A DNA stretch of 64,000 bases from an uncultured Gammaproteobacteria bacterium (GTDB taxonomy: Bacteria; Patescibacteriota; Patescibacteriia; SG8-24; DYFX01). The stretch covers positions 7,852-71,851 of the forward strand of contig CAZHHN010000002.1 of the NCBI GenBank assembly GCA_964532415.1, in the 5' to 3' direction. The notes under the pieces are model-generated. The model saw nothing but the letters and a program-made list of their open reading frames with translations, was not told the origin of the DNA and did not search any database. The position numbers and the translations under genes were made by a program. Positions 1 to 64,000 of this stretch are shown piece by piece (positions within the stretch are counted from its first letter, which is position 1; each line of letters starts with the position of its first letter).

Positions 1-2838
1 GACGAGATACGGATCCATGAAGGCGGTGCCGTTCCCGTTCATGAAATTCTTCCAGACCCATTTCCTCTGGGCGGACAGGCCATCGCTCTTCATGGCGGCC
101 CAGCCGTAGGCATGGTCGGTATCGGTCACGATGACTTTGGCGCCGGTGCCGGCCGGAAGCTGCGCGCCGGTCGAGATCCAGTCGGCCGGACCGTTGTAGA
201 GCGGCGCGTCGCCGGAACCGCCGTTCAGATACTGATAGGTCATGCCGACCGGATGCGGGACGCTCCTCGAGGCCTCATCCTGTTTCATCTCGTTGATGAC
301 GTTGTACTGCCAGGCGGTCGAATAGGCGTCGCCGGCTTCATTGGCGACTTCGTAGATGACGTTATCCAGATCGCCGAGCGTATCTGAGACCTTGCGAATG
401 TAGGCCCGTTCGACGGCCCAAGCCGCGGGCGTGATCCGCGAGGCATCCTGCGAACAGGTGCCGGCGCAGTCGATGGCGTTCACGTTATTGGAGAGACCGA
501 ACGGATTGCCGTCGGCCGGACTGTCGCCGAATTCCGGATTGTAGCCGTCGAAAAGCTGCACGGCGACATACACGCCGTTCTTTCCGGCCTTGATCGCGCG
601 GTCCCGCAGCCGGTCGAAATAGACCTGATCGAACCTGTTAAGATCGAACTTCGGCCTGCCGTCGTTCGCCGTGCCGGGCCCGGTCCGCCCCCACGGCAGC
701 GATCCGTCCACGATCTGAATGTTGGGATCGGCGTTGCCGACGTTGGTCATGCCGGCCGTCCAGAGACGCATGAAGTTGAAGCCGTGCGCGGCCATGAACG
801 CCATGTACCCGTCGTAATCGAACGGCGGCGGCGAGGCGATCGTCCCGCGATCGAGCAGGTTCGACCACGTATGCGAACCGTTCAGATAGACGGCCTTGCC
901 CGTCCCGTCAGTGAAGTAGCGCGGATTGGAGACCAGCACGCGCAGCGGCCCCGGCGTGGCGAGCTGCGGCGCCTGAAAGGTTACGGCGATGATGGACGTG
1001 CCGGTCGCGCTGACGTTGCCGGCCGCATCGAAGGCGGAAACGGCGTAGGTATACGAAGTCGCCGGGGTCAGGCCGTCGTCCTGATACGCCGTCGTTCCCG
1101 ACGTGGCGACCTGCGCGCCATTCCGGAAAATCCTGTATCCGGCAACGCCCACGTTGTCGGTTGAAGCGTTCCAGGACAGATCGACGTGCACCGAAGAAAC
1201 CGGCGCAGCCGCGAGCCCCGAAGGTACGGAGGGAGGCGCCGTATCGACCGTCGTCGGCGTCGTGAAGACGGCATCGGAACCGAGGCGCTCGTTGCCCAAC
1301 GCGTCCGCGCTGCGGACGCGATAATGGTAGGTGGTGCCAGCGGCGAGATTCGAAAGGCCGACGGTGTGCGACGTCACCAAAGAGGCGTCGAGCGGGGTGA
1401 GGGTGCCGTAGGCCGCCGTCGTCCCATATTCCACCTGCGACGTGGCCGGCTCGTTCGTCGTCCAGCTGACGCTGCGCGAGTCGGTTGCCGTTCCGGCCGT
1501 CGAAACGTTCGAGATGACCGGCGCGGTCGTATCCAACGTGATGGTATCGCTGACCGATGCCGACCAGTTTCCGGCGGCGTCCTTGAACTGCGCGAAGACG
1601 GTCTTCAGGCCGTCGCCGGCGGAAAGGACCCAGGTTTTGGACGTCGCATACGTTTCGGGTGCGCTGAAATTCGCGCCGTCGTTTGAGAAGCGCATCTGCG
1701 CCACGGAGCCGCCAGGATCGGTCGCGTTCAGGGTCAGGGCCGCAGAGGTCGAAGCCGCGGCTGCAGCTCCCCCATTCACGACAACCGAACCCGTCGGGGC
1801 TTGCGTATCGACCGTCACGCCGACCGTCGCGCTCGAGGTCGCGTTCCCGGCCGCATCGCGCGCCCTTGCCGACAGGGTATGCGCTCCGTTCGCGACGCCG
1901 GCGGTGTTCCACGAGACCGCGTACGGGCTGGTCGTGTCTTCGGCTCCCAAATTCGCTCCATCAAGCAGGAACTGCACGCCGGCCACGGCCACGTTGTCCG
2001 AGGCGCTGGCGGTCACGGACACGGTCGTGTTCGGCAGCAATTGTCCGGCCGTCGGCGCGGTCAGCGCGACGACCGGGGCGGTCGTATCGACCACCGGGTT
2101 GCCGACCGGCGCGTTCATGTCGGACTGGATTTCCGCCTGGCTGAGGGCGCGGTTATAGACGCGCACTTCGTCGATCACGCCCTGGAAATAATAGCCGCTG
2201 CCGCCGGTACGCCGTCCGATCGCCGCGCTCACGGACGCGTTCGGGTTCGAAGCCGGCACCGTGCCGGTCAGGATTCCGTCGTCCAAAACGCCGTTCACAT
2301 AGATGTCGAGCGTCCGCGCCGTGGCGTTGTAGACGCCGGCCACGTGATACCACGTGTTGAGCTGACGGATGATGTTGCTGTTCCGCTGGACGGAGGCGCC
2401 GAGGTCGACGGCGAAGCGATGCGCCCCCGTGTCCGGGCTGGTCTTGAGCTGCCAGCCCTTGGAGTCGTTCGACTTGGCGATGATCTGGCCGTCGTCGGCC
2501 GGATCGCCGGTGGCATAGACCCAGGCGCTCCAGGTGGAGCTGCTGGTCAGCTGCAAAGCGGACGGATTGCCGAGATCGACATAATTCCCGTTGCCGTTGA
2601 ATGACAGCCCCTTGCCGTATTTGCCCGTCGTCCACGTCGCGCCGTGAAGCGTGCCGTTCAGGCCATTGCCGGAACTGTCCGCCGCGACGCTGCCGCTTCC
2701 GGCATCCAGCGCATAGGCCGCGATCTGGCCGGACGCCGCCGAACCCGGACGCGAACCGAGCGACCCGAACACAAGCGCGAGCATCAGCAGACTGCCGAAC
2801 CGGACCCATCTCGGCACTTGGCGCGGGTTTTTTCGCAT
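1..2838 (-). CDS. Secreted multidomain surface protein: signal peptide, LamG/concanavalin-like lectin domain, FN3/Ig-like modules, C-terminal glycoside-hydrolase-like (GH5-like) domain; C-terminus runs off window start (partial)
   Basis: Own translation of minus strand from ATG at 2838 (MRKNPRQVPRWVRFGSLLMLALVFGSLGSRPGSAAS signal peptide) stays open to nt 1. LamG-like block (GWQLKT..RFAVDLG..NTWYHVAGVY). FN3-like (VSWTTNEPATSQVEYGTT). Glycosidase-like (FNFMRLW..NVIYEVANE..WQYNVINE). Absent from ORF table because no stop inside window. Confidence 0.75.
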   Translation of the reverse strand, partial: MRKNPRQVPRWVRFGSLLMLALVFGSLGSRPGSAASGQIAAYALDAGSGSVAADSSGNGLNGTLHGATWTTGKYGKGLSFNGNGNYVDLGNPSALQLTSSSTWSAWVYATGDPADDGQIIAKSNDSKGWQLKTSPDTGAHRFAVDLGASVQRNSNIIRQLNTWYHVAGVYNATARTLDIYVNGVLDDGILTGTVPASNPNASVSAAIGRRTGGSGYYFQGVIDEVRVYNRALSQAEIQSDMNAPVGNPVVDTTAPVVALTAPTAGQLLPNTTVSVTASASDNVAVAGVQFLLDGANLGAEDTTSPYAVSWNTAGVANGAHTLSARARDAAGNATSSATVGVTVDTQAPTGSVVVNGGAAAAASTSAALTLNATDPGGSVAQMRFSNDGANFSAPETYATSKTWVLSAGDGLKTVFAQFKDAAGNWSASVSDTITLDTTAPVISNVSTAGTATDSRSVSWTTNEPATSQVEYGTTAAYGTLTPLDASLVTSHTVGLSNLAAGTTYHYRVRSADALGNERLGSDAVFTTPTTVDTAPPSVPSGLAAAPVSSVHVDLSWNASTDNVGVAGYRIFRNGAQVATSGTTAYQDDGLTPATSYTYAVSAFDAAGNVSATGTSIIAVTFQAPQLATPGPLRVLVSNPRYFTDGTGKAVYLNGSHTWSNLLDRGTIASPPPFDYDGYMAFMAAHGFNFMRLWTAGMTNVGNADPNIQIVDGSLPWGRTGPGTANDGRPKFDLNRFDQVYFDRLRDRAIKAGKNGVYVAVQLFDGYNPEFGDSPADGNPFGLSNNVNAIDCAGTCSQDASRITPAAWAVERAYIRKVSDTLGDLDNVIYEVANEAGDAYSTAWQYNVINEMKQDEASRSVPHPVGMTYQYLNGGSGDAPLYNGPADWISTGAQLPAGTGAKVIVTDTDHAYGWAAMKSDGLSAQRKWVWKNFMNGNGTAFMDPYLV

Positions 2839-2934
2839 ACGGCGAAACAATAAGGGCTAATGGTAAGTCGGCGCCATTGTAGTACCTTTGGGCATCCTTG
2901 AACAGGTCGCCGCACCGACCGATCGCCCCGGCGA

Positions 2935-2963
2935 TTGACAAGCCCGACGGGGGGTGTTATTGT
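2935..2963 (+). promoter_or_regulatory. Sigma70-like promoter TTGACA-17nt-TATTGT for Nudix gene
   Basis: TTGACA at 2935-2940, 17-nt spacer, TATTGT at 2958-2963, about 50 nt upstream of ATG 3016 with GGGGAG SD at 3003-3008. Confidence 0.5.
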
Positions 2964-3015
2964 GCCCGATCCGCTCATTGACCGCATCAATATCTACAAC
3001 CACGGGGAGTGAAGC

Positions 3016-3876
3016 ATGATGGATTTGAGAGAGTTTTTCCCGAGGCTTTCGACCGCAGAGCTCGATGCTGCCACAACCAGGACTGCCGCGCTGACCGAAG
3101 CAGTCCGCCGCGAAGGTACAGCACAGATCATGAGAGACCGGGCGGCCGGAAAAGTACTGAAGGATAATCCGGTAGCGACCGTCACGGGCTTCGGGATACT
3201 CAACCGCCCCTCGGCACAAGTGGATTCAGGATGCGTCACGACGGACCAGATCGTCACCGCCGGCGGCCAGATCGTGCCCATCCGACGCGGGAAAATCACC
3301 TACTTCGCCTCGCGGGTCACATGGCCGGCCTATCCGCAGGTACGTGCATGCCTGGAATCCCTGGGTGGCCCGCCGGATTCCGCCGGGATCGATCTCGCCC
3401 TGTTCGCGTTCTTTCCCCACCTCGCCGGCGTGATGGGATTCCTCCATCATGACGGGAAGCTGATCATGAACGTGCGTGCCCAGGCCCTGGCCGGTACGCA
3501 TTCGGGCATGGCCAGCTTTCCCGCCGGGCTCGTCACTCCGAACGAAACGCTGGCGACCGCGCTCATACGCGAGGTAGACGAGGAAGTACCGGGCGTTTCG
3601 GTCGCATGGACGGACTGGTCGCTCACCCTCAATCCGGACGCGCCGAACGTCACGTTCGGCCGACGCGGAGAGGCCCTCGCGCCGCCGGAGCTGACCGGCT
3701 CGTGGGAAGCCGAGGGCAAGCAGCACGTCTGGGTGCCAGCCGCGGCCATTCAAGAGGCGGTTGCCGGCGACAGCGGCGCGCTGACGGACGCCTTCCGATT
3801 GTCCGGCGTCCAGGTCGGCGAAGACCTCGCCATCGCCCCCGACGCCGCCAAACTGTTCTCGCTTCTGTTCCGCTGA
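3016..3876 (+). CDS. Nudix hydrolase with ~120-aa N-terminal extension
   Basis: Nudix box GLVTPNETLATALIREVDEEVPGV fits GX5EX7REUXEEXGU. SD GGGGAG 8 nt upstream. Confidence 0.7.
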   Translation: MMDLREFFPRLSTAELDAATTRTAALTEAVRREGTAQIMRDRAAGKVLKDNPVATVTGFGILNRPSAQVDSGCVTTDQIVTAGGQIVPIRRGKITYFASRVTWPAYPQVRACLESLGGPPDSAGIDLALFAFFPHLAGVMGFLHHDGKLIMNVRAQALAGTHSGMASFPAGLVTPNETLATALIREVDEEVPGVSVAWTDWSLTLNPDAPNVTFGRRGEALAPPELTGSWEAEGKQHVWVPAAAIQEAVAGDSGALTDAFRLSGVQVGEDLAIAPDAAKLFSLLFR

Positions 3877-3909
3877 GACCGCGCTCCACGCCGGTCTCCT
3901 TTCTTTTTC
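3876..3909 (+). terminator. Rho-independent terminator after Nudix gene
   Basis: AGACCG..CGGTCT stem followed by CCTTTCTTTTTCT immediately after TGA at 3874-3876. Confidence 0.5.
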
Positions 3910-3985
3910 TGGGCCTGCGGCCCGCATTCCGTCCGGACGAACATTCCGGTAGAATGTAGAGGATGAAAAACGGACGCCGATATCC

Positions 3986-4459
3986 ATGCTGTCCATGCCT
4001 TTGAGGGCATTCAAGGCCAAGCTCCGCGCCGGAGAAGGAGGTGGCTTTTTCGTCATGATCCCCTACGATATCGAAAAGGCCTACGGGAAGAAAAACATGG
4101 TTCCGGTCAAAGCGACTTTTGACGGCGAGCCCTATGTGGGCAGCATCGCCAATATGGGAAGCGGTCCCTTTCTGGTCGTGCGCAAAGCCATTCGGGAAAA
4201 GATCGCGAAGGAGCCGGGAGATACGGTCAACGTGACGGTCAGGTTGGACACCGCGCCGCGCACCGTTGCATTACCTTCGGATATCGCGTCGTTCCTGCGC
4301 ACGCATAAAAAAGAAAAACCTGTCTTCGATTCCCTCTCCTTCACTCACCGGAAAGAGTACGTGGAGTGGATTACGGGAGCGAAAAAACCCGAAACGAAAC
4401 AGCGGCGACTGATGAAGATGCTGGAAATGCTGAAAGAGAGAAGGAGAACCCGCCGATGA
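3986..4459 (+). CDS. DUF1905 / YdeI-OmpD-associated family protein
   Basis: MIPYDIEKAYGKK..VPVKATFDGEPY (DUF1905-like) plus C-terminal EYVEWITGAKKPETKQRRLMKMLEML (YdeI-like). Start could also be ATG 3995. Confidence 0.6.
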   Translation: MLSMPLRAFKAKLRAGEGGGFFVMIPYDIEKAYGKKNMVPVKATFDGEPYVGSIANMGSGPFLVVRKAIREKIAKEPGDTVNVTVRLDTAPRTVALPSDIASFLRTHKKEKPVFDSLSFTHRKEYVEWITGAKKPETKQRRLMKMLEMLKERRRTRR

Positions 4460-5532
4460 AATCACCGTGGCGCCTGATGTCTAAACCCTTCATGCTGACT
4501 TTGGCCCTGACCGTGCTGTGCGCTCCCAGCCTTGTTCAGGCACAGTCGTACGGGAATTGGCACCCTCGGCCGGCCCCAACGGGACCGCCGGAGATTGTTT
4601 TCCCGGTGGACGGTCCGGCCACCTATGCCGATGACTTCGGCGCTCCCCGTTCGGGCGGACGCATGCATGAGGGCATCGACATCCTGTCGCCGAAGATGAC
4701 CCGCATTCTGGCGGCCAAGGGAGGCGAAGTGGTGTTCGCGCCCATGACGGAGCCAAGCTACGGCTACATGCTGTCGATCGCCGGCGACGACGGATACACC
4801 TATAATTACATCCACATCAACAACGACACGCCCGGCACCGACGACGGAGCCGGCGGTCCCCAGAATGCCTACGCTCCCGGCATCCGTGACGGCGCGCGCG
4901 TCACCCAGGGACAGCTCATTGCCTGGGTCGGCGATTCCGGCGATGCCGAATCGACCGCCTCGCATCTGCACTTCGAGATCCGGCTGCCGGACGACACGCC
5001 CATCGACGCCTATCCGTATCTCAAAGCGTCGCAGGGGGTATATACCTTCGACCCGTCCGCGGCACTCTCCGCCAGCCCAACCATCGCCCAGGATAAGAAC
5101 GTCATCGCCGACCCCGCTTCGGGCTGCCCAGCCGGCAGGCTCGTCAAGCTCGCCAACGACGGCGACAAGAGCACGCATTTCGACGAAGCCGTCTATTACT
5201 GCGGGGGCGACGGCAAACGGTATGTATTTCCCAACAGCAGGGTCTACGCGAGCTGGTATACGGATTTCTCCGGCGTCCAGGTCATCGACGCGCAGGCCCT
5301 GGCCGCACTCAGGATCGGCGGCAACGTCACCTATCGTCCCGGCGCGAAGCTCGTGAAAATCACGACCGATCCGAAAGTCTATGCCGTCGACCTGCACGGG
5401 ACGCTGCGCTGGGTCTCGACTTCGGCCCTGGCCGCCAAGCTCTATGGCGCGAACTGGGCGAAAAACGTCGATGACCTTCCCGACGCCTTCTTCGCCGATT
5501 ACCGGATCGGCCCGCCGATCACTGCCGCCTGA
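4456..5532 (+). CDS. Secreted M23 (LytM-type) peptidase with C-terminal domain of unknown function
   Basis: AGAAGGAGAA SD then ATG 4456 (ATGA overlap with preceding stop). Signal peptide MKSPWRLMSKPFMLTLALTVLCAPSLVQA. M23 motifs HEGIDI and GDSGDAESTASHLHFEI. Confidence 0.8.
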   Translation: MKSPWRLMSKPFMLTLALTVLCAPSLVQAQSYGNWHPRPAPTGPPEIVFPVDGPATYADDFGAPRSGGRMHEGIDILSPKMTRILAAKGGEVVFAPMTEPSYGYMLSIAGDDGYTYNYIHINNDTPGTDDGAGGPQNAYAPGIRDGARVTQGQLIAWVGDSGDAESTASHLHFEIRLPDDTPIDAYPYLKASQGVYTFDPSAALSASPTIAQDKNVIADPASGCPAGRLVKLANDGDKSTHFDEAVYYCGGDGKRYVFPNSRVYASWYTDFSGVQVIDAQALAALRIGGNVTYRPGAKLVKITTDPKVYAVDLHGTLRWVSTSALAAKLYGANWAKNVDDLPDAFFADYRIGPPITAA

Positions 5533-5549
5533 GACCGAGCCGCGCTGCT

Positions 5550-6515
5550 TTACTTTCTCAAATACCGCCGCATCGAGAGGGCCGTCGCCGCAAGCGACAG
5601 GAAAGTGACGGCCGCGAATTGATAGCTGAAAATCTGGAGCCCGTGGTCGCGGAAATAACCGGCCACGCCGATATCGGCGCCGAAAAACGCGCGGGCGGCC
5701 GGATCGACCAAACCGAGCGTCGGCAGTACGATCGCCGCCACGACGCCGACCGCCAGCAGATTGAACAGGAACGTCTCGATCAGGAACGGCATGCGCACGA
5801 AATTGCTCGAGGCGCCGACCAGCCGCATGATGGCGATCTCCTCGCGATGGATGTAGATGGCCACGCGGATGGTGTTGAAGACGATCAGGAGCGCGATGAC
5901 GGCGAAGACGAGGCTGAGGGAGAGCGCCGCCCGCTGCACCCGGGCGGTGACGGAGGTCAGCCGGTCGATCAGCAGGCGGTGGTCTTCGACGGTTTTGTCC
6001 GCCACCAGCCCTTTGACGGCCGGGCTGTCGAGCACTTCCAGGATCGGCCCGTAGCCCGACGCGTCTTTCGCCTTGATGACCAGGACGGCGCCGAGCGGAT
6101 TCTCCCCGACTTCCTGCAGCGCCGCCAGAATCTGCGGCTCATCGGCGTGCGTCTTCCGGAAACGGTCGAGCGCCTGGCTGCGCGAGACGAATTCGACGTC
6201 GCGGACTTCCGGCAGCGAAGTCAGGTTGCCGCGCACGCCGAGGATGCGCTCGTCGGAGACGTCCGGGCCGAAATAGACCGAGACGTCGACGCGGTCTTCG
6301 ACCGTCCGGATGGCCGCGTCGGTGAAAAAATTGACGATGACGAGCAGGTTCAGGGAAAAATACGTGAGCGAAAGGATCGAGACCGTCATGAGCGACAGGC
6401 CGAGATTCCTCCAAAAATCGGTGAAGGCGAATTTGATGACGCGGCCGGCGGGAACGAACATGGCTTCAGATGAGATATTTGCCTTCCTCATGATCGGCGA
6501 CGATCTCGCCGGCAT
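5550..6515 (-). CDS. ftsX: Cell division permease FtsX (start uncertain, 6461-6515)
   Basis: Four TM helices, large periplasmic loop. Directly downstream of ftsE. Candidate starts MRKANI (6491) or MFVPAG (6461). Confidence 0.8.
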   Translation of the reverse strand: MPARSSPIMRKANISSEAMFVPAGRVIKFAFTDFWRNLGLSLMTVSILSLTYFSLNLLVIVNFFTDAAIRTVEDRVDVSVYFGPDVSDERILGVRGNLTSLPEVRDVEFVSRSQALDRFRKTHADEPQILAALQEVGENPLGAVLVIKAKDASGYGPILEVLDSPAVKGLVADKTVEDHRLLIDRLTSVTARVQRAALSLSLVFAVIALLIVFNTIRVAIYIHREEIAIMRLVGASSNFVRMPFLIETFLFNLLAVGVVAAIVLPTLGLVDPAARAFFGADIGVAGYFRDHGLQIFSYQFAAVTFLSLAATALSMRRYLRK

Positions 6516-7146
6516 GGATCGTCAGCACGCGCCGGCGGAGCGCGTTCACGATCTCGCGGTTGTGCGTGACCATCACGATGGTCGTGCCGAATTCGTTGAT
6601 CTTCCGGAAGATGTCGACGATCTCGCGGGTATGGATTGAATCGAGGTTGCCGGTCGGCTCGTCGGCCACGATGATCTTGGGCCGATGCACCAGCGAGCGC
6701 GCGATCACCACGCGCTGCTGTTCGCCGCCCGAGAGCTGCCATGGATAGCGCCCTTCCTTGCCGGAGAGATTGACGATGCGCAGCACGTGCGGAATGATCT
6801 CGCGGATGCGCCCGCCCGGCACCCCGGCGACTTCGAGCGCGAACGCCACGTTTTCGTAGACCGTCTTGCGGGGCAGCAGCTTGAAATCCTGGAAGACCAC
6901 GCCGATCTGGCGGCGTAGGCCCGGCACGTCCCGGTCGCGGATGCGGCCAATCTCCCAGCCGCCGATCTGGAGCGATCCGCCCGTCGGCCGCTCCTCGGCG
7001 ATCAGCAGCTTGACCAGCGTCGATTTGCCGGTGCCGCTCTGGCCGACGATCGACACGAACTCCCCCGGACGGATGTGCAGGTTGATGTTCTTGACCCCGA
7101 CGATGCCGGGGCTATACATCTTGCTGATGTTTCTGAGACGGATCAT
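6466..7146 (-). CDS. ftsE: Cell division ABC ATPase FtsE
   Basis: MIRLRNISKMY..GQSGTGKST Walker A, LSGGEQQR signature, Walker B IIVADEPTGNLD. Confidence 0.9.
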   Translation of the reverse strand: MIRLRNISKMYSPGIVGVKNINLHIRPGEFVSIVGQSGTGKSTLVKLLIAEERPTGGSLQIGGWEIGRIRDRDVPGLRRQIGVVFQDFKLLPRKTVYENVAFALEVAGVPGGRIREIIPHVLRIVNLSGKEGRYPWQLSGGEQQRVVIARSLVHRPKIIVADEPTGNLDSIHTREIVDIFRKINEFGTTIVMVTHNREIVNALRRRVLTIHAGEIVADHEEGKYLI

Positions 7147-7195
7147 GCCACCGCAGTATACCAGAAAATCCGGCCCGCGTGATCATCGCGAATGC

Positions 7196-7225
7196 AAAAA
7201 GACCCGACGGATGTCGGGTCTTTTT
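7196..7225. terminator. Bidirectional hairpin terminator between ftsE upstream region and tRNA-Thr
   Basis: AAAAA-GACCCGAC-GGAT-GTCGGGTC-TTTTT perfect 8-bp GC-rich stem with A and T tracts. Confidence 0.7.
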
Positions 7226-7300
7226 GGAGCCACCTCGGGGAATCGAACCCCGGACCTTTGCTTTACGAAAGCACTGCTCTACCGGCTGAGCTAAGGTGGC
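7225..7300 (-). tRNA. tRNA-Thr (anticodon CGU), CCA encoded
   Basis: Reverse complement GCCACCTTAGCTCAGCCGGTAGAGCAGTGCTTTCGTAAAGCAAAGGTCCGGGGTTCGATTCCCCGAGGTGGCTCCA folds as cloverleaf. Anticodon loop TTCGTAA. Confidence 0.85.
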
Positions 7301-7301
7301 G

Positions 7302-7375
7302 TGGAGCGGGTAACGGGAATCGAACCCGTCTCTCAACCTTGGGAAGGTCGCATACTACCGATGTACGATACCCGC
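7302..7375 (-). tRNA. tRNA-Gly (anticodon CCC), CCA encoded
   Basis: Reverse complement GCGGGTATCGTACATCGGTAGTATGCGACCTTCCCAAGGTTGAGAGACGGGTTCGATTCCCGTTACCCGCTCCA. Anticodon stem CGACC/GGTTG, loop TTCCCAA, T-arm ACGGG-TTCGATT-CCCGT. Confidence 0.8.
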
Positions 7376-7431
7376 GCGATCGGGCGCGCGTCAATGGTAG
7401 CCGATCGGCCGGATTTTTCCAAGAGCGGCGG

Positions 7432-8364
7432 CTATCGCACGAACACGATGATCGAGGCCGACTTTTTCTGGCTTTCGAGATAATCGTCAAGCTGGATCGG
7501 GCGGACGAGGATCTCCAGCAGGTGGACCTTGGCGACCTGGCCGTTCGCTTCCTGCCGGTCGACGACGCGCAGCACGTGATACCCGAACGCGCTCTTGATC
7601 ACGCCGCTGGTTTCGCCCGGCTTGAGGGCGAAGGCGGCCGTCTCGACTTCCGGAGGAAGCAGCCCGCGGCCGATCAGGCCCCGATCGCCGCCGGACGGCG
7701 CGATGGCGCGGTCTTCGCTGTACGAGGCCGCCACGTCTTTAAAAGATTTTCCCGCCCGGAGTTCCGCCAAAGCCGCTTCGGCCTTCTTCCGGTTCTCGGC
7801 ATTGAGCGCCTCGTCGGATTGGACGGCGCGCTCCAGCTGCTGGCGCACAAGAAAATCGTGGAGAATGCCTGTTTTGAACTGCGACGGACGGAGGTCGTAC
7901 ATGCGCCGAAGGGTATCCGACGCGCGCGCTTCGGCCTTGGCCTTGCCGGTGGGAGCGGCGAGTGCGGACTGGTCAAGGATAGTGGCGTCGTAGGCCCGGT
8001 CGGCGTCTTCACTGGTCACGACGATGCCGTAGCGGGCGGCCAGCGATTCGGCCAGCCGATCCTTGATCAGCTGGTCGAGCACGCGCCGCTTCAGCTCCGC
8101 TTCATCCGGAAAAACCGAACCGCTCACGGCCGTCGCCTGCTGATCGCGATAAAACCGCTCAAGCGCCTGGAGATGATCCTGGAAATCGGCATAGCGGATC
8201 ACCTTGCCGTTCACGATGGCGGCCGGGTACGGCAGCACTTTGGTCACGACCTCGGCCACTCCGCCATGCCACTGATATCGGTACAGGCAGAAGCCGAAAA
8301 CCGTCGTGGCGATCAAAAAAACGGCGGCGGCGATCGCCCACACCCGGCGGGGCGACAACGGCAT
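7432..8364 (-). CDS. SurA/PrsA-like parvulin-type peptidyl-prolyl isomerase, membrane anchored
   Basis: N-terminal TM (MPLSPRRVWAIAAAVFLIATTVF). C-terminal PpiC/parvulin motif GVIKSAFGYHVLRVVDR. Alternative start 8403. Confidence 0.65.
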   Translation of the reverse strand: MPLSPRRVWAIAAAVFLIATTVFGFCLYRYQWHGGVAEVVTKVLPYPAAIVNGKVIRYADFQDHLQALERFYRDQQATAVSGSVFPDEAELKRRVLDQLIKDRLAESLAARYGIVVTSEDADRAYDATILDQSALAAPTGKAKAEARASDTLRRMYDLRPSQFKTGILHDFLVRQQLERAVQSDEALNAENRKKAEAALAELRAGKSFKDVAASYSEDRAIAPSGGDRGLIGRGLLPPEVETAAFALKPGETSGVIKSAFGYHVLRVVDRQEANGQVAKVHLLEILVRPIQLDDYLESQKKSASIIVFVR

Positions 8365-8377
8365 TTTGAGAACGGCT

Positions 8378-8809
8378 TCAGGCGCGTTTTCGGGCAGCGG
8401 CATAGGCTTCGTAGGCTTTGGGATCGACGAACAGTGTCCACCATTTCCGGGCATTTGACCAGCCGCCGGCTTCAGCCGCACCCGGCATTCCGGCCGTTCC
8501 ACCGGCTTCGGCCGCACCGGTCGGCTTTTTCAGAACGACGACCTGTTCGCCATCCCTGCGAAGCCCGAGCTTCAGACGCGCCTCGCGTTCGAGATATTCT
8601 CCGTTCTGGAGCGAAGCTTCGATCGAAGACAGTTGGAAGTTCCGCACCTGCAAACGATCGGATTCTTGTTTCAGGGTACGGATCTCGGCGTCAATCTGCC
8701 GCGAGCGCAGGACCTCGCGGGCGAAAGCGATGCCCGAAAGGACACCCGCGCAGAGCAGCCCGGCGACAAGCCAGCCGAAACGACTTTTGGATGGCGACGC
8801 CCGTTTCAT
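8378..8809 (-). CDS. FtsB/DivIC-like septum formation initiator (coiled-coil, single TM)
   Basis: MKRASPSKSRFGWLVAGLLCAGVLSGIAFA TM then coiled coil (EIRTLKQESDRLQVRNFQL). ATGA overlap with murE stop at 8806-8809. Confidence 0.55.
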   Translation of the reverse strand: MKRASPSKSRFGWLVAGLLCAGVLSGIAFAREVLRSRQIDAEIRTLKQESDRLQVRNFQLSSIEASLQNGEYLEREARLKLGLRRDGEQVVVLKKPTGAAEAGGTAGMPGAAEAGGWSNARKWWTLFVDPKAYEAYAAARKRA

Positions 8810-10167
8810 GGATGGACTTCGTCGCGGCTGCCGAGTTTCTCCCGCAGGCATTCGCGCGCCGCCTGCCGCTCGTCCCAGGGACGGAGCTTCCCGCCGCGCC
8901 CGACGATCGCCTGCTCGGCACCCTTGCCGGTCAGCAGTACGACATCTCCAGACCTCGCCAGATCGACGGCCTTCATGATCGCCTCGCGGCGGTCGGCGAT
9001 CCTGAACAAGGTCTCCCCTTCCTTCTTCCCGGCCTCGCGCGCGCCGGCGGCAACCTGATCGATGATCGCCTGCGGGTCGTCATCGTAGGGATCTTCATTC
9101 GTGACGATCACCACGTCGGCCGTTCCGCCAGCCAGGCGTCCGAGGATGGGGCGGCGGGCGACGTCGCGGCCTCCGCCGGCCGAACCGAGCACATGCAGGA
9201 TGCGCCGATGCGGCAGGCGTTCGATGGCGGAGTAGAGCTGGCGGAGCGATTCCGGTTCCGGCGCGTAATCGACGATGACGGTGAAATCCTGGCCTTCGTC
9301 GATTCTCTCGAAACGGCCGGGCACGCCGGTGACCTTGGCGAGCGCCCGCGCCATGACCTCGAGCGCCACGCCCTGCGACAATCCGACCGAAACGGCCGCC
9401 AGCGCGTTCAGCACATTATACCGGCCCGGCATTTTCACATCGAAACGCGTATCGCGCACCGTGAAGACCGAGGTATCGGGGTGCAATCCGACGTTCACGC
9501 CTTTCACGATCGCCATCGGCCAGGCGGCCAGCCCGGCCGGCTGCGCCGCACCATCGGCCAGGAAGCCGTATTTCTTGTCCGCTGGCGGTTCAAGAAACTC
9601 TTTCGCGTATTCCGACTCGAGATTCGCGATCGCGACTTTCTTGACGTCGCCGCGCATCGGCAGCGATTTTCGCCTGTGCCGCATCAATTGATGGAAAAGC
9701 TTGAGTTTGGCGCGCTTATAGTTTTCGAAACCATCGTGCGCCTCGATATGCTCCGGCGTGAGATTGGTGAAAACCACCACGTCGTACTCGATGCCGAAAT
9801 GACGGAACTGATCGAGACCCTGCGAAGACGTTTCGATGACGGCGTAGCGGCAGCCGGCTTCGGCCATGCGATGCAGCATCTTCTGCAGAAAGAAGCGTCC
9901 CGGCATCGTCATCTTCATGGCGTTGACGATTTCCTCGCCGGCAACGCGGAAATTGACGGTCGACGTCAGACCGACCTTCTCCCCCGCCTCTTCCAAGATG
10001 CGGGCGATCATGTTCACGACCGTCGTTTTCCCGTTGGTGCCGGTCACTCCGATCACGATCATCCGCCGCGACGGCCAGGCGTACCAGGCGGCCGCAAGAT
10101 AGGCCAAGGCGAAATGGTAGGCCTGGAGCAGTGGCTTGGGAATGAAGGCTCTGAGCCGGGAAAGCAT
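8806..10167 (-). CDS. murE: UDP-N-acetylmuramoyl-L-alanyl-D-glutamate--2,6-diaminopimelate ligase (MurE-type Mur ligase)
   Basis: GVTGTNGKTT P-loop, VIETSSQGL, C-terminal VVIVTNEDPYDDDPQAI (MurE DNPR-like). Start chosen at MLSRLRAFIP (10167). Confidence 0.8.
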   Translation of the reverse strand: MLSRLRAFIPKPLLQAYHFALAYLAAAWYAWPSRRMIVIGVTGTNGKTTVVNMIARILEEAGEKVGLTSTVNFRVAGEEIVNAMKMTMPGRFFLQKMLHRMAEAGCRYAVIETSSQGLDQFRHFGIEYDVVVFTNLTPEHIEAHDGFENYKRAKLKLFHQLMRHRRKSLPMRGDVKKVAIANLESEYAKEFLEPPADKKYGFLADGAAQPAGLAAWPMAIVKGVNVGLHPDTSVFTVRDTRFDVKMPGRYNVLNALAAVSVGLSQGVALEVMARALAKVTGVPGRFERIDEGQDFTVIVDYAPEPESLRQLYSAIERLPHRRILHVLGSAGGGRDVARRPILGRLAGGTADVVIVTNEDPYDDDPQAIIDQVAAGAREAGKKEGETLFRIADRREAIMKAVDLARSGDVVLLTGKGAEQAIVGRGGKLRPWDERQAARECLREKLGSRDEVHP

Positions 10168-10385
10168 GGGATCAGGATAGCATATGCGCGAAAAGGCATC
10201 TGGCTGTGTCTCCGGAGGCTTGCACATTTCTCCTTGACGCAGAGATTAATTTCATGCTATCGAATACCCATGGTTACGCCGCCCAACCCGGGCAAGCGGC
10301 CAGCGGCAGACAATGCGGCTGTACGCTTCTCCGGGCGGCGGCGTCCATGCCATCCCGCCTCCGTCCCGAAAGGAAACGCCTCCGC

Positions 10386-10763
10386 ATGGACGATGACACC
10401 GAATGGCGATATCCCGGCGAGATTGATGATGCCTATCGGGAAAGTATCCGCGAGCGCTTCACTTGGACAACCGTCCTGACGGCGCTGAAGATCCCGTACG
10501 AACTCAGCGGCGAACGGAGAAACCGCATCAAGCTGCTGTGCATCTTCCATGCGGAGAAGACACCTTCTCTGCTCTTCTATCCGGATGGCGGCTTCATCTG
10601 TTTCGGCTGCCAGCAGCAGGGCGACATCGCGCAATTCGTCTTCCTCTGGTTCGACAAGACCTTTCCTGCGCTGAACTGCACCGGCGTTCCGAAAAAGGCG
10701 CTCGATGATTTCTTCGCTTCGTGCGCGAAAAAGAATCCGCAACAACTTGATCTTCCGATCTGA
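10386..10763 (+). CDS. Standalone primase-type CHC2 zinc-finger protein (no TOPRIM/catalytic domain)
   Basis: CIFHAEKTPSLLFYPDGGFICFGCQQQGDIAQFV matches DnaG zf-CHC2 (CxxH-x17-CxxC). SD AAAGGAAA before ATG 10386. In-frame alternative starts at 10254 (ATG) and 10206 (GTG). Confidence 0.6.
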   Translation: MDDDTEWRYPGEIDDAYRESIRERFTWTTVLTALKIPYELSGERRNRIKLLCIFHAEKTPSLLFYPDGGFICFGCQQQGDIAQFVFLWFDKTFPALNCTGVPKKALDDFFASCAKKNPQQLDLPI

Positions 10764-10795
10764 ATGCGATCGGGTTCCATATGGGGCTCGATTTT

Positions 10796-11602
10796 TTATA
10801 AAATCTGGAAACGTTTCTGAAAAAACTCCTCCATTATGTATTTATACATCATGAAAAGAGTCGGAATTACCAAACGTTGATTGTCCAATAAGTTCGCAAA
10901 AACAAAACCGACCATAAACTCCACCTGTAGAGCATCCATTCCTGTAAAGCTGGATGGCAGCACCAATTTGGCGAAAGTCGCACCATCAACTAACGGTCCT
11001 TCTAGCATTTCTACTGGACTTTTTCCAGATTTGTGAAACGTGACGTAAGAATCGTCTTCAACTTGTGCGCCCAAACTTAAAACCTTCGCACCCGTAGCAA
11101 TCACATGTAGTGTTCTGTGCTTATCCTTGTCTGAAAGTTCTCGAAGTATGGTGAGCGGATGATAACCGATAACGCCAGCCCCCATGAACGGTTGAACTTG
11201 TAAAAAGACTTCCAAGAATTTTTTAGGGATACCAGGCAGTTTTTTCTTTACACCCTCAGAAAATTTTTCTTGATTTTCACAGATAGGAAAGTATATCTGT
11301 TTCTGCTGTAATTCAGAAAGATTTTTGAAGTCGCTATAATGGCTCACCGTCTGCCAAGCTAGGTTGTCCAAAGCTGCTCTCAAATGATGAATAGTTTCGC
11401 TCAATAACAATGGAATTTGTTTCGGGATCACAGTCCGAGAAGCCCATCTCCAAGAGATAATCTTATTCTCATGATCAGTTTCACGAATAATGTTTGTAGT
11501 ATTAAACTTGGAGCCATAAGCATGCAGAATGTCGTTTATTTCACGCATTCTGATTTCCGCTTGAGCCAAACGATCAGCGGTGTCTTGAAACAAGACTGAC
11601 AT
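10796..11602 (-). CDS. AT-rich orphan protein (268 aa), function unknown; candidate accessory/defence gene
   Basis: ORF of ~40% GC inside a ~66% GC locus. Begins 3 nt after the murD stop. No recognisable catalytic motif. Confidence 0.7.
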   Translation of the reverse strand: MSVLFQDTADRLAQAEIRMREINDILHAYGSKFNTTNIIRETDHENKIISWRWASRTVIPKQIPLLLSETIHHLRAALDNLAWQTVSHYSDFKNLSELQQKQIYFPICENQEKFSEGVKKKLPGIPKKFLEVFLQVQPFMGAGVIGYHPLTILRELSDKDKHRTLHVIATGAKVLSLGAQVEDDSYVTFHKSGKSPVEMLEGPLVDGATFAKLVLPSSFTGMDALQVEFMVGFVFANLLDNQRLVIPTLFMMYKYIMEEFFQKRFQIL

Positions 11603-11605
11603 TGT

Positions 11606-13036
11606 TCAACTCAACTTCTTTACTACATTACGGAACTGCTCCCCCCGATCGAATTCGTTGACGAACAACCCGAACGACGCGCAGCCCGGCGAGAGCAGCA
11701 CCGCCTCACCTTTTTTCGCGGCGCGCGTCGCGTGCGCCACCGCCTTATGCATTGAAGAAACGACCTCAGCCGGCCGCATGCCGGCTTTTTTCAGCGCCGC
11801 AGCCATTTTCGGCGTGGCTGTGCCTTCGAACAGAATGATTTCTTTCGCGAACCGTTTCGCCGCTTTCGCCCATGGCCCGAATTGCAGCGCCTTGTCGGCG
11901 CCGCCGGCGATCAGCACGCCTTTCTTTTTCTTAAAAATCGTCTCCATGGCGGCGACCGAGGCTTCGGGCGTGGTGGCGGCGGTATCGTTCCAATAGCCCA
12001 CGCCACGCACGTCGCGGACATGCTCAAGACGGTGCGGCACGCCTTTGAAATTCCGCAGGGATTTTTGGATCGCCGCGGGCCTGGCTCCGCGCAAAAATGC
12101 GGCTCCGCCGGCCAGAAGCGCGTTCCAAAGATTGTGTTCCCCCGGCAGCCGCACGTCCCCGGCATCGAACAGGACCGTCTCGATGCCCTGCGCGCGAACG
12201 ACCGCCTTCCGCCTGCGGAAAAAAACGGCGTTCTGATCGCCCGGCACCGGCTTCATCGACGCCCAGAAGCGTTCGCCGCGGACGCGCGCGCCCATTTTTT
12301 TCGTCCAGGGATTCCCGAACGGAACGATGGCGATGTCGGTCGGCAGCTGCCAGGCATAGATCAGTTCCTTGGCGGCAGCGTAGTCGGCCATGCCGTGATA
12401 GCGGTTGAGATGATCCGGCAGGACGTTCGTGAGCACGGCGATCGACGGGCTTCTTTCCACGCTCTTCAGGCTTTCGAGCTGCCACGAAGAGAGCTCGAGC
12501 GCGACGGGCACCGCTCTTTTCGCCGGTATGGCCTCTTCGAACGGCGACGTGCGGATATTGCCGGCCACGAAGGCGCGGCCGAAGGCCGCCTGAAGCATCG
12601 CGCCGAGCAGGGATGTTACGGTCGTCTTGCCTTTGGTGCCGGAGATACCGACGATCGGCTGGGGGCAAAGCCGGAAGAACAGCGAAACATCGGACTCGAC
12701 CGGCACGCCGGCACGCCGGGCGACCGCCAGAAACCGGGAATCGCGCGGTACGGCGGGATTTTGGATCACCATGTCGGCCGTCCGGAAATCGGCGTCACGG
12801 TGCCGGCCGAGAACATAGCGGATCGGGTGCGCGTTCGTGCCGAGGGTTTTTCTCAACCGTTCCAGCTCCGAAATCGACGGCGCCAGCGCATGGCGATCCT
12901 TCAGGTCGGTGACGGTCAGACGCGCGCCCTGGCGCAGCAGCCATTTGGCCACGCCCAAGCCGCCACGGTTGAGGCCGAGACCCATGATCGTGACTTTACG
13001 ACCGAGGAATCCTTTTCCGAAGACATCAGAGGTCAT
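11606..13036 (-). CDS. murD: UDP-N-acetylmuramoylalanine--D-glutamate ligase
   Basis: N-terminal KVTIMGLGLNRGGLGVAKWLLRQGARLTVTD Rossmann, GISGTKGKTT P-loop. ATGA overlap with upstream GT2 stop. Last ~12 codons AT-rich. Confidence 0.85.
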   Translation of the reverse strand: MTSDVFGKGFLGRKVTIMGLGLNRGGLGVAKWLLRQGARLTVTDLKDRHALAPSISELERLRKTLGTNAHPIRYVLGRHRDADFRTADMVIQNPAVPRDSRFLAVARRAGVPVESDVSLFFRLCPQPIVGISGTKGKTTVTSLLGAMLQAAFGRAFVAGNIRTSPFEEAIPAKRAVPVALELSSWQLESLKSVERSPSIAVLTNVLPDHLNRYHGMADYAAAKELIYAWQLPTDIAIVPFGNPWTKKMGARVRGERFWASMKPVPGDQNAVFFRRRKAVVRAQGIETVLFDAGDVRLPGEHNLWNALLAGGAAFLRGARPAAIQKSLRNFKGVPHRLEHVRDVRGVGYWNDTAATTPEASVAAMETIFKKKKGVLIAGGADKALQFGPWAKAAKRFAKEIILFEGTATPKMAAALKKAGMRPAEVVSSMHKAVAHATRAAKKGEAVLLSPGCASFGLFVNEFDRGEQFRNVVKKLS

Positions 13037-13725
13037 ACGCGTTGCCGAAATTGGTCGGCGGAGAGGCAGGTCGCCACCAACGCCGCGCTGATCTGCCAGA
13101 TCATCTGAAGATAGGCCGCGAGGCCGCGGAAAAAACCGACCTTCTGCATCTTGCGCCGTTGCGTGACGCCTTCCGTCAACACCCGACCGTACGGCAGCCG
13201 GTTGACGCGGCAGAAACAACCGAGCGCGATTTCAACGCGGAAGCCTTCGAGAAAACGCGGCGGCACGCCTTCGAAGATTTCCCGCCTGAGCGCCCGCTCG
13301 CCGGCAATGGAAGGCAGCCGCGCGATCAGCCGCGTCACGATCGGACCCCAGTCGCGGAGTCCCGTGCACATCGCCAGACGGCCGTCGAGTACCGGCGCAG
13401 TCAGACGTTCGATGTGTGCCGGCGTGAGTCCGATCAGATCGGCGTCGCAGAATAGCAGCACGTCATGCGAAGCCGCGGCGACGCCATGCCTGAGCGCGCC
13501 GCCTTTCCCTTGGTTGCGTTCCAGGCGCAGCACGCGGTCGGCGCCGGCACGGCGCGCCGCGTCCGCCGTCCGGTCGCGCGAACCGTCATCCACCACGATG
13601 ACTTCGCCGACCGAAGCCGCGGATTTCAGGGCGCGCACGACCTCCGCAACCGTCCGCTCCTCGTTGCAGGCCGGAACGATCGCCGAAGCGCGGCGCGCTT
13701 CATCGGCCGCGGAGCGAAAGTTCAT
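13033..13725 (-). CDS. Family 2 glycosyltransferase (DPM1-like)
   Basis: AIVPACNEE..VIVVDDGSRDRT..LLFCDADL motifs of GT-A fold GT2. Confidence 0.75.
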   Translation of the reverse strand: MNFRSAADEARRASAIVPACNEERTVAEVVRALKSAASVGEVIVVDDGSRDRTADAARRAGADRVLRLERNQGKGGALRHGVAAASHDVLLFCDADLIGLTPAHIERLTAPVLDGRLAMCTGLRDWGPIVTRLIARLPSIAGERALRREIFEGVPPRFLEGFRVEIALGCFCRVNRLPYGRVLTEGVTQRRKMQKVGFFRGLAAYLQMIWQISAALVATCLSADQFRQRV

Positions 13726-14269
13726 ACAGGATCTCCTCGGCCTTGCGCAGATGGGCGCGGGCCTGGTCGTACTTCGTCCGGAGATAGCCGGAGTAATCCA
13801 TCGCATCGAGGCCGGCGATCACCCGGTCCATCCGGGTTTTCAATTCCCTGGTTTCGGCATCCCGCCCGGCCGTCGCGAAGACGGTCATGAGGCGCACGCC
13901 TTCACCGAGCGCGTCGCACAGGCCGGCGATCTGCGTTTCTTCGTCGAATCCTTCCAGAGGCGAAACGTCGCCTTTCCAGGCGAGTTGCGCGACAAAGCGC
14001 GCCTCGGCGTACTCTTCGAGCGCGGCGCGGTAGCTGCCCTCATGCGACAGGCGCGCGTTCGCCGACGCTTTCGTGCCGATCTCCGCGAAGACATGTTCCG
14101 CTTCGGTCAGAAGCCTCTTGGCTTCGGCTTCGTCGTCGCGCAGGATCGAGAAAATTGCCCGCTTTGAGCACCCCTGCGCTCTGGCGGAAAGGGCGATGAT
14201 CTCGCGGCGGGCGAGATCGAACGCTTCCTGTTCGGTTTTCAGACGGGCGAGGAAATCTGCGGTCGGCAT
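13700..14269 (-). CDS. Translin-family protein (all-alpha)
   Basis: C-terminus LRKAEEILYELSLRGR resembles translin LKKLENVVYDLSIRG. DEETQIAGLCDALGEGVRLMT resembles translin DDIFLLGVLHEDADLKLNL. Confidence 0.45.
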   Translation of the reverse strand: MPTADFLARLKTEQEAFDLARREIIALSARAQGCSKRAIFSILRDDEAEAKRLLTEAEHVFAEIGTKASANARLSHEGSYRAALEEYAEARFVAQLAWKGDVSPLEGFDEETQIAGLCDALGEGVRLMTVFATAGRDAETRELKTRMDRVIAGLDAMDYSGYLRTKYDQARAHLRKAEEILYELSLRGR

Positions 14270-14343
14270 AGCCTTGGCAGAATAGCGGGATCGTAGCCGG
14301 AAATCAAGAACGAAAAGAAAAACAGCGGCACAGGCCGCTGCCG

Positions 14344-15915
14344 TCAGACGTGATTCCAAGTGGCCGCTTCCCCGGTCGGAAGAAAGAAACGGTCGGCCTG
14401 ATGATCGTAGTGGAGAAGCCGCACATGCACATCCGTCGTACCGTCCTCCTCCTGATACACCAGGGTTTCGACGGGCGCGAGCCGAAAGGACGTTTCGTCC
14501 CGATATTCAGCGGTGGCTTGCCTCCAGAGCAGGTGGAGGATGACGAGCGTGACCACCGGCCAACGAAACATCGCCAGCGGCGAGACCACCAGCAGCAGGA
14601 AAAGTCCCGCTGAAAGGAGGGCATAACCCGCCGTCACTGCGCAGGCTTTACGAGGCACGTGTACCCAATGATAGCCGATGTGCCGGAAGAAGGTTTCGAC
14701 CGGCGTCCAGCGGGTCCGGCAGCGCACCTCCGGCATGAAGGTTCGCACCTCCAGGCCCGCCAATCCGCTGTTGTAGTACATAACCGTCCGATCGCGGAAC
14801 GGGTATGTTTCAACCTTGCGTCCATGCGTGTGGGCGCCGACCAAGTGACGAATCCGGGGATGCGCGTCGAGAAACGCGCGAAGATGTTTCTCGTACCGAT
14901 CCGGCCCCATCGTATTCAAGACAACGATCACGGACTCCCAGAGGCGCAGCAGGCCGTCACGGAAATACTGCAGCACATCCACGCCCGCAACGATGACAAC
15001 GACCAGGCACAGCCGCAGCAGGATATGGAAGATGCTTTGCGGCTGCCGGGCGAAGCCCATCGCGTAGGTCGCGCCATGATCGGCGCGGCGGTTGATGTCC
15101 CTGAAGTAATGGCGTTTCAACCACATGCCGAGGCTGGCATGCAGGCAGGAGGCCAGACGCACGTTCAAGATCTTCACTTTCTTGCCGAACCAAGGCGTCA
15201 ACGCCGCCGGAATGGAGCGCAGCGCGATGATGAAACTGACAGCGGAAATGGACACGGCGATCGCTCGACCACGGAATCCGGCAGGCAAAAGCGAGAAGGC
15301 TGACCAACTGACGATGACCGCGACGACAAGGGCCAAAAGCCCCACGAAGATGGTCGCCCTCCGACTGAGCATGACGGTCTTCTTGAACGCCTTGGCGATC
15401 GGCGGATCGGCGTTCCAGGGATCGAAGGCGTGCCCATGCAGGTGCAAGACCGTCTCCCCGACCGGCCAACCGTCCTCGTGGAAGGTGACGCGGCCGGACG
15501 GTTCCAGCGGTGCGAGCGCCCGTTCGATAAGCTCGCGAACGCGTGGCCAGCGCATTTCCATGTCGTGATTGCCGGGGATGATCCGGCAGCTCAGTTTGGG
15601 ATAGCGCAAAAGGAATTCGCGCAGCCCGGAGAAATACCCAGGGTGCGCCCTCAGGATCGCTTCGGCCTTGGCGACCGCCGCCTCTTCGGTCGGCACGACG
15701 CCATACTCTCCGTTGAAGGGCGCGGCCAGCAAATCAAGCCAATCGCCCAGAAACACCAGATCGTATTCAACATCTGGCCCGAAGACGCCAGTATGCGTCT
15801 TGAGCATGGCGAGATAGGCACGCTCGATTTCCTGAGGAAAATCTTCAAGCCTGGCGTCACCTGCCCCGAGGTGTTTATCGCCCAGCGAAATCGCTACTCT
15901 GATCAATTTTCGCAT
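14344..15915 (-). CDS. Calcineurin-like metallophosphoesterase with C-terminal multi-TM membrane domain
   Basis: ISLGDKHLG and IIPGNHDME metallophosphatase motifs, several hydrophobic helices downstream. Start MRKLIRVAISLGD. Confidence 0.65.
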   Translation of the reverse strand: MRKLIRVAISLGDKHLGAGDARLEDFPQEIERAYLAMLKTHTGVFGPDVEYDLVFLGDWLDLLAAPFNGEYGVVPTEEAAVAKAEAILRAHPGYFSGLREFLLRYPKLSCRIIPGNHDMEMRWPRVRELIERALAPLEPSGRVTFHEDGWPVGETVLHLHGHAFDPWNADPPIAKAFKKTVMLSRRATIFVGLLALVVAVIVSWSAFSLLPAGFRGRAIAVSISAVSFIIALRSIPAALTPWFGKKVKILNVRLASCLHASLGMWLKRHYFRDINRRADHGATYAMGFARQPQSIFHILLRLCLVVVIVAGVDVLQYFRDGLLRLWESVIVVLNTMGPDRYEKHLRAFLDAHPRIRHLVGAHTHGRKVETYPFRDRTVMYYNSGLAGLEVRTFMPEVRCRTRWTPVETFFRHIGYHWVHVPRKACAVTAGYALLSAGLFLLLVVSPLAMFRWPVVTLVILHLLWRQATAEYRDETSFRLAPVETLVYQEEDGTTDVHVRLLHYDHQADRFFLPTGEAATWNHV

Positions 15916-16021
15916 GACGCGTCTCCTCGATAAGGGTAAGCAGGCCTCAAAGACCTGCCCGCAGTCCATCAAAAAAAGACGGGTTTGTCAATTGCGGGTG
16001 CAAACGCTACGATGGCGGTCC

Positions 16022-17035
16022 ATGCGTCCCAAAACAGCGTATCTGAAACCCTTCATCGCCGTCGGAGCCGTGCTTCTGATCGGAATGGCCTGGTGGCAGC
16101 GGTCCGGCAGGCATCCCAAAGCTCCGCCCGCGCGCGCGACCGCACCCGAAACCTTCGCCCCAGCTCCGCCCGATCGCACCCGCCCGATCGCCGTCATGAT
16201 CGACGATCACCCCGACGCCTGGCCGCAATCGGGCCTTTCCAGGGCCGCCATTGTCTGGGAGGCGCCGGTCGAGGGCGGGCTGACGCGCGACATGGCAGTC
16301 TTCCGCAGCGCCAGCGCGACGGAGATCGGACCGGTCCGGAGCGCGCGGCCGTACTTCCTGCTCTGGGCCCGCGAAGCCGACGCGGTTTACGCGCACGTCG
16401 GCGGCAGCGACGAAGCCTTGAAGGATCTCTCGACCCGCATGTACGGGCTGGATGACGCCGACGAATTTTCGCATGGCAACAGCTTTTGGCGCGACGCGTC
16501 CCGCGATGCGCCTCACAACACCTACAGCTCGACCGAAAAAATGCGCGCGCTAATGGCCGCCAAGAGCTGGCACACGGAAACTGAAGCGACCGATCCGTGG
16601 CGCCGCGACGGCGCCACGGCGACCGGCACGCCGGCCTCCGCCATCGAAATCGCCTCTGTCGCCGGAGGAGAGACGATCAGTTTCCGTTGGAACGCCGCGC
16701 GGCGCGGCTACGACCTTTCACGCCGTGCGCCGGCGGTGCACGACCGCTCCGGCGAGCCCGTTTCTCCCGCCAACGTGATCGTCATCGAAGCCAAGATCAT
16801 TCCGATCGCCGACCCGCATGCCAAGGGTCTGATCGGCATCGAAGCGATCGGTGAAGGCTCTGCCACGGTTTTCCGCGACGGCGTCGCCATTCCCGCCAAA
16901 TGGAAAAAGACATCGGCTGCTTCGCCGACGCGCTTCATCGACGCGCAGGGGCGCGAAATCGCGCTCGCTCCGGGACAGGTCTGGATTTCGGTCATCGGTA
17001 CCAACCGTAGCGGCAGCGTAACCTTCCGTCCGTAG
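16022..17035 (+). CDS. DUF3048-domain membrane-anchored protein
   Basis: N-terminal TM then PIAVMIDDHPDAWPQSGLSRAAIVWEAPVEGGLTRDMAVF typical of DUF3048. Confidence 0.55.
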   Translation: MRPKTAYLKPFIAVGAVLLIGMAWWQRSGRHPKAPPARATAPETFAPAPPDRTRPIAVMIDDHPDAWPQSGLSRAAIVWEAPVEGGLTRDMAVFRSASATEIGPVRSARPYFLLWAREADAVYAHVGGSDEALKDLSTRMYGLDDADEFSHGNSFWRDASRDAPHNTYSSTEKMRALMAAKSWHTETEATDPWRRDGATATGTPASAIEIASVAGGETISFRWNAARRGYDLSRRAPAVHDRSGEPVSPANVIVIEAKIIPIADPHAKGLIGIEAIGEGSATVFRDGVAIPAKWKKTSAASPTRFIDAQGREIALAPGQVWISVIGTNRSGSVTFRP

Positions 17036-17041
17036 CGTGGT

Positions 17042-17512
17042 TCATGGTTGGGTATCGCACCAATCTCGGACGGAACCGACCACGAACGTCCATTTACGGA
17101 TTTCCGGCATAGGCAAAAGATCGCAGGGCGATTCCTGTCCGGCGCGGGGCGGGAGCGGCGCGACGTAACGGCCGCGGCGACTGGGTACGTCGACGGTACA
17201 GACCGCTCCGTCGTCGTGGCCTTTGCCGATCCGGACGATATAGGCGGCGCAGTCGCCGTAGGCGCGCATATGTTCGGCGACGGACTCTTCGACGCCGCCG
17301 GAATCGTCCGGAAAGAAACGCTTGGCCATGGCCGCTCGCGCATTCCACGTCCAGAGACCGATGGCCGCCAGCAGGCCGAGCGACAGCAATTCGCCGCGCG
17401 AAGGACCATGCGACGAACGCGCCACCGCCCAGACAACCGTCCCGGCGGCGAGCGTCACGGCAGCCGCGCCGATCAGGGCGGCCGGAAATTCCCACGAGAA
17501 GGCGAAATCCAT
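17042..17512 (-). CDS. Small membrane protein (2 TM + soluble Cys-containing domain), unknown function
   Basis: High GC3 codon bias. ATG at 17512 chosen because the longer ORF would overlap tRNA-Lys and its terminator. Confidence 0.45.
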   Translation of the reverse strand: MDFAFSWEFPAALIGAAAVTLAAGTVVWAVARSSHGPSRGELLSLGLLAAIGLWTWNARAAMAKRFFPDDSGGVEESVAEHMRAYGDCAAYIVRIGKGHDDGAVCTVDVPSRRGRYVAPLPPRAGQESPCDLLPMPEIRKWTFVVGSVRDWCDTQP

Positions 17513-17530
17513 ACCCGGGAAGTATACCAA

Positions 17531-17566
17531 AAAGAAAGCGTTCCGCCGCGGCGGAACGCTTTCTTT
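17531..17566. terminator. Perfect 15-bp palindromic hairpin downstream of tRNA-Lys
   Basis: GAAAGCGTTCCGCCG|CGGCGGAACGCTTTC with flanking A/T runs. Confidence 0.65.
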
Positions 17567-17641
17567 GGTGGGTCGGCCGGGAATCGAACCCGGGACCATC
17601 AGCTTAAAAGGCTGTTGCTCTACCGGCTGAGCTACCGACCC
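17566..17641 (-). tRNA. tRNA-Lys (anticodon UUU), CCA encoded
   Basis: Reverse complement GGGTCGGTAGCTCAGCCGGTAGAGCAACAGCCTTTTAAGCTGATGGTCCCGGGTTCGATTCCCGGCCGACCCACCA. Anticodon loop CTTTTAA. Confidence 0.85.
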
Positions 17642-17721
17642 TCGACCGTTGGCAGGATAGCCGCTTTGAGCCGAAAAGTCAACGGGATCAGGCTTCGGGG
17701 ATTTCGCGTCCGCATCAAAAG

Positions 17722-18531
17722 TTAATCCCGGACGAGTACCATGACCTTGCGGCCGTGCTCGACGTCGCCGCCGTTCCAGTCATGCACCGCATTCCAGAGC
17801 ACGGCAGGATCGTAAAGATAGTCGGCGCCGCGCCGCGTGCCCGGATCGTTGGCGATGATCCGGCCGTCGGCGTAGCCTTTGACGACGACCATGTGATACA
17901 GGGGCCCCTGGCCGCTGAAGTACGGATTCATGAGCAGGCGGCCGGCGGCCGGCAACAGCACCGGAACGCCCGCGTCGATCTGTTTTTTGACGTCGTCCAT
18001 CGAACGGATGGCGACGGCCTCCGATCGCGCATGATGGAAATACTCCCGGGCGATCCGCGCGACTTCGTCGGCGGTCGTGTCCTCATAGAAGCCGAGCGTG
18101 TTGTTCTCCCACTCGACGAGATCGAGTATCTTGTCGGTGGCGGCATCGGGCGTGAACGGTCCGGCGTTTTTATAATACGCGTCGATCATGATCAGCGAAG
18201 CCTCCTCGCAGGCTTCCTGAAACGGCAGGCTCCAGTCACCGTGCGGCGCCTGTGACATGAATGGCACGTCCAGGTTCGCTTCTTTCACCGGCGGCGCCGT
18301 GACGGGAACCGGCCGCGTGGATGAAGCCGGCGTGGGTGCCGATTTCGGCGGAACGGCAACGCTGCCGGTCGCCGTGGCGGCTTCGGCAACGATGGGATGA
18401 TACGGCTGCGCCTTGGGCAGCGGCGGTTTCAGGCGCGCAGCCACGACATCGCGTATAGCGGAACGGAACACGTATCCCGTTCCGAAGGCGGCCAGGAGCA
18501 GCAGGCTGACGATCAACAGGAAGCGTCGCAT
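17722..18531 (-). CDS. Peptidase_C39-like domain protein, membrane anchored
   Basis: TM MRRFLLIVSLLLLAAFG. FMSQAPHGDWSLPFQEACEEASLIM resembles C39_2 family. Confidence 0.5.
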   Translation of the reverse strand: MRRFLLIVSLLLLAAFGTGYVFRSAIRDVVAARLKPPLPKAQPYHPIVAEAATATGSVAVPPKSAPTPASSTRPVPVTAPPVKEANLDVPFMSQAPHGDWSLPFQEACEEASLIMIDAYYKNAGPFTPDAATDKILDLVEWENNTLGFYEDTTADEVARIAREYFHHARSEAVAIRSMDDVKKQIDAGVPVLLPAAGRLLMNPYFSGQGPLYHMVVVKGYADGRIIANDPGTRRGADYLYDPAVLWNAVHDWNGGDVEHGRKVMVLVRD

Positions 18532-18571
18532 ACCGTACCAGTCTAGCACACCGAGGCCGCGCCGGCGCAGT

Positions 18572-19612
18572 TCATTTCAATTCCACAATCTCTTCCCACG
18601 GGAAGCGCGCGCGACCGAAATGCCCGTAGGTCGCCGTTTCACGGAAGATCGGCTGCCGCAGCCCCAGGCGCTCGATGATGGCGGCCGGACGGAAGTCGAA
18701 GTATTTTCCGAGCAGCGGAGAGAGATCGCGCCCGTCCTCGGAACGGGCCATCAGCATGACCGGTTCCGTTTTGCCGATCGCGTAGGCGACCGACACCAGG
18801 CATTTTTTGGCGTGTCCGGCGGCGACCAGATTCTTGGCGGCGAAACGCGCCATGTAGGCGGCCGAACGGTCGACCTTGGTGGCGTCCTTGCCGGAGAACG
18901 AACCGCCGCCGTGCGGAATGAGTCCTCCGTAGGTGTCGACCATGAGCTTGCGTCCGGTGAGGCCGGTATCGGCCGAAAAGCCGCCCGCCACGAACCGGCC
19001 GGTCGGATTGACGTGCAGTTCATAGCCGCCCAGAGCGCCGATGACCGGCGCTACCGCCTGCTCCGCCAACATCGCGCAGAGCTGATCCTGTTCGATCTCG
19101 GGCGCATGCTGCGCGGAAAGCACGACGGTCCGCACGCGTCCGCGGTCGGTCGTGACCTGTACCTTCCCGTCCGGACGCAGCCAAGAGAAGGCTGGGTCGT
19201 GGCGGCGCAGATCGGCCAGCCGGGAGGTGAGCGCGTGGGCGAGCGCCGTCGGCATCGGCAGGAAGCTGGGCGTTTCCGCGCTGGCGTAGCCGTACACGAC
19301 GCCCTGATCCCCCGCCCCGCCGGCATCGACGCCGCGGGCGATGTCGCCGGACTGCAGCTCGATGTTGACGAAGGCTTCCAGTTCATCCGCGTAGCCGATC
19401 TGGCGGTAGACCTGTTTGGCGATCGCCTCAATGTCGATCTCGCCGCGCGACGTGACTTCGCCGCCGACCATCAGCATGCCGTGCGAGCCGAAGACTTCCA
19501 GCGAAACCCGGCTGTCGGGATCGCGGCGCAGGTACTCGTCGAGCAGCGCGTCGGCGATCTGATCGCAGACTTTGTCGGGATGGCCTTCGGTGACGGATTC
19601 AGCGGTTTTCAT
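18572..19612 (-). CDS. metK: S-adenosylmethionine synthetase
   Basis: MKTAESVTEGHPDKVCDQIAD, GGGSFSGKDATKVDRSAAY, C-terminal ATYGHFGR. 346 aa. GGAG SD 8 nt upstream. Confidence 0.9.
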   Translation of the reverse strand: MKTAESVTEGHPDKVCDQIADALLDEYLRRDPDSRVSLEVFGSHGMLMVGGEVTSRGEIDIEAIAKQVYRQIGYADELEAFVNIELQSGDIARGVDAGGAGDQGVVYGYASAETPSFLPMPTALAHALTSRLADLRRHDPAFSWLRPDGKVQVTTDRGRVRTVVLSAQHAPEIEQDQLCAMLAEQAVAPVIGALGGYELHVNPTGRFVAGGFSADTGLTGRKLMVDTYGGLIPHGGGSFSGKDATKVDRSAAYMARFAAKNLVAAGHAKKCLVSVAYAIGKTEPVMLMARSEDGRDLSPLLGKYFDFRPAAIIERLGLRQPIFRETATYGHFGRARFPWEEIVELK

Positions 19613-19628
19613 GGGGAAACTCCGGCAA

Positions 19629-19657
19629 AGCTTAGTCCCGGACGGAAGCGGTGTCAA
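19629..19657 (-). promoter_or_regulatory. Sigma70-like promoter for metK (TTGACA-17-TAAGCT on minus strand)
   Basis: Reverse complement of 19629-19657 reads TTGACA ccgcttccgtccgggac TAAGCT, ~17 nt upstream of metK ATG. Confidence 0.45.
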
Positions 19658-19693
19658 CAACGCTTTTTTTCCGGACGTGTATACTGGAGCCGT

Positions 19694-20455
19694 ATGAAAC
19701 GCTCCACCTTTTCGCTGCTGATGGCTGGGGTCATCCTGCTCGGCGGCGGCATGCTGCTTTGGTTCCTGCTCGTCGCACCCCGGCTGCAACCGGCACCCGC
19801 CGCATCGCCGGTTTCGCAGCCGTGGCCCGCGCCGGCTACGGAAGAACGCCATGCCGTGCTGAACGCGTACCTGACCGCACCGGAAGCGCTGCCCGAGGGC
19901 GTCGCGCGGATGGAGCTGACGCTCGCCAAGGCGACCGTAAGCGGCGACGGACGAACCGACGTTCCCGTCTTCGAAGGCGCGCGCCGGATCGAAATCCAAC
20001 CCGGCACGGTCGAGAAGGCACTGAGCGAAACCATCCCGACCGGACGCTGGAACCGGCTGACGCTGACGTTTTCGCCGGCCGCGGACATCTCGATGTCCGA
20101 CGGCACCGCGGCGACGGCGTTGCTTGAACGGAAAACCGCGGTGTTTTCTTTCAATACCGATCTCCCCACCAGCCGTTCCCTGGCGCTCTTGGGACGCCTG
20201 CCGCTCGAGCGCGCGCTCGGCCGGGCGGGCGCCGCCGTCACCGCCAATCTCCTGCCGGATGCGCAAAAAACCGAGTCGTACGTCTTCGGCTCGTCGATGC
20301 TCGATCCGCGCGGCGTTACCGGCCTTTGGACGCTCCCGAAGGTGACGCTGTCCGCGGTCATCAAGGCCGAACTCGGATTCGATATTACCGTCAAGCTGCC
20401 GGGCTCGCAGGGGTTTTCTCCGGCGGAGCAGGAGCCCTCGCCCAAAGCCTCGTGA
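19694..20455 (+). CDS. Secreted/membrane-anchored protein of unknown function
   Basis: GGAG SD 6 nt before ATG 19694. N-terminal TM MKRSTFSLLMAGVILLGGGMLLWFLLVAP. TATACT -10 box just upstream. Confidence 0.6.
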   Translation: MKRSTFSLLMAGVILLGGGMLLWFLLVAPRLQPAPAASPVSQPWPAPATEERHAVLNAYLTAPEALPEGVARMELTLAKATVSGDGRTDVPVFEGARRIEIQPGTVEKALSETIPTGRWNRLTLTFSPAADISMSDGTAATALLERKTAVFSFNTDLPTSRSLALLGRLPLERALGRAGAAVTANLLPDAQKTESYVFGSSMLDPRGVTGLWTLPKVTLSAVIKAELGFDITVKLPGSQGFSPAEQEPSPKAS

Positions 20456-21430
20456 TCAATCGGTGAATTCCTGAGCGAACATCTGGCCGTAGACGCCGCC
20501 GTCGATCACGCCGATCCCGACGCGGCGGAAGTCGGCATCCAGAATGTTGGCGCGATGCCCGGGGCTGTTCATCAGCCCGGCATGGGCGATGGCCGTGTCC
20601 GGCGCGAGCGCGAGATTCTCTCCCATCACGTCGTACGGGATGCCGGCGCGGTCCAGCCGTCCGGAAGGGGTCAATCCTTCGGGAGTCACGTGAGAAAAAT
20701 AGCCGCGTTCGAACATGTCCCGGGCATGCGCGCGGGCGGCCGCCGTCAGGCCGGGATCGGCCACGAGCGGACGGAGCCCGCGCTTCGTCCGTTCTGCGTT
20801 CACGAGCGCCAGCATCTTTTCTTCCGCCTTCGCGTCGATCGTGCCGTTGTGATACGTGAAGTGGAGATCGATCCGCTCGCCGCCCGACGGGTGGACGGTG
20901 ATCAGATTGACGCCGTCTTCGGCCAGCGGATGCAGGACGGGCGCGAACACGCCGTCCAGCCGGCGCGTGAACGCCAAAAGCGGTTGGACGAGCGGCGCCG
21001 AGACGATTTCTTTCCGGAGGGCGGCCGGGATCGGAAAGGCCGAAGCGACCGTCAGGATGACGCTCAGCACCAGGATGCCGTTCAGCAGGCCCGGCAGAAG
21101 CCCGAACGCTTTCTGAATTTTGGCGGCGCGCAGGCGGGCCGGCAGGCGCGTTTCGAGCGCGGCCGAAGCGAACGGCCACGCCAGATCGGCGAGAAGCCAG
21201 GCGCCGAAAAAGGCGATGGCGTTGGCGACGCTGGGCGGGAGCGTGAAGCGGGCGGCCAGCCAGCCGCCGATCGGCCGGAAGCCGAGCGTGGCCAAAAGCA
21301 GCGCCAGCGCGAAGCCGGCGGTTTCAAGCGCGAGCGCCAGAAAGCCGCGGCGCAGGCCGTCGCGGGCGTACCACGCCAGCGTCAGTACGACGATCAGGTC
21401 GATCCAGTGACGGGCGAACCACTGCGGCAT
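20456..21430 (-). CDS. CvpA-family membrane protein fused to CAP/SCP (PR-1-like) domain
   Basis: N-terminal 4-TM CvpA-like region. C-terminal GYFSHV..GENLA..MNSPGHRANIL CAP-domain motifs. Confidence 0.6.
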   Translation of the reverse strand: MPQWFARHWIDLIVVLTLAWYARDGLRRGFLALALETAGFALALLLATLGFRPIGGWLAARFTLPPSVANAIAFFGAWLLADLAWPFASAALETRLPARLRAAKIQKAFGLLPGLLNGILVLSVILTVASAFPIPAALRKEIVSAPLVQPLLAFTRRLDGVFAPVLHPLAEDGVNLITVHPSGGERIDLHFTYHNGTIDAKAEEKMLALVNAERTKRGLRPLVADPGLTAAARAHARDMFERGYFSHVTPEGLTPSGRLDRAGIPYDVMGENLALAPDTAIAHAGLMNSPGHRANILDADFRRVGIGVIDGGVYGQMFAQEFTD

Positions 21431-21557
21431 ATGGCTGGATTCTACCCTGAACGCGCACCGGGAGAAAGCGTGGCTTGACGTCGTCCGGCACGATCCGTTG
21501 ACGGCGGGCGCAGGGAGAGTACCTTGTGATGGTCCCTGTCGGGACGAGGTCATTCGC

Positions 21558-22637
21558 ATGCATCCCCTCCACGGTTTCCATTCGTCTCCTTCTTTCGTCT
21601 TAGGGCGTCTCGAAACCTTCCGGGACACGATCCGAAGCCAGCCGCTTTGGCTGCCTGTCATCGCCGGTCCGGATCCGGACGGATTCGGCGCGAACGTCGG
21701 CAAGATGGAAATCATCAGGCAGCTCGGAGTCGACGCAGACTGGCCGTATTACGCCGGCGGCATCGATGATCCGCAGAACCGGCACATCCTGCGAACGCTC
21801 GGGCTTTCGGAAGTTTTGCGCCCGCTCTCAGAATTGCCCGCGCATGGCGTCATCACGTTGAACGACTCTTGCCGACTGGATGACAACCGCTTCGGCATGG
21901 AGATCGACCCGGACAGGATCTGGGACATCACCGACCATCACTTGCCCCCGTCCGGTTCCGAACCGCTGATGCGGCCGTGGCGCTTCGTCCACCTCGTGCC
22001 GTCGGTCGGCGCCGCTTCCACGCTTGTCGTTGAACAGGGGCGGGCCTGCGGCACGCGCTTCAGTCCGCAAGCCGCCGCGCTCCTCGCGCTCGGCATCTAC
22101 TGCGACACGAACAAGTTACGATCGCCCGTCACGACCGACTTCGATCGTCGCGCGTTCGCCGCGATGGCCGCGCTGGCGGACCAACGGCAGCTGGCGGAAT
22201 GCCACGATTATCCGCTCGACGATCGTTTCTATGACCTGACGGCCAAGACCTATCTCGGACGAAGAATCATCGGGCCCGTCCTCGTCTCGCATCCGAGCCG
22301 GCGCGTCCATGGCAGCGAAAGCGGAATCGTCTCCCGCAACGCCAACAGCCTTCGCCAGTATTCGGCCTGCCCGATCACGCTCGTCTGGTGCCTGACCGAA
22401 TCGGAAGTGCGCTTCTCCGTCCGGGCCAATGATCCGAACTACGACCTGACGGCTTTGATCGACAAGATCTTCGGACGGCGCTTCGGCGGCGCAAAGCCGT
22501 GCGAAGGCGGAGGCCAAATACCGATCTCGGAATTCCCGGTCGATCCGCGGTACGACTTCGACGACGAGATGATCGCGAAGATCTCCGCATGGATCGAGCA
22601 GCGTCTCGTAACGCACTTCAAAGCGATCGCTCCCTAA
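21558..22637 (+). CDS. DHH-family phosphoesterase (NrnA-like oligoribonuclease/pAp phosphatase)
   Basis: DITDHH motif plus C-terminal DHHA1-like GGGQIPIS. Start could be 21498. Confidence 0.6.
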   Translation: MHPLHGFHSSPSFVLGRLETFRDTIRSQPLWLPVIAGPDPDGFGANVGKMEIIRQLGVDADWPYYAGGIDDPQNRHILRTLGLSEVLRPLSELPAHGVITLNDSCRLDDNRFGMEIDPDRIWDITDHHLPPSGSEPLMRPWRFVHLVPSVGAASTLVVEQGRACGTRFSPQAAALLALGIYCDTNKLRSPVTTDFDRRAFAAMAALADQRQLAECHDYPLDDRFYDLTAKTYLGRRIIGPVLVSHPSRRVHGSESGIVSRNANSLRQYSACPITLVWCLTESEVRFSVRANDPNYDLTALIDKIFGRRFGGAKPCEGGGQIPISEFPVDPRYDFDDEMIAKISAWIEQRLVTHFKAIAP

Positions 22638-22648
22638 GGGCGATCTTT

Positions 22649-24736
22649 TTAATATTCTTCGATGTCCTTCAACAGGCCGGAGCGCTTGATCGGATCGCCG
22701 TTCCCGTCGTAGCGGATGGTCGGCAGATCCTCGTATGATTCCTCGACGCGCACCTGCTCAACGAGATTCGGGGACAACTCTTCGAGAAATTCCGATTTCG
22801 GCTCAAAGGAGAACGCGTCGTAGCCGAGGGAAATCGGGTAGGTCAGGCACAGCTCGCGCCGGGCGCGCGTGACAGCCACATAGAACAGGCGCCGTTCCTC
22901 TTCCAGTCCCCCTTCGTCGACCAGCGCGCGCTTGTTCGGAAAGGCGCCCTGCGAGAGATGGATGATGAAGACGGCGTCCCACTCGAGACCCTTGGCCTGA
23001 TGGATCGTCGAGAGCACGATGCGTCCCTCCCCGTCGTCCTCGGGCATGAAGGGCCGGCCTTTCTTGCCGGAGGCGATCGCGTCGTTCAGGACAGCATCAG
23101 CCAAAAACGCGGCCGCGTCCGGATACTGCTCGGCGAAGCCCGCCAACTGTCCGAGATCTTCCAGGCGGTCGCGGTAATCCGGATACTCATTTTCGAGATA
23201 TCCGCGGTATTCGGATTCGGCCACGGCCCGGAGCATGGCCGAGGGGCTGCTCCGCGCATCGAGCAATGCACCGTACGTGGAAAGGAAATTCTTCCAGCCG
23301 GACGAGACCCGCGCCGGCAGCCCTTCCGCCAGTTCGCCGCCGATATCCTCTTCGCCGACGGCGGAACGCACGCGTTCGAACAGCCGGGCGGCCGTGGCCG
23401 GCCCGATCCCGACCTGGAGCGAAAGCACGCGCATCCAGGAGATTTCGTCGTCCTTGTTGATCACGATCCTGAGGAAGGCCAGCGCATCCTTGATATGTGC
23501 GCGCTCGAAGAACTTCAATCCGCCACGGTACTCATAGGGAATGGCGCGCTTCATGAGCTCGAACTCGAGCGCCTGGGAATGGAACGTGGCGCGAAAGAGC
23601 ACGGCGATCCCGTTGAACGGCACGTTCTCGTCGCGCAGTTCGAGGATGCGCTGCGCCACGAATTCGGCTTCCTGCGCCGCCGAAACCGCGTTTACGACCG
23701 ACGGTTTGGCGAAGGACGGCTTGACGCTCTTCAGTTCTTTCGGGAATTGGTTCGCGTTATGGGCGATGACATCGTTGGCCAGGTCGAGAATCTCGGGCGT
23801 GGAGCGGTAATTCGTCTCGAGACGGAAGGTTTTGGCGGCCGCGAACATCTTTGGGAAGTCCAGGATGTTGCGGATGTCGGCGCCGCGGAAAGAATAGATC
23901 GACTGCGCGTCGTCGCCCACCACCAGCACGTTGCCGTGGACGGAGCCGAGCAGGCGCACGATTTCGGCCTGCAGGCGGTTGGTGTCCTGGTACTCGTCGA
24001 CCAGCACGTAACGGAACTGCGTGGCATAGCGGGTCCGCGACGGCTCGTCCTCCCGCAGCAGGCGGGCGGTCAGGACGAGCAGGTCGTCGAAATCGACGGC
24101 GTTGGAGGCGCGCTTTTTGGAAAGATAGCGGCCGATGACGTCTTCGATCGACGCAAGCTGTTCGAGGAAACTCGGATGCTTGAGTTCGAGCGTTTCCGCG
24201 ACCGACAGGCCCACGTTGACGGAAAACGACGCGAGACCGAGCAGCACCGCCGGGCTCGGGAAGCGCTTTCCGCCTGAGGCGGACCCGCCTTTGGAGGGAG
24301 CGTCGATGCCGGCTTGGCGCACGCAGGCTTTCATCAGGTCCCTGGCATCCTCGCTGTCCAGAATCGTGAACCCCTCGCGCAGACCGACGCGGCTGCCGCG
24401 CTCGCGCAGGATGCGGTGGCAGACGTGGTGGAACGTCCCGCCCCACAGACGGCCCGGTTCGGTGCCGATGAGCGTGGAGACGCGCTCCAGCATCTCCCGG
24501 GCGGCTTTGTTGGTGAAGGTCAGGAGCAGGATTTCTCCCGGCGGAACGCCTTTCTCCAGCAGATAGGCGACGCGATAGACGATCGTGCGGGTCTTGCCGG
24601 AACCGGCGCCGGCCAAAACCAGGCAGGCGCCTTCGCCTTCTTGGACGACGCGCAGCTGTTCTTGGTTGAGTTCGGCGGCGTAGTCGATGGCGAACTCCGG
24701 AAGGCCGGCCGGTTTTTTCAGGACATACGTCTTCAT
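22649..24736 (-). CDS. uvrD: ATP-dependent DNA helicase UvrD/PcrA
   Basis: LNQEQLRVVQ..VLAGAGSGKTRTIVYRVAYLL (helicase motif I), VLVDEYQDTN (motif II), 695 aa. Confidence 0.9.
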   Translation of the reverse strand: MKTYVLKKPAGLPEFAIDYAAELNQEQLRVVQEGEGACLVLAGAGSGKTRTIVYRVAYLLEKGVPPGEILLLTFTNKAAREMLERVSTLIGTEPGRLWGGTFHHVCHRILRERGSRVGLREGFTILDSEDARDLMKACVRQAGIDAPSKGGSASGGKRFPSPAVLLGLASFSVNVGLSVAETLELKHPSFLEQLASIEDVIGRYLSKKRASNAVDFDDLLVLTARLLREDEPSRTRYATQFRYVLVDEYQDTNRLQAEIVRLLGSVHGNVLVVGDDAQSIYSFRGADIRNILDFPKMFAAAKTFRLETNYRSTPEILDLANDVIAHNANQFPKELKSVKPSFAKPSVVNAVSAAQEAEFVAQRILELRDENVPFNGIAVLFRATFHSQALEFELMKRAIPYEYRGGLKFFERAHIKDALAFLRIVINKDDEISWMRVLSLQVGIGPATAARLFERVRSAVGEEDIGGELAEGLPARVSSGWKNFLSTYGALLDARSSPSAMLRAVAESEYRGYLENEYPDYRDRLEDLGQLAGFAEQYPDAAAFLADAVLNDAIASGKKGRPFMPEDDGEGRIVLSTIHQAKGLEWDAVFIIHLSQGAFPNKRALVDEGGLEEERRLFYVAVTRARRELCLTYPISLGYDAFSFEPKSEFLEELSPNLVEQVRVEESYEDLPTIRYDGNGDPIKRSGLLKDIEEY

Positions 24737-24774
24737 GCCGCGCAGTGTACCCGCCGGACGGCGAACGCGGCAAG

Positions 24775-24807
24775 GAACAAAAAGCGCTTCACTTTAACTG
24801 AAGCGCC
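24775..24807 (-). terminator. Rho-independent terminator after giant M23-repeat gene
   Basis: Minus-strand GGCGCTTCA-GTTAAAG-TGAAGCGCT followed by TTTTTGTTCC. Confidence 0.6.
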
Positions 24808-24818
24808 TGAATCGATCG

Positions 24819-27539
24819 TTACTGGATGCGGATCTCGTCGAAGAACATGGTCGTGGCCGCGTCAGTCTGGAACAGGATCGAATACGGGAAGTTCCCGCCG
24901 GTGAAACCGAGCGCGGAGAACGGGATCTCGACCCGATACCAGGCATTCGCGGCGATGGCATGTCCCGGTACGTAGTCGATCAGGTTGACCTGACCGAACA
25001 GCTGGCCCGTGGACTGGTCGGCCAGCTTGATGGTCACGTTCTGGCCGCCGGTCGATCCACCATGGACCACGAACTGCAGTTTGGCGACCGTGCCGATGCT
25101 GGCTGCAGGGTACCTTTGGAGGTTGAATCCCCTGCCGGCACCGAAGAAAAGAACCTTGAGCGATTCGCTGCCGAGAAAGGTCTTTTCCTCGGAGAGGTTG
25201 ACGTCGCTGTTGGCCATATCGACGTACCAGCCGGGTCCGAAATAGTCAGCGTAGACGGGCGGTTTGAGAGCGACGTCCTGGAATCGCACTTCGTCGAAGT
25301 ACATGGTGGTGGCGACGTCGCTCATGACGGCGAAACCGCCGACGGCCAGTCCGGTCAGGCCCAGCGAGGCCAGAGGGACGTCGGCGAGGTACCAGGTATT
25401 GGCGGCAAGAGTGCCGCCCGGAACGTACTTGAGCAGGCTGTCCTGCCCGATCAAGCCGCCGGAAGTGTCATAGAGCTGCACCGTGGGGTGTTGACCGCCG
25501 GTCGGGCCACCGTTGACCGCGAAGCGCAGCCTGGTGATCGAGCCCGCGTCGACCGAGGACGGGTTGGCCAGATACAGCCCGCCCCAAGCCGCATAGGCGA
25601 CCTTGATGGCGCTGCTGCCGAGATACACTTGCTCGGTGGAGTTCAGGGTCCTGGTAGACCCCCATGACCAATCCTCCCAATTGGCGGCGAGGGAATCCCC
25701 ATAGGCCGCCGCCGGGAGCCAGACGTCCTGAAAGCGCGCTTCGTCGAAGTACATGGTGGTGGCGACGTCGCTTTCGATGGCGAAGCCGCCGATCGCCGTG
25801 CCGGCGAGGCCGAGCGAAAGGAGCGGGATATCCGCGAGATGCCAGGTATTCGCCGCGAGGGCGCCGCCCGGAACGTACTTGAGCAGGTTGTCCTGTCCGA
25901 TCAGGGCGCCCGCCGTGTCGTAGAGCTGGACGATCGGATGTTGGCCGCCCGTCGCGCCTCCATTGACGGCGATACGGAGCCGCGTCGCGCTGCTGACCGT
26001 CGCTCCGGACGGGGTAGCCAGGAAGAGCCCGCCCCAGGCGGCGAAGACGACCTTGATCGCCTTGGCACCGAGGTACACGCGCTCCGTCGAGCTCAGCGTC
26101 CTCGTCGAACCCCACGACCAATCCTGCCAACCCGAGGCCAGGGCGTCCGCGTAAGCGGAGATGGTATACCAGCCCGGTCCGGGAGGGTTGTTCGTGATGG
26201 TCAGTCCGCAATTCACGCCCGAGATGGACGAGACCTGCGCCCCCGAATAGAGATGGACGTGGATCGTGCTGTCGCCCTGGCCGCCCTTCCACCACATGCA
26301 GCCGTTCTCGAAACTCTGGAACGAGGCGACCGGGGCGGAATCGGGCGCATTTTCGACGCAGACATCATTCAGGTTCGCCGGCTTCTCTTCGCCTTTAGGC
26401 GCTCCCAGCAAGGCCAGGCCGCCGAGCGGACCGTTGTCGGCGGGAGGCTGAATGCACTTGTAGGCGCCCCAGAACCCGTCGTGGATGAAATAGGCCTTCT
26501 TGTCGGTCGCGTTGTAGACGATGGCGGTTTGGCCGTCGGTGCCGTAGCGGGTGCTCGCGTCAGGATTCAAGAAGTCCTGGACCTTCACTCCGCGGACGTC
26601 ATGGACGAAGGCCGTGCCGCCGTTATCGAAGGCGCCGCCCAGGCTTTTGGTGACGTTGCCGTTCGAATCTTTGTTCAGGCCTCTTACCCAAGCATCGAAG
26701 AAGGACTGGCTGTAGCCCTTTCCGAGGTATCCCTGGCTGGCATCGACGCCCGGCGGTCTTACCCAGCTGCGTCCCGACGCGTTGAGATAGGACCCGGGTG
26801 GGACGAAACCGTTTGCTCCTAGAGCGCAGGACGAAGGCAGGGTCGGGCCGGGTTTTTGCGATGCACTTGGACAATAGGACCGCCCGAAGTCGCCGCTTGG
26901 CACTGTGGTGCCGGGCCGTACGCCAAAGTGAAGATGATCGGCAGAAATTACAGAGCCACCAGTTACGTTCCGATACCGTCCAATGATTCCTAAGACCTGC
27001 CCGGGAATTACTTTTCCCGCCGTCGCTGACACCGGTCCCGTACCGCTGCGAAAGGTCGTGGAATACACCAGGTGCCCGTACATGACGACGAATGGCGTTC
27101 CGTGGTCGTCGTAGTGCTGCACTAGTAGGGCCATGTTGCAGGTGTTTGTTCCTGGCTCGTTTTTAGCAGGGTCAGGGTTGTTGTAATCATAACCCCATCC
27201 TGATGGACAGTTCGCACTCGTGTCCTGCGTCGCGCTTTGATAGATGGCAGTTCCTGCGGCCACCGAATACACGGAGGTACCGCGAGAAGCAATCATGTCA
27301 TTCCCAGTATGACAATGATCTGTAATGTAGGGGCCTAATGGACCGCAAGCGCCGAAGTTCCCGTCCGTCCAGGAGGTCACGCTATCCATCGGATAGGTGA
27401 ATCCGTTGGAGGCTGCCGATAGGGCGAATACCCCCTGACCAAGCCGGTCGGCATCATGCCCCGCGTCGTCAGTGCAGGTCACCGCGACCAATGCACCGCT
27501 GATCAATACTGCCTTTCGTATCCGATTCCATACTCTCAT
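24819..27539 (-). CDS. Large secreted protein: N-terminal M23-like peptidase domain plus three tandem ~150-aa beta-rich repeats (putative glycan-binding)
   Basis: AGGAG SD 6 nt before ATG 27539. Signal peptide MRVWNRIRKAVLISGALVAVTCTD. HTGNDM and ADHLHFGVRP M23 motifs. Repeats share WGGL.LA..S...TRLRFAVNGG.TGGQ..VQLYDT.G.LIGQD.LLKYVPGG.LAANTW.LAD.PL.SLGL.G.A.GGF...SDVATTMYFDE.RFQD. Confidence 0.8.
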   Translation of the reverse strand: MRVWNRIRKAVLISGALVAVTCTDDAGHDADRLGQGVFALSAASNGFTYPMDSVTSWTDGNFGACGPLGPYITDHCHTGNDMIASRGTSVYSVAAGTAIYQSATQDTSANCPSGWGYDYNNPDPAKNEPGTNTCNMALLVQHYDDHGTPFVVMYGHLVYSTTFRSGTGPVSATAGKVIPGQVLGIIGRYRNVTGGSVISADHLHFGVRPGTTVPSGDFGRSYCPSASQKPGPTLPSSCALGANGFVPPGSYLNASGRSWVRPPGVDASQGYLGKGYSQSFFDAWVRGLNKDSNGNVTKSLGGAFDNGGTAFVHDVRGVKVQDFLNPDASTRYGTDGQTAIVYNATDKKAYFIHDGFWGAYKCIQPPADNGPLGGLALLGAPKGEEKPANLNDVCVENAPDSAPVASFQSFENGCMWWKGGQGDSTIHVHLYSGAQVSSISGVNCGLTITNNPPGPGWYTISAYADALASGWQDWSWGSTRTLSSTERVYLGAKAIKVVFAAWGGLFLATPSGATVSSATRLRIAVNGGATGGQHPIVQLYDTAGALIGQDNLLKYVPGGALAANTWHLADIPLLSLGLAGTAIGGFAIESDVATTMYFDEARFQDVWLPAAAYGDSLAANWEDWSWGSTRTLNSTEQVYLGSSAIKVAYAAWGGLYLANPSSVDAGSITRLRFAVNGGPTGGQHPTVQLYDTSGGLIGQDSLLKYVPGGTLAANTWYLADVPLASLGLTGLAVGGFAVMSDVATTMYFDEVRFQDVALKPPVYADYFGPGWYVDMANSDVNLSEEKTFLGSESLKVLFFGAGRGFNLQRYPAASIGTVAKLQFVVHGGSTGGQNVTIKLADQSTGQLFGQVNLIDYVPGHAIAANAWYRVEIPFSALGFTGGNFPYSILFQTDAATTMFFDEIRIQ
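24822..26180. repeat. Three in-frame tandem DNA repeats, period ~450 bp, inside giant gene
   Basis: GACGTCCTGGAATCGCACTTCGTCGAAGTACATGGTGGTGGCGACGTCGCT at ~25272 recurs at ~25722. A more diverged copy is near 24830. Confidence 0.8.
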
Positions 27540-27654
27540 GCTGATCTCCTCGATGGCTCCTGTTTTGAGCCGACGAGAGGGTATCACCACGCACCCAAAC
27601 ATGTCGAATGTGCACCCACGAACGGCCTCATCGACCCCGAGGCAAGCATCTACT

Positions 27655-27681
27655 CAAAAACCCGTCCCAAAGGGGCGGGTT
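27655..27681 (-). terminator. Rho-independent terminator after low-GC orphan gene
   Basis: Minus-strand AACCCGCCCC-TTT-GGGACGGGTT followed by TTTTTGAG. Confidence 0.65.
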
Positions 27682-27704
27682 AATGAATCTGGGTTCGTCC
27701 AAGA

Positions 27705-28448
27705 TCACTTGGTGAACACGATGGTGCCAAAGATCTGTTTCACCGTTGGCGACAAGGCGTCATATTCCTTATCATCCAGTTCAAAATCATAGATCCGGCT
27801 TGTTCCCGAAATCAGATGATATCTCATGGTGATCTTGCCATCGGGATCACTTCCTTTCTCAGCAATTTCGTAGGCTATCTGGCCACCCAGAGAAATCTTT
27901 TTGACCAACCAGGAATACCCACCCTCCGTTTGAAACCGAGCGGAATCGAAAAGGTCCGATAACGAATTTTCGTCCGTCACTCGCCAGGAGCCAAGATACC
28001 CTGTCACATACGATTGAAAGTCAGGAAAGCAATCAACGTAGAGGCTTCTGTAGATTAAGTCCGCACCACCCTCCCCGAACTCCGTCCGTGACGCCGTGAT
28101 CTTCTTATTTTTCAAGATGTCTTCCGGACTGCGGATGATCGTCGCGCCGAGTTCACTGTCAGCGATCCATCCGGGCGGAAGCTGCAAATCTATTCCGCAT
28201 TTTGCAATCGTGAACGGGTTCCAACCGGGTATCGGCTCGACCGTCGTCTTTTCGGGGGACGGGACCGTCGAAGTCGCGACATCGACCGTTACCGGTGTCG
28301 GTACGGTCGGGTGCGGCGGCCTTCCGAAAAGAATGACGCCTCCGGCGATTGCCGCCGAAATCGCGACGAGTCCGATGGTTCCTGCGACGACCTTCTGACG
28401 TGCTGAATTTTGCACATGTTTACCTCTGTAATTATCGACGTCCCCCAT
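27705..28448 (-). CDS. Low-GC orphan membrane-anchored protein with Pro/Thr linker and extracytoplasmic domain
   Basis: GC ~48% versus ~66% background. Own terminator on both sides. TM VVAGTIGLVAISAAIAGGVILFG. ATG 28448 chosen (table start is a TTG). Confidence 0.55.
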   Translation of the reverse strand: MGDVDNYRGKHVQNSARQKVVAGTIGLVAISAAIAGGVILFGRPPHPTVPTPVTVDVATSTVPSPEKTTVEPIPGWNPFTIAKCGIDLQLPPGWIADSELGATIIRSPEDILKNKKITASRTEFGEGGADLIYRSLYVDCFPDFQSYVTGYLGSWRVTDENSLSDLFDSARFQTEGGYSWLVKKISLGGQIAYEIAEKGSDPDGKITMRYHLISGTSRIYDFELDDKEYDALSPTVKQIFGTIVFTK

Positions 28449-28591
28449 TATTGACGAAGATCGGATCGAGGTCAAGAGCCTCGGTTGAATGCGCGCTGAA
28501 GGAACGTCTCAAAAAGCCTAAACAAATACGGGTCCTGACAGGGGCGTTGAGCCATCCCAAGCGTCTTTCGGAAGGCCGCGAGGCCTGCGAC

Positions 28592-28615
28592 AAAAAAGAC
28601 GGCCGGGAGACCGTC
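28592..28615 (-). terminator. Rho-independent terminator after hypothetical gene 28631-29287
   Basis: Minus-strand GACGG-TCTCCCGG-CCGTC followed by TTTTTTGTCG. Confidence 0.55.
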
Positions 28616-28630
28616 GGATGATGCTGAGCG

Positions 28631-29287
28631 TCACAGCAGCTTGATCCCGAGCTTGAGCTTGATCCCGAGCTGTTGCAGCCTGCTGAGACCGAATCTTTCG
28701 AACTGCGGCCGAAGGTACAGCAAGGGCTCGTTGGGCAGACCGTGCAGACCGAGGGTCGCGAGCGCTTCCTCCAGCATGACGCGATACGGAAGGCGGTCAT
28801 GCAGCCCTGTGAAAAGCCGACGCAGGAGGTTTTCATCCAGGAAAGCGATCGGCAGCGTGAGGTTCACAATGCGCCGCCGGATGGTTTCTCCATTTTCACG
28901 GGCGGCTTGGACAAGGGCGGAGCAGCATTCGTCCTGAAACCCTTGCGATACGCGCTCGTACCCTGTATTTCTTTTCGGACCGGGAGCATCGGGCGGGCGG
29001 GCATGCGCCGTCACCAGTCCGAGCAGCAGGGCCGAAAGGCCGACATCGAGCCACGAAATGGGATCCGGATCGGGCGCCGGCGGACCGGTCAGCATCGGCA
29101 CGCGAGCCGCCCGTTCGGCCGCCATATGCGCACATTTTGCCGCATGCGCCTTGTGAGCCAACACGATCTGGGCGCTGCGCTCATCGCCATCGATCGTCAG
29201 GATCCGGCACAGGCGTTGCAGAAGCCACAGATGGGCGGCGAAAGCCGAAAGCAACAACGCGTCGAGCGGGTCGTGTTCAGTCATCAT
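28631..29287 (-). CDS. Hypothetical protein
   Basis: GGGGGA then ATGATG start at 29287. C-terminus LGIKLKLGIKLL encoded by a 2x GCTTGATCCCGAG mini-repeat. Confidence 0.45.
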   Translation of the reverse strand: MMTEHDPLDALLLSAFAAHLWLLQRLCRILTIDGDERSAQIVLAHKAHAAKCAHMAAERAARVPMLTGPPAPDPDPISWLDVGLSALLLGLVTAHARPPDAPGPKRNTGYERVSQGFQDECCSALVQAARENGETIRRRIVNLTLPIAFLDENLLRRLFTGLHDRLPYRVMLEEALATLGLHGLPNEPLLYLRPQFERFGLSRLQQLGIKLKLGIKLL

Positions 29288-29363
29288 TTTTCCCCCAAAG
29301 GTACTGGGCTGGTCTATCACGGAACGGTGCGCGGGTCAAATTGGGGCTGGACCCGAGAAACCG

Positions 29364-30578
29364 TCAACGCTTCCGGATGACGATGCGCTTCGGCCGCGTG
29401 CGCGACATCGCAGCAACGACGAACGTCAGGCCACCATCTTCGAGCGCGTCGCCGGCATTGGGCACGCGGCCGAACTTTTCGAGCACGTAATCGCCGAGCG
29501 CGCCTTCATAGGCGATCGAGATGTTGAAGAAGTGGTTGATCCTGGTAATCTCGGTGCCTTCGTCGGCCAGGATCTCGGTTTTCGACAGGCGCTTGATCGT
29601 TTCCGGCCGGATATCCTTTTCGTCGGTGATCTCGCCGACCAGCTCCTCAAGCACGTCTTCGAGCGTAACCACGCCGACCATGCGACCTTCGGCGTCTTCG
29701 ACAACGGCCAGGTGCTGCTCCCGGCCCTGGAAAAGCGGGAGCAGATCGTCGGCCGACATGTCGGCGCGCACCCGCAGCGCTTCCTGCGCGAAATCGGCCG
29801 GCGTGGCCTGGAATTCGTCGCGGGCCAGCGCGGCCAGCAAGTCGCGGGTCAGAGCCACGCCGAGCACGTGCGCCGGGCTTTCGCCGACCACCGGCACGCG
29901 CGAATGCCGGACATCGAGAACGCGCCGGCGCTGCTGCCCGAGCGGGACGTCAGCCGGCAGCGTCTCGGCATAGGACGCGAGCGTCATCATGTCATCGGCG
30001 GTGATGTCGTTCAGCCGGAAGACGCGCCGGATCATGCGCGACTCGTCGGCCTCGACGCTGCCCGAGAGCCGGCCGAGCTGCGCCATGATCGTGATCTCCT
30101 CTTCGGAAACGGCATGCCTGCGCGCGCCGGAGCGCAGCCGGCCAAGCAGCCGGTCGATCAGCCAGAGCAGCGGACGGAACATGCCGGTCAGGAACAGCAC
30201 CGGCGGAGCGACCGCGGGAGCAAGCCCATCTGCGTAGGCTTCGCCGAGCGTCTTGGGAACGATCTCCGCCAGGACGATCACGCAGAACGTGAAGCCGGCG
30301 ACGAAGACCGACAGGCCGACGGGCCCGAAAACGTGGTGCGCCAGCGTGCCTTCGACGATCGAACCGACGATGGTGGCGATGTTGTTGACGATCACGATCG
30401 TGCCGATCGGATAGGCCATGTCATCCTTGATCTTCAGGAGCGCTCCGGCACCGGGGCGTCTGGCTTCGACCATGGCCTTGACCTTGGCGTACGGAATGGA
30501 AAACAAGGCCGCCTCGGCGCCCGAAGCGAAGGCCGCCAGCGCCAGCACGATAACGGACGAGAGGATGAGGGCTGTCAT
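29364..30578 (-). CDS. CNNM/HlyC-CorC family transporter (DUF21 + CBS pair + CorC_HlyC)
   Basis: N-terminal 4-TM DUF21, CBS-pair region, C-terminal transporter-associated domain. 404 aa. Confidence 0.75.
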   Translation of the reverse strand: MTALILSSVIVLALAAFASGAEAALFSIPYAKVKAMVEARRPGAGALLKIKDDMAYPIGTIVIVNNIATIVGSIVEGTLAHHVFGPVGLSVFVAGFTFCVIVLAEIVPKTLGEAYADGLAPAVAPPVLFLTGMFRPLLWLIDRLLGRLRSGARRHAVSEEEITIMAQLGRLSGSVEADESRMIRRVFRLNDITADDMMTLASYAETLPADVPLGQQRRRVLDVRHSRVPVVGESPAHVLGVALTRDLLAALARDEFQATPADFAQEALRVRADMSADDLLPLFQGREQHLAVVEDAEGRMVGVVTLEDVLEELVGEITDEKDIRPETIKRLSKTEILADEGTEITRINHFFNISIAYEGALGDYVLEKFGRVPNAGDALEDGGLTFVVAAMSRTRPKRIVIRKR

Positions 30579-30582
30579 ACGT

Positions 30583-31608
30583 TCAGTGAAGATACTTCGC
30601 CTTGTTGGCGCTTTGTTCCTGAAGCGTCTTGGCGTAATGCACTTTTCCCTCCTTATCGGTCAGGAAATACCAATACGGATTGGACTCAGGATGCAGCGCT
30701 GCGCGAATGGCGGACAAGCCAGGATTGCCGATCGGCCCGGGCGGCAGGCTGCGGTATTTGTAAGTGTTCCAGGGATTGTCGATCTTGGTATCGAGATAGC
30801 TGACCGAGGGCTTGGAATGCCCGGTGAGGTAATTAACGGTCGAGTCGGCCCCGAGGCCGATGCCGGCGGAGATCCGCCTCCAAAAGATGTCCGAAACCAT
30901 GGCGCGATCCCGTTCGCCGCGCACTTCGCGCTCGATGATCGACGCCATCGTCAGGAGCTCATGCACGGAATGGCCGCCCGCCTTCATCTCGGCCCGCAGC
31001 TCCGGCGTCAACCGGACTTCGAGATTGTCGAGCATGCGGCGCACCAAGGCGCCAGCCCCGCCGCCCACATAGACGCGGTAGGTGTCGGGGAACAGATAGC
31101 CTTCGAGCGAGGCGCTGACCGGCTTGTCCGCCAGCGCGGGGTATGAGGCGTTCCAGTCCGGCAGCGCGCCCGTCCGCACGAACCTGGCGCTCTCCCCCGC
31201 CTCGGCATAGAAATCCTTTTTGGAAGCGAGACCCTGCGTTTCGAGATAGTCCGCGATATCATCGAGCGTCCAGCCCTCGGGAATCGTGATTTCGCGTTCA
31301 TCGGAAACCGGCTTGCCTTCCGCTAAGGCGCGTTCAATCTCGCCGCCCGTCATTGAAGGCGAGAGTTCGAACGATCCCGCCCGGAAGGCGTTTTTATCGC
31401 CGCGGCGCCAGATCAGGAACAGGAAAAAATTTTTGCTGCGGATCAGCTTCGCTTCCGCGAGCGCATCCGCGATTTCCCGGGCGCCTTGGCCTTTCGAAAC
31501 GACGAACAGCCGGGTTTCGGGACTGCGGGAAACCGGCTGCCCGCTCCGCAGAAAAACAATGCCGCTGAGCGCGAGAAGGCACACCAACGAAACGGCCAAC
31601 CCTTTCAT
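30583..31608 (-). CDS. mltG: Endolytic murein transglycosylase MltG (YceG family)
   Basis: N-terminal TM, LEGYLFPDTY and downstream YceG-like blocks. ATGA overlap with manC stop. Confidence 0.8.
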   Translation of the reverse strand: MKGLAVSLVCLLALSGIVFLRSGQPVSRSPETRLFVVSKGQGAREIADALAEAKLIRSKNFFLFLIWRRGDKNAFRAGSFELSPSMTGGEIERALAEGKPVSDEREITIPEGWTLDDIADYLETQGLASKKDFYAEAGESARFVRTGALPDWNASYPALADKPVSASLEGYLFPDTYRVYVGGGAGALVRRMLDNLEVRLTPELRAEMKAGGHSVHELLTMASIIEREVRGERDRAMVSDIFWRRISAGIGLGADSTVNYLTGHSKPSVSYLDTKIDNPWNTYKYRSLPPGPIGNPGLSAIRAALHPESNPYWYFLTDKEGKVHYAKTLQEQSANKAKYLH

Positions 31609-32693
31609 AAATAGCGTTCCATCTTTTTTCGTTTCAGCGTTTCAACCAGCTTCTTCACGTCCTGGGCGCGCGATTTCGGACAGATCAGCAGGACGTCTTT
31701 CGTTTCGATGACGATCATGTCCCGGAGCCCGGCCGTGGCGATCAGCTTGCCGCCGAAACTGCAGAGCAGGTTACCCTGGGAATCGTGATCGACATGTTTC
31801 CCGCGCACGACGTTGGCGTCCGGACGGCCGGAGAGCACTTCGTGCACGGCGCGCCAATGACCGACATCCGCCCAGCCGAAATCGGCCGGCAGCACGAGCA
31901 TGTGCTTTTCCTTTTCGAGGATGCCGTAATCGACGGAAACCGGCCGGATGCGGCTGAAGGCCCGGCGCACGGCGGCAATGCGGCCGCGCCCCGGCCAGGC
32001 GCGACGGACGCCTTCCAATTGGGTCCACAGAGCGGGCAGGTGCGCTTTGTAAGCGGTGAAGAGCCTTGCAGCTTCAGCAATGATCAGCGTCGGATTCCAT
32101 AGATACCCCTTCCGCGCCACGTAGGCTTCAGCCGTGCGAAGATCCGGCTTCTCGCGGAAGCCTTCGACGCCGAAGACGTCGCCGTTCTTACCCGGCCTCA
32201 GGCGCAGTGCCCGCTTTCCCGTCTTGATGTAGCCGTAGCCGGTTTCCGGATAGGACGGGCGCACGCCGATGAGAACCAGCCGTTTCGCACGGCGCGCAAC
32301 CCGTTCGGCGTCGCGCAGCGCGCGCCAGTAGTTTTTTTCATCCTTCACGTGCGCGTCGGAATTGACCGTAACAACCGTCGCGCCCGGATCGCGGGAAAGC
32401 GCGACGGCGGTGCCGAAGCCGATTGCCGCCGCCGTGTCGCGCCTGGCGGGCTCGATCAGAAGATTTTCGGACGGCAGCTCCGGAAGCTCGCGGCGGATGG
32501 CAGCGGCCTGCGCCGTACCGGCCACGACCAGGATGCGCGAAACCGGCAGGCCCTTCCGCAGGCGCTTCCAGGTGGAACGCAGAAGCGTGTCCGCTCCGAT
32601 GATGGGTTGGAGCTGTTTCGGCCGGCGCGCGCGGGAGACGGGCCAGAGACGGGTGCCGCCGCCGCCGGCCAGGAGAATGGCGTACAGGCGCAT
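31605..32693 (-). CDS. manC: Mannose-1-phosphate guanylyltransferase (nucleotidyltransferase, ManC-like)
   Basis: MRLYAILLAGGGGTRLWPVSR glycine-rich NTP-transferase motif. 362 aa. Confidence 0.7.
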   Translation of the reverse strand: MRLYAILLAGGGGTRLWPVSRARRPKQLQPIIGADTLLRSTWKRLRKGLPVSRILVVAGTAQAAAIRRELPELPSENLLIEPARRDTAAAIGFGTAVALSRDPGATVVTVNSDAHVKDEKNYWRALRDAERVARRAKRLVLIGVRPSYPETGYGYIKTGKRALRLRPGKNGDVFGVEGFREKPDLRTAEAYVARKGYLWNPTLIIAEAARLFTAYKAHLPALWTQLEGVRRAWPGRGRIAAVRRAFSRIRPVSVDYGILEKEKHMLVLPADFGWADVGHWRAVHEVLSGRPDANVVRGKHVDHDSQGNLLCSFGGKLIATAGLRDMIVIETKDVLLICPKSRAQDVKKLVETLKRKKMERYL

Positions 32694-32694
32694 G

Positions 32695-33468
32695 TCAGCG
32701 GATCACGAAAAACCAGAAAGCCAGCGCCGCGGCGATGCGGTAGACGCCGAAGGCCGTCAGCGTGTGAGTACGGACGTAGCGCAGGAACCAGCGGATGACC
32801 GCCAGCGCCGAAAAAAACGCCGAGAGCAGCCCGACCGACAATAGGACGCATTCCCGTCCGCTAAACGCCAAGCCGCTCTTGAGTAAATCAAGTCCGGAGG
32901 CGGCCGCGATCGTCGGCACCGCCAAGAGAAACGAGAATTCGACGATGGCCGGGCGCGACCATCCGAGCGACAGGCCGCCAACGACGGTCGCCGCGCTGCG
33001 TGAGACGCCCGGCACGACCGCCGCCGCCTGCACGATCCCGATCGTCGCGGCATGCGCGATCGGCATGCGTGCAAGTTCCTCCCGCCCCGGAACTCGCATC
33101 GGCTGCCAACGCTCGAAGAGGATCAGGAACACGCCGCCGAAAAAGAGCGCCGCGGCCGTGATGAGGGCGTTGCCGAGCAAAAAGGTTTTGATGGTTTTAT
33201 AGAAAAGCAGCCCGATGACCGCCGTCGGAACGAAGGCCGCGGCGACGCGGATGAAAACCTGCCGATCGAGAAGGAGGCGCTTCCACGAAACGGCCAGCAC
33301 GGCCAGAATCGCGCCGAGCTGGATGACAATCTCGAAGGTCTTCACGAAGTCGGTCGCCGGCAGCTGCATGAGCCGTCCGGCCATCACCATGTGTCCGGTT
33401 GAAGAAACGGGCAGGAATTCGGTCAGACCCTCAACGACGCCGAGGATCAGGGCCTGAAGCATGGTCAT
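32695..33468 (-). CDS. uppP: Undecaprenyl-diphosphate phosphatase
   Basis: LGVVEGLTEFLPVSSTGHM and PGVSRSAATV BacA motifs. 8 TM. Confidence 0.85.
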   Translation of the reverse strand: MTMLQALILGVVEGLTEFLPVSSTGHMVMAGRLMQLPATDFVKTFEIVIQLGAILAVLAVSWKRLLLDRQVFIRVAAAFVPTAVIGLLFYKTIKTFLLGNALITAAALFFGGVFLILFERWQPMRVPGREELARMPIAHAATIGIVQAAAVVPGVSRSAATVVGGLSLGWSRPAIVEFSFLLAVPTIAAASGLDLLKSGLAFSGRECVLLSVGLLSAFFSALAVIRWFLRYVRTHTLTAFGVYRIAAALAFWFFVIR

Positions 33469-34061
33469 GTACGCTGAGGTTTATGGTCGCGGAAGACCGC
33501 GAAGAGATCCAGGTACGGCTCGACCGCCTTTCGCGCAGGCGCAGCCAGACGCGAAGCGATCCATCCCACGAACGCGCCACCGAGCGCGTCGGAGGGATAG
33601 TGGACGCCAGCCGCCACCCGGCAAAGCGCCACCGCGACTGCCATCGCCAAAAGCGCGCTCCCCCATTTCCGGTCGCGCGCGAACATGGCAAAGGCCAAAG
33701 CGAAGGCGACGGTCGCATGCGCCGACGGGAATGATTTCTCGAAGGGCGCGCGCTCGACCAATTTCACGACATGGCTGAGCGCCACGAACGGACGCGGCCG
33801 GAACCATAGGAAGCCGAGCACCCCCTGCGTGGCATAGCCGATGAGCGCCGCCCAGACCGCCTGCACGAGATTTTCGAAACGTTCCTCGAAACGAGCGGTC
33901 TTCCAAGCGACCGCCACGTAGCCAATTTCCAGCGCGGCCATCAGGAAAATCAGCCAAGTGGCGCCGAAAATAACGAACGTGTCGAAGGCCGGTGAAAGAC
34001 CGGCCGGCCCATTCAACCAGCGGAAGAGACGCAGATCAGGCGCCGAAAACATATCCCCCAT
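33465..34061 (-). CDS. PAP2-family lipid phosphate phosphatase
   Basis: KSFPSAHA and GVHYPSD PAP2 motifs. ATGA overlap with uppP start. Confidence 0.7.
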   Translation of the reverse strand: MGDMFSAPDLRLFRWLNGPAGLSPAFDTFVIFGATWLIFLMAALEIGYVAVAWKTARFEERFENLVQAVWAALIGYATQGVLGFLWFRPRPFVALSHVVKLVERAPFEKSFPSAHATVAFALAFAMFARDRKWGSALLAMAVAVALCRVAAGVHYPSDALGGAFVGWIASRLAAPARKAVEPYLDLFAVFRDHKPQRT

Positions 34062-34089
34062 GATAGGGGCCGACGGCAGTTTTGGGAAG

Positions 34090-34887
34090 CTAGCGACGGT
34101 TGAGGAACAGCGCGCCCACAAACAGCAGGATGGCGGCGCCGACGATCGTGCCGCCGGCGGCGATATCGAAGGCGTAGGAGAGGAAGAAACCAATCAGTAC
34201 GGAGGCGAGCGAAAAGACAACCGCGAGAAAATGCGTCTTGCGAAAACCCAGACCGAAGCGCGAAGCCGTCAACACGGGCACGACCATCAGGGCCCCGACC
34301 AGGAGCGCGCCGACGACGCGCAGCGAGAGGGCGATCGTCAGGCCGGCCAGGAGCGTGAGCAGCAGATTGAAAGCCGTGGCCGGCAGCCCGCCCGAGAGCG
34401 CGAGATCCTCGTCAAGCGAGACGAGGAAGAACGGACGGACGCAGACATGGACGATCGCGACCACCGCCACGCCGAGCGCGAGGATGACGGCGAGATCGAT
34501 CCGGCTGACGGTCGTGACGCTGCCGAACAGGAAGCTGAACAACCCGGCGCTCAGCCCCTTCGCAAGGCTGATCAGCACGACCGAGAGCGCCAGGCTGCCG
34601 GAGAGCACCAGGGAAAGCGCCGATTCGCCGAAGAAACCTTTGGCCGCACGGAGACGCTCGAGCAGGAAGGCCGCCACGAGCGCGGCGCCGATCGCTCCAA
34701 GAACGGGATTGAAGGCGAAGAGCAGCCCGGCCGCGACGCCGGAGAGCGACACGTGCGCGAGCGTATCGGCCAAAAACGCCTGACGCCGCACCACCAAAAA
34801 CATGCCGATCGACGGCGCCAGAATGCCGGTCGCCAGAGCGGCGATCAGGCCGCGCACCAGGAAGTCGTAGCGGAAGATTTCAAACAT
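34090..34887 (-). CDS. ABC-3 family metal (Zn/Mn) ABC importer permease
   Basis: 8-TM ZnuB/MntB-like hydrophobic profile. Overlaps ATPase gene. Confidence 0.75.
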   Translation of the reverse strand: MFEIFRYDFLVRGLIAALATGILAPSIGMFLVVRRQAFLADTLAHVSLSGVAAGLLFAFNPVLGAIGAALVAAFLLERLRAAKGFFGESALSLVLSGSLALSVVLISLAKGLSAGLFSFLFGSVTTVSRIDLAVILALGVAVVAIVHVCVRPFFLVSLDEDLALSGGLPATAFNLLLTLLAGLTIALSLRVVGALLVGALMVVPVLTASRFGLGFRKTHFLAVVFSLASVLIGFFLSYAFDIAAGGTIVGAAILLFVGALFLNRR

Positions 34888-35647
34888 GGCCGTGGTGTTC
34901 GTGCGCGACCAGGCGCACTTCGCGCCCGTAGAGACGCACCAGGAAATCTTCCTTCAGATAGTCGCCGGGCCGGCCATGGCAGACGAGCCGGTGATTGAGG
35001 CATAGAACCGAGGTCGCGTCCTGCGAGACGAATTCCACGTCATGCGTCACGAAGACGATCGTCGTGCCGTGTTCGCGGTTGGCGTGCCGCAAAAACGTCC
35101 GGAAGGCTTCCTGCGCCGAGGCGTCGACGCCAACCGTCGGTTCGTCGAGCACGAGGATGCGCGGCTCGGCGGCCAGGGCGCGCGCCACGAAGACGCGCTG
35201 GCGCTCTCCGCCGGAAAGCGTGCCGACCGTGCGTCCGGAGAGCGCCGTCACCTCGAGCGTCTCCATGGCGTGATCGACCGCTTCGGTATCCGGTGCCGTC
35301 CAGCGGGCGAACAGGCCGAGACGCGGCGTGCGTCCGCTTTCAACGACCTCGCGCACCGTCGCCGGAAAATCGGCGGTGTCGGAAGAGATGCGCTGGGGCA
35401 CGTACCCGAGATCGAGACGGGCGCGCCGGTCGGAAGACGGACGCCCGAAAATGCGGATCGATCCGGTCGTGGGAGGACGAAGTCCGAGCAGAAGCCTGAT
35501 CAGCGTCGTTTTGCCGCCGCCGTTCGGCCCGATCACCGCCAGATATTCTCCGGCGTTCAGCCGGAAACAGACGTCTTTCAAGGCTGAAACGCCGCCGTAG
35601 GCATACGACAGATTTTCGATTTCGATGGCGGCGGTGTTCATTGGCAT
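34880..35647 (-). CDS. Metal (Zn/Mn) ABC importer ATP-binding protein
   Basis: GPNGGGKTT Walker A, LSGGERQRV signature, LVLDEPT Walker B, His-rich C-terminus HEHHGHV. Confidence 0.8.
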   Translation of the reverse strand: MPMNTAAIEIENLSYAYGGVSALKDVCFRLNAGEYLAVIGPNGGGKTTLIRLLLGLRPPTTGSIRIFGRPSSDRRARLDLGYVPQRISSDTADFPATVREVVESGRTPRLGLFARWTAPDTEAVDHAMETLEVTALSGRTVGTLSGGERQRVFVARALAAEPRILVLDEPTVGVDASAQEAFRTFLRHANREHGTTIVFVTHDVEFVSQDATSVLCLNHRLVCHGRPGDYLKEDFLVRLYGREVRLVAHEHHGHV

Positions 35648-36510
35648 ACGAGGGCGGTGCGAAGCTGTGCGAGATTATCGCGCATGACCGAAAGATAGTT
35701 TTTCCCGGCGGCGAGATCGGACGGCGTCAGGCCTTCGAGCGGATTGAAGCCGAGCGTGCGCGCGCCCGTTTCCTCGGCGAGCGTCTGGGCAAGCTTCGGG
35801 CTGGCGAGCGTCTCGAAGAAAATGTAGCGCGTTCCGGCGCGTTCCACCAGACGCGCGATTTCCGCCATGCGCGCCGGCGACGGTTCCGCGTCGGGAGAAA
35901 GCCCCGCGATCGGCACGACGTCCAGCTCGTAACGCCTGGCAAGGTAGCCGAAGGCGTCATGCGACGTGACGATCGTATGCGTCCTGCAACGGGAAAGCCC
36001 GGAACGGTAATCCGCGTCGAGCGCATCGAGCGCCGCGAGATAACCTGCGGCGCGGTCGGCGTATTCCGTATCCGTCCCGCCCAGGGCGTCGCGGAGCGAC
36101 TTCACGATGTCTTCTGCCAGCACCGGGTCGAGCCAGACATGCGGATCGCGGTTCACCTCAGGCAGCCGATCGGCCACGCGCACGACACGCACGCCATGCC
36201 GACGGAGGTCCGGCAGCAGCCGATCGGCCCAGCCGTCGACCCCGCCGTTCATCACGAAGAGATCGGCCTGCTCAGCGTCCAGAATGTCCTGGGGCGTCGG
36301 CTCGTAGTCGTGCGGTTCGGCTCCCGGCGGCACGAGCGTGCGCACATCGAAACGTGCGCCTCCGATCTGGCGGGCGAACTCCGCCAAAGGATAGAACGTC
36401 GCCACCACATGCAGCGAAGCGTTGGACGGCGGGCGGACGGGAGCAAAAAGGCGGATCGCCAGCCAGGCCGCGGCGGTCAGCACCCCGACGAGCAGGAAGG
36501 CTTTTTTCAT
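35638..36510 (-). CDS. Metal (Zn/Mn) ABC importer substrate-binding protein (TroA/ZnuA-like)
   Basis: Signal peptide. HDYEPTPQDI and DPHVWLDP motifs of cluster A-I SBPs. Confidence 0.8.
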   Translation of the reverse strand: MKKAFLLVGVLTAAAWLAIRLFAPVRPPSNASLHVVATFYPLAEFARQIGGARFDVRTLVPPGAEPHDYEPTPQDILDAEQADLFVMNGGVDGWADRLLPDLRRHGVRVVRVADRLPEVNRDPHVWLDPVLAEDIVKSLRDALGGTDTEYADRAAGYLAALDALDADYRSGLSRCRTHTIVTSHDAFGYLARRYELDVVPIAGLSPDAEPSPARMAEIARLVERAGTRYIFFETLASPKLAQTLAEETGARTLGFNPLEGLTPSDLAAGKNYLSVMRDNLAQLRTALVCQ

Positions 36511-36549
36511 ATCCGCATCTTCATACGGTAACAGGCGCGTGTAAGGCGG

Positions 36550-38100
36550 TCAGCGCGCACGCTGCATCGGCAGGTCCGAAGCGATCCAGGCGGGCCGGTC
36601 GATCTTGGTGAAGTCGATCGGATCGGTCTCGGTCTTTTCGAAGCCGGGCTTGACGGCCGTCAGATAATACGATCCCGCGCCGACGTGAAAGCTGTAGCGG
36701 CCGCGGGCGTCCGTGAGACGCGTCTCAAGCACTTTGTGATACGGCAGCGAGAGCACGCGCACGACCGCGCCGGAAATCGGGCGGCGGGTATCGATGTCGT
36801 AGACCGTTCCCTGCGAGACTGGCATCGGCGGCTCCGCCAGACGCCTGAAAATTTGGTACAGGAAGACCTGCAGCAGGAAGAGAAGGAAGACCGGCAACCG
36901 CGGAGACACGATCAATGCCACCAAACTCAGACAGGGGCCGGACAGGGCCAGAAAACGGCGCAGCGCTTTTTTATTGCGGACGGACAGCAGCGCGCGCGCT
37001 TCTTCGGGCGGCGCCTCGTCCGGATCGAGCGGCACGTTGAGCGTGAGCGTCCTGCCGTTTTCGGCCGGGGCAATGAGCGTGCCGTGGTAGATCTCCTCGA
37101 ACGCCCCGTCGTCGGATACGTCAGAAAGCGAGAGCGCCGGAAAGACGAAACCGGGCTTGCGCGCCTCGAGGCGATACGTTCCGGCTTTCGGCGTGAAAGC
37201 GAAACGACCGTCCTTGTCGGTCACCTTGGTGGCGACGATGCGTCCGTTCGTGATGTCGATCAGCCGGACGGTCGCCAGATCGATCGGAACTTTGGTCGCC
37301 GCGTTGTAGACCGTGCCCCAACCCTGGCGCCGTCGGCGGCTGAGGAAAAGAAGGGGCTGGACCGCCAGCAGCAGGAGAAACTGACCTGCGCTGGCGAGCG
37401 GCAAAGCGCCTGCCAATGCCGCAACGAGTCCGGCCGCGGTGCCGAGCACCGAAAGCGGAGCGACGACGGTCGCGTTGACGGATTGGACTTCCGGCCGGTC
37501 GGCGACGCGGCGGACCAGCTCGGCGTTCTCCTGGACGGTACCGAAGGCCGCGGCGACCTGCCCGGGCGTCGGCACATAGACCTGCAGCTGGCTGAAGATG
37601 GACACGCCGGCGGCGCCGTTCTCGGAGCCCTCGAAGCCGGTGTCGGTCAGGAGATGCGGACCGGCCGTCAGCTCCCCCGTCGGCGTTTCGAGCGCGAAGG
37701 TCACTTCGTAGCCCGGACAGGCCTTATCGCAGTACCTGCCGTCCTGACGGCGCGAATGATACAGATACGGGACGCCGCCGGGCAGCACGTTGAACGGCAC
37801 GCCCTGCAGATAGATGTTGCCGGACGACAATCCGTTCGCGGTGATGCCGGCATCCGAAATGACCGCGGCGTTTTCCGTGCCGAGTTCGATGCCGAGCGGC
37901 GGCGAGGCCGGGTACTCGGCGTGCTGTTCGAAATAGAGCTCGATGGCGTTCCGGATGGTTCGGACGTCGGCCACCCGTTTGGCGTCGCGCGCCTTCATGC
38001 GCACCGCGTTGTAGGAAACCAGCCCTGCCACGGTCAGCAGGGCCATGATGGTGGTGGTTACCAGCAGTTCGACGAGGGTGAATCCTGTTCGTTTCGTCAT
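36550..38100 (-). CDS. Prepilin-type N-terminal cleavage/methylation domain protein with long C-terminal extension (internal TM helices, two CarboxypepD_reg-like beta-sandwich repeats)
   Basis: MTKRTGFTLVELLVTTTIMALLTVAGLV class-III signal motif. Repeats with TGRIVATKVTDKDGRFAF and RLTDARGRYSFHV. Confidence 0.65.
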   Translation of the reverse strand: MTKRTGFTLVELLVTTTIMALLTVAGLVSYNAVRMKARDAKRVADVRTIRNAIELYFEQHAEYPASPPLGIELGTENAAVISDAGITANGLSSGNIYLQGVPFNVLPGGVPYLYHSRRQDGRYCDKACPGYEVTFALETPTGELTAGPHLLTDTGFEGSENGAAGVSIFSQLQVYVPTPGQVAAAFGTVQENAELVRRVADRPEVQSVNATVVAPLSVLGTAAGLVAALAGALPLASAGQFLLLLAVQPLLFLSRRRRQGWGTVYNAATKVPIDLATVRLIDITNGRIVATKVTDKDGRFAFTPKAGTYRLEARKPGFVFPALSLSDVSDDGAFEEIYHGTLIAPAENGRTLTLNVPLDPDEAPPEEARALLSVRNKKALRRFLALSGPCLSLVALIVSPRLPVFLLFLLQVFLYQIFRRLAEPPMPVSQGTVYDIDTRRPISGAVVRVLSLPYHKVLETRLTDARGRYSFHVGAGSYYLTAVKPGFEKTETDPIDFTKIDRPAWIASDLPMQRAR

Positions 38101-38738
38101 GAAGGCCTGGGGGTCTTGCGGGGATAAGCGCACAGGCGCGCGACCGGACAGTTCCAGCAGCGCGGACGGCCGGGCAGGCAGGTCGAGCGGCCGAATTGCA
38201 CGAAAACGCGGTTGACGTGCAGCCACAAATCTTTCGGCACGAGACGCAGGAGCGCCTGCTCGGTTTCTTCGGGCGTCCCGGCCCGGGTCCAACCGAGGCG
38301 CTCGGCGATGCGGTGCACGTGCACATCGACCGCAATCGCCGGGATTTTGAAAGCATAGCACAGGACGCAATTGGCCGTTTTGCGGCCCACGCCGGGCAGC
38401 GCCATCAGTTCTTCGCGGGTGCGCGGAACCCGGCCGCCGTGCCGCGCGAGCAGCGAGAGCGCAATCCCCTTCACGGAACGGGCCTTGGCGCGATACAAGC
38501 CGATCTCTTTGATGGAAGCGGCGATCGTACCTGGATCGGCGGCGGCCAGCGCAGACAGCGTGGGAAAGGCTGCGCGCAATTTGGGATACACCTTCAGCAC
38601 CTGCTCGTCGCGGGTACGCGCCGAAAGCACCGTGGCGAGCAGCACGTCTTCCGGGCGGTCCAGTTCGACGGCGCCCTTGCTGGGGTAGGCGCGCCGGAGG
38701 ATACCGATCACTTTACGGATCGCTGAGGCCGTTGGCAT
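38097..38738 (-). CDS. nth: Endonuclease III
   Basis: HhH-GPD LPGVGRKTANCVL, FeS cluster CxxxxxxCxxCxxxxxC at C-terminus. Confidence 0.85.
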   Translation of the reverse strand: MPTASAIRKVIGILRRAYPSKGAVELDRPEDVLLATVLSARTRDEQVLKVYPKLRAAFPTLSALAAADPGTIAASIKEIGLYRAKARSVKGIALSLLARHGGRVPRTREELMALPGVGRKTANCVLCYAFKIPAIAVDVHVHRIAERLGWTRAGTPEETEQALLRLVPKDLWLHVNRVFVQFGRSTCLPGRPRCWNCPVARLCAYPRKTPRPS

Positions 38739-39553
38739 GTCGGGCAGTAGACGGCGCCGCGCTGGGCGACGCGGATTTTCCGGAGCGGCGTTCCGCAGCG
38801 GCGGCAGGGTTTTCCTTCACGGCCATAGACCCACAGATGCGGCACGTTGCGGCCCCGCCGCCCGTACAGATCGACGTAATGGTCGGCGGAGGAGCCTTGG
38901 CGTTCCAGGGAACCCCGGAGCGCCTTGAGCGCGCCACGATAGACGCCTTTCAGTTCTTTTTCGGACAGCGAACCGACTTGGCGCTCAGGATGGACCTTCC
39001 CATACCAGACGGCTTCGTCGGCGTAAATGTTGCCGATGCCGGCAATGCAGGTTTGTTCCATGAGCAGCGGCTTGATTTTCTTCGATGGGCGGCCGGTCAC
39101 GCACATTTTGAAGCGCGCGAAGGTGAAAGACGGGTCGAGCGGCTCAGGACCGTACCCCTCCTTATCGAACAGTGCGCGTTCCAAATCTTTCGTCCTGATG
39201 ATTTTCAGGAAGCCGAACTTGCGCACGTCCTCGAACCACAAATCTTCCTTCCCGTTGAGATGGAAGACGACGTGCACATGCTTGGCCGGTTTCTCTCCCG
39301 CGGGCTTCAGCAAATAGGAGCCTGTCATCTTCAGGTGCGTGACGATCGTCCAGCCGTTCGAGAGCTCCAGGAGCAGCAGCTTGGCGCGGCGGCGGACGGC
39401 TTTGAAGGAGGCGCCGCCCGAAGCGTTGATCAGCACCGCGGTGGAAGGACGAATACGGCCGCCGAAACGCGCTTCGATCCCTAAAATCCTGCGCCCTTTC
39501 AGCGCGCGGTCCATCTGGCGGCGCAGCGTTTCGACTTCAGGCAATTCGGGCAT
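38708..39553 (-). CDS. mutM: Formamidopyrimidine-DNA glycosylase (Fpg/MutM/Nei family)
   Basis: MPELPEVE N-terminus. C-terminal zinc finger CRRCGTPL..YCPTCQ. Confidence 0.85.
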   Translation of the reverse strand: MPELPEVETLRRQMDRALKGRRILGIEARFGGRIRPSTAVLINASGGASFKAVRRRAKLLLLELSNGWTIVTHLKMTGSYLLKPAGEKPAKHVHVVFHLNGKEDLWFEDVRKFGFLKIIRTKDLERALFDKEGYGPEPLDPSFTFARFKMCVTGRPSKKIKPLLMEQTCIAGIGNIYADEAVWYGKVHPERQVGSLSEKELKGVYRGALKALRGSLERQGSSADHYVDLYGRRGRNVPHLWVYGREGKPCRRCGTPLRKIRVAQRGAVYCPTCQRPQRSVK

Positions 39554-39595
39554 AGCATGGGCAGTGTAAATGAAAAGACGCCCCGGCGGAAGGCG

Positions 39596-40063
39596 TCATG
39601 ACTCGAACAGATAGCCATAGGCATCGGGATCCGCTCCGGCTTCACCTGCCCATTCGCCGATGGAAAGGCGCGCGATGAGTCTTCTGTGCTGGAGCTGGAA
39701 CACGAGCGCGGCGGCGGGAGCGAATAGCTGGTTGGCGGCCATATCGAGCAGTTCCCAGATATGGACATGGCCGCTCATCTTGTCTGAACGATCTTCCATC
39801 GCCTCCAAGAGCAATTGCGCGTTCACCCACCCGTTCGAAAGCTGCGGCGGCTCCCTGTCGAATACGATCCTTGGACCGGTCATGACCTCCGGATATTCGG
39901 CGGAAAGGCTGACCGCCGTACGCGCGGCACCAGGATCACCATTGAGGCCGTAGTGGATAAAGAATTCCGAGCGCGAACGCAGACGCAGGCTGCCCCGGGA
40001 CGTGACCCTCTCGAACGGGATCGGGATCCGTGATGCGCCGCCCACCTTCATCGTAATGTGCAT
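39596..40063 (-). CDS. Hypothetical protein
   Basis: Strong AGGAGG SD 5 nt before ATG 40063. No recognised motif. Confidence 0.5.
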   Translation of the reverse strand: MHITMKVGGASRIPIPFERVTSRGSLRLRSRSEFFIHYGLNGDPGAARTAVSLSAEYPEVMTGPRIVFDREPPQLSNGWVNAQLLLEAMEDRSDKMSGHVHIWELLDMAANQLFAPAAALVFQLQHRRLIARLSIGEWAGEAGADPDAYGYLFES

Positions 40064-40237
40064 ATCTCCCTCCTGTCGATCTCTTACCCGATTTCGTCCC
40101 ACCCGTCAAGCTTTCGATCCATCGAGCGTCCGTCGGTCAAAAAAGAAGCCCCTTGAGAGAAGACTTCAGAAGCATCCCCCCTCCCCGTAACACAATTCCA
40201 TTGCACCTGTCAAACCTTCATGCCACAATGCCCGCCT

Positions 40238-41263
40238 ATGCGCACCTCGGATTTCGACTACGAACTGCCGGGCGAGCGAATCGCCCAAAAGCCCGCCTCG
40301 CCGCGCGAATCGGCCCGCCTGCTCGTCCTCGATCGGGCACAAAACGCGATCATGCACGCCAAGGTAAAGCGGCTTCCGGAATTCCTGCGGAAGGGCGATG
40401 TGCTGGTCATCAACGTCAGCAAAGTATTTAAGGCTCGCCTGATGGGCCGGTTGGACGATCCGGGCAAAAGCGCGATCGAACTGTTCCTGATCCGGCCCGA
40501 AGGCACGTACTGGCGCGCCTTGGCGAAACCGGGACGCAAGCTCCGGCCGGGTTCGCGTATCGCCGTCGCCGAAGGTTTCGCCGCGACCGTCGCGCGGAAA
40601 GACGCTGACGGTTCGGTGCTGGTCGATTTCGGCAGGCAGCCGGGGAGCGTCGTCCGCCTGGCCGATCGGTGCGGACAGGTGCCGCTCCCCCCGTACATCA
40701 CGCGCGCTCCGCGCGCCACGGAATACCAGACTGTCTACGCCCGCGAGGTCGGTTCGGTGGCCGCGCCGACGGCCGGCTTCCACCTCACCAAAAAGCTCAT
40801 CGCCGGTTTGAAAAAGAAAGGCGTCATCTTTCTCGAAGTGACGCTACACGTCGGGCTCGGCACGTTCCTACCGATCCGGACGGAGGAACTTGGCGCGCAC
40901 GCCATGCACGCCGAATGGGTCGAGATTCCGGCCGCGACGGCGCGCGGCATCGCGCGGGCCAAGGCGGAAGGCCGACGCGTGATCGCGGTCGGCACCACCA
41001 GTGTACGCGCGCTCGAAGGCGCGGCCGCCGCGCTGAACGGAAAGCTGCGCGCCTGGCGCGGCGACGTGAGGCTGTTCATTTCCCCCGGCTTCCGTTTCCG
41101 CATCGCGGATGCGTTGCTGACGAATTTCCATCTGCCGAAATCGACCCTGCTCGTGCTGGTTTCGGCCCTGGCCGGGCGCGAACGCATCCTGCGGGCCTAT
41201 GCCGAAGCAATCGGGAAGAAGTACCGTTTTTACAGCTACGGCGACGCGATGTTGATCATCTAA
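40238..41263 (+). CDS. queA: S-adenosylmethionine:tRNA ribosyltransferase-isomerase
   Basis: MRTSDFDYELPGERIAQKP QueA N-terminus, PLPPYI, GTTSVRALE. 341 aa. Confidence 0.85.
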   Translation: MRTSDFDYELPGERIAQKPASPRESARLLVLDRAQNAIMHAKVKRLPEFLRKGDVLVINVSKVFKARLMGRLDDPGKSAIELFLIRPEGTYWRALAKPGRKLRPGSRIAVAEGFAATVARKDADGSVLVDFGRQPGSVVRLADRCGQVPLPPYITRAPRATEYQTVYAREVGSVAAPTAGFHLTKKLIAGLKKKGVIFLEVTLHVGLGTFLPIRTEELGAHAMHAEWVEIPAATARGIARAKAEGRRVIAVGTTSVRALEGAAAALNGKLRAWRGDVRLFISPGFRFRIADALLTNFHLPKSTLLVLVSALAGRERILRAYAEAIGKKYRFYSYGDAMLII

Positions 41264-41344
41264 AGCTGACCGATCCGGCGATATTGACGACCGGAATCAG
41301 GCATGATCAGATGTGAGCAGGACATTCACATTGCGAGGCGCCGC

Positions 41345-41839
41345 ATGAAACCGCTCTCAACCGACGACATGGCCCGCTTGGCCGATCGCATGTTCCCAGA
41401 TGATGCGCAGCTCATGGCATTCCACGCCGTCCACGAAATCCGCAACGGAAAATTGCATCGTATCTGCCTGAAAGGGAGATCCGACATGGCCGACGATCCG
41501 GAAGCGGAAATTGTCGCATTCATCGGCCGGGGCCATCTGAGCGAAAATTGCATGTCTTTCCGCGTCTTCACACCGAGTCCTCAACGAGAACGGGTCGCGG
41601 AGGAATTGACCGCATGGGCGCGCACATTGCCAGCAGCCGACCCCGATCCGAATCACAGAATTTCAACCACGCTCCATGTTGCGGCCTTGCTGGCAGTGAT
41701 CGAACTGCCGGACGGTCAGCTCGGATGTTTCCTGTACCGACATCCCGAGGTAGACGAGCATGAGGTTGGTCCACTTGTCCGATTGGCGCTGGACCACTAC
41801 GAGCGGCGAGACGCAGAAAAGGCCGCCAACGCATGCTGA
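41345..41839 (+). CDS. Orphan acidic protein, paralog of next gene (YRHP..EH motif)
   Basis: GCGAGG SD. Shares DDPEAEIVAFIG and FLYRHPEVDEHEV with downstream paralog. Confidence 0.5.
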   Translation: MKPLSTDDMARLADRMFPDDAQLMAFHAVHEIRNGKLHRICLKGRSDMADDPEAEIVAFIGRGHLSENCMSFRVFTPSPQRERVAEELTAWARTLPAADPDPNHRISTTLHVAALLAVIELPDGQLGCFLYRHPEVDEHEVGPLVRLALDHYERRDAEKAANAC

Positions 41840-41861
41840 GCGGGAGAAAGGATGGCTTGAC

Positions 41862-42428
41862 ATGAAAACGCCGGACGGCATCGCGATCTATCGATCCGCC
41901 AACACATACTTCCCTCCGAGCCCAGAGTTGGCAGACTTCAACCTGGACGCCGAGATCGGACTTGGCCTCTTGACTCGGATGGTCGGACCGGAGATCCCGA
42001 ACGATGCTGAAGCAGTCATCGCCGTGGGTCAAGTTGATTTCCTTCTTTCGCAGGAAGACGAACCAGAAGGAAATGAGGGCGCCAGGGTGGAAGAATACTA
42101 TTCCATCTTGATGGAAGACGGACCAGATCCAGCGACGAGGGATGCCGACTGGAGAAGCCTGAAGCGGGCGATTCTGGACCTCTCGAGCCCTACTCCCGAA
42201 GAACCAGAGCACGTTTGCATCGATCTCGAACCCGCGCATACGCTGGCCGCGGTCGTCGTCTGGCGGTCTCCGACGGAGGGCGCGATTATTGCCACCTATC
42301 GGCATCCGCACATACCGGAGCACCAGGCATGCATGACCCTGAAGCAGCTGCTTGTGCACATCGAGACGGAAGACGCGCACGCCGCTGCCTTGAGAACAGC
42401 CACTTCGCCCGAGCCTCTCTTGGATTGA
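41862..42428 (+). CDS. Orphan acidic protein, paralog of previous gene
   Basis: GGGAGAAAGGA SD. NDAEAVIAVGQV and ATYRHPHIPEHQA align with upstream paralog. Confidence 0.5.
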   Translation: MKTPDGIAIYRSANTYFPPSPELADFNLDAEIGLGLLTRMVGPEIPNDAEAVIAVGQVDFLLSQEDEPEGNEGARVEEYYSILMEDGPDPATRDADWRSLKRAILDLSSPTPEEPEHVCIDLEPAHTLAAVVVWRSPTEGAIIATYRHPHIPEHQACMTLKQLLVHIETEDAHAAALRTATSPEPLLD

Positions 42429-42450
42429 ACGCCTCCTCAAAGGGCGTTTT

Positions 42451-43608
42451 TTATTCCACGATCCATCCCTTCTTGAATTCCAAGAAACGATCCTCGAGAA
42501 TGGCGGCGCGCATCCGGCGCATCAGTTCGAGCAGGAAATGCAGGTTATGGATCGTCGCCAAGCGGAAGTAGGCGATCTCGCCGGTCAGGAAGAGATGGCG
42601 CAGATAGGCGCGCGAATGGCGCGCGCAGGTGGAACAGGCGCATTCCTCGTCGATCGGACCGGCATCGCGTTCAAAGCGCTTGTTGCCGATTTCGATCCGG
42701 TATTTCCGGCCGCGGCCGGCCAACCGGTTGAAGAGCGCGCCGTTCCGGGCCACGCGGCTCGGACTGACGCAGTCGAACATGTCGACGCCGAGCTCCACCA
42801 CATTGAAGAGATCCTCCGGCGAAAGGCCGACGCCCATCGTGTAACGGGCCTGGTGCGGAGGCATCAGGTCCGAGATCCATCCGAGGATCTCGCGCGTCCG
42901 GGCCATGTCGTAGCCGACCGATTCTCCGCCGACGGCAAACCCATCGAACGGCCGCGCGGCGACGAACTCCGCGGACGCGCGCCGCAGAGCGCGGTGCACT
43001 CCGCCCTGGACGATGCCGAACAGCTGCTGGCGGTGCGGCGGAGCGGCAGCCCGATCTTTCATCGCTTCCAGGCAGCGGTCGGCCCAGCGATGGGTGCGCT
43101 CCATGGCGGCGACCGCCTCCTCTTCGGAAGCCGAATCGCGCGTGCACTGGTCGAACGCCATGATGATGTCGGCGCCGAGCTTCTGCTGGACGCGGATCGC
43201 CTCTTCCGGCGTGAAACGGTGGCGGGAGCCGTCGAGGTGCGAGGTGAACGTGACGCCGTCCTCGTCGATCTTCACCAGCGAGCCGTGCGATCCGCTTTTG
43301 ACGTCGAGCGAAAAAACCTGGTAGCCGCCCGAATCCGTCAAAACGGCGCGGTTCCAATGCTGGAAGCGGTGCGCGCCGCCGAGGTCGCGGACCAGGTCCT
43401 CGCCCGGGCGCAGATGCAGATGATAGGTGTTATTGAGGAGAATCTGCGCGCCCAAAGCCTCCATGTCGGCGGCGTCCAGCGATTTGACCGTCGCCTGCGT
43501 GCCGACCGGCATGAAGACCGGCGTCTCGACATCGCCGTGATCGGTGGAAATGACGCCGGCACGGGCGCCGGAACGCGCGTCCCGATGGACGAGAGTGAAA
43601 TTTTTCAT
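42451..43608 (-). CDS. tgt: Queuine/tRNA-guanine transglycosylase
   Basis: VFMPVGTQATVK, LTDSGGYQ, Zn site CxCxxC..H (ECACSTCARHSRAYLRHL). 385 aa. Confidence 0.85.
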   Translation of the reverse strand: MKNFTLVHRDARSGARAGVISTDHGDVETPVFMPVGTQATVKSLDAADMEALGAQILLNNTYHLHLRPGEDLVRDLGGAHRFQHWNRAVLTDSGGYQVFSLDVKSGSHGSLVKIDEDGVTFTSHLDGSRHRFTPEEAIRVQQKLGADIIMAFDQCTRDSASEEEAVAAMERTHRWADRCLEAMKDRAAAPPHRQQLFGIVQGGVHRALRRASAEFVAARPFDGFAVGGESVGYDMARTREILGWISDLMPPHQARYTMGVGLSPEDLFNVVELGVDMFDCVSPSRVARNGALFNRLAGRGRKYRIEIGNKRFERDAGPIDEECACSTCARHSRAYLRHLFLTGEIAYFRLATIHNLHFLLELMRRMRAAILEDRFLEFKKGWIVE

Positions 43609-43646
43609 AGCGGTTCGCTTCATTCTGGAATGAAAAACGCCCGCGG

Positions 43647-44276
43647 TCAAACGGGCGATGAGTCCTGCCGGAGCGTCTCGATCGTGCTCCGAAACTGCTC
43701 TTCCAGTTCCGTGTCCGTGCGCGGACGAGTCTGAAGGCTCGGAACCGCCTGCGCGCACCATTGCAGATGATACCTTTGGGCCGACTTCGTGGTACAGGTG
43801 TGCCAGATGGCCGCTTCGGCTTCCGGTGCGGAAGGGTCGGCCCAACGCAGGAGATCGGCCAGCCGCATGCCGTTGTTCATACGAACGATTTGGCGGGCGG
43901 TCGCGACCGTCCACTGGTGCCGCCACGCATGGATTTCTGCGCGGTCACCGATCCAGAAGCTTCCTTTTTCCGACAAGATATGCGCGCCTTCCGGCACATT
44001 CGCCGGCGGCGCGCCGAGGCGCACGCATTCCATGGCGAACTTCTTTCCGACCCAGCCGGCCACCCATCGATGATCGCAAGCGGATACATGGACGTCGAGT
44101 GGCGAGATGTCGCGGGCGCCGATAGGGTTTTTATACAGCGCGGCAAGTTCTTGGTCGCTGACGATCCTTTGCCGATGACCGCACACGTGATTGCAGCCGT
44201 CGTCGGACCGGACGATGAACGGCACGATGGCGTATGACTTCCGATCGGGACGATCCGCAAGCGCGAGAAGGTGCAT
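43647..44276 (-). CDS. Hypothetical Cys/His-rich protein upstream of tgt
   Basis: GGAGGA SD 4 nt before ATG 44276. Motifs DDGCNHVCGH, SACDHRW, HAWRHQW. No family recognised. Confidence 0.5.
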   Translation of the reverse strand: MHLLALADRPDRKSYAIVPFIVRSDDGCNHVCGHRQRIVSDQELAALYKNPIGARDISPLDVHVSACDHRWVAGWVGKKFAMECVRLGAPPANVPEGAHILSEKGSFWIGDRAEIHAWRHQWTVATARQIVRMNNGMRLADLLRWADPSAPEAEAAIWHTCTTKSAQRYHLQWCAQAVPSLQTRPRTDTELEEQFRSTIETLRQDSSPV

Positions 44277-44325
44277 GAGTTCCTCCGCCGCGAGCCTAGC
44301 ATCATTCGTCCGGATTGCCAATACC

Positions 44326-44354
44326 GGAAACCCGCGCAGTGGGCGCGGGTTTCA
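44326..44354. terminator. 10-bp GC-rich hairpin after surface-protein gene
   Basis: AAACCCGCGC-AGTGG-GCGCGGGTTT. Confidence 0.5.
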
Positions 44355-44361
44355 GACATCC

Positions 44362-45231
44362 TCAGGTGTGGGGCGGAACGGGCGGAGGCACATCGGGCGG
44401 CGATGTCCGGCTCTGTCTCCAGGAGCGGCGCACCCTCCAAAGGGCGACCCCGCCGATCAGCAGGATCCACCAATAGCAGAGGAACCAGCCCCAGAACCAT
44501 GGGCAGCCGGCGGACGAGACAAGCGGAGTCGTGGTTGCCGGAAGGGCGGGGACGGAAGGCGTCGCAGAAGCATCCGAAACCTCTTCGGCATCGGTCGCAC
44601 TGCCGGTTCCGGTTGGTGGGGCGACGGATGCGGGCGGGGTGACGGACCCCGGCGGCTTGGTGCCGGGAGTATCGCGTCCGCAGGAACGGCTGGTCGGCGG
44701 GGACGGCGTGACGACGTCCGGACAATTGAAGCTCATGACGCATTCGCGGGTCTGGGTTCCGGCGCCCGTACACGGACCCCAGTCGGTACAGTTCCAGATA
44801 TCCTCCGTGCAGCGCTGGGGTGGAGGCGTCGCCGACGGCCCAAGGTCGTCGTAGGCGATCGTGCAAACGGCGGTTTGGCCGTCTTCAAGGGTGCCGGAAC
44901 ACGCGCCGCTCATCGCAACGGTATAGTGCGAATCCTGCGCGGCAGCCACCGCATACGGGCCGTTGTCCAAGATGACGTACGCTCCCAGCGCGCCGGCACC
45001 CGTCACCGCGATCTTTCGAGTGCCGGTCGACACGAGAGCGGTGAAATCCGCAGGGCCCTTGCTGCCGTGATCGTCATTGATGACGTTTGTGATGATCGAA
45101 ACGGTCGGCGGCGGCTTGTTACCGCCTCCCCCGGTCAGCCCGCCATCGTCCGCGGCGAAGGCGGGGCGAAAGGACAGGAAGCCGGACAGCAGGAAGACGG
45201 CCGAAATCAGGAAAATGAAACGGCGGCGCAT
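44362..45231 (-). CDS. Secreted Pro/Thr/Cys-rich cell-surface protein with C-terminal TM anchor
   Basis: Signal peptide MRRRFIFLISAVFLLSGFLSFRPAFA. PT-rich linkers, 12 Cys. C-terminal WFWGWFLCYWWILLIGGVALW TM. Confidence 0.6.
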   Translation of the reverse strand: MRRRFIFLISAVFLLSGFLSFRPAFAADDGGLTGGGGNKPPPTVSIITNVINDDHGSKGPADFTALVSTGTRKIAVTGAGALGAYVILDNGPYAVAAAQDSHYTVAMSGACSGTLEDGQTAVCTIAYDDLGPSATPPPQRCTEDIWNCTDWGPCTGAGTQTRECVMSFNCPDVVTPSPPTSRSCGRDTPGTKPPGSVTPPASVAPPTGTGSATDAEEVSDASATPSVPALPATTTPLVSSAGCPWFWGWFLCYWWILLIGGVALWRVRRSWRQSRTSPPDVPPPVPPHT

Positions 45232-45295
45232 GACGGCAAAAAGGAATTAACGTACGGACAGAGTACGGAAATTCAAACAGGGCGTCAAGCTTAGC

Positions 45296-45625
45296 CTATC
45301 GGTTTTTCCGTGCCCGGAGCCGATCGGCAGCCTCGTTCCAACCTTCCTTCAACTCGTCCGACAGGTCGGCGAGTTCCCGCTTGGTCAGCATCTTCATGTT
45401 TTTATATTCGGCCAGGACCGCATCGACGATTTTCGCATACGATTTCTTGGAAACGCCGCCCAGCTTCCTGGCGTGGGCCAGCACGTGCGCCTTGGCATCC
45501 TCGGCCGCCGTCTTGAGCAGCCGGGCCTTTTTGTTCTTTTTCAGGAGATGCGCAAAAGCCACGACGGCGGTGACGAGCGTCGCAGCGGCGATCCCCTTAC
45601 CGAGCGTCTTCTTAAGGCCAGCCAT
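45296..45625 (-). CDS. Small YtxH-like membrane/coiled-coil protein
   Basis: N-terminal hydrophobic GIAAATLVTAVVAFAHLL then charged helix. Table start is TTG, so ATG 45625 used. Confidence 0.4.
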   Translation of the reverse strand: MAGLKKTLGKGIAAATLVTAVVAFAHLLKKNKKARLLKTAAEDAKAHVLAHARKLGGVSKKSYAKIVDAVLAEYKNMKMLTKRELADLSDELKEGWNEAADRLRARKNR

Positions 45626-45682
45626 AGGATTGAGATCAGGTAAATTAGCTCTGTCCAAGAGACGTCGATTCGCCCCGCTTCC

Positions 45683-45994
45683 TTACAGCTTCGCCATCGC
45701 CGCGGCGAACTCGGCATCGGTCGCCTGTTCCCCTTCGAGCCCGGCGAACGGGTGTGCCTGCCAGTACGGCAGGCCCTTCATGTTCCGGCGGGTCAGCCGT
45801 TCGGCCAAAGCGCGATCGCCTCCGGTCGCCGCTTCGGCGAAAAATTCGACGCCGCCGCGGAAGACGTCCTCGCCGCTCTTCACTTTCCCGTCTGCCGAAT
45901 CGAATTTGCAGACCGGTCCTTCCGGAAGTTCCAGGCCGATGTCGCCGACATGATTGCCTTCAAAGGGCATGCCGCAAGTGATGCAGGATTTCAT
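45683..45994 (-). CDS. Zinc-ribbon domain protein
   Basis: CITCGMP..PVCKFD CxxC-x19-CxxD pattern. Confidence 0.45.
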   Translation of the reverse strand: MKSCITCGMPFEGNHVGDIGLELPEGPVCKFDSADGKVKSGEDVFRGGVEFFAEAATGGDRALAERLTRRNMKGLPYWQAHPFAGLEGEQATDAEFAAAMAKL

Positions 45995-46059
45995 ATGCGC
46001 GCAGTATACAACAACACTCCCCGGAGAGGGAGTGAGTGCGCGACAGGCATGCCATCGGT

Positions 46060-46737
46060 TCAGAGGAGCGATAGCACCCCGCTGCCGGTGGTGATCTCCG
46101 AGCCGTTCTGGTATTCGGGTCGTGAGACGACCGCGAGGATCGTCTCCGCGACGGCGTCCGGGTCTTCGAAGTAACCCTGCGCAGGCTCCGTGCCGATCGG
46201 CCCGGGGGTCATGGTGTTCACCCGCAGGCGCGAACCGAATTCGAGCGCCAGCACCCGCGCCGCCGCGGTGAGGCCGGCCATGGAGGCCGCGTAGGCCGCG
46301 GTGCGACGCGACGGCCGACGCGCAAGGTTGCTCGAAATGAACACGATGGAACCCCCGTCGCGCAGCCTCGGCAGGAGGGTCTGTACGGTTAACAAAGGTC
46401 CGCGAAGATTGGTTGCGATGTTCTCATCGAACGCCTCCGGGGACATGTGTTCGAAGGCCTGCACGAGGCACGCGCTCTCGCAGGGCACAACGATATCGAG
46501 TGTCGGCGCGAATCGGCCAACCTTGTTCGACAGATGCTCAAGATCGATCAGGTCGGTGACATCCAAGACGATCCCATAGGCACGGTCGCCGAGTCCGGCG
46601 ACCGCCTGACCGACTTCATGCTCATCGGAGCCCGTGATAATCACTTTGGCCCCATGTTCAAGAAAGAGCTTGGCGGTCGCGAGGCCAATGCCTCCGGTTC
46701 CGCCGGTAATGAGCGCGATTTTCCCTGCAAGTTTCAT
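46060..46737 (-). CDS. Short-chain dehydrogenase/reductase-fold protein with degenerate catalytic motifs
   Basis: ITGGTGGIG NAD(P) site, but YxxxK is YAASM and NNAG region reads VPCESAC. Confidence 0.65.
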   Translation of the reverse strand: MKLAGKIALITGGTGGIGLATAKLFLEHGAKVIITGSDEHEVGQAVAGLGDRAYGIVLDVTDLIDLEHLSNKVGRFAPTLDIVVPCESACLVQAFEHMSPEAFDENIATNLRGPLLTVQTLLPRLRDGGSIVFISSNLARRPSRRTAAYAASMAGLTAAARVLALEFGSRLRVNTMTPGPIGTEPAQGYFEDPDAVAETILAVVSRPEYQNGSEITTGSGVLSLL

Positions 46738-46826
46738 GAGCTCCGGACCCTTTCCCGCGGCGATCGTGCCGCGATGACGGCTGCACTCTAACGGTGCGCG
46801 GAATGCGCGTCAAGCGGCGTGAACAA

Positions 46827-47483
46827 TCATGAAGGCGACACGGCCCTATCCCGAAAGCTGCGGCCCACGGCCAATCCGATGGACGTGCCGATCAACGCGC
46901 CGGCCAGGAAATCCGAGAACCAGTGGATGCTGACCGAAACGGCCAGCCCGACATACAGGGCATAGAGCAGCGCCGGAATCTTCACCGAAGATTTTTCCCG
47001 ATACAAAACGGCCAGCGCGACCATCGTGGCGAAAGCGACGGTCGTATGCGACGAAGGCCAGCCCCAAAAGATCCCGGCACGCAGAAAGCCGAATTGGAAA
47101 TGCCCGGTGACGTCGTCCGTCAGCGCCGTGCCGAAGGTCGGGTGCGCGCGGCCGGTCAAAGCTTTGCAGGAAGAAGAAATCAACCAGCCGAGAAAAGCCG
47201 ACTGCGCAAGCGCTCCGGCCGCACGACGAAGCCACTCGTCTTTGCGAAGCCTGGCGGCCGCCAGCGCGACGAACGGCATGACGATCGGCAGCAACCCGCC
47301 CAGCAGGATGCCCGGCATCACCCATGCCCGCGGAACTCCCTGTCCGGCCGCATACCATCGCCAATCGAAGCCGGAGACGACAGCGGCATACGTCAGCGCG
47401 ATCGCCAAAAGATGGACCGGGATGAGAGGCCAGGAGAAACAGGCGAGAAGGTTGCGCCACAAATTGTAGAAGAAGACCCGCAT
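46827..47483 (-). CDS. PAP2-family phosphatase (second copy)
   Basis: GWPSSHTT and SIHWFSD motifs, 6 TM. Confidence 0.65.
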   Translation of the reverse strand: MRVFFYNLWRNLLACFSWPLIPVHLLAIALTYAAVVSGFDWRWYAAGQGVPRAWVMPGILLGGLLPIVMPFVALAAARLRKDEWLRRAAGALAQSAFLGWLISSSCKALTGRAHPTFGTALTDDVTGHFQFGFLRAGIFWGWPSSHTTVAFATMVALAVLYREKSSVKIPALLYALYVGLAVSVSIHWFSDFLAGALIGTSIGLAVGRSFRDRAVSPS

Positions 47484-47488
47484 GAAAA

Positions 47489-47899
47489 TCACCAATCGCC
47501 TTGCGGCATCCGACGGTTCCTTTTCCTTTCACCAATACGACGTTTCTTTTCCAGTCGCCTGCGCTTCTGCGACCGACTGACTTTGGTCGGCATGCGTTTC
47601 TTCTTCGGCCTGAGCGCGACTTCGACCAACTCCCGCAGCCGGCGTACGGCTGCTTCCTTGTTATGCAGCTGCGAGCGTTCGCTCTCGGCCGTCAGTACGA
47701 TTTCGTCGCGCTTGTTCAGATGCTTCCCGGCGAACGCGCGGATCAATGCCTTTTGCCCGTTCGTAAACGCCGACGAGCCGCCGACGTGCCAGCGCAGCTG
47801 CGCCTTGCTCGAGACCTTGTTGACGTTCTGCCCGCCGGGTCCGGAAGAACGGGCAAACTCAAAATGCAATTCGGATTCGGGAATGGAGGAAGCGATCAT
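47489..47899 (-). CDS. arfB: Peptidyl-tRNA hydrolase ArfB (alternative ribosome rescue factor B)
   Basis: SSGPGGQNVNKVSSK GGQ motif and basic C-terminal tail KKKRMPTKVSRSQKRRRLEKKRR. Confidence 0.75.
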   Translation of the reverse strand: MIASSIPESELHFEFARSSGPGGQNVNKVSSKAQLRWHVGGSSAFTNGQKALIRAFAGKHLNKRDEIVLTAESERSQLHNKEAAVRRLRELVEVALRPKKKRMPTKVSRSQKRRRLEKKRRIGERKRNRRMPQGDW

Positions 47900-47979
47900 A
47901 GTTTCGATCAGTGTACCAAAAACTCCCCGTGAGCGGAGCTTATAACGAATGGTTACGAAAAATGCTAGTGTAGAGGCAT

Positions 47980-48549
47980 ATGAAAATAACCGTTGCCATC
48001 GTCGCGGCACTACTGGCCATCGTCGGCAATGTTCCGTACCTACGGGATCTCCTTAAAAAGAAAGTGCAACCTCACCCGTATACGTGGTTTGTCTGGTCCA
48101 TTGTTTCATGCATTATTTTCTTCGGCCAGGTTGCAAAAGGCGCGGGCATCGGAGCGCTGCCGACGGCCGCATCCGAAATCTTTTCGATCATCATCTTTTT
48201 CTTCTCTCTTAAGTACGGCTTCAAGAACATCCGCAAGATCGACACGGTATTTTTCACCATCGCGCTGCTCGGCATCATTCCCTGGATTCTCAGCAAGGAC
48301 CCCACCGTATCCGTCATTATCGCGGTCGGCATCGATCTGACCGCCTTTGTCCCGACGATCCGAAAGACATCCAGGAACCCGGGGACCGAAGCCCCGATAC
48401 TCTACATCACGAATGTCCTGCGCCACATCCTGATGCTCTTTTCGCTCCAAGCATATAACATCGCGACGACGCTCCATTCAATCGCCATGATTACCACGAA
48501 CACGATCATGGCATTCCTCATTGTCGGCCACAAAAAAATGCTGAAGTAG
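47980..48549 (+). CDS. Low-GC orphan 7-TM integral membrane protein
   Basis: GC ~47%. GAGG SD before ATG. Seven predicted TM helices in 189 aa. Confidence 0.55.
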   Translation: MKITVAIVAALLAIVGNVPYLRDLLKKKVQPHPYTWFVWSIVSCIIFFGQVAKGAGIGALPTAASEIFSIIIFFFSLKYGFKNIRKIDTVFFTIALLGIIPWILSKDPTVSVIIAVGIDLTAFVPTIRKTSRNPGTEAPILYITNVLRHILMLFSLQAYNIATTLHSIAMITTNTIMAFLIVGHKKMLK

Positions 48550-48593
48550 GGTGCGCAATTCAACGAACTGAATTCATCGGAACGGCGACATTC

Positions 48594-50174
48594 TCAAATC
48601 AACGCTCGGCCCGTCATATCGGCCGGCTGGGGAATGCCCAGGATTTTCAAGATCGTCGGCGTGACGTCGGAGAGCATGCCGATCGGCGGACTCAGACTCA
48701 AATCGCCCGCCACCATTTCCTGCGCCTCCCCCGCCATGCCCTCGAACGGCCGGCCGATGATCAGGAGCGGCACCGGATAGGTGGAGTGTTCCTTGTCGAT
48801 CGCGCCGGTCTGGAGGTTCACGACTTCCTCGGCGTTGCCGTGATCGGCGGTGACGATGACCGTGCCCTCTTTGGCCAACGCGGCATCGACGATCCGACCG
48901 ACGCACTGGTCGACAATTTCGGCCGCCTTGACGGTCGCCTCCAGATTGCCGGTGTGCCCGACCATGTCGCCGTTGGCGAAATTGACGGCGATCAGGTCAT
49001 AGGTGCCCTTGCCCAGCTCCTGCACGACGCGATCGGCAATATGCAGCGCCGACATCTCCGGCTGCTGATCGTAGGACGAAACCCTCGGCGACGGGATGAT
49101 GACCCGGTCCTCGCCCGGGAACGGATCTTCCCTCATACCGTTCAGGAAGAAAGTGACGTGCGCGTATTTTTCCGTTTCGGCGATGTGCAGCTGCTTCATG
49201 CCGGCGTCGGAAACGACTTTGGCCAGGCAGGTCGAAACCGGTTCGGGCGGGAAGGCGACCGAAACCGGCAGGCCCTTTTCGTATTCGGTCATGGTCACGA
49301 AGAGCAGCTCGCGCATGTAGGTGCGCGAAAACCTGTCGAAGGACGGCAGCGCGAAGGCTTTGGTGAGTTCGCGGGCGCGGTCGGGGCGGAAGTTGAAGAA
49401 GATGACGGCGTCGCCGTCCTCGATCTTGGCGACCGGGCGGCCGTGCTCGGTGATGACGGTCGGGGCGAACTCCTCGTCGAAGACCCGGGCGTCATACGAT
49501 GCGCGGATGGCCGCGAGCGGATCGTCCGACGACGCGCCGGAAACGCCATCGGCCATAGCGCGGTAGGCCGCCTCGACGCGGTCCCAGCGGTTGTCGCGGT
49601 CCATCCCGTAAAAACGTCCGGAGAGCGTGGCGATCTTTCCGACGCCGTTCTTTTTCATCCGCCCGAGGACGGTGCCGACGAAATCGATGCCGGCGTTGAA
49701 GGTCGTGTCGCGGCCGTCGAGAATGGCGTGCAAAAAGAGCTGCGTGACGCCTTCGCGGGCGGCCAAGTCGAGCAGGGCCAGCAGATGGTCGAGCGAAGCG
49801 TGCACGTTGCCGATCGAGGTCAGCCCGAGCAGATGGAGCTTCGTCCCGCGTTTCCGGACGTGCCGAATGGCGTCCATGAACGCCCCGTTCCGGAAAAATT
49901 CTCCGTTCTGGATGGAACGGTTGATGCGCGGCAGGCTCTGATAATAGACTTTGCCGGCGCCGATCGTCAGGTGGCCGACTTCGGAATTGCCCATTTCGCC
50001 CCACATCAAGCCGACCTCTTCGCCGGAAGCGAGGATCGTCATGGCGGGATAGCTGGCGGCGAACTCGCGCAGCCGCGGCGTATTCGCCAGCGCCAGCGCG
50101 TTGCCCTGATCGGGCGGCGCTACGCCCCAGCCGTCGAGAATCAGGAGCACGATCGGTTTCGTCGGTGCGGGCAT
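48594..50174 (-). CDS. gpmI: 2,3-bisphosphoglycerate-independent phosphoglycerate mutase (copy 1)
   Basis: LLILDGWG, catalytic GNSEVGHLTIGAG, TADHGN. 526 aa. Confidence 0.9.
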   Translation of the reverse strand: MPAPTKPIVLLILDGWGVAPPDQGNALALANTPRLREFAASYPAMTILASGEEVGLMWGEMGNSEVGHLTIGAGKVYYQSLPRINRSIQNGEFFRNGAFMDAIRHVRKRGTKLHLLGLTSIGNVHASLDHLLALLDLAAREGVTQLFLHAILDGRDTTFNAGIDFVGTVLGRMKKNGVGKIATLSGRFYGMDRDNRWDRVEAAYRAMADGVSGASSDDPLAAIRASYDARVFDEEFAPTVITEHGRPVAKIEDGDAVIFFNFRPDRARELTKAFALPSFDRFSRTYMRELLFVTMTEYEKGLPVSVAFPPEPVSTCLAKVVSDAGMKQLHIAETEKYAHVTFFLNGMREDPFPGEDRVIIPSPRVSSYDQQPEMSALHIADRVVQELGKGTYDLIAVNFANGDMVGHTGNLEATVKAAEIVDQCVGRIVDAALAKEGTVIVTADHGNAEEVVNLQTGAIDKEHSTYPVPLLIIGRPFEGMAGEAQEMVAGDLSLSPPIGMLSDVTPTILKILGIPQPADMTGRALI

Positions 50175-50183
50175 AGTCGTTTC

Positions 50184-50212
50184 ATTCTACGGCCTCAGAG
50201 CCGATTTTTCAA
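50184..50212 (-). promoter_or_regulatory. Near-consensus sigma70 promoter TTGAAA-17-TAGAAT for gpmI copy 1 (near-leaderless)
   Basis: Minus-strand reading TTGAAA aatcggctctgaggccg TAGAAT gaaacgact ATG. Confidence 0.6.
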
Positions 50213-50243
50213 ATGTAAAAAGACCGCCGGCACAAACGGCGGA
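50213..50243 (-). terminator. Rho-independent terminator after gpmI copy 2
   Basis: Minus-strand CCGCCG-TTTGTGC-CGGCGG followed by TCTTTTTACATTT, 17 nt after stop. Confidence 0.6.
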
Positions 50244-50259
50244 CCGTCCGTCAAATGCG

Positions 50260-51837
50260 TCAATCGCTGAGCAGCGAGCGGCCGGTCATTTCGACCGGCG
50301 GGCGGATGCCCATGAGATCGAGAATCGTCGGCGCCACGTCGGCCAGCACACCGCGCGGCAGCTCGCGCAGGCCTTCGAGATTTCTGCCGGCCGCCAGGAA
50401 CGGCACCGGATTGACGGAGTGCTCGGTGTCGACCGCCCCGGTCGCGACATCGATCATCTCCTCGACGTTACCGTGGTCGGCGGTGATGACAAGCGTGCCA
50501 TCCAGCGCTTGGACTTCCTTCCAGATCCGGCCGATCGCCCCATCGATCGCCTCGACCGCCCTGACGGCCGCGTCGAGATTGCCGGTGTGCGCGACCATGT
50601 CGGCATTGGCGAAATTCATGGCGACGAAATGATAGAGGCCGCGCCGCAGCTTTTTGATGACCGCGGTGGCCAGATCGGGCGTGCGCATTTCGGGGGCCAT
50701 GTCGAACCGCGGAATGCGCAGCGATTCGATCTTGAGATGCTCTTCGCCGAAATGGCGGTCGTCGTAGCCGCCGTTGAAAAAGAAGGTGATGTGCGAATAC
50801 TTTTCCGACTCGGCGGCGTAGAGCTGCTTCAATCCCTTGAGCACGGCCGGCAGCGCATTCCTGATGTCGCGGGCGGGAAAGGCCGTCAGGATGTGCGGCA
50901 GGTCGGGTCCGAAATCGGTCATCGCCACGAAGCGGATGTTGCGCGGCACGCGGCGCCGAGTGAAGGCGCCCGGCACCGACGCTTCGAAATCCGGGATCAG
51001 GAACGTTTTGGAAAACTGACGGGCGCGGTCGGAACGCAGGTTGAAGAACAAGATGGCGTCGTTGTCGGCGACCGGGCCGACCGGCACGTGGTTCTGATCG
51101 ACAATGACGGTCGGCACGATGAATTCGTCCGTTTCTCCGCGGTTGTAGGCCTGGAGCAGCGCCGCCTCGGCCGACGGCGCGGAGAGACCCTCGCCTGTCA
51201 CGATGGCGTGATAGGCCAAGTCGAGCCGCGGCCAGTTTTTGTTGCGGTCCATCGGATAGAAGCGCCCCATCAGGCTGGCGATGCGCTCGCCCGGCTTGAG
51301 GCGCGCTTCGATCTCGTGGACCTGCGCGGTGGCGGCAAAGCGCGGGCCGTCGCGGCCGTCGGTGAAGAGATGCAGCCGGACGTCCCTGACGTCCTGCCGG
51401 CGGCAGAGATCGAGCAGCCCGTAGAGATGGTCCATGCTGGCGTGCGCCGAGCGTCCGGTCGACACCAATCCCATCAAGTGCGCTTTGGTGCCGTATTTTT
51501 TGACGTGGCGCAGCGCTTCGAGAAAAGCGGTGTTCTTGAAGAACGTCCCGTCTTCGATGGCGCGGCTGATCAGCACCGATTCCTGCTCGACGACCCGGCC
51601 GGCACCGAGATTCATGTGGCCGGCTTCCGAATTGCCGGGCTGATGCTTCGGCAACCCCACGTGCTGGCCGTGCGCGAACAGCTCGGCGTGCGGATAGCGT
51701 TCCCAGAGCTCCAGAAGCGCCGGCGTCCGGGCCATCAACACCGCGTTGCCCTGCAGGCCGGCCGGCGCGGAACCGAAACCGTCGCAGATGACCAGCACCA
51801 CCGGGCGCACCTTTCCTTTAGGCGTGCGGGGAGGCAT
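50260..51837 (-). CDS. gpmI: 2,3-bisphosphoglycerate-independent phosphoglycerate mutase (divergent copy 2)
   Basis: [28 protein letters not shown]. 525 aa. Overlaps eno end by 20 nt. Confidence 0.85.
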
Positions 51838-53089
51838 GCAGTTCGTCTTCGATTTCCATCAGGCGGTTGTACTTCACGAGCCGCTCGCTGCGCGAAAGGG
51901 AACCGGTCTTGATGAATTCGGCGTTCACCGCCACCGCCAGGTCGGCGATGGTCGTGTCGGTCGTTTCTCCGGAGCGGTGCGAAATGGCGATCCGGTAGCC
52001 GTGCGCCTGGGCCAGGCGGATAGCGTCGATCGTTTCGGAGAGCGTGCCGATCTGGTTGACCTTGACGAGAATGGCATTGGCCACGCCGCGTTCGATCCCC
52101 TTGCGCAGCCGTTCGGCATCGGTCACGAACAGATCATCGCCGACCAGCGCGATCTTCGATCCGAGCGCGGCCGTCAGTTTCTTCCAGCCGTCCCAGTCGT
52201 CCTCCGCCAGGCCGTCCTCGATCGACACGAACGGCCACTTTTTGACCAAGCCCTCCCACATCCTGATCATGCCGTCGCTGTTCAAACGGCGCCGGTCGGT
52301 GCGCAGGACATATGTTTTCTTTTTGGCGTCGTAAAACTCCGAAGTGGCCGGATCCATGCCGAAGCCGACGTCGCGGCCGGGCGCGTAACCGGCCTTGCGG
52401 ACGGCTTGGGCGATAAGCGCGAAGGCCTGGGCGTTTTTTTTCAGTTTCGGAGCGAAACCGCCTTCGTCGCCGACGCCGACCGGATAGCCCTTGGCACGCA
52501 GCAGATCGTGCAGGACATGGAAGATCTCGGAACCGCAGCGCACGCGTTCGCGGAAGGTTTTCTGCTTCGGGACGATCAGGCACTCCTGAAAATCGATGCT
52601 CCAGTCGGCATGCACGCCGCCGTTCAGGACGTTCATCATCGGAAGCGGAAGTTTCCAGCCGTCGTATTCCAGCTGGAAGACGTCGCGCAGATAGCGGTAG
52701 AGCGGGAGGCGCAGCGAAACGGCGCCGGCATGCGCGGCCGCCAGCGAAACGCCCAGGATGGCGTTGGCACCGAGGCGTTCCTTGTTGCGGGTGCCATCGA
52801 GTTCTTTGAGCTTCGCATCGAGCTTGCGCTGCTGCTGGACTTCCATGCCGGCGATGGCGGGCGCGATCACCTTTTCGACGTTGGCGACGGCCCTGAGCAC
52901 GCCCATGCCGCGATAACGCCTGCGGTCGCGGTCGCGCAACTCGAGTGCTTCATGCACGCCGGTTGAAGCGCCCGAAGGCACGGCCGCCTTGGCGACCGTG
53001 CCGTCCGAAAGCGTCATCTTCACCTCGACGGTCGGATTGCCACGCGAGTCGAGGATCTCGCGTGCCGTGGTTTCGCGGATGCCGGGCAT
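51818..53089 (-). CDS. eno: Enolase
   Basis: [15 protein letters not shown]-terminus, SHRSGETTD metal-site region. 423 aa. Confidence 0.9.
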
Positions 53090-53092
53090 GCT

Positions 53093-53956
53093 TCAGGGCA
53101 GGATCTCGTACTGAACCGTCACGTTAACGATGACGTCCTGCGAACCGGGCTGGACGTTCGGGGCCGCCGTCGGAGCGGCGCCACCCATGCCGACTGCCAT
53201 GTCCCGTGCATACGGGATGGGCTGCGGCACGGAAGCAGACGACTCGCTGAAACCGACGACCTTGCCAAGCCGGACGCCGGCCGCCTGAGCCAGGTCCTGC
53301 GCCCTCTTTTTGGCGGCCTCAAGACCCTTGAGCCGCGCCTGCTGGCGGAGCTCTTCAGGATCGTCGATCGTGAAGTTCACGCCGCCAACTTGGTTGGCGC
53401 CGAGACCGGCGACCGAAGCCAGAATATCGTTCAACGCGTCGAGTTTGCGCACCTTGATGTCGAGGTTCTGGCTGATCTGGTAGCCGCGCGTCACCTGGCG
53501 GCCGTTGGGATAATCGTAGGTCGGGTAGATGGAGTAATTGGTGGTCTGAATGTCCTCTTTGGCGATGTCGGACTGCTGGAGCCTGGCGACAATCGCGTTC
53601 ATCTTGGTCGAGTTTTCGGTCTGCGCTTCGGCCACGGTCCTCTTTTCGGTCTGCACGCCGATCGAAATCATGGCGATGTCCGGAAGCGCGGTGACTTTCC
53701 CCTGCGCTTCGACGGAAATCGTGTCGCGCTGGGTGGTCGGCCGTCCGATGTATTCGTACTGCTTCACGGCGTTGCGCGAGAGCAGAATCAGGTAGACGGC
53801 CGCCACGATGACGAGCAGACCGATGAAAGGCTTACGATGCCGGCGGCCCATCATGCCACCCATGCCGTTTCCGCAGCCTCCGGAGCCGCAACCGCAGCCT
53901 CCCGAACCGCAGCTCTGCGCGCCGTCCCCGCATCCGCAATGTGTATTCGTTTCCAT
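53093..53956 (-). CDS. SIMPL-domain (DUF541) membrane-anchored protein with Cys/Gly-rich N-terminal tail
   Basis: TM PFIGLLVIVAAVYLILL then SIMPL-like periplasmic domain. N-terminus METNTHCGCGDGAQSCGSGGCGCGSGGCGNGMGG (start could instead be M32). Confidence 0.6.
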   Translation of the reverse strand: METNTHCGCGDGAQSCGSGGCGCGSGGCGNGMGGMMGRRHRKPFIGLLVIVAAVYLILLSRNAVKQYEYIGRPTTQRDTISVEAQGKVTALPDIAMISIGVQTEKRTVAEAQTENSTKMNAIVARLQQSDIAKEDIQTTNYSIYPTYDYPNGRQVTRGYQISQNLDIKVRKLDALNDILASVAGLGANQVGGVNFTIDDPEELRQQARLKGLEAAKKRAQDLAQAAGVRLGKVVGFSESSASVPQPIPYARDMAVGMGGAAPTAAPNVQPGSQDVIVNVTVQYEILP

Positions 53957-53978
53957 AGAATATGAATGAATAGCAATA

Positions 53979-55187
53979 TTAATCGAGGCGCAGCGGCTGG
54001 AGTCCCGGCAGCGCCTTCCCCTCCAGGAACTCGAGCATCGCGCCGCCGCCGGTCGAAACGTGGTCGACGCACTCCATGAGGCCGGTGCGGGCGAGCGCCG
54101 CCACCGTTTCTCCGCCGCCGACCACGCCGTAGGTCTTGCCCTTGGAACGGGCGGCGATCAGCCGGCCGAGCGCGATCGTGCCGTGGCTGAACTTCGGCTG
54201 CTCGAACCAGCCGAGCGGTCCGTTCCAGACGATCATCCGCGCGGAACGGAGATACGAGGCGTAGGCCGAGATCGTCTTCGGGCCGATGTCGAGGATCGCC
54301 TCGTGGTCACGACAGAGATCGAATGGCTCTTCCTGAAGATCGACGACCGCTGCTCTGGCTTTGGGATGCAGGGGGTCCCCGATCACGACGTCATGCGGCA
54401 GGATCAGTTTCTTGAAGTACGGATGCTTCATGAGAGAGCGCGCCGCTTCGAGATCGGCATCGCCGCAGGGCGTCGCGCCGATGCAATGGCTCATCGCCTT
54501 GTAGAATGGCGCGATCAGCGCGCCGCCGAGCAGCACGCGGTCGGAAACGGACAGCAGCTGATTGATGACGCCGATTTTCGTCGAGACCTTGGCGCCGCCC
54601 ATGACCACCACGTACGGATGCTCGGGCGCGTCCAGCACCTTTTCGAGCGCGGCGACTTCCGAAGCGAGCAGCGGACCGGCGTAGGAAGGCAGATAACGCG
54701 TGATGCCGACGATTGAAGCGGCGGCGCGATGACAGGTGCCGAAGGCCTCATCCATATAAACGTCGCCCAGACGCGAGAGCGCTTCGGAAAAATGTGAGTC
54801 GTTGGCTTCCTCCCCCGGACGGAAACGCAGGTTCTCGAGCAGGACGACCTGGCCGTCCTTCATCGCCGCCACCTCCTTTTCGACCGCCGGACCGATGCAG
54901 TCCGGAAGCTTTTCGACCGGACGGCCCAGCAGCTGTGCCAGACGCCTGGCGATCGGATCGAGTCTGAGCGAAGCCGTCTTCCTGCCTTCCGGGCGGCCGA
55001 GATGCGCTGCCAAAACCACCCGTGCGCCGGCGGTGACAAGCCGTTCAACGGTCGGAACGATCTTGCGCACGCGCCAATCCTCCTGCGGACTGACTTTGCC
55101 GCGCGCAACCGGCACGTTGAAATCGGCGCGCACCAGCACGCGCTTGCCCCTGAACGTCCTGAAATCTTCGGCAACGCGCAGCTTCAT
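53979..55187 (-). CDS. pgk: Phosphoglycerate kinase
   Basis: VLVRADFNVP, GGGDTVAA-like GGGETVAAL. 402 aa. ATGA overlap with ndh stop. Confidence 0.9.
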   Translation of the reverse strand: MKLRVAEDFRTFRGKRVLVRADFNVPVARGKVSPQEDWRVRKIVPTVERLVTAGARVVLAAHLGRPEGRKTASLRLDPIARRLAQLLGRPVEKLPDCIGPAVEKEVAAMKDGQVVLLENLRFRPGEEANDSHFSEALSRLGDVYMDEAFGTCHRAAASIVGITRYLPSYAGPLLASEVAALEKVLDAPEHPYVVVMGGAKVSTKIGVINQLLSVSDRVLLGGALIAPFYKAMSHCIGATPCGDADLEAARSLMKHPYFKKLILPHDVVIGDPLHPKARAAVVDLQEEPFDLCRDHEAILDIGPKTISAYASYLRSARMIVWNGPLGWFEQPKFSHGTIALGRLIAARSKGKTYGVVGGGETVAALARTGLMECVDHVSTGGGAMLEFLEGKALPGLQPLRLD

Positions 55188-56500
55188 AACGTGTTCCGGC
55201 GAAAAGCCGTGAGCGGCGCGCGAATCAGCTTCCAGGCGCTCCGAAACGGCAGCGTCTTCAGGAAGTAGTGGATGTCGGCCGCCAGACGCACCGGCCAGAC
55301 GATGCGGCCGCGGAAACGGAAGCCGTAGACGTCGGCCACGCCCCAGGCACCACCCATCGGCACGACGGCATGCAGCGCCGGAAACCGATAACGCGCGGCG
55401 GGCCGGTTGCGCAGGGCGTGCAGGGCGTTTTCGGCGGCGGTTTCGGCCTGGGCGATGGCGGCCTGCGCGAGTTGCGGCACCGGACGTTTGGTTTTGGGAT
55501 CGATCAGCAGAGCGCAGTCGCCGATCGCCCAAACGCGAGGCTGCCCCTGGGCCTGCAGCCTGTCGTCGACAAGAATGCGCCCGCGCGCGTCGGCGGTGAG
55601 GCCGAGCGACGGCACCACCGGATTGGCCCTGAACCCGCCGCACCAGACCAGGAGATCGGCCGTGACTTCCTTCTCGCGCTCTTTCTTGAAATCGCAGATG
55701 AGCATGTCCTGCGTTTCGCCGGGCTTGAGGGGGCGCGGCGAGAGCACGACGTGATCTTTGTGCGCGCCCTTGATGCAGGCATCGAGAATCAGCCTGATGC
55801 CGAGCCGCTCCAGCCGCTGCGCCGCCCACTTCGAAAGCTGCGGATGGAGCGCCTGGAGCGGGCGCGGCGAGGCCTCGACCAGTTCGATGGAATACGCTCC
55901 GGGAGCGAGCCGTCCGCCCCGGACCTGCGCGCGCATGAAGCGGGCGAGTTCGCAGGCGAACTCAACGCCGGTCGGCCCGGCGCCGCCGATGAGCACGCGG
56001 ATGAACGGGATCTCGTTGCGGCGTTTCATGTCGATGAGTGCGCGCAGGCGACGGTTGATGGCGATGGCCTCTCGCAGCGTGTACATCGGCAGGCTGTGCG
56101 CTTCCAAACCCTCGATGCCGTAGAAATCCGGCACGGTGCCGAGCGCCACGATCAGCGCGTCGTAGGCGAGCGCGCGGCCATCACCGAGCCGGACCGCCCG
56201 GGCGGCCGGATCGAGCCCGGTGACTTCCTCATATTCAACCTGCACGCCCTGCGATGCCAGATGCGAACGCAGGTCTTCATACGGCGTGGCCACGCCGGCT
56301 TTGAGATGCGCCTCGTCGGCTTCGCCGGTCGCGACTTCGTAGAGCCACGGGCGGTAGAGGTGGTGCGTGGCCCGGTCGACCAGGACAATCTCGATGCCGC
56401 TCCCCCTCCCCAGCCGTTTCGAAAGCGTCACGGCGGCCGTGAGACCGCCGAAGCCGGCTCCGAGAATCACAATGCGTTGGCGCTCCTGAGGCGTGTCCAT
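55184..56500 (-). CDS. ndh: Type II NADH dehydrogenase (NDH-2, FAD-dependent pyridine nucleotide-disulfide oxidoreductase)
   Basis: IVILGAGFGG FAD fold, second Rossmann VLIGGAGPTGVE. 438 aa. Confidence 0.75.
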   Translation of the reverse strand: MDTPQERQRIVILGAGFGGLTAAVTLSKRLGRGSGIEIVLVDRATHHLYRPWLYEVATGEADEAHLKAGVATPYEDLRSHLASQGVQVEYEEVTGLDPAARAVRLGDGRALAYDALIVALGTVPDFYGIEGLEAHSLPMYTLREAIAINRRLRALIDMKRRNEIPFIRVLIGGAGPTGVEFACELARFMRAQVRGGRLAPGAYSIELVEASPRPLQALHPQLSKWAAQRLERLGIRLILDACIKGAHKDHVVLSPRPLKPGETQDMLICDFKKEREKEVTADLLVWCGGFRANPVVPSLGLTADARGRILVDDRLQAQGQPRVWAIGDCALLIDPKTKRPVPQLAQAAIAQAETAAENALHALRNRPAARYRFPALHAVVPMGGAWGVADVYGFRFRGRIVWPVRLAADIHYFLKTLPFRSAWKLIRAPLTAFRRNTL

Positions 56501-56527
56501 ATCCGCTTCAGTATACCATCTCCATGC

Positions 56528-57454
56528 TCAATACCGCACTTCGGCCAGCACAATCTCCGGCGGGCAGAAGAGGCGGGCGCGCGGGCCGGACTCCCCCGCT
56601 CCGGCGCCGATGACGAGCGGAATGCCCCGGAAATGAAAGATGCCCATGTCGTATTTCCGCCCGAGATAATGAGGCAGATTTGAGACGGATCCCAAAAGGG
56701 GCAGGCGGATCTGACCCCCGTGGGTGTGTCCGGAGAAAAAGAAGGCCGGACCCGGCCTGTTTTTCAAAAGTTCGGACGCGGGCGGCGCCAAATCGGGATT
56801 ATGCAGCATGACGATCGCCGGTTCGTCCGGTCCGATATCTTTGAACGCCAGCGCCAAATCCGTTTCTCCGTACCAATCGTCATCGACGCCGGCGATCGAG
56901 AACGAAACGCCCTCTTTTGCGAGACGCGCGGAACGGTTGAGCAGCAGCGGAATGCCGGCGGCTTCAAACCACGCCAGCGATTCATGGCGGGCTTTCCATT
57001 CGTCGTGGTTGCCGAGGATCGCGAAGACGCCGAGCGGCGAGCGCAGAGCTTTGAGTGGCGCCAGTTCCGGCAGGGCCTTTGCTTCCTTGTAAAGGAAATC
57101 TCCGCCGAGCAGGATCAGGTCCGGCTTCAGGGCGTTGGTTCTGTCAACCAGCTTCTTGACCCATGCCTCGCCTTTGTACGGGCCGACATGGATGTCGGAC
57201 AGGAACGCCACGCGCAAGACGCGCTCCCCTTCACCGAAGGCGTATCGACGGACGGTCAGTAAACGGGGCTCCACGAACGAGCCGTAGGCGACGGTCAAAA
57301 AACCGAGCGCGCCGGACAGGGCGATCGGGACATGCCCCTGCCGATATCCCCAGACGTGCAGCGCGGCAAAGAGTCCGAGCAGCAAAAAGACGGCGAGATC
57401 GAACGCCCACCAGGGAATGTCGAGTTCGAGCGGAACCGAGTACGTGCCGGGCAT
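56528..57454 (-). CDS. Membrane-anchored calcineurin-like metallophosphoesterase (YkuE-like)
   Basis: LSDIHVG, LLGGDF, GNHDEW, GHTHGGQ motifs. N-terminal TM pair. Confidence 0.75.
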   Translation of the reverse strand: MPGTYSVPLELDIPWWAFDLAVFLLLGLFAALHVWGYRQGHVPIALSGALGFLTVAYGSFVEPRLLTVRRYAFGEGERVLRVAFLSDIHVGPYKGEAWVKKLVDRTNALKPDLILLGGDFLYKEAKALPELAPLKALRSPLGVFAILGNHDEWKARHESLAWFEAAGIPLLLNRSARLAKEGVSFSIAGVDDDWYGETDLALAFKDIGPDEPAIVMLHNPDLAPPASELLKNRPGPAFFFSGHTHGGQIRLPLLGSVSNLPHYLGRKYDMGIFHFRGIPLVIGAGAGESGPRARLFCPPEIVLAEVRY

Positions 57455-57457
57455 CGT

Positions 57458-58465
57458 TCAGAGCGCTTTGCCGACGCGCTCGACCATCTCCCCCAGGCGG
57501 TTGGAGTAGCCCCATTCGTTGTCGTACCAGGCGACGACTTTGACGAGATCGCCGTCGACGATCTGTGTCAGTTCCAGATCGACGATCGACGAATGCGGAT
57601 TCTTGATGAAGTCGGAAGAGACGAGCGCTTCCTCCGTCCACGTCATGATTCCCTGAAAACGCTTTTCGGCGCAGGCCTTTTTGATGGCGGTGTTCACGTC
57701 TTCGACGGACGTGCTTTTGGCCAGCAGGAAAGTGAAGTCCGAACAGGAAACGACCGACGTCGGCACGCGGATCGACAGGCCGTCGAACAGGCCTTTGAGT
57801 TCCGGGATGGTTTCGGTCACGGCGATGGCCGCGCCGGTCGAGGTCGGCACCATGTTCATGGCGGCGGCCCGGGCGCGGCGCAGGTCCTTGTGCGGGCCGT
57901 CCTGGAGCATCTGATCGGCGGTGTAGCTGTGAATCGTCGTCATCATCGCTTTCCTGACGCCGAAAGACGACTGCATGACGGCCGCGACCGGCGCGATGCA
58001 GTTGGTGGTGCACGAAGCGTTGTTGATGACCGACGCCTTGCCCTCATAGGCTTCGTCGTTCACGCCGAGCACGTAGGTCGGAACGTTGCCGCCCTTGGCG
58101 GGCGCGGAAATGACGACGCGCCTGGCGCCGGCCCTGAGATGCTGCGAGGCGCCGGCTTCGTCGGTGAAGCGGCCGGTCGATTCGATGACGACATCGATCT
58201 TCAGATCCTTCCACGGCAGCTTGGCCGGATCTTTCTCGGCCGTCACCAGAATCGGCGTGCCGTCGACAATGAGATGCGCGTCATCGTGCGACACCTCACG
58301 CTCGTACAGGCCGTAGTTGGTGTCGTGCCGCAGCAGGTGCGCGAGCGTTTTGGTGTCGGTCAGGTCGTTGACCGCCACGAACTCGAGATCCTTCAGGCGG
58401 CCGAACGAGGCTTTGAAGACGTTGCGGCCGATGCGGCCGAAACCGTTGATGGCGACGCGGATCAT
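57458..58465 (-). CDS. gap: Glyceraldehyde-3-phosphate dehydrogenase
   Basis: MIRVAINGFGRIGR, catalytic SCTTNC. 335 aa. Confidence 0.9.
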   Translation of the reverse strand: MIRVAINGFGRIGRNVFKASFGRLKDLEFVAVNDLTDTKTLAHLLRHDTNYGLYEREVSHDDAHLIVDGTPILVTAEKDPAKLPWKDLKIDVVIESTGRFTDEAGASQHLRAGARRVVISAPAKGGNVPTYVLGVNDEAYEGKASVINNASCTTNCIAPVAAVMQSSFGVRKAMMTTIHSYTADQMLQDGPHKDLRRARAAAMNMVPTSTGAAIAVTETIPELKGLFDGLSIRVPTSVVSCSDFTFLLAKSTSVEDVNTAIKKACAEKRFQGIMTWTEEALVSSDFIKNPHSSIVDLELTQIVDGDLVKVVAWYDNEWGYSNRLGEMVERVGKAL

Positions 58466-58483
58466 GCGGAAAGGCGTTAAGAG

Positions 58484-59071
58484 TCAGGAACGGTAAAACG
58501 TGAGCGATGATACGAAGAGCGAGAAAGCGGCGGGATCGGCCGAAGCGGCGCGCAGCACGACGGCGGCGGTGGAGCTGGCCGCCACGTAGACGGCCTGGCG
58601 CAGGACGTGTCCGTTTTCGAAAGCGACGACGAACAGCGCGGGCTGGCCGTCGACCGCGACGTCGTAGAGCGCCGGACGCGTTCCGGCGAATTCGGCGGCG
58701 GCCAGGTTGGCGATCTCCTGGCGCGGCTGGAGCGTTTCGATGCCGATCGCCATGCCGCCGCCGGAGAACGGCGCGGAAGCCGCTTCTTTCCCCGAACGCC
58801 CGAGCCGGACATTGGCAGGATCGGCCGGGTCGACGACCCAACCCGGCGGAGCGGCAAAGGCGAACCCGTGGACGGGATCGTCGACGCGCGCCCAGAGGCC
58901 AAGATCGAGTGGGACCGGCTGCGGCAGCGCGGCGGCGTACGCAGACGACGTATCGGTCATCGGTGCGAGCGACGCGAGATAGATCGCCAAAAAGCCGTAA
59001 GCCGCCACGACGGTAACGAGTGCGGCTTCGAAGATCGGCGAGAGCGTATGTTTCACCCTCCAAAGAGACAT
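58484..59071 (-). CDS. Membrane-anchored hypothetical protein
   Basis: TM AALVTVVAAYGFLAIYLASL. Opposite-strand ORF is Arg-rich antisense artefact. Confidence 0.45.
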   Translation of the reverse strand: MSLWRVKHTLSPIFEAALVTVVAAYGFLAIYLASLAPMTDTSSAYAAALPQPVPLDLGLWARVDDPVHGFAFAAPPGWVVDPADPANVRLGRSGKEAASAPFSGGGMAIGIETLQPRQEIANLAAAEFAGTRPALYDVAVDGQPALFVVAFENGHVLRQAVYVAASSTAAVVLRAASADPAAFSLFVSSLTFYRS

Positions 59072-59155
59072 ACGCCATCAAGAATAAAACAAAAGGCCCG
59101 CGGGAGCAACGCGAGGCCTGATCGTGGGGTGGAGAGGTCCCCGATTGAAGAAGGA

Positions 59156-59830
59156 TCAGCGGATAAGGGCGCCGGGGTCCGTATGCTCCGGGCTTCCGTT
59201 CTCGACGCCGCAGACGTGGTGCGCGGAAGCGCGGCTCGAGGTCGTCGACGTCGTCTCTTCGCCAGGCTCCGAATCGAGGACCGACGGTCCGCGCTGCAGA
59301 TACGCCTCATGATCGATCTCGGTTTCCTGGGTGATGCCGTGAATGATCGGATTCATCAGGGCCCCGCCGCAGACAGTGCCGTCGCTGGACTGGCAGGCAT
59401 CTGCGGTGGCGACATGGCGCAGGCCGAGCTGGTGACCGAATTCATGACCGATGATCGACAGCAGGCTCGTCCGGCTGAAGTCCGACTTTTGACGGATGCA
59501 GGCGGTGAACATATCGATCTGGCCGGGAGACGATTCCGCCAGCGTCGTCAGCCCGTTTTGCGGCTTGCAGAGCGTCACGGCATTCGCCATGCGGATGCGC
59601 ACATGCGCGTGAAGCAGATCGGATGTGAGGACGCATTGGATGCCCTCCCAGCGCCAGATCATGCAGCTCTCGAGGGCGATCTCCGGCGAGACGGGGGAAT
59701 TCTCTTCTATCCAGACCCGAAGTGTCTGAATGTCGGTGGGCGGCGGCGAGGGCACGTAGGGCACGCCGTTGTCTTCGGTCACGCAGGCCGCGGCGCAGGA
59801 CATGATCAGGAACGCGATGAATGAACGCAT
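59156..59830 (-). CDS. Metzincin-type zinc metalloprotease lipoprotein (paralog 1)
   Basis: GGAGAGG SD. Signal/lipobox MRSFIAFLIMSCAAAC. HEFGHQLGLRH matches HExxHxxGxxH. Confidence 0.7.
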   Translation of the reverse strand: MRSFIAFLIMSCAAACVTEDNGVPYVPSPPPTDIQTLRVWIEENSPVSPEIALESCMIWRWEGIQCVLTSDLLHAHVRIRMANAVTLCKPQNGLTTLAESSPGQIDMFTACIRQKSDFSRTSLLSIIGHEFGHQLGLRHVATADACQSSDGTVCGGALMNPIIHGITQETEIDHEAYLQRGPSVLDSEPGEETTSTTSSRASAHHVCGVENGSPEHTDPGALIR

Positions 59831-59926
59831 GGACCTCTCCCGATTGTTGATGCCTTCTACAATACCACAAAAAGCCAATTTTGTCAATATAGACAAACAA
59901 AAAATCCGCGGCGGAAAGCGCACGGA

Positions 59927-60637
59927 CTAACGAAGGGTGAACAAACAGCGATCCGGACCTGGAGCGACGTCCCAGACGTCGCCGGGGCCGGGCGCATCCT
60001 CGGCGATGGCCGCAAACCGCTCGGGCGAGATGGACGGGATGCGCAGGTCATAGGCCCGCTCATCAAGCTGCGTGAGCGCGAGGCTGGAATTGAGATTCGG
60101 ATTCATGACGGCCTTGCCCCAGATGCCCGCGTCCATCAGCTCGGTTTCGAACGGATTGACGGCCAGTCGTAAATCGTGCATCTCGTGGATGTGGCCCGGC
60201 ATCCCGGCTCCATGGCCGAACTCGTGCGTGGTCGAGATCACCAGCGACGGCTGCATCCCATATCCATCCGGCAAATACTGGAAGCATTCCATGTAGACGG
60301 TGACTTTTCCGGCTTTGATATTGGTCTTGGCCAAGATGAACGTACCATTCGTCTCGTCGATCGGACAGACGTTCTGGACGGGATAGACCTTCAACATGGC
60401 CGCGTTCTCGGACGCCCCCTGTTCGAACCGGAGACATTTTCGGTTCCAGGCGTCCGCACCGCGCATGATCGTCGGCCAAGGCAGGCTCTCGGGATCGGCG
60501 TTCCAGACCGTCACGGTCTTGTAGGCCGCAGGCGGCGCATCGGCATCACAGTGTTTGGAAACGGCCGAGAGTGGCAGGTTATCGCCGCACGCCCAGGCCC
60601 CACACGCCAAAAGAACGGAAAGCAGGCAACGCAGCAT
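59927..60637 (-). CDS. Metzincin-type zinc metalloprotease lipoprotein (paralog 2)
   Basis: AGGAGG SD. Signal MLRCLLSVLLACGAWAC. HEFGHGAGMPGH matches HExxHxxGxxH. Confidence 0.7.
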   Translation of the reverse strand: MLRCLLSVLLACGAWACGDNLPLSAVSKHCDADAPPAAYKTVTVWNADPESLPWPTIMRGADAWNRKCLRFEQGASENAAMLKVYPVQNVCPIDETNGTFILAKTNIKAGKVTVYMECFQYLPDGYGMQPSLVISTTHEFGHGAGMPGHIHEMHDLRLAVNPFETELMDAGIWGKAVMNPNLNSSLALTQLDERAYDLRIPSISPERFAAIAEDAPGPGDVWDVAPGPDRCLFTLR

Positions 60638-60694
60638 CGGAACCTCCTGTGCGCGACAGGTTTCCACACAACCGGATCGGCGTCAAGACGGCAC

Positions 60695-60724
60695 GAAAAA
60701 AGCCGCTCGGAAGCGGCTTTTTTC
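60695..60724. terminator. Perfect bidirectional hairpin terminator after tsf
   Basis: AAAAAAGCCGCT-CGGA-AGCGGCTTTTTT. Confidence 0.8.
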
Positions 60725-60730
60725 CGGACA

Positions 60731-61339
60731 TCAGCCCGGCACCTGGGTGCCGGATTCCATGGCGAAGCGCGTGAAGCGCTTGACTTGGATGTTCTCGCCG
60801 GTCTTGGAGATCGTTTCCTTCAGGATTTCCTCGACCGTCTTGTCCTCGTCCTTGATGTAGGCCTGGTTCAGCAGGCAGACGTCGGAGTGCCACTTGGCGA
60901 GCTTGCCTTCGAGGATCTTGGCGACGACGTCGGCCGGTTTGGCCGATCCCGCGAACTCTTCGGCATAGATCGATTTTTCCTTTTCGACCGCTTCCGGCGG
61001 GATATCCGCGCTCGAGACGTAGAGCGGGTTCATGGCAGCGATCTGGAGCGCCAATTCGTGGCAAAGCTCCCTGAAACCCTCGGTGCGCGCGACGAAGTCG
61101 GTTTCGCAGAGCACCTCGACCATCGCGCCGACTTTGCCGTTGCCGTGGACGTAGGCGTAAATCAGGCCCTCGGACGTCCGGCGGTCGGCCTTGGAGCCGG
61201 CCTTGGCGATCCCCTTCTTGCGGAGCAGCTCGGAGGCGGCGGCCAGATCGCCCCCGGCTTCTTCGAGCGCTTTCTTGCATTCGACGATGCCGGCGCCGGT
61301 CATGGCGCGCAGCTCGGAGACGGTTTTCGCGTCGATCAT
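60731..61339 (-). CDS. tsf: Elongation factor Ts (short form)
   Basis: VSELRAMTGAGIVECKKAL UBA-like N-terminus. 202 aa. Confidence 0.85.
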   Translation of the reverse strand: MIDAKTVSELRAMTGAGIVECKKALEEAGGDLAAASELLRKKGIAKAGSKADRRTSEGLIYAYVHGNGKVGAMVEVLCETDFVARTEGFRELCHELALQIAAMNPLYVSSADIPPEAVEKEKSIYAEEFAGSAKPADVVAKILEGKLAKWHSDVCLLNQAYIKDEDKTVEEILKETISKTGENIQVKRFTRFAMESGTQVPG

Positions 61340-61362
61340 AGGAGCGGAAGGTTAGATGGACG

Positions 61363-62136
61363 TCAGGCGGTGATCACGCGCGTCGGCTCTTCGGAATCGG
61401 AAACGGGCGTCTTGGCGACTTCGGCGCGTTTGGCCGTCAATTCCTTCTCGCGGAGCTTCCGGCCCTCGGCCACCGCTTCGGAGAACAGCCGGGTGAACAG
61501 TTCGATCGACTTCACGGCGTCGTCGTTGGCCGGAATGCCGTAGGCGATGTCTTCGGGATTGATGTTGGAGTCGATCAGCGAGAAGATCGGCACCTTCTTG
61601 GCGAGCGCTTCCTCGACGGCCGTTTTCTCGTGCTTGGCGTCGACAATGAAGATCGCTTCCGGCAGCTTGGTCAGGCTGGCGATGCCGCCGACCTTGCGTT
61701 CCATATCCTCGATCTCGCGGTCGATGACGACGCGCTCTTTCTTGGTGTACTTGTCGAAACCGCCGGAATCGCGCTTGGCGCGGTCCTCGTTCAGCTTCCT
61801 GATGATCTTGGAAAGTTCAGCGAAGTTGGTGAAGGTGCCGCCCAGCCAGCGGTTGGCGATATACGGCGCGCCGCAGGCCTTGGCATACTTCTCGACGATC
61901 GGCGCAGCCTGGCGCTTGGTGCCGAGGAAGACGATCACGCCGCCTTTGGCGGTCAGATCGCGCGCGGCGTCGAGCGCCTCCGTGAGCTTCACCACGGTCT
62001 GCTCGAGGTTGATGATATGGATGCCGTTGCGCGAGCCGAACAGGTACGGCTTCATTTTGGGATGCCACTTGGAGACCTGGTGCCCAAAATGGGCGCCGGT
62101 CTTCAAGAGCTCCACCAAATCGGGGATCTCGTACAT
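61363..62136 (-). CDS. rpsB: 30S ribosomal protein S2
   Basis: LLKTGAHFGHQVSKWHPKM..IHIINLEQT. AAGGAG SD upstream of ATG 62136 (table start is GTG). Confidence 0.85.
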   Translation of the reverse strand: MYEIPDLVELLKTGAHFGHQVSKWHPKMKPYLFGSRNGIHIINLEQTVVKLTEALDAARDLTAKGGVIVFLGTKRQAAPIVEKYAKACGAPYIANRWLGGTFTNFAELSKIIRKLNEDRAKRDSGGFDKYTKKERVVIDREIEDMERKVGGIASLTKLPEAIFIVDAKHEKTAVEEALAKKVPIFSLIDSNINPEDIAYGIPANDDAVKSIELFTRLFSEAVAEGRKLREKELTAKRAEVAKTPVSDSEEPTRVITA

Positions 62137-62346
62137 AAAGAGAGTTGCTCCTTTTACCACCTTTCCGGCAGGGACGGCCGTATCCCCTTCGGGAGAGCCG
62201 CGCCCAGGAGTGACGCCGGAAATGTGAGATGAATAATGGGCAGAGCATACGCCGGGCTCGGCAGCCCGTCAAGACCCCGGTCCGGAAATGAAAACGCCGG
62301 ACACTGCTGCGCAGCATCCGACGATCGTTGAGGCGGTCCGGGCCGT

Positions 62347-62784
62347 TCAGCCCGCCGCGGTCGAGCTTGGCGATGTCACGCCCAGAAACGCGACCGAGAC
62401 CTGCACCGCGGCAGCCATCTCGCCGAGCCCCGTGCGGAGACGCGCGAGGAAAATGGCGAACCGGCTCGAATTCACGGGCTCCAGGAATTGATCGACGACC
62501 GCGTGCAAAAGCACTTCATACGACGCAGCCAATCCGGCCGGGATCGTGGTACCGGCAGCGGCCAAGCGCTCGAGGCAGGACACCACGTCGCCGGGTGTGA
62601 GACTGAAGTTCACGCCTTGGCGCGCCTCGCATACCGCGAAGGCGCTGCATACCTCGAGAAACGCCAGCAACCGGGCCGGCGCCTCCGTCGTCAGGCGGCT
62701 CTGGAACCACCTGAAGGTCTCGATCGCCGTCGTGATGGCATTCGGATCATCCGCGGTACGACCAGTCTGCTCTTGCATGGACAT
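62347..62784 (-). CDS. Orphan protein, paralog of 62983-63435
   Basis: GGAGAG SD. Segments AIETFRWFQSRL / LTPGDVVSCLERL align with neighbour. Confidence 0.45.
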   Translation of the reverse strand: MSMQEQTGRTADDPNAITTAIETFRWFQSRLTTEAPARLLAFLEVCSAFAVCEARQGVNFSLTPGDVVSCLERLAAAGTTIPAGLAASYEVLLHAVVDQFLEPVNSSRFAIFLARLRTGLGEMAAAVQVSVAFLGVTSPSSTAAG

Positions 62785-62921
62785 ATCCCACTCTCCTCTG
62801 TTCGGTTGACGCCCGCCTTGCGACGGACCGCATCAAGCGCGCACGGCCGGCTGCGTGCCGATCGCTGCCTTGACTGCGGAAGATATCACGTGTTGACGAG
62901 AAGGTCAAGGGTCCTGGGACT

Positions 62922-62958
62922 CCAAATAAAATCCGCCGCGAGCAGCGCTGGCGGCGGT
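62922..62958 (-). terminator. Rho-independent terminator between the two orphan paralogs
   Basis: Minus-strand CCGCCGCCAGCGCTGCTCGCGGCGG followed by ATTTTATTTGG. Confidence 0.5.
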
Positions 62959-62982
62959 CTGAATCGATCCAAGAACGGCTCG

Positions 62983-63435
62983 TCAGTCGGGAAGACCCTT
63001 GAAGCCGCTGCCGGCCGGCGCGAGTCCCTGCTCCAGCCAGGTGAGGTGGCGGCCGATCCGCGTCACCATGTCGGGAAGGATGCGCCGATCGTAACGGAGC
63101 GCGCTCAGCACGGAAATCAAGCCAGAGACGTCGTTGGATTGGAGTCTGAATGACGTGCCGGCCTGCAGCACACTTTCGAGCGCCGCCTGCTCCTGCGGAT
63201 CGTCGGTGCACCAGCCCAGCATGGCCTCGATGCCGTAGACCAGCTGAGCGGGCGTGAGCGGCGCCTGGGCGCATCTGGGGCTGACCCTGAGCGCCCGGAG
63301 ATAGGCGTCCAGCCACTGACGGCCTGCCCCCGCATTCGGATCTGTGAGTCCATTGTCGATCTGGGTCCGGAGCGTCTCGAACGCCTGTTGCGCTGTCCCT
63401 GCCGAACCCGAACTATCCTGACCGGTCTTGTCCAT
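62983..63435 (-). CDS. Orphan protein, paralog of 62347-62784
   Basis: AGGGAG SD 6 nt before ATG 63435. AFETLRTQIDNGL / LTPAQLVYGIEAML align with neighbour. Confidence 0.45.
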   Translation of the reverse strand: MDKTGQDSSGSAGTAQQAFETLRTQIDNGLTDPNAGAGRQWLDAYLRALRVSPRCAQAPLTPAQLVYGIEAMLGWCTDDPQEQAALESVLQAGTSFRLQSNDVSGLISVLSALRYDRRILPDMVTRIGRHLTWLEQGLAPAGSGFKGLPD

Positions 63436-63625
63436 CTGCATCTCCCTCTGCACTCGCCCGTGACCTCAAGCGAGAATTGCCCCCGTGGCCGCGCCGACAG
63501 CATGTCAGAAGCCGCCATGGTGGTCGCAGGGAGGGTATAGCATAAAGACACATTCTGTCAATATCGCTTAACAACACGTGAGCCAGGCCTGAAAAATGAT
63601 GTCGGCACAGCCGCGCCGACGACGC

Positions 63626-63654
63626 TTGCCAAGTCCGGCCGGACCTGTTAGACT
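63626..63654 (+). promoter_or_regulatory. Sigma70-like promoter TTGCCA-17-TAGACT for rpmE
   Basis: TTGCCA 63626-63631, 17-nt spacer, TAGACT 63649-63654, ~17 nt before ATG. Confidence 0.5.
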
Positions 63655-63671
63655 GCGCCCGTAGTCAATTT

Positions 63672-63956
63672 ATGAAAGCCGACACTCACCCGAAATACTT
63701 CCCTGAAGCCAAGGTGGTCTGCGCTTGCGGCAACACCTTCACGACCGGCGCGACCGTCGAGGAAATCCACGTCGAACTCTGCTCGGCCTGCCATCCGTTC
63801 TATACCGGCAAGCAGAAGCTGGTCGACACCTCCCGCCGCGTCGAGAAGTTCCAGGAACGCACGACCAAAAAAGCCGCCGAGGGCGCCAAGGCCACCGGCA
63901 AGAAGGCCCGTACCGCCAAGCGCGTCGCCAAGAAAGCCGCCAAAGCCGCCAAGTAG
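63672..63956 (+). CDS. rpmE: 50S ribosomal protein L31 with Lys/Ala-rich C-terminal extension
   Basis: [27 protein letters not shown] zinc-ribbon L31, then ~30-aa [29 protein letters not shown] tail. Confidence 0.85.
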
Positions 63957-63965
63957 CCGCGCTGA

Positions 63966-63990
63966 ACCCCGCCACCGCGCGGGGTTTTGG
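63966..63990 (+). terminator. Rho-independent terminator after rpmE
   Basis: CCCCGC-CACCGC-GCGGGG followed by TTTT. Confidence 0.55.
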
Positions 63991-64000
63991 TTACAGGCGT

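Follow-up and report, generated by a model that had tools for sequence, protein, structure and literature searches.

Abortive-infection proteins that are encoded by single genes and contain HEPN-type domains (AbiD/AbiF 'Abi_2', AbiV, AbiJ and AbiU2) were reportedly described by Anantharaman et al. in 2013, and IS1595-family transposons with passenger genes are said to have been described by Siguier, Gagnevin and Chandler in 2009. Both bear on a gene of 268 codons lying between murD and murE in the 64-kb window studied here, that is, the whole stretch of DNA that was analysed. The gene and its homologues resemble the solo Abi genes in having no partner gene, in a GC content below that of their surroundings, and in their carriage on plasmids, prophages and transposons, and the protein has a comparable helical nuclease-like core beside a variable region; unlike those families, however, 0 of 51 members match the corresponding Pfam or PADLOC models. 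As for the IS1595 passengers, homologues of the gene likewise follow a transposase with Zn_ribbon_IS1595 and DDE_Tnp_IS1595 domains and are enclosed with it by 26-bp inverted repeats, which start with GGG and have 8-bp duplications on their outer sides, whereas the window copy is alone, without transposase, inverted repeats or target duplication.

The reading favoured here, tentative as a whole, is that the gene came in by horizontal transfer as the solo cargo of a mobile element, that it probably encodes a conflict or defence effector, and that its expression depends on murD. Its anatomical and evolutionary part is very probably correct; the defence or nuclease mechanism is put forward with slightly more reserve than the whole.

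The murD-murE junction and its foreign gene

Between ~10600 and ~11650, GC content falls from 0.58-0.66 to 0.37-0.46 (300-nt windows); in 800-nt windows the minimum, 0.405, is the lowest point of the 64 kb, ~5.8 sd below the mean of 0.627 (sd 0.038). The drop reported in the initial annotation was thus confirmed as the deepest of the window. The 268-aa open reading frame (10796..11602, minus strand) has a GC content of 0.40 against 0.63 for the genome, and a GC3 of 0.40, compared with 0.76 for murD and 0.78 for murE; this lack of any amelioration implies a very recent arrival. What the junction of this Patescibacteria genome holds is one intact, AT-rich gene of recent acquisition. An abrupt 23-point change of GC in a metagenome-assembled genome could also come from an assembler joining in an AT-rich piece of another organism, but both junctions of the segment recur at 99.98-100% identity in independently assembled contigs from five different sequencing runs, and the murD tail stays in frame at an exact distance from the foreign gene. 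Such a chimera is hardly credible. The source samples are represented by runs SRR8931231-33, SRR8931243 and SRR8931244.

Regarding the upstream gene, murD (11606..13036, minus strand) encodes a 476-aa protein of the UDP-N-acetylmuramoylalanine-D-glutamate ligase type (Pfam MurD-like_N, Mur_ligase_M and Mur_ligase_C), its start being taken from gene calls on identical contigs, and it is 70-76% identical to the MurD of related genomes. Read directly on the minus strand, the murD stop TGA (11608-11606) is followed by a 3-nt spacer, ACA (11603..11605), and by the ATG of the foreign gene (11602-11600), so that the tight fusion to murD, 3 nt after its stop, stands as first described. In the relative L006, where murD and murE are 1 nt apart, the equivalent position reads TGA-T-ATG, the ATG being that of murE. 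From the spacing alone, we infer co-transcription with murD and translational coupling: the foreign gene would have no promoter of its own and would be transcribed by read-through from murD, which is probably the source of both transcription and coupling, and its translation would be coupled at TGA-ACA-ATG. At other loci, too, the homologue overlaps or directly adjoins the preceding gene, as in L111, L171, L098 and L094.

The AT-rich tract extends into the last 7-8 murD codons, because the final 27 nt of the gene have a GC content of 0.33, compared with 0.52-0.67 in 8 relatives; the last 7 codons and the stop (N V V K K L S *; 11606..11629, minus strand) are AT-shifted and still colinear with those of the relatives. 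Of the earlier proposal that the last ~12 codons were AT-rich, the AT-rich tail itself holds and its extent is reduced to these 7-8 codons. The further proposal that the insertion rebuilt the 3' end of murD is not demonstrated: the tail FRNVVKKLS is colinear with FRSEAKKLR and FRTVVLKLRA of the relatives, has the same length as in L006 and shares 19 of 27 nt with it. Rather than DNA of unrelated origin, it is thus the homologous end of murD with a shift towards AT.

Two 13-nt arms of an inverted repeat, 12/13 complementary, roughly bracket the AT-rich tract (10762..10774 and 11644..11656). The right arm lies in the conserved murD codons N-E-F-D-R-G, is native murD sequence and is also found in relatives without the insertion. 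Only 21 of 3000 random zone pairs were equally good. An inversion between the two arms was ruled out, because the murD tail would then resemble no relative's, and the present tail is the homologous one. In agreement with the initial annotation, no integrase, transposase or flanking direct repeats were found in the 64-kb window, and, with an integron cassette in mind, reading the sequence after the stop codon of the foreign gene by eye showed no attC-like R' core.

On the other side of the interval, the murE-type Mur ligase gene (8806..10167, minus strand; Pfam Mur_ligase_M and Mur_ligase_C) likely starts at the ATG at 10167, that is, at M21 of the longest open frame: for the majority of close relatives (L006, L007 and L010-L015), the aligned region starts at residue 21, and the N-terminus MLSRLRAFIPKPLLQAYH agrees with the start in L006. 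MurE is 74-79% identical to that of the eight relatives with a readable murD-murE interval. The conserved upstream box of murE is retained in the window, within a native leader, CATATGCTATCCTGATCCC (10168..10186, minus strand), that contains a -10-like TATGCT box; L008 has nearly the same element immediately before murE (GTATGCTATCCTGGGCCC-ATG), and other relatives have TTTTTTTATAAGCTG-N7-ATG.

The foreign gene is absent from all eight of these relatives, at native GC or otherwise, and no family member occurs in 1.1 Mb of related Patescibacteria loci; together with the extreme composition, this absence agrees with the foreign origin first proposed. In the same relatives, the interval varies from 0 to 4.2 kb and holds native-GC envelope genes. 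Therefore, no conserved operon was broken into, and the description of a gene parked in such an operon had to be abandoned.

These envelope genes, which include polysaccharide deacetylases and a beta-lactamase-family protein, and the location between murD and murE would suit a native, lineage-specific accessory protein of cell wall or division belonging to the dcw cluster. However, this explanation is very improbable: the composition is extreme, the gene is missing from all relatives examined, its homologues come from unrelated phyla, where transposons, plasmids and a prophage carry them, and the protein has no Mur_ligase domain and resembles no envelope family, Mur and MraY included, so that the housekeeping homology considered at the outset was not found.

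The tolerance of the relatives' interval for varied content also suits a neutral hitch-hiker, namely a recent, functionless and undecayed import whose position behind murD is an accident of harmless integration, as do the GC3 of 0.40 and the finding of the gene in only one set of related samples. Against this reading, which is rather improbable, the frame is full length with every invariant residue of its family, its start codon is placed precisely for coupling, and the junction is fixed in five samples at 99.98-100% identity. If the gene were inert, the locus would be an ordinary but clean case of recent horizontal transfer into a variable interval, and the link of the family to IS1595 would still be useful for annotation.

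A large unnamed protein family

The gene had been called an orphan; instead, an exhaustive search at E<=1e-3 returned 2,628 cluster representatives (clusters at 50% identity). A word-indexed protein search found almost nothing, the family being visible only by the exhaustive one, and among the matches listed none exceeded ~40% identity to the 268-aa protein. The family is large, unnamed and very fast-diverging, as judged from these sequences. Its median length is 264 aa, close to that of the window protein, which has a conserved helical core (residues ~57-166) with R75, D79, Q137 and D160-K161-H162-R163, and a variable beta-rich C-terminal part (167-240). Mean pairwise identity is 33% in the core and 15% in the C-terminal part. 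In 151 sequences, K161 and H162 are conserved at 100%, D160 and D79 at 98%, Q137 at 96% and R75 at 95%, and the window protein keeps every one of these positions. The two segments initially singled out as of conserved type, SETIHHLRAALDNLAWQ and SDKDKHRTLH, are both signature motifs of the family.

As for known families, no NCBIfam match was found for the protein, and no PHROGs match for it or its relatives; none of 51 family members matched Pfam at E<=0.1, HEPN and Abi families included, and PADLOC-DB v2.0.0 (2023) gave 0 families for the window protein and all 51 alignment members. Sequence and profile searches of the PDB gave no match for the protein, and the only matches in BFVD were two viral relatives without a name. 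No description of the family was found in the literature on IS1595 passengers, on IS1595 with HEPN or on the prophage gene mentioned below; as far as these searches reached, the passenger family is new to the literature.

Regarding the fold, a single-sequence AlphaFold model was unusable (pLDDT 38), and the structure model was built on the 51-sequence alignment (pLDDT 91, pTM 0.87). The helical core may form a HEPN-like bundle of four helices, in which R75, D79, Q137, D160, K161, H162 and R163 would make up a fixed polar cluster; the model also has an extra N-terminal helix and hairpin and a ~100-residue beta-rich C-terminal part. The polar cluster would most likely be a metal-independent nuclease or RNase-type site. 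Foldseek gave no match in the PDB at E<=0.001. The HEPN Rx4-6H motif is not conserved: a His follows R75 by five residues in 64% of the 151 sequences, the others having N or Y, and this position is Asn in the window protein.

Compared with the HEPN-MNT toxins (Shewanella SO_3166, PDB 5yep_B; 7ae2; 8xdj), there is no sequence or profile similarity, the invariant D-K-H-R of the family ends a different helix, the Rx4-6H motif is not conserved, no MNT antitoxin gene adjoins the family gene, and the extra N-terminal elements and the beta-rich C-terminal part are additional. The anti-phage RNase toxins RnlA/LsoA (PDB 5hy3) differ in domain order and size; the family has neither their cognate antitoxin gene nor sequence similarity to them.

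Carriage of the family on mobile DNA

Judging from the sequenced contexts, the recurrent home of the family is mobile DNA. In 3 of 15 contexts and for 9 of 66 distinct metagenome genes, the gene immediately upstream, on the same strand, encodes an IS1595 transposase, and a DDE_Tnp_IS1595 transposase adjoins the homologues in L096, L098, L102 and 9 distinct metagenome loci. The homologue is placed next to the right inverted repeat of these IS1595-family transposons. Perfect 26-bp inverted repeats and an 8-bp duplication surround the transposon carrying the homologue in L096 (duplication GGTTTGAC) and in L102 (CAAGAGGT), and inverted repeats enclose the homologue in L171, L180 and L182 as well. 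An 8-bp duplication is a hallmark of the IS1595 family (PMC8101967). At the window locus, no flanking IS-type inverted repeat or target duplication and no DDE_Tnp_IS1595 transposase were found, and an IS1595 remnant was rejected.

Other homologues are neighbours of serine recombinases or of IS4-like (DDE_Tnp_1) transposases, or are carried by actinobacterial conjugative plasmids, by a Mycobacterium prophage, or by an integrative conjugative element that also has SIR2_2, SLFN_AlbA_2 and PP2C genes; a PycTM gene lies near one homologue. Homologues from culturable hosts include gp34 of the Mycobacterium prophage prophiGD13-2, a plasmid gene of Arthrobacter sp. U41 (WP_069953004.1) and a gene of pMSPYR102 in Mycolicibacterium gilvum (WP_011896324.1). 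Recognisable defence genes occur in only ~3 of ~15 contexts with gene calls or annotation. The GC content of the family gene is below that of its surroundings in 13 of 13 contexts, and many members stand alone, far from any transposase. When neighbours were compared all against all, first in 14 loci and later in 93, no small partner gene recurred; the recurring neighbours were only transposases, recombinases and AAA_25 proteins.

The position and orientation of the gene, fixed downstream of the IS1595 transposases in at least 9 distinct elements with 30-72% transposase identity, and its presence next to serine recombinases and DDE_Tnp_1 transposases, are what would be expected of a selfish factor for maintenance or addiction: a toxin-like or post-segregational-killing protein, or another factor of benefit to the element, such as a transposition regulator or a helper in target choice, of which the window copy would be a stranded remnant without a host role. 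This alternative is unlikely. Were the protein dedicated to transposition, it would be expected to evolve in step with the transposase, but the divergence of passengers and transposases is uncoupled (Spearman 0.11), one pair having 72% identity between transposases and 32% between passengers; in addition, many members, the window copy included, are far from any transposase, and no conserved antitoxin-like partner accompanies them.

Carriage on transposons, plasmids and a prophage, with rapid diversification, is equally typical of counter-defence genes, and an anti-defence or establishment factor, inhibiting or modifying host immunity, has also to be weighed. The prophage copy and the HNH endonuclease and small-terminase genes that flank it are on opposite strands. 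In temperate phages, opposite-strand placement suggests expression from the resident prophage, not early after entry. This placement speaks against a counter-defence role, and the pairing of a strictly conserved catalytic-looking cluster with a variable sensor-like domain is more in keeping with an effector than with an inhibitor; a counter-defence role has only a slim chance of being the right one.

Possible function and the neighbouring zinc-finger frame

Returning to the favoured reading of acquired cargo expressed through murD, the 268-aa protein would be a one-polypeptide conflict effector whose hypervariable beta-rich C-terminal part may serve as a recognition module. It would do nothing until set off by a trigger such as phage infection, and would then damage nucleic acid, as solo abortive-infection genes do. 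A conflict role agrees with the divergence of passengers independently of their transposases, with the lower identity of the C-terminal part than of the core, and with the lack of a conserved partner gene. Against it stand the missing PADLOC, HEPN and Abi matches among 51 members, the unconserved Rx4-6H motif, the recognisable defence genes in only ~3 of ~15 contexts, and the rarity of the family in sequenced phages (1 of 50,697 records). The initial suggestion of a conflict or defence gene was judged reasonable; a defence role is something we infer, because no known defence family matches.

A wider form of this reading is doubtful. In it, the gene would belong to an undescribed family of stand-alone immunity or abortive-infection effectors, with a HEPN-like fold, a different signature (R...D, Q-P and the invariant D-K-H-R) and a hypervariable sensor, spread widely by a set of IS1595-family transposons that would carry it as their regular cargo and so act as defence vehicles, with one copy wired into the essential murD transcript of a small-genome Patescibacteria (CPR) bacterium. 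If the effector role is right, a widespread family (>2,600 clusters at 50% identity) that has no name, Pfam model or solved relative would join the single-gene conflict systems, and simple IS1595-type insertion sequences would routinely carry such a gene, which bears on how defence genes move between genomes; a Patescibacteria (CPR) genome would have captured foreign cargo at a flexible spot in its cell-wall gene cluster.

As for the adjacent frame, it encodes a 138-aa protein (10347..10763, plus strand; the open frame reaches back to 10206) with a DnaG-type CHC2 zinc-binding domain, C-x-H-x17-C-x2-C, matching PF01807 with E 2.1e-8 and a score of 34.3 (cutoff 24.9). The primase-type zinc finger of the initial annotation is therefore upheld, and the orientation given there is corrected: the frame converges on the AT-rich gene and diverges from murE. 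Unlike DnaG-type primases, the protein has no TOPRIM/RNA-polymerase or other primase catalytic domain and stops 39 residues past the finger; TIGR01391 aligns only over model positions 36-72 of 414 (score 30.6, cutoff 283.6). The protein resembles small proteins of phages or mobile elements in which a CHC2 finger of DnaG type stands by itself (phrog_11992, a 177-aa profile; E 4e-10), and primase phrogs match it through the finger only. The finger by itself also accounts for its PADLOC matches to DRT reverse-transcriptase models; with no reverse transcriptase nearby, a DRT system was discarded. Among 5.8 billion proteins the only homologue was the protein itself, and the relatives' murD-murE interval contained none.

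With a GC content of 0.56, close to native, and a GC3 of 0.70, the zinc-finger frame is not firmly tied to the AT-rich gene, because their GC differs by 16 points. Finally, a scan for terminator-like elements returned a hairpin with an 11-pair stem followed by a T-run (10768..10803, plus strand), abutting the stop codon of the foreign gene. On the minus strand, no U-run follows it and the fold is no better than that of shuffled sequence; on the plus strand, it looks like an intrinsic terminator for the zinc-finger gene.

An AT-rich gene at the murD stop codon

Regarding its composition, the window has a GC content of 62.7% (800-nt windows: mean 0.627, sd 0.038), with the lowest value, 0.405, at 10801-11600; the AT-rich dip of the initial annotation is therefore confirmed as the deepest in the 64 kb. 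It coincides with a 268-aa ORF at 10796-11602 on the minus strand, whose GC3 is 0.40 versus 0.76 for murD and 0.78 for murE. The genes on both sides of this ORF encode Mur ligases, the upstream one having a MurD-like N-domain. Direct reading of the minus-strand junction gives ...AAG AAG TTG AGT TGA ACA ATG TCA..., with the murD stop TGA at 11608-11606 and the ATG of the ORF at 11602-11600, 3 nt past it, as previously annotated. Both junctions recur at 99.98-100% identity in contigs from five different runs, and for this reason an assembly chimera was excluded; the probability that the gene is an assembly artefact is negligible. Milder GC dips (0.51-0.55) occur at about 27000-28600, with ORFs of 256 and 134 aa lacking a Pfam match, and at 47400-48800, where an RF-1-domain protein (47489-48010, minus strand) is encoded beside ORFs of unknown kind.

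As for the 3′ end of murD, its last 27 nt have a GC of 0.33 versus 0.52-0.67 in eight relatives, hence the AT-rich tract does enter the gene. The additional proposal that the insertion had rebuilt this end is not supported: the tail, ..EQFRNVVKKLS, is colinear with ..DQFRSEAKKLR and ..DQFRTVVLKLRA of the relatives, and it has the same length as that of the related locus L006, with 19 of 27 nt identical and all the differences toward A or T. The tail is thus murD sequence by homology and not DNA from elsewhere. Two origins would account for it: recombination with a low-GC donor whose own murD was already followed by the gene, or an AT-ward shift of the native tail, which now would be the translation-initiation region of the new gene. 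A 13-nt inverted repeat (12/13 complementary; 10762-10774 and 11644-11656) roughly brackets the AT tract, and only 21 of 3000 random zone pairs (0.7%) equal it; its right arm consists of conserved murD codons (NEFDRG) found also in insertion-free relatives. An inversion between the two arms was rejected, as it would destroy the homologous murD tail.

The murD-murE interval and its neighbouring elements

The nearest MurE sequences (74-79% identical) belong to Patescibacteria metagenome-assembled genomes. The order GT2-murD...murE-divIC is preserved in eight relatives, with a highly variable murD-murE gap: 1 nt in L006 (TGA-T-ATG), 0.95 kb in L007, 2.1 kb in L008, about 2.9 kb in L010, L011 and L014, 3.3 kb in L012, and 4.2 kb in L015. 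The envelope genes in these intervals have native GC and differ between relatives: they encode polysaccharide deacetylases, ScfRs-like proteins and a beta-lactamase-family protein, besides ORFs of unknown kind. The 268-aa gene was found in none of the eight, nor was the Zn-finger gene next to it, and a family-profile search of 1.1 Mb of related Patescibacteria loci returned no member. Given this absence and the variability of the interval, the insertion is lineage-specific and placed at a flexible site. The locus represents an ordinary type of event, a recent horizontal acquisition at such a site. The conserved operon assumed at first is not supported by a gap of 1 nt to 4.2 kb among otherwise syntenic relatives; judging from these loci, the interval is a clade-wide variable spot within the dcw cluster and not a rigid operon. 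That the 268-aa protein is a native envelope protein, set between two Mur ligase genes, is very improbable. The gene two positions upstream of murD (13700-14359, minus strand) codes for a Translin-family protein (PF01997, E 2e-9), which is unusual in a bacterium; this gene is likewise called on L001, an identical contig.

The Zn-finger ORF (10347-10763, plus strand) encodes a CHC2 finger of canonical DnaG type (PF01807, E 2e-8); it ends 39 residues past the finger, without a TOPRIM domain, and it matches small phage proteins (phrog_11992) via the finger. The search for its homologues retrieved none. Its GC of 0.56 and GC3 of 0.70 are near those of the host and far from those of the AT-rich gene; the two were probably acquired on separate occasions. 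A plus-strand hairpin with a T-run (10768-10803) looks like the terminator of the Zn-finger ORF; the T-run ends at the AT-rich gene's stop codon. On the minus strand, no terminator was predicted from the AT-rich gene stop to murE, so that transcription from murD may run through the new gene and on into murE. In place of the Zn-finger ORF, some gene finders call a 162-aa ORF (10257-10745, minus strand) that runs antisense to it, in the orientation of murD and murE; this ORF matches no family, has only its open frame to support it, and is probably a high-GC artefact.

The real start of murE is the ATG at 10167 (minus strand), with a native upstream element at 10168-10186 that reads CATATGCTATCCTGATCCC-ATG (box listed as TATGCTATCC). 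A near-identical element, with box TATGCTATCC, precedes murE in L008, and most other relatives (L007, L010-L013, L015) have, about 40 nt upstream of murE, a module made of a hairpin with a T-run followed by TTTTTTTATAAGCTG-N7-ATG (box listed as TATAAGCTG). Retention of the native element, compared with L008 and the other relatives, suggests that murE has its own promoter; the pre-murE module resembles a terminator joined to a promoter, which would leave murE with a very short leader or none. In the same region, a 1095-aa open frame (7192-10479, plus strand), antisense to two tRNA genes, the SurA-like and DivIC-like genes and murE, is plainly a spurious long ORF of the kind that arises in high-GC DNA.

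The protein family and its predicted fold

Word-indexed searches with the 268-aa protein returned only itself and one weak match. An exhaustive HMMER scan, covering 1.84 billion cluster representatives, yielded 2,628 proteins at E<=1e-3, 68 of them at E<=1e-10, so the gene is not the orphan it had been taken for. Nearly all members have 255-290 aa, and identity to the window protein does not exceed about 40% among the matches listed. The family is unnamed, without a curated model or a solved relative: Pfam, NCBIfam, PHROG and PADLOC gave no model matching the protein or its relatives, PDB sequence searches gave no match, and the few named members are "hypothetical protein" entries of Actinomycetota, Gaiellaceae, Dormibacteria and Fimbriimonadaceae.

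Two alignments, with 51 and 151 members, defined a signature consisting of an acidic residue at position 69, R75 (95%), L78, D79 (98%), F105-P106, Q137-P138, and D160 (98%), K161 (100%), H162 (100%) and R163 (86%), with the consensus GDxxHNLRSALDHLAW ... FPI ... LPG ... QPY ... HPLxxLxxLSNxDKHR. The window protein looks intact, since it keeps every signature residue and has a typical length. Mean pairwise identity is 33% in the core (57-166) versus only 15% in the C-terminal part (167-240), and the alignments show a family hypervariable around a fixed polar cluster.

The predicted fold is confident (AlphaFold2 with the family alignment: pLDDT 91, pTM 0.87). It opens with a long N-terminal helix (3-32) and a beta-hairpin (38-53); then come helices at 62-89, 97-101, 111-121, 127-135 and 149-161, with D-K-H-R at the end of the last, and after them a beta-rich region (168-235) and a C-terminal helix (245-265). 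Foldseek with this model found no match in PDB and two unnamed viral proteins in BFVD. The core may be called HEPN-like, but the protein was not classed as a HEPN member because the hallmark His is not conserved: it occurs five residues after R75 in 64% of the members, and the window protein has Asn there.

Carriage by mobile elements and putative role

The survey covered fifteen contexts inspected individually and 80 metagenome loci with 66 distinct genes. Among the neighbours, only an IS1595-family transposase (Zn_ribbon_IS1595 + DDE_Tnp_IS1595) recurs strongly, always directly upstream on the same strand, in 3 of the 15 contexts and 9 of the 66 distinct metagenome genes (6 of 36 when the upstream sequence spans 700 bp or more). 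In locus L096, perfect 26-bp inverted repeats GGGAAGTATCCCTTCTCTGTAGAGGC, flanked by the 8-bp duplication GGTTTGAC, enclose the transposase, an ORF of 119 aa and the family gene (4508-6922); the 3.4-kb element of locus L102 (4477-7858) has its own perfect 26-bp repeats, GGGAACTATCCCTTCCAGGGAGGTAC, and an 8-bp duplication, CAAGAGGT, and both pairs of repeats begin with GGG. According to PMC8101967, the IS1595 family typically shows 8-bp duplications, and terminal GG characterizes the related eukaryotic Merlin transposons. Enclosing repeats are likewise present in L171, L180 and L182. In all five elements the family gene is the last before the right repeat, accompanied by one or two extra small ORFs without a Pfam match, and the five are complete IS1595-family transposons; this regular carriage is without description in the literature searched. 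An element-maintenance or transposition-related role of the 268-aa protein is unlikely; passenger divergence is uncoupled from that of the transposase (Spearman correlation 0.11), as in a pair with transposases 72% identical and passengers 32% identical. That the gene is a neutral hitch-hiker is considered improbable.

IS4-like DDE_Tnp_1 transposases adjoin the gene in five further loci (L108, L116, L117, L124, L137), so the family is carried by more than one transposon type. It occurs also on conjugative plasmids of Arthrobacter, Paenarthrobacter and Mycolicibacterium, and in an actinomycete integrative conjugative element (Int, Xis/HTH_17, RepSA, FtsK/SpoIIIE; P0003, JGI locus), with a PP2C-like gene on one side and SIR2_2 and SLFN_AlbA_2 genes on the other, a cargo block that looks like a small defence island. 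In the Mycobacterium prophage prophiGD13-2, the family gene, gp34, lies on the opposite strand between HNH endonuclease and small-terminase genes. An anti-defence factor is a doubtful alternative.

What stands at the murD stop is a recent, intact foreign single gene of a mobile-element cargo family. As for its role, the 268-aa protein would be a self-contained conflict effector, with a HEPN-like catalytic core around R75, D79, Q137 and D160-K161-H162-R163 and the variable domain serving for recognition; it would act like solo abortive-infection nucleases, a mechanism given somewhat less than an even chance. The gene is rated as a putative solo mobile-element conflict gene with a HEPN-like core, its function being assigned wholly by inference; candidates of this kind are numerous. 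Its expression would depend on murD transcription and translational coupling, and several homologues overlap or abut their upstream gene, like the window copy with murD.

Finally, in all 13 contexts compared, the GC of the family gene is below that of its surroundings. Among the neighbours in the inspected contexts and metagenome loci there is no recurrent small partner gene; these neighbours include AAA_25 proteins (three loci), serine recombinases and, in one locus, a PycTM gene.

Follow-up and report, generated by a model that had tools for sequence, protein, structure and literature searches.

A short gene beside murE in this stretch of DNA (64 kb, hereafter the window, by which we mean the whole stretch that was analysed) encodes a DnaG-type zinc-binding domain (ZBD) with no primase attached to it. 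The question that it raises is whether such a protein is the stump of a broken primase gene, one half of a small mobile or defence cassette shared with the AT-rich gene that it faces, or a protein with a function of its own.

Gene model and the zinc-binding domain

The open reading frame at 10206-10763 (+), which contains the peptide CIFHAEKTPSLLFYPDGGFICFGCQQQGDIAQFV, was confirmed in the window. The gene and its elements are laid out as follows:

10228-10385, no strand: divergent intergenic region between murE and the zinc-ribbon gene, including the 5′ leader of the latter, with AGGA about 11 nt before ATG 10386
10386-10763, + strand: coding sequence of a 125-aa stand-alone protein of the primase-type zinc-binding domain (PF01807, PDB profile, AF2, Foldseek and homologue alignment)
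10539-10610, + strand: CHC2 zinc ribbon (invariant columns of the 42-sequence alignment A1; codons checked)
10539-10541, + strand: predicted zinc ligand C52
10548-10550, + strand: predicted zinc ligand H55
10599-10601, + strand: predicted zinc ligand C72
10608-10610, + strand: predicted zinc ligand C75
10743-10760, + strand: hexapeptide QLDLPI, residues 120-125, with P118 before it; candidate beta-clamp-binding motif
10761-10763, + strand: stop codon of the zinc-ribbon gene
10768-10803, + strand: terminator-like hairpin of 11 pairs followed by a T-run, between the convergent zinc-ribbon gene and AT-rich orphan

The first-pass annotation had left the start ambiguous between GTG 10206, ATG 10254 and ATG 10386, and both homologues and composition now favour the last of these. 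The closest homologues, P0004 (44% identity) and P0005, align with the longer open reading frame from its residue 64, and their own first residues (a Met in the case of P0004) fall beside M61 of that query. The segment 10206-10385, with a GC3 of 0.63 vs a GC2 of 0.58, is without the coding signature of GC3>GC2. Because of the homologue alignment, the lack of a coding signature in this segment and the AGGA sequence located about 11 nt upstream, ATG 10386, yielding 125 aa, is the best start; the public gene call places it at ATG 10347 (138 aa). The GC content of 10386-10763, estimated earlier at about 55%, was measured at 55.0%, in a window of 62.7% GC; the GC3 of the gene (0.70) lies inside the range of eight neighbouring genes (0.63-0.87). 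The gene carries the GC3>GC2 coding signature and is identical on contigs from four samples; it is intact and host-like.

No consensus sigma-70 promoter was found in 10228-10385, and an Rfam scan of 9800-11900 gave no match. The hairpin downstream of the gene is only suggestive of a terminator, as the count of terminator-like sites in the region is not above shuffle expectation. The minimum-free-energy fold contains a 16-nt inverted repeat which pairs the start-codon region (10380-10395) with 10541-10556; a regulatory role for this repeat was set aside, its fold z-score being only -1.57.

The profile search against zinc-finger and primase families that had been proposed earlier matched the protein to Pfam Zn_ribbon_DnaG (PF01807, zf-CHC2) with E=2.1e-8 and 34.3 bits, vs a gathering cut-off of 24.9. 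Four residues in a Cys-x2-His ... Cys-x2-Cys arrangement (C52, H55, C72 and C75) are invariant in 42 sequences. The family profile retrieved from the PDB the solved ZBD of Bacillus stearothermophilus primase (1d0q, E=6e-13) and the Aquifex primase (2au3, E=3e-10), and the AF2 model of the 125-aa protein, built with 42 homologues (pLDDT 88.5, pTM 0.82), gave these same two structures as its only significant Foldseek matches in the PDB (1d0q, E=5e-5 over 103 columns; 2au3, E=9e-4, rmsd 1.9). By score, ligand pattern and modelled fold the protein is a member of PF01807, the ligands being predicted. As modelled, it is a full DnaG-type ZBD, with N-terminal helices, CHC2 ribbon and C-terminal helices, followed by a tail of about 12 residues that is predicted to be flexible.

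It is not a primase. No Pfam match to a TOPRIM or RNA-polymerase catalytic domain was found in the protein, which ends 50 residues past the ribbon; the equivalog model for dnaG, NCBIfam TIGR01391, reached 30.6 bits vs a cut-off of 283.6; and there is no C-terminal DnaB-binding domain, so that identity as DnaG was rejected on all three counts. Its earlier description as a stand-alone CHC2 protein devoid of catalytic domains is thus borne out. The same annotation had named, as grounds for its refutation, that the protein might be the front end of an intact dnaG broken by a sequencing error. When a complete Patescibacteria DnaG (from locus L022) was compared with the window in all six frames, the sole match was the ZBD itself (DnaG residues 42-99), which excludes a frameshifted dnaG; with this query, no reading frame of the 64 kb showed a TOPRIM remnant or any further DnaG segment, and the window contains no full-length dnaG.

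A family of small proteins and its C-terminal tail

Word-indexed homologue searches, started either from the single protein or from the family alignment, returned almost solely the query itself. An exhaustive HMMER search over 1.84 billion cluster representatives produced 951 matches at E<=1e-3, and the best 150 were mostly proteins of 80-220 aa. The family that we delimited is unnamed, uncharacterised and fast-evolving, and comprises at least about 70 clusters, with proteins 85-180 aa long. Its members score at least 100 bits over nearly the whole length of the family profile, whereas about 66 bits is the most that primases and phage ZBD proteins reach with the same profile, and they match the ribbon only; scores of 78-103 bits, with coverage of the N-terminal part of the profile, were obtained for about 30 more small proteins that are not in A1. 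The consensus of the 42-sequence A1 alignment reads ...W..VL..L.....R..G....LC.FH.EKTPSL..WP.G.F.C.GC...GD...F.......F...L.....P.QL.LPF, in which the family-specific N-terminal segment carries the conserved W27. Since A1 was too diverse for locus scans, a narrower alignment of 11 sequences (A2) was used there.

The protein from the window terminates in ...KKNPQQLDLPI, and about 29 family clusters terminate according to the family consensus P-x-Q-L-x-L-P-F. We searched the last 20 residues of the small hits for Q-[LIMV]-x-[LIMF]-x-[FLIYW] or QLxLF and found such a motif in 27 of 122 proteins, vs 1.0 +/- 1.0 (maximum 6) in 1000 shuffles of the tails; outside their tails, the same 122 proteins contain it only four times. 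While the Gln is present in 29/29 tails by construction, the search pattern having demanded it, positions that the pattern leaves unconstrained are conserved as well, with Pro at -2 in 19/29 tails and at +4 in 18/29. Leu occupies +1 in 27 of the 29 and +3 in 22. In about 1.5 Mb of Patescibacteria-type loci, the strict motif stands at the C-terminus of six out of 3311 open reading frames, all six of them family members. According to DSSP, residues 114-125 of the AF2 model contain no helix or strand, and the block-mean pLDDT is the lowest of the model here (76 for residues 111-120 and 71 for 121-125).

Bacterial clamp-binding motifs take the forms QLxLF and QLxLxL (PMC4564189), and in the 6-QLSLPL-11 motif of Hda, residues Leu7, Leu9, Pro10 and Leu11 contact the clamp cleft (PMC5397184). 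QLDLPI at residues 120-125 fits QLxLxL and is closest to the Hda motif, the Pro at +4 of the tails corresponding to Pro10; the last residue of the window protein is Ile, at a position where Leu or Phe is usual. The tail is a real, specific and conserved terminal peptide that matches the clamp-binding motif, and its similarity to known clamp ligands suggests that it would bind the clamp (DnaN).

The tail might nevertheless bind a partner other than the clamp, either as an SSB-like tip to which SSB-interacting proteins would attach or by contacting a helicase or primase, or the protein might be a small zinc-ribbon factor, for transcription or for other binding of nucleic acids, that operates away from replication forks. 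The SSB C-terminal tip is DDDIPF, and the D-L-P-I/F tail ends of the family are reminiscent of it; moreover, the motif lies no more than three residues from the C-terminus in about 17 of the 29 tails, several of which are acidic just before the hydrophobic-Pro-aromatic tip. The canonical Q-motif is found in only about a quarter of the small hits, and the others end either in a second class of tail that lacks the Gln and resembles F-x-I-P-L-P-W, or in unrelated tails; terminal clamp motifs, or their look-alikes, can also serve transcription, as in MuC. Weighing against another partner, Q120 emerges without the help of the search pattern, both in the A1 consensus and in A2, where at least 90% of the sequences conserve it, and the Leu residues at +1 and +3 match the clamp motif and not the SSB tip. 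Nor is a free carboxylate needed, for in many members the motif is followed by another 3-33 residues. We regard a different partner, or a role off the forks, as unlikely.

Genomic contexts and the murD-murE site

The surroundings of the gene in the window comprise the following:

8806-10227, - strand: murE, divergent from the zinc-ribbon gene
10796-11602, - strand: AT-rich orphan of 268 aa (GC 0.40, GC3 0.40), convergent with the zinc-ribbon gene and a unit separate from it
11606-13219, - strand: murD (476 aa in the public gene call)

This agrees with the arrangement described at the outset, in which the gene is divergent from murE and faces an AT-rich reading frame, and the AT-rich block proves to be limited to 10765-11605, that is, to the orphan alone. 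The MurE encoded in the window shares 74-79% identity with its counterparts in metagenome-assembled genomes that bear the label Patescibacteria or Minisyncoccota. The first-pass annotation went further and took the two genes for a two-gene mobile or defence remnant. In its general form, this explanation holds that a phage, plasmid or integrative element delivered the zinc-ribbon gene and the orphan as one cassette, and that the two genes function, or decay, as a pair.

Several observations could be accommodated by such a cassette. The murD-murE gap of ten close relatives (L005-L014) measures anything from 0 to about 4.2 kb. Its cargo there is unrelated, large secreted proteins and a LuxR-like regulator being examples, and both the zinc-ribbon gene and the orphan are absent from it. 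Because gap size and cargo differ among these ten relatives, the site is a variable one, and the zinc-ribbon gene is an accessory gene there. The orphan itself is compositionally foreign. It has no significant match in Pfam, NCBIfam or PADLOC, its distant relatives likewise matched nothing in Pfam or PADLOC, and its AF2 model is poor (pLDDT 38); its only reasonably close homologue, P0003 (32% identity over 142 aa), adjoins an HTH_17 gene, and weak matches were found to reverse-oriented genes in the Mycobacterium prophage prophiGD13-2 and in Gordonia phages, as well as to hypothetical genes on actinobacterial plasmids. Its foreign composition and distant phage and plasmid homologues indicate that the orphan is foreign DNA, acquired horizontally and recently from the mobilome.

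The zinc-ribbon gene does not share this history. When co-occurrence was checked, as had been proposed, the orphan accompanied no other family member, an outcome that the first-pass annotation had said would refute its view, and the GC3 of the two genes (0.70 vs 0.40) points to separate acquisition times. At this locus there is no integrase and no flanking tRNA (the nearest tRNAs are 3 kb away), and no repeats bound it, the only direct repeats being chance-like pairs of 14-16 nt inside the genes. A tblastn search with the window protein against 50,697 phage and 72,556 plasmid records gave no hit in either set, and a scan of IMG/VR yielded no full family member, only primases and ribbon-only matches. 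The PADLOC matches to RT_UG29 and RTasDnaG-like cover only 40-60 residues of the ZBD, vs models of 2280 and 550 positions, and there is no reverse-transcriptase core, so a defence system of either the DRT UG29 or the RTasDnaG-like type was rejected.

Other family members were found in the following settings:

L086: after mraY-ftsW and before rpsT
L089 and L189: between lemA-htpX and groEL-groES
L172: adjoining the ATP synthase operon
L174: amid ordinary genes
L252: before hisS
L254: after yceG
L255: adjoining smc, with rnhB and dnaE nearby
L257: divergent from a sigma-70 gene

Nine distinct contexts are of this kind, with solitary genes lying amid chromosomal housekeeping genes, which argues against a cassette. 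One further context, that of P0015 (L261/L262), is a phage-like recombination module, tightly packed and co-directional, in which a UvsX/Sak4-like recombinase (phrog_97, E=4e-51) is accompanied by an HTH repressor-like protein and by members of other PHROG families. Among more distant ZBD proteins, one with a QLSFPW tail adjoins a tyrosine recombinase (L096), and one with a QL-type tail (L176) is located in a stretch that is rich in ORFans and also has an endonuclease VII-like gene. The expectation that isolated zf-CHC2 proteins are typical of mobile elements is in keeping with the member in the phage-like module, beside which stand the nine housekeeping contexts. Family members are mostly solitary chromosomal genes on Patescibacteria-type contigs, with at least one in a phage-like module; “Patescibacteria-type” is our term for the other family loci, for which tblastx against labelled Patescibacteria loci gave an uninformative result. 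No neighbour is common to the family loci, so the idea of a conserved partner gene was dropped, and no replication-gene neighbourhood is conserved across them.

The loci L089 and L189 share their gene order, and their neighbouring proteins are 65% (LemA) and 61% (HtpX) identical vs only 41% for the zinc-ribbon protein, indicating vertical inheritance accompanied by fast evolution of the latter. The family looks patchily distributed and evolves fast, as is sooner expected of a gene that is accessory, or derived from a mobile element, than of a core part of the replisome. Taken with the member in the phage-like module, these traits mean that the family may be of accessory or phage origin. As regards the window, the zinc-ribbon gene is either native or long resident; it and the orphan differ in origin and are no co-inherited pair, and a joint arrival as a cassette is decidedly improbable. 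As for the idea that the gene is dead, a leftover N-terminal piece of a dnaG or phage primase gene in decay, we consider it highly implausible: only the N-terminal domain of a primase is present and the gene adjoins foreign DNA in a variable gap, but the four metal ligands are intact within a confidently modelled whole-domain fold, both the N-terminal extension and the C-terminal tail are particular to the family and correspond to no primase sequence, sizes are consistent across the family, a TOPRIM remnant is lacking in every frame, the coding signature persists, and a terminator-like hairpin follows the stop codon.

Proposed role and comparison with known systems

We return to the reading that we prefer, a ZBD tethered to the sliding clamp. 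Primase ZBDs hold the primer-template, and in the DnaG and T7 gp4 literature they bind template or primer, or act in trans on the catalytic domain. In the window protein, the tail QLDLPI would dock on DnaN, and the ZBD would bind single-stranded or primed template, or else engage the catalytic domain of primase in trans; the protein would then serve as a clamp-tethered primase-ZBD module at replication forks, where it might, for instance, hand primers on or modulate priming. We put the probability that it is a clamp-tethered primase-type ZBD acting at forks at about 0.5, clamp binding, binding to DNA or primase, and the physiological role being predicted. With E. coli DnaN as a query, no dnaN was found in the window.

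A broader proposition, drawn from sequence, is that proteins combining this ZBD with a clamp-motif tail constitute a hitherto unrecognised class of clients of the sliding clamp, present in Patescibacteria and in the phages of these bacteria; the ZBD would be tethered to DnaN and act in trans. We offer it tentatively, as a possibility on which we would not yet rely. Such a client would pass RNA primers to the clamp and polymerase, or would tune priming in a minimal replisome devoid of a chi/psi switch, or would enable a phage to take over the clamp of its host at primed sites. To our knowledge, no bacterial protein tethers a primase ZBD to the sliding clamp, and a full-text literature search found no CHC2 protein linked with clamp-binding motifs or with Patescibacteria. 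A bare stand-alone zf-CHC2 protein is ordinary; the combination of ZBD and clamp motif is new relative to the literature searched.

It is the conserved clamp-motif tail, together with the family that carries it, that makes the protein worth a bench test. If the tail binds DnaN, the clamp “tool-belt” would gain a new client and, should the proposed role be true, there would be a handle on the primase-to-polymerase switch in ultra-small Patescibacteria, whose replisomes are reduced; another possibility is that it would reveal how Patescibacteria phages exploit the clamp. If the motif does not bind the clamp, the finding shrinks to an ordinary orphan zf-CHC2 protein.

Comparison with known proteins shows that the ribbon core is shared with small zf-CHC2 proteins and primases of phages and plasmids (PHROGs 11992, 360, 18097 and 6444; E=4e-10 to 4e-6). 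These differ in that the PHROG matches of the window protein cover only about 45 residues of the ribbon, and in that IMG/VR matches to the family profile do not exceed 66 bits, vs at least 100 bits for family members. The N-terminal ZBD of DnaG (PF01807; 1d0q and 2au3) has the same CHC2 ligands and the same fold, flanking helices included, at 26-30% identity in the Foldseek alignments. Unlike DnaG, the window protein is without the RNA-polymerase/TOPRIM and helicase-binding domains, and it has the family-specific N-terminal segment with W27 and the P-x-QLxLPF tail, both absent from primases.

A possible functional analogue is YabA, a small zinc-binding regulator of low-GC Gram-positive bacteria that binds DnaN and DnaA (PMC4705661). 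The likeness consists of small size, a zinc-binding domain and DnaN as a partner, the last of these only predicted for the window protein; there is no sequence or Pfam relationship between the two, and no link to DnaA is evident in our case. In YabA, moreover, a coiled coil at the N-terminus mediates tetramerisation, and the zinc domain is of another kind.

A precedent for recognising such a peptide by its sequence is provided by MuC of phage Mu, an activator of transcription in which near-consensus terminal clamp motifs were first recognised by sequence and later confirmed by experiment as binding the clamp (PMC12867686). MuC/Mor proteins resemble the window protein in being small nucleic-acid-binding proteins with a terminal peptide similar to the clamp motif; they differ in having an unrelated DNA-binding fold, and nothing about the window protein points to transcription. 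With regard to the tail itself, the comparison is with the motifs of Hda in particular and of polymerases Pol II, III, IV and V, for the tail is likewise a terminal, unstructured Q-L-x-L-P-hydrophobic peptide and shares with Hda the Pro that in Hda contacts the clamp cleft. The difference lies in what the motif is attached to, which is an AAA+ or polymerase domain in the known proteins and, for the candidate motif described here, the zinc-binding domain of a primase.

The murD-murE junction and other genes of the window

In this lineage the murD-murE junction (window 10228-11605) varies in size and content, as seen from comparison with the corresponding loci of ten close relatives (L005-L014). 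Among these, the gap is smallest in L005 (0) and largest in L014 (about 4.2 kb), and its cargo is unrelated from relative to relative, including, for example, secreted-looking proteins of 400-625 aa and a LuxR-type HTH protein. Several other genes of the window also deserve mention:

7225-7375 (-), adjacent tRNA-Thr(CGU) and tRNA-Gly(CCC), between ftsE and a SurA-like gene
13700-14359 (-), Translin-family protein (PF01997; precomputed Pfam matches on locus L001)
48594-50174 and 50260-51837 (-), adjacent paralogous ORFs, each of about 525 aa
51818-53089 (-), 423-aa ORF, with the two paralogues just upstream of it

The tRNA pair lies about 3 kb away from the gene for the small CHC2 zinc-binding-domain (ZBD) protein and bears no sign of use as an integration target. 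The Translin-family gene sits downstream of murD and a GT2 glycosyltransferase gene, and this family is an unusual sight in a bacterial cell-wall gene cluster. Judged by eye in translation only, the N-termini of the paralogues appear typical of cofactor-independent phosphoglycerate mutase, and that of the 423-aa ORF looks enolase-like.

The AT-rich orphan and the inverted repeat

The 268-aa AT-rich orphan (window 10796-11602, minus strand) has a GC3 of 0.40, and yielded no significant family in Pfam, PADLOC or NCBIfam; its AF2 model is poor. It has the motifs IHHLRAALDN.W and S.DKHR in common with its distant homologue P0003, the gene for which (locus L258) adjoins an HTH_17 gene. Weak phage relatives are found in the Mycobacterium prophage prophiGD13-2 (gp34) and in the Gordonia phages Samba and ZiggyZoo (gp32), where they are reverse-oriented, "moron"-like genes, and further weak relatives reside on actinobacterial plasmids.

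At the ZBD gene, a 16-nt inverted repeat with 94% complementarity pairs window positions 10380-10395, in the start-codon region, with 10541-10556, coding for the first zinc knuckle. It is present in the minimum-free-energy RNA fold, the z-score of which is only -1.57.

Tails and phage-like settings of the ZBD family

A second class of tails in the ZBD family, ending in F-(K/R)-K-x-F-x-I-P-L-P-W or G-I-x-S-P-L-P, is without the motif's Gln (proteins P0035, P0054, P0124, P0066, P0070 and P0021; loci L175 and L189). Since, moreover, the syntenic pair L089/L189 has QLDLPL in one copy and GIHSPLP in the other, the constant part of family tails may be a hydrophobic-Pro-aromatic core.

At locus L096 (5455-9326), on a 308,895-bp IMG/VR contig catalogued as viral, three genes lie side by side. 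Their products are a peptidyl-tRNA hydrolase of the PTH2 type, a small ZBD protein whose tail reads ...EQLSFPWF, and a tyrosine recombinase. This contig may come from a very large phage, or else from an ultra-small-cell genome that was misfiled. The gene for the family member P0015 closes a phage-like module of co-directional genes (L261, 6867-8336, and L262), which run in the order methylase, HTH, T4_Y16D-like, UvsX/Sak4-like recombinase, 132-aa protein (phrog_28248) and ZBD protein, and this placement hints at a phage replication or recombination role for some family members.

What the first reader, a model, noticed from the sequence alone, without database searches (positions are those of the whole stretch)
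41345..42428. Tandem orphan acidic paralogs between queA and tgt sharing a YRHP(x3-4)EH motif
Two adjacent small proteins (164 and 188 aa), each with its own SD, align with each other (DDPEAEIVAFIG / NDAEAVIAVGQV; FLYRHPEVDEHEV / ATYRHPHIPEHQA). Neither has a domain I can place. They sit exactly between the two queuosine-pathway genes queA (+) and tgt (-). They could be queuosine-salvage accessory factors or immunity-type proteins that duplicated in situ.
Basis: seen in the sequence. Interest (0 to 1): 0.5.

Follow-up and report, generated by a model that had tools for sequence, protein, structure and literature searches.

The report
Clade-restricted paralog cassette array between queA and tgt
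The two small acidic genes are real, distantly related members of an undescribed protein family that occurs only in one narrow group of ultra-small (CPR, Paceibacter-like) bacteria, always as 1-5 tandem gene cassettes in the same slot between queA and tgt, has a confidently predicted fold with no solved relative, and shows no independent evidence of a role in queuosine metabolism.

Summary
ORF1 (41345-41839, 164 aa) and ORF2 (41862-42428, 188 aa) lie between queA (+) and a convergent tgt (-). They are homologous over their full length, but only about 26% identical, so the duplication is ancient.

In all 12 further distinct loci where a flank is visible, the family sits in the same slot, as 1 to at least 4 divergent cassettes. 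Many cassettes have their own promoter-like element and terminator. All loci come from one syntenic clade (tgt 62-84% identical). None of 79 more distant tgt loci has a member.

Array genes are under purifying but relaxed selection (dN/dS 0.19-0.62, flanks 0.04-0.23).

I infer non-enzymatic, alternative-specificity binding proteins, immunity- or inhibitor-like. The queA/tgt position is probably historical. Function remains untested.

The parts
40220..41263 (+). queA (S-adenosylmethionine:tRNA ribosyltransferase-isomerase). It is the upstream flank of the slot.
   Evidence: PF02547, E 6.7e-125. It is 65-74% identical over its full length to queA in loci L006, L011, L012 and L015. No terminator-like hairpin follows it.
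41284..41312 (+). Promoter-like element: TTGACG (41284-41289), a 17-nt spacer, then TG-n-TCAGAT (-10 at 41307-41312).
   Evidence: Read from the sequence. The same TTGAC[G/A]-17-TGnT..A.T arrangement recurs before many cassettes in L001, L006, L007, L009, L011, L012, L096, L097 and L099. The consensus scan did not report it because the -10 deviates from TATAAT. Its function is inferred, not shown.
41335..41338 (+). Shine-Dalgarno GAGG of ORF1, 6 nt before the ATG.
   Evidence: Sequence. The family alignment supports the 41345 start rather than the 41303 start of the 178-aa product (P0035) that the protein collection holds from NCBI and Logan.
41345..41839 (+). ORF1, 164 aa, pI 5.5. Family member with predicted topology alpha-alpha-beta-beta-beta-alpha-beta-beta-alpha.
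   Evidence: HMM built without the window proteins: 116 bits. AlphaFold2 model: pLDDT 94.6, pTM 0.88. Conserved residues L23, E31, G35, L37, G61, G124, R132, H133 and P134 are present. It lacks the family's usual terminal Asn.
41848..41852 (+). Shine-Dalgarno AAGGA of ORF2. The spacer from the ORF1 stop is only 22 nt, with no terminator, so the two genes are probably bicistronic.
   Evidence: Sequence.
41862..42428 (+). ORF2, 188 aa, pI 4.4. Family member with an acidic insertion after strand 3.
   Evidence: HMM built without the window proteins: 84 bits. Alignments. N14, L23, N27, E31, G35, L37, G61, R132, H133, P134 and A141 (ORF1 numbering) are conserved. It ends in ...PLLD and has no terminal Asn.
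42427..42455 (.). GC-rich hairpin plus T-run between the convergent ORF2 and tgt. It is a terminator-like element closing the array.
   Evidence: Equivalent hairpins close the arrays in L006, L007, L009, L010, L011, L013, L096 and L097, and one follows the last visible gene of L014.
42451..43647 (-). tgt (queuine tRNA-ribosyltransferase), convergent. It is the downstream flank of the slot. The exact start codon is uncertain.
   Evidence: PF01702, E 4.2e-139. It is 62-84% identical to tgt next to every other array.

Best explanation
SHOWN. ORF1 and ORF2 are two ancient paralogs of a small, previously undescribed protein family. The family is confined to one clade of CPR bacteria (Minisyncoccota, Paceibacter-like). 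In every locus examined it forms a modular array of 1 to at least 4 divergent cassettes in the chromosomal slot queA(+) -> array <- tgt(-).

The proteins are about 165 aa, acidic and show no signal peptide by inspection. They have a confidently predicted alpha/beta fold with no relative among solved structures. They are under purifying but relaxed selection. Cassette number and type differ between otherwise syntenic genomes.

INFERRED. They are non-enzymatic binding modules. A small conserved polar set (N14, N27, E31, R132-H133-P134) would serve a shared contact. The rest of the protein, which is highly variable, would give each paralog its own specificity. The array would then be a repertoire of alternative-specificity inhibitor or immunity-like (or adaptor) proteins, each expressed from its own promoter.

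In the window, the two genes would be transcribed as a bicistron from a TTGACG-17-TGnTCAGAT element downstream of queA and terminated at the hairpin shared with tgt. The position between queA and tgt would reflect one ancestral insertion or inversion into the common bacterial queA-tgt pair, not a queuosine function.
For: Family and rarity. The exhaustive profile search finds 32 representative clusters among 1.84 billion proteins, all 157-186 aa except one 328-aa fusion. There are no Pfam or NCBIfam hits for 31 members, and no PDB sequence hits for the family profile.

Real proteins. AlphaFold2 gives pLDDT 94.6 and pTM 0.88. Ortholog dN/dS is 0.19-0.62, against 0.04-0.23 for the flanking tgt, queA and fpg.

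Slot. Arrays sit in the queA/tgt slot in L001, L006, L007, L009, L010, L011, L012, L013, L015, L018, L096 and L097/L098. Both flanks are visible in six of these, queA only in two and tgt only in four.

Alternative versions rather than an obligate complex. Copy number runs from 1 (L015) and a fused double (L013), through 2 (window, L096, L097) and 3 (L011), to 4 or more (L006, L007, L009). Paralog types are patchy between genomes.

Modularity. Many cassettes end AAC-TGA, followed by a GC hairpin, a T-run, then TTGAC[G/A]-17-TGnT..A.T and an SD.

Few conserved polar residues. H133 is substituted in 7 of 50 members, which argues against an enzyme.

Precedent. Tandem arrays of divergent small paralogs are unusual in bacteria and are the hallmark of polyimmunity loci (PMC3113570, read).
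Against: No toxin, nuclease, deaminase or secretion gene is linked to the array in any locus.

Known immunity families spread widely and occur in many genomic contexts. This family is fixed in one slot of one clade.

Orthologous paralog types persist at 64-88% identity between genomes. That would also fit stable housekeeping-like roles.

A conserved terminal Asn in 39 of 49 members is not a known feature of immunity proteins and is unexplained.

I could not map the conserved residues on the model or test any interaction.
Confidence: 0.35

Rival explanations
1. Queuosine or tRNA-modification accessory factors. Examples would be preQ1/queuine capture or delivery proteins, or modulators of TGT or QueA, co-expressed with queA.
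For: The array lies immediately downstream of queA, on the same strand, and next to tgt in every locus where flanks are visible. No terminator-like hairpin follows queA in the window, so read-through from queA is possible. There is a small conserved polar set, N27, E31, R132 and H133.
Against: All loci belong to one syntenic clade, so the adjacency counts as one evolutionary event. None of 79 more distant tgt loci carries a member, and queA-tgt adjacency is ancestral. The arrays have their own promoter-like elements, and often one promoter plus one terminator per cassette. Copy number varies from 1 to at least 4, and divergence to 20-30% identity is atypical of a metabolic accessory. There is no NAU codon bias. 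There is no similarity to any family in Pfam or NCBIfam, so none to a known queuosine protein.
Confidence: 0.12
2. Adaptor or chaperone-like proteins, or subunits of a paralogous hetero-oligomer. The flexible C-terminal tail ending in Asn would dock onto a common hub such as a protease, ATPase or secretion component.
For: The proteins are small and acidic, with the order alpha-alpha-beta-beta-beta-alpha-beta-beta-alpha. From my own knowledge, that order recalls class I type III secretion chaperones. A Gly/Pro/acidic tail ends in an Asn in 39 of 49 members, whatever DNA follows the stop codon. Paralog types persist between genomes.
Confidence: 0.15
3. Effectors transferred from the episymbiotic CPR cell to its host or to competitors. 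The variable body would be the effector and the C-terminal tail an export signal.
For: The family is fast-evolving, lineage-specific and multi-copy, in a bacterial group reported to live on other cells (abstracts of PMC10936435 and PMC9763046, seen). A pilin-like protein lies nearby at 36550-38370.
Against: There is no signal peptide and no linked secretion genes. The proteins are acidic and compactly folded, with no recognisable toxin or enzymatic motif. The idea is purely speculative.
Confidence: 0.08
4. Substrates of a C-terminal Asn-directed modifying enzyme, such as an MccB/ThiF-type adenylyltransferase. They would be carrier or precursor proteins.
For: A terminal Asn occurs in 39 of 49 members. 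The C-terminal Asn is the required handle in microcin C-type precursors (PMC4010828, seen).
Against: The window proteins lack the Asn. No ThiF/MccB-like gene was seen among the genes flanking any array. The proteins are folded 165-aa domains, not short peptides.
Confidence: 0.03
5. Spurious ORFs in GC-rich DNA.
For: The window is 63% G+C and full of long overlapping ORFs, including a 290-aa ORF on the opposite strand at 41568-42440. GC3 of ORF1 and ORF2 (0.64 and 0.67) is below the window's gene average of 0.81.
Against: Homologs are conserved at protein level with dN/dS below 1. The HMM scores are 84-116 bits against at most 9.6 for shuffles. The model has pLDDT 94.6. Both genes have an SD, and a terminator follows.
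Confidence: 0.01

Closest known systems
SUKH-superfamily polyimmunity arrays (Smi1/Knr4, Syd, US22 homologs; Zhang et al. 2011, PMC3113570)
   Same: Both form tandem arrays of up to about six highly divergent small cytoplasmic paralogs, with variable copy number, occasional tandem-domain fusions and an alpha+beta fold. The N-terminal helix motif here, [FL]P.D..L..FN...E..NG, superficially recalls the SUKH 'LP..y..fl...nGg' motif (that comparison is from my memory).
Orphan or acquired immunity-gene islands of polymorphic toxin systems (Zhang et al. 2012, PMC3482391)
   Same: Both are repertoires of alternative small binding proteins, each individually expressed, with gain and loss between close relatives.
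   Different: Those islands are usually mobile and mix several families, with toxin remnants or recombinases nearby. Here a single family sits between housekeeping genes, with no mobility genes and no phage, plasmid or IMG/VR match.
The bacterial queA-tgt(-yajC-secDF) gene pair
   Same: queA and tgt are neighbours here, as in 26 of the 79 unrelated tgt loci fetched.
   Different: In those loci the two genes are co-directional and adjacent. In this clade tgt is inverted (convergent) and the array occupies the gap.
Class I type III secretion chaperones (CesT/SycE-like)
   Same: Small, acidic, with a similar order of secondary-structure elements (my own knowledge for the chaperones; for this family).

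Membership tests
SUKH superfamily immunity proteins | Sequence-profile match to the SUKH/SMI1_KNR4 family models | tested here: not met
   hmmscan of ORF1 and ORF2 (E up to 1) and of 31 family members (E up to 10) against Pfam-A gives no SUKH-type hit.
SUKH superfamily immunity proteins | Core fold of four helices and six strands: a beta-hairpin plus a four-stranded meander (PMC3113570) | tested here: not met
SUKH superfamily immunity proteins | Tandem arrays of divergent paralogs | tested here: met
   Arrays of 1 to at least 4 cassettes that are 20-30% identical to one another.
Polymorphic-toxin immunity proteins (generic) | A cognate toxin gene or toxin cassette in the neighbourhood | tested here: not met
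   The flanks are queA, tgt, fpg, nth and other housekeeping genes. No toxin domain appears in the window neighbours or in 13 loci. A HicA toxin gene lies 3.3 kb from the array in L096 only.
Polymorphic-toxin immunity proteins (generic) | Direct binding and neutralisation of a toxin | not testable with these tools
   This needs co-expression or binding experiments, or multimer modelling against candidate toxins from the complete genome.
Queuosine pathway or salvage proteins | Homology to a known Q protein (QueC/D/E/F/G/H, QueT/QrtT/YhhQ, Qng1/DUF2419, QueK, QueL) | tested here: not met
   No Pfam or NCBIfam family is matched.
Queuosine pathway or salvage proteins | Co-occurrence with tgt and queA across independent lineages | tested here: not met
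   The family occurs only where tgt is at least 62% identical to the window's. None of the 79 tgt loci at 55% identity or less has a member. Only 2 of 185,579 species-representative genomes were recovered, in a scan that used patterns from the most conserved paralog type only.
Queuosine pathway or salvage proteins | Co-transcription with queA | tested here: inconclusive
   Same strand, an 81-nt gap and no terminator after queA. However, a conserved promoter-like element lies in the gap. No expression data are available.
Microcin C-type precursors or C-terminal Asn carrier proteins | C-terminal Asn plus an adjacent MccB/ThiF-like adenylyltransferase | tested here: not met
   ORF1 ends ...NAC and ORF2 ends ...LLD. 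39 of 49 relatives do end in Asn, but no ThiF-like gene flanks any array.
Class I type III secretion chaperones | CesT/SycE-type fold | tested here: not met

The most novel reading that the evidence does not exclude
The array encodes a new protein fold that is functionally tied to the flanking tRNA-guanine transglycosylase system of genome-reduced CPR bacteria. It might be a set of alternative TGT/QueA modulators, or 7-deazaguanine-base capture proteins tuned to different host-derived precursors. The conserved terminal Asn of most members would be a docking or modification handle. That would be a new, lineage-specific layer of control over queuosine salvage in obligate symbionts.
Probability: 0.08. 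Interest if true: 0.75.

Novelty: new variant of a known kind. Interest (0 to 1): 0.4.

Why it matters
CPR bacteria carry a very large share of unannotated genes, and very few of their lineage-specific families have any structural or genomic characterisation.

This family offers several handles:
- a well-defined alignment of 51 sequences;
- a high-confidence model with no solved relative;
- a precise, reproducible genomic address;
- a modular cassette architecture, with a promoter and terminator per gene, that explains how copy number changes between genomes.

If the proteins are immunity- or inhibitor-like, they point to an unrecognised conflict system among ultra-small episymbionts. If they do act with TGT or QueA, they would reveal a new component of queuosine salvage in organisms that must scavenge precursors.

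As it stands, the finding is a solid description of a new family with unknown function. It is not a demonstrated new mechanism.

Tried and rejected
- A His/Glu metal site in 'RHP(x3-4)EH'. Rejected because the EH is not conserved outside the window pair.
- Q-dependent translation, tested as enrichment of NAU codons for Asn, Asp, His and Tyr. The NAU fraction is 0.40-0.41 in ORF1 and ORF2 against 0.37 in the window background, and 0.20 in other family genes against 0.23 in their flanks. Rejected.
- The terminal Asn codon as part of a DNA-level site (attC-like AAC...GTT). Rejected because the Asn persists when the next gene follows directly after TAG with no hairpin. The hairpins look like ordinary GC-stem plus T-run terminators, and no integrase is present.
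- Mobile-element, phage or plasmid origin. There is no tblastn match in 50,697 phage or 72,556 plasmid records, none in IMG/VR, and no BFVD structural match.
- A riboswitch or other known RNA in the region. The Rfam gathering scan of the window finds only three tRNAs, all elsewhere.
- Searches that failed or were limited. The search for related loci alignments A1 and A4 were too divergent to use. The JGI metagenome scan with the family pattern found nothing. The AFDB50 Foldseek library was unavailable. The third word-indexed homolog search scored only 8,000 candidates and added little.

Full report
**1. What is in the window**

ORF1 (41345-41839, 164 aa) and ORF2 (41862-42428, 188 aa) are on the + strand, exactly as described.
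- ORF1 has GAGG 6 nt upstream of its ATG.
- ORF2 starts 22 nt after the ORF1 stop and is preceded by AAGGA.
- queA (40220-41263, +; PF02547, E 6.7e-125) lies upstream.
- A convergent tgt (about 42451-43647, -; PF01702, E 4.2e-139) lies downstream.
- A terminator-like GC hairpin with a T-run (42427-42449) sits between ORF2 and tgt. None follows queA or ORF1.
- In the 81-nt gap after queA I read TTGACG (41284-41289), a 17-nt spacer, then TG-A-TCAGAT (-10 at 41307-41312).

**2. Are the two proteins related?**

BLASTP aligns only the C-terminal 51 residues (33% identity, E 4e-5). A non-circular test settles the question. An HMM built from 49 relatives, with both window proteins excluded, scores ORF1 at 116 bits and ORF2 at 84 bits. 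The best of 400 composition-matched shuffles reaches 9.6 bits.

The two proteins are 26% identical to each other. Each has an equally close or closer relative in another genome: ORF1 is 30% identical to P0015, and ORF2 is 32% identical to a gene in L011. They are ancient paralogs, not a recent local duplication. Their pI values are 5.5 and 4.4.

**3. Known families**

Neither protein matches anything in Pfam, NCBIfam, PADLOC, PHROGs or PDB sequences. Scanning 31 family members individually against Pfam and NCBIfam at E up to 10 gives only scattered single hits. A family profile against PDB sequences gives nothing better than E 0.14.

**4. The family**

Word-indexed searches found only the window proteins themselves and one weak hit, P0002. 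An exhaustive profile search of 1.84 billion cluster representatives then found 32 proteins at E up to 1e-3. All are 157-186 aa, except one 328-aa protein with two copies of the domain.

In a 51-sequence alignment the well-conserved columns, in ORF1 numbering, are:
- N14, L23, N27, E31, G35, L37, G61 and G124;
- R132 (39/50), H133 (43/50; N or R in the remaining 7) and P134 (44/50);
- A141.

Thirty-nine of 49 complete members end in Asn after a variable Gly/Pro/acidic tail. The window's two proteins do not.

**5. Structure**

With only three sequences, AlphaFold2 gave pLDDT 78. With the 31-sequence alignment it gave pLDDT 94.6 and pTM 0.88. The topology is H6-16, H21-33, E38-43, E55-65, E68-75, H81-94, E112-120, E126-132, H138-163.

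**6. Genomic context elsewhere**

Every locus I could retrieve with a visible flank shows the same slot:

| Locus | Arrangement seen |
|---|---|
| L001 | queA, then at least 3 cassettes |
| L006 and L007 | queA, 4 cassettes, tgt |
| L009 | at least 4 cassettes, tgt |
| L010 | at least 3 cassettes, tgt |
| L011 | queA, 3 cassettes, tgt |
| L012 | queA, at least 2 cassettes |
| L013 | queA, one fused two-domain protein, tgt |
| L015 | queA, 1 cassette, tgt |
| L018 | 2 cassettes, tgt |
| L096 | queA, 2 cassettes, tgt |
| L097/L098 | queA, 2 cassettes, tgt |

L014 and L099 are short contigs that show tandem cassettes only.

The flanking queA, tgt, fpg and nth are 62-84% identical to the window's. 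Synteny with L011 extends over about 20 kb.

A pattern scan of the genome collection, using the most conserved paralog type, recovered two of the 185,579 species-representative genomes. One is labelled Candidatus Paceibacter sp. (Minisyncoccota, CPR). The other is labelled 'uncultured Gammaproteobacteria'. The second label is doubtful, because L011 and L012 share close synteny and 69-91% protein identity in the genes compared.

**7. Is the queA/tgt position functional evidence?**

I fetched 80 tgt loci from JGI metagenomes. Only the one close relative (L018, tgt 84% identical) has family members. The 79 others, at 55% identity or less, have none. In 26 of those 79 loci, queA and tgt are adjacent and co-directional. 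That is the common bacterial arrangement.

So the adjacency of queA and tgt is ancestral. In this clade tgt is inverted and the array fills the gap. Because all arrays come from one syntenic clade, the association counts as one evolutionary event. There is no NAU/NAC codon peculiarity that would suggest Q-dependent translation.

**8. Cassette architecture**

In L001, L009, L011, L012, L096, L097 and L099, and in part of L006 and L007, each gene has the same sequence of elements:
- a final AAC-TGA;
- a GC hairpin with a T-run;
- (C)GTTGAC[G/A] immediately after;
- a 17-nt spacer;
- an extended -10-like TGnT..A.T;
- an SD.

These spacers are 73-94 nt long. Other junctions are operonic, at 1-22 nt, as between ORF1 and ORF2.

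The repeated terminator-promoter junctions offer a plausible substrate for gain and loss of cassettes by recombination. That step is inference. The terminal Asn persists where no hairpin follows, for example in AAC-TAG-G-ATG, so it is a protein-level feature.

**9. Selection**

| Comparison | Gene | dN/dS |
|---|---|---|
| L006 vs L007 | four array orthologs | 0.19, 0.27, 0.62, 0.27 |
| L006 vs L007 | tgt | 0.16 |
| L001, L009, L011, L012 pairs | array orthologs | 0.35-0.49 |
| Same pairs | queA, fpg, tgt | 0.04-0.23 |

These genes are therefore real and constrained, but they evolve about two to four times faster at the protein level than their neighbours. In the window, ORF1 and ORF2 have GC3 of 0.64 and 0.67, against 0.81 for 20 background genes. 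Family genes in the other loci match their flanks, 0.89 against 0.88.

**10. Interpretation**

The firm result has four parts:
- a new, clade-restricted family;
- a confident fold without a solved relative;
- a modular, copy-number-variable cassette array;
- a fixed slot.

For mechanism, I favour non-enzymatic binding proteins of alternative specificity, immunity- or inhibitor-like, at confidence about 0.35. The reasons are these:
- Few polar residues are conserved, and the His is replaceable.
- Paralogs diverge strongly.
- Copy number runs from 1 to at least 4, with a single-copy genome and a fusion. That excludes an obligate hetero-complex.
- Many cassettes are expressed individually.
- This organisation is otherwise typical of polyimmunity loci (PMC3113570).

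Against this stand the absence of any linked toxin, the restriction to one slot in one clade, the persistence of ortholog types and the unexplained terminal Asn. The rivals are a queuosine accessory role (0.12), an adaptor or chaperone with a docking tail (0.15), transferred effectors (0.08), Asn-modified carriers (0.03) and spurious ORFs (0.01). The remaining probability is 'something else'.

**11. Novelty and score**

The family is undescribed: it matches no curated model, and literature searches returned nothing relevant. Its organisation resembles a known kind, the tandem arrays of divergent immunity-type paralogs. It fails the tested membership criteria of every named family.

I rate it a new variant of a known kind, with interest 0.4. 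It is well defined and structurally novel-looking, but it has no demonstrated function and its link to queuosine is weak.

Noticed in passing
Family-wide; for example L001:1440-1445, L006:4091-4096, L011:10508-10513. Absent from window ORF1 and ORF2.: 39 of 49 complete family members end in Asn (…GGN, …GNN, …KN, …PN, …EN) after a variable Gly/Pro/acidic tail. The Asn is present whether a terminator hairpin or the next gene follows the stop codon. No known system explains a conserved terminal Asn on a folded 165-aa protein.
   Followed up: partly
L001:845-932 and 1446-1530; L009:200-293, 849-937 and 1448-1533; L011:9916-10000 and 10514-10598; L099:603-682; window 41284-41312: There is a repeated inter-cassette junction of about 85 nt. 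It consists of a GC hairpin, a T-run, (C)GTTGAC[G/A], a 17-nt spacer, TGnT..A.T and an SD. In effect each cassette has its own terminator and extended -10 promoter. This may be a usable promoter consensus for this CPR clade.
   Followed up: partly
L013:573-1559 (P0024, 328 aa): Two family domains are fused into one protein that occupies the whole queA-tgt slot. Both halves keep the HHP motif (LHHHP and LLHHP).
   Followed up: partly
window 41345-42428 compared with the rest of the window: ORF1 and ORF2 have GC3 of 0.64 and 0.67, against 0.81 for 20 background genes. Family genes in the other loci match their flanks. This may reflect exchange with a lower-GC relative or weak codon selection.
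   Followed up: no
window 39596-40102 (-): An orphan ORF of about 155-168 aa with no Pfam hit lies between fpg and queA. The gap is empty in L011, L012 and L015. It holds a NUDIX gene in L006 and three small unannotated genes in L096. This is a second small variable islet right next to the array.
   Followed up: partly
window 43647-47495: About 3.9 kb upstream of tgt has no counterpart in the otherwise syntenic L011. It contains ORFs without a Pfam hit (223 aa, a 288-aa Pro/Gly-rich protein, 119 aa and 102 aa), plus an SDR and a PAP2 phosphatase.
   Followed up: partly
window 48594-50174 and 50260-51837 (-): Two tandem, divergent copies of cofactor-independent phosphoglycerate mutase (iPGM) sit next to enolase. 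They are conserved as a pair in L011 and L097.
   Followed up: no
L011 (CAYNUS010000001.1): This MAG is labelled 'uncultured Gammaproteobacteria', yet it is closely syntenic with a Candidatus Paceibacter MAG (L012) and with the window, at 69-91% protein identity in the genes compared. The taxonomic label is probably wrong.
   Followed up: partly
window 36550-38370 (-): A large protein has a prepilin-type N-terminal methylation motif followed by CarboxypepD_reg/SdrD_B-like beta-sandwich repeats. It is conserved in L002, L096 and L097. It may be a pilus-associated adhesin of the episymbiont.
   Followed up: no
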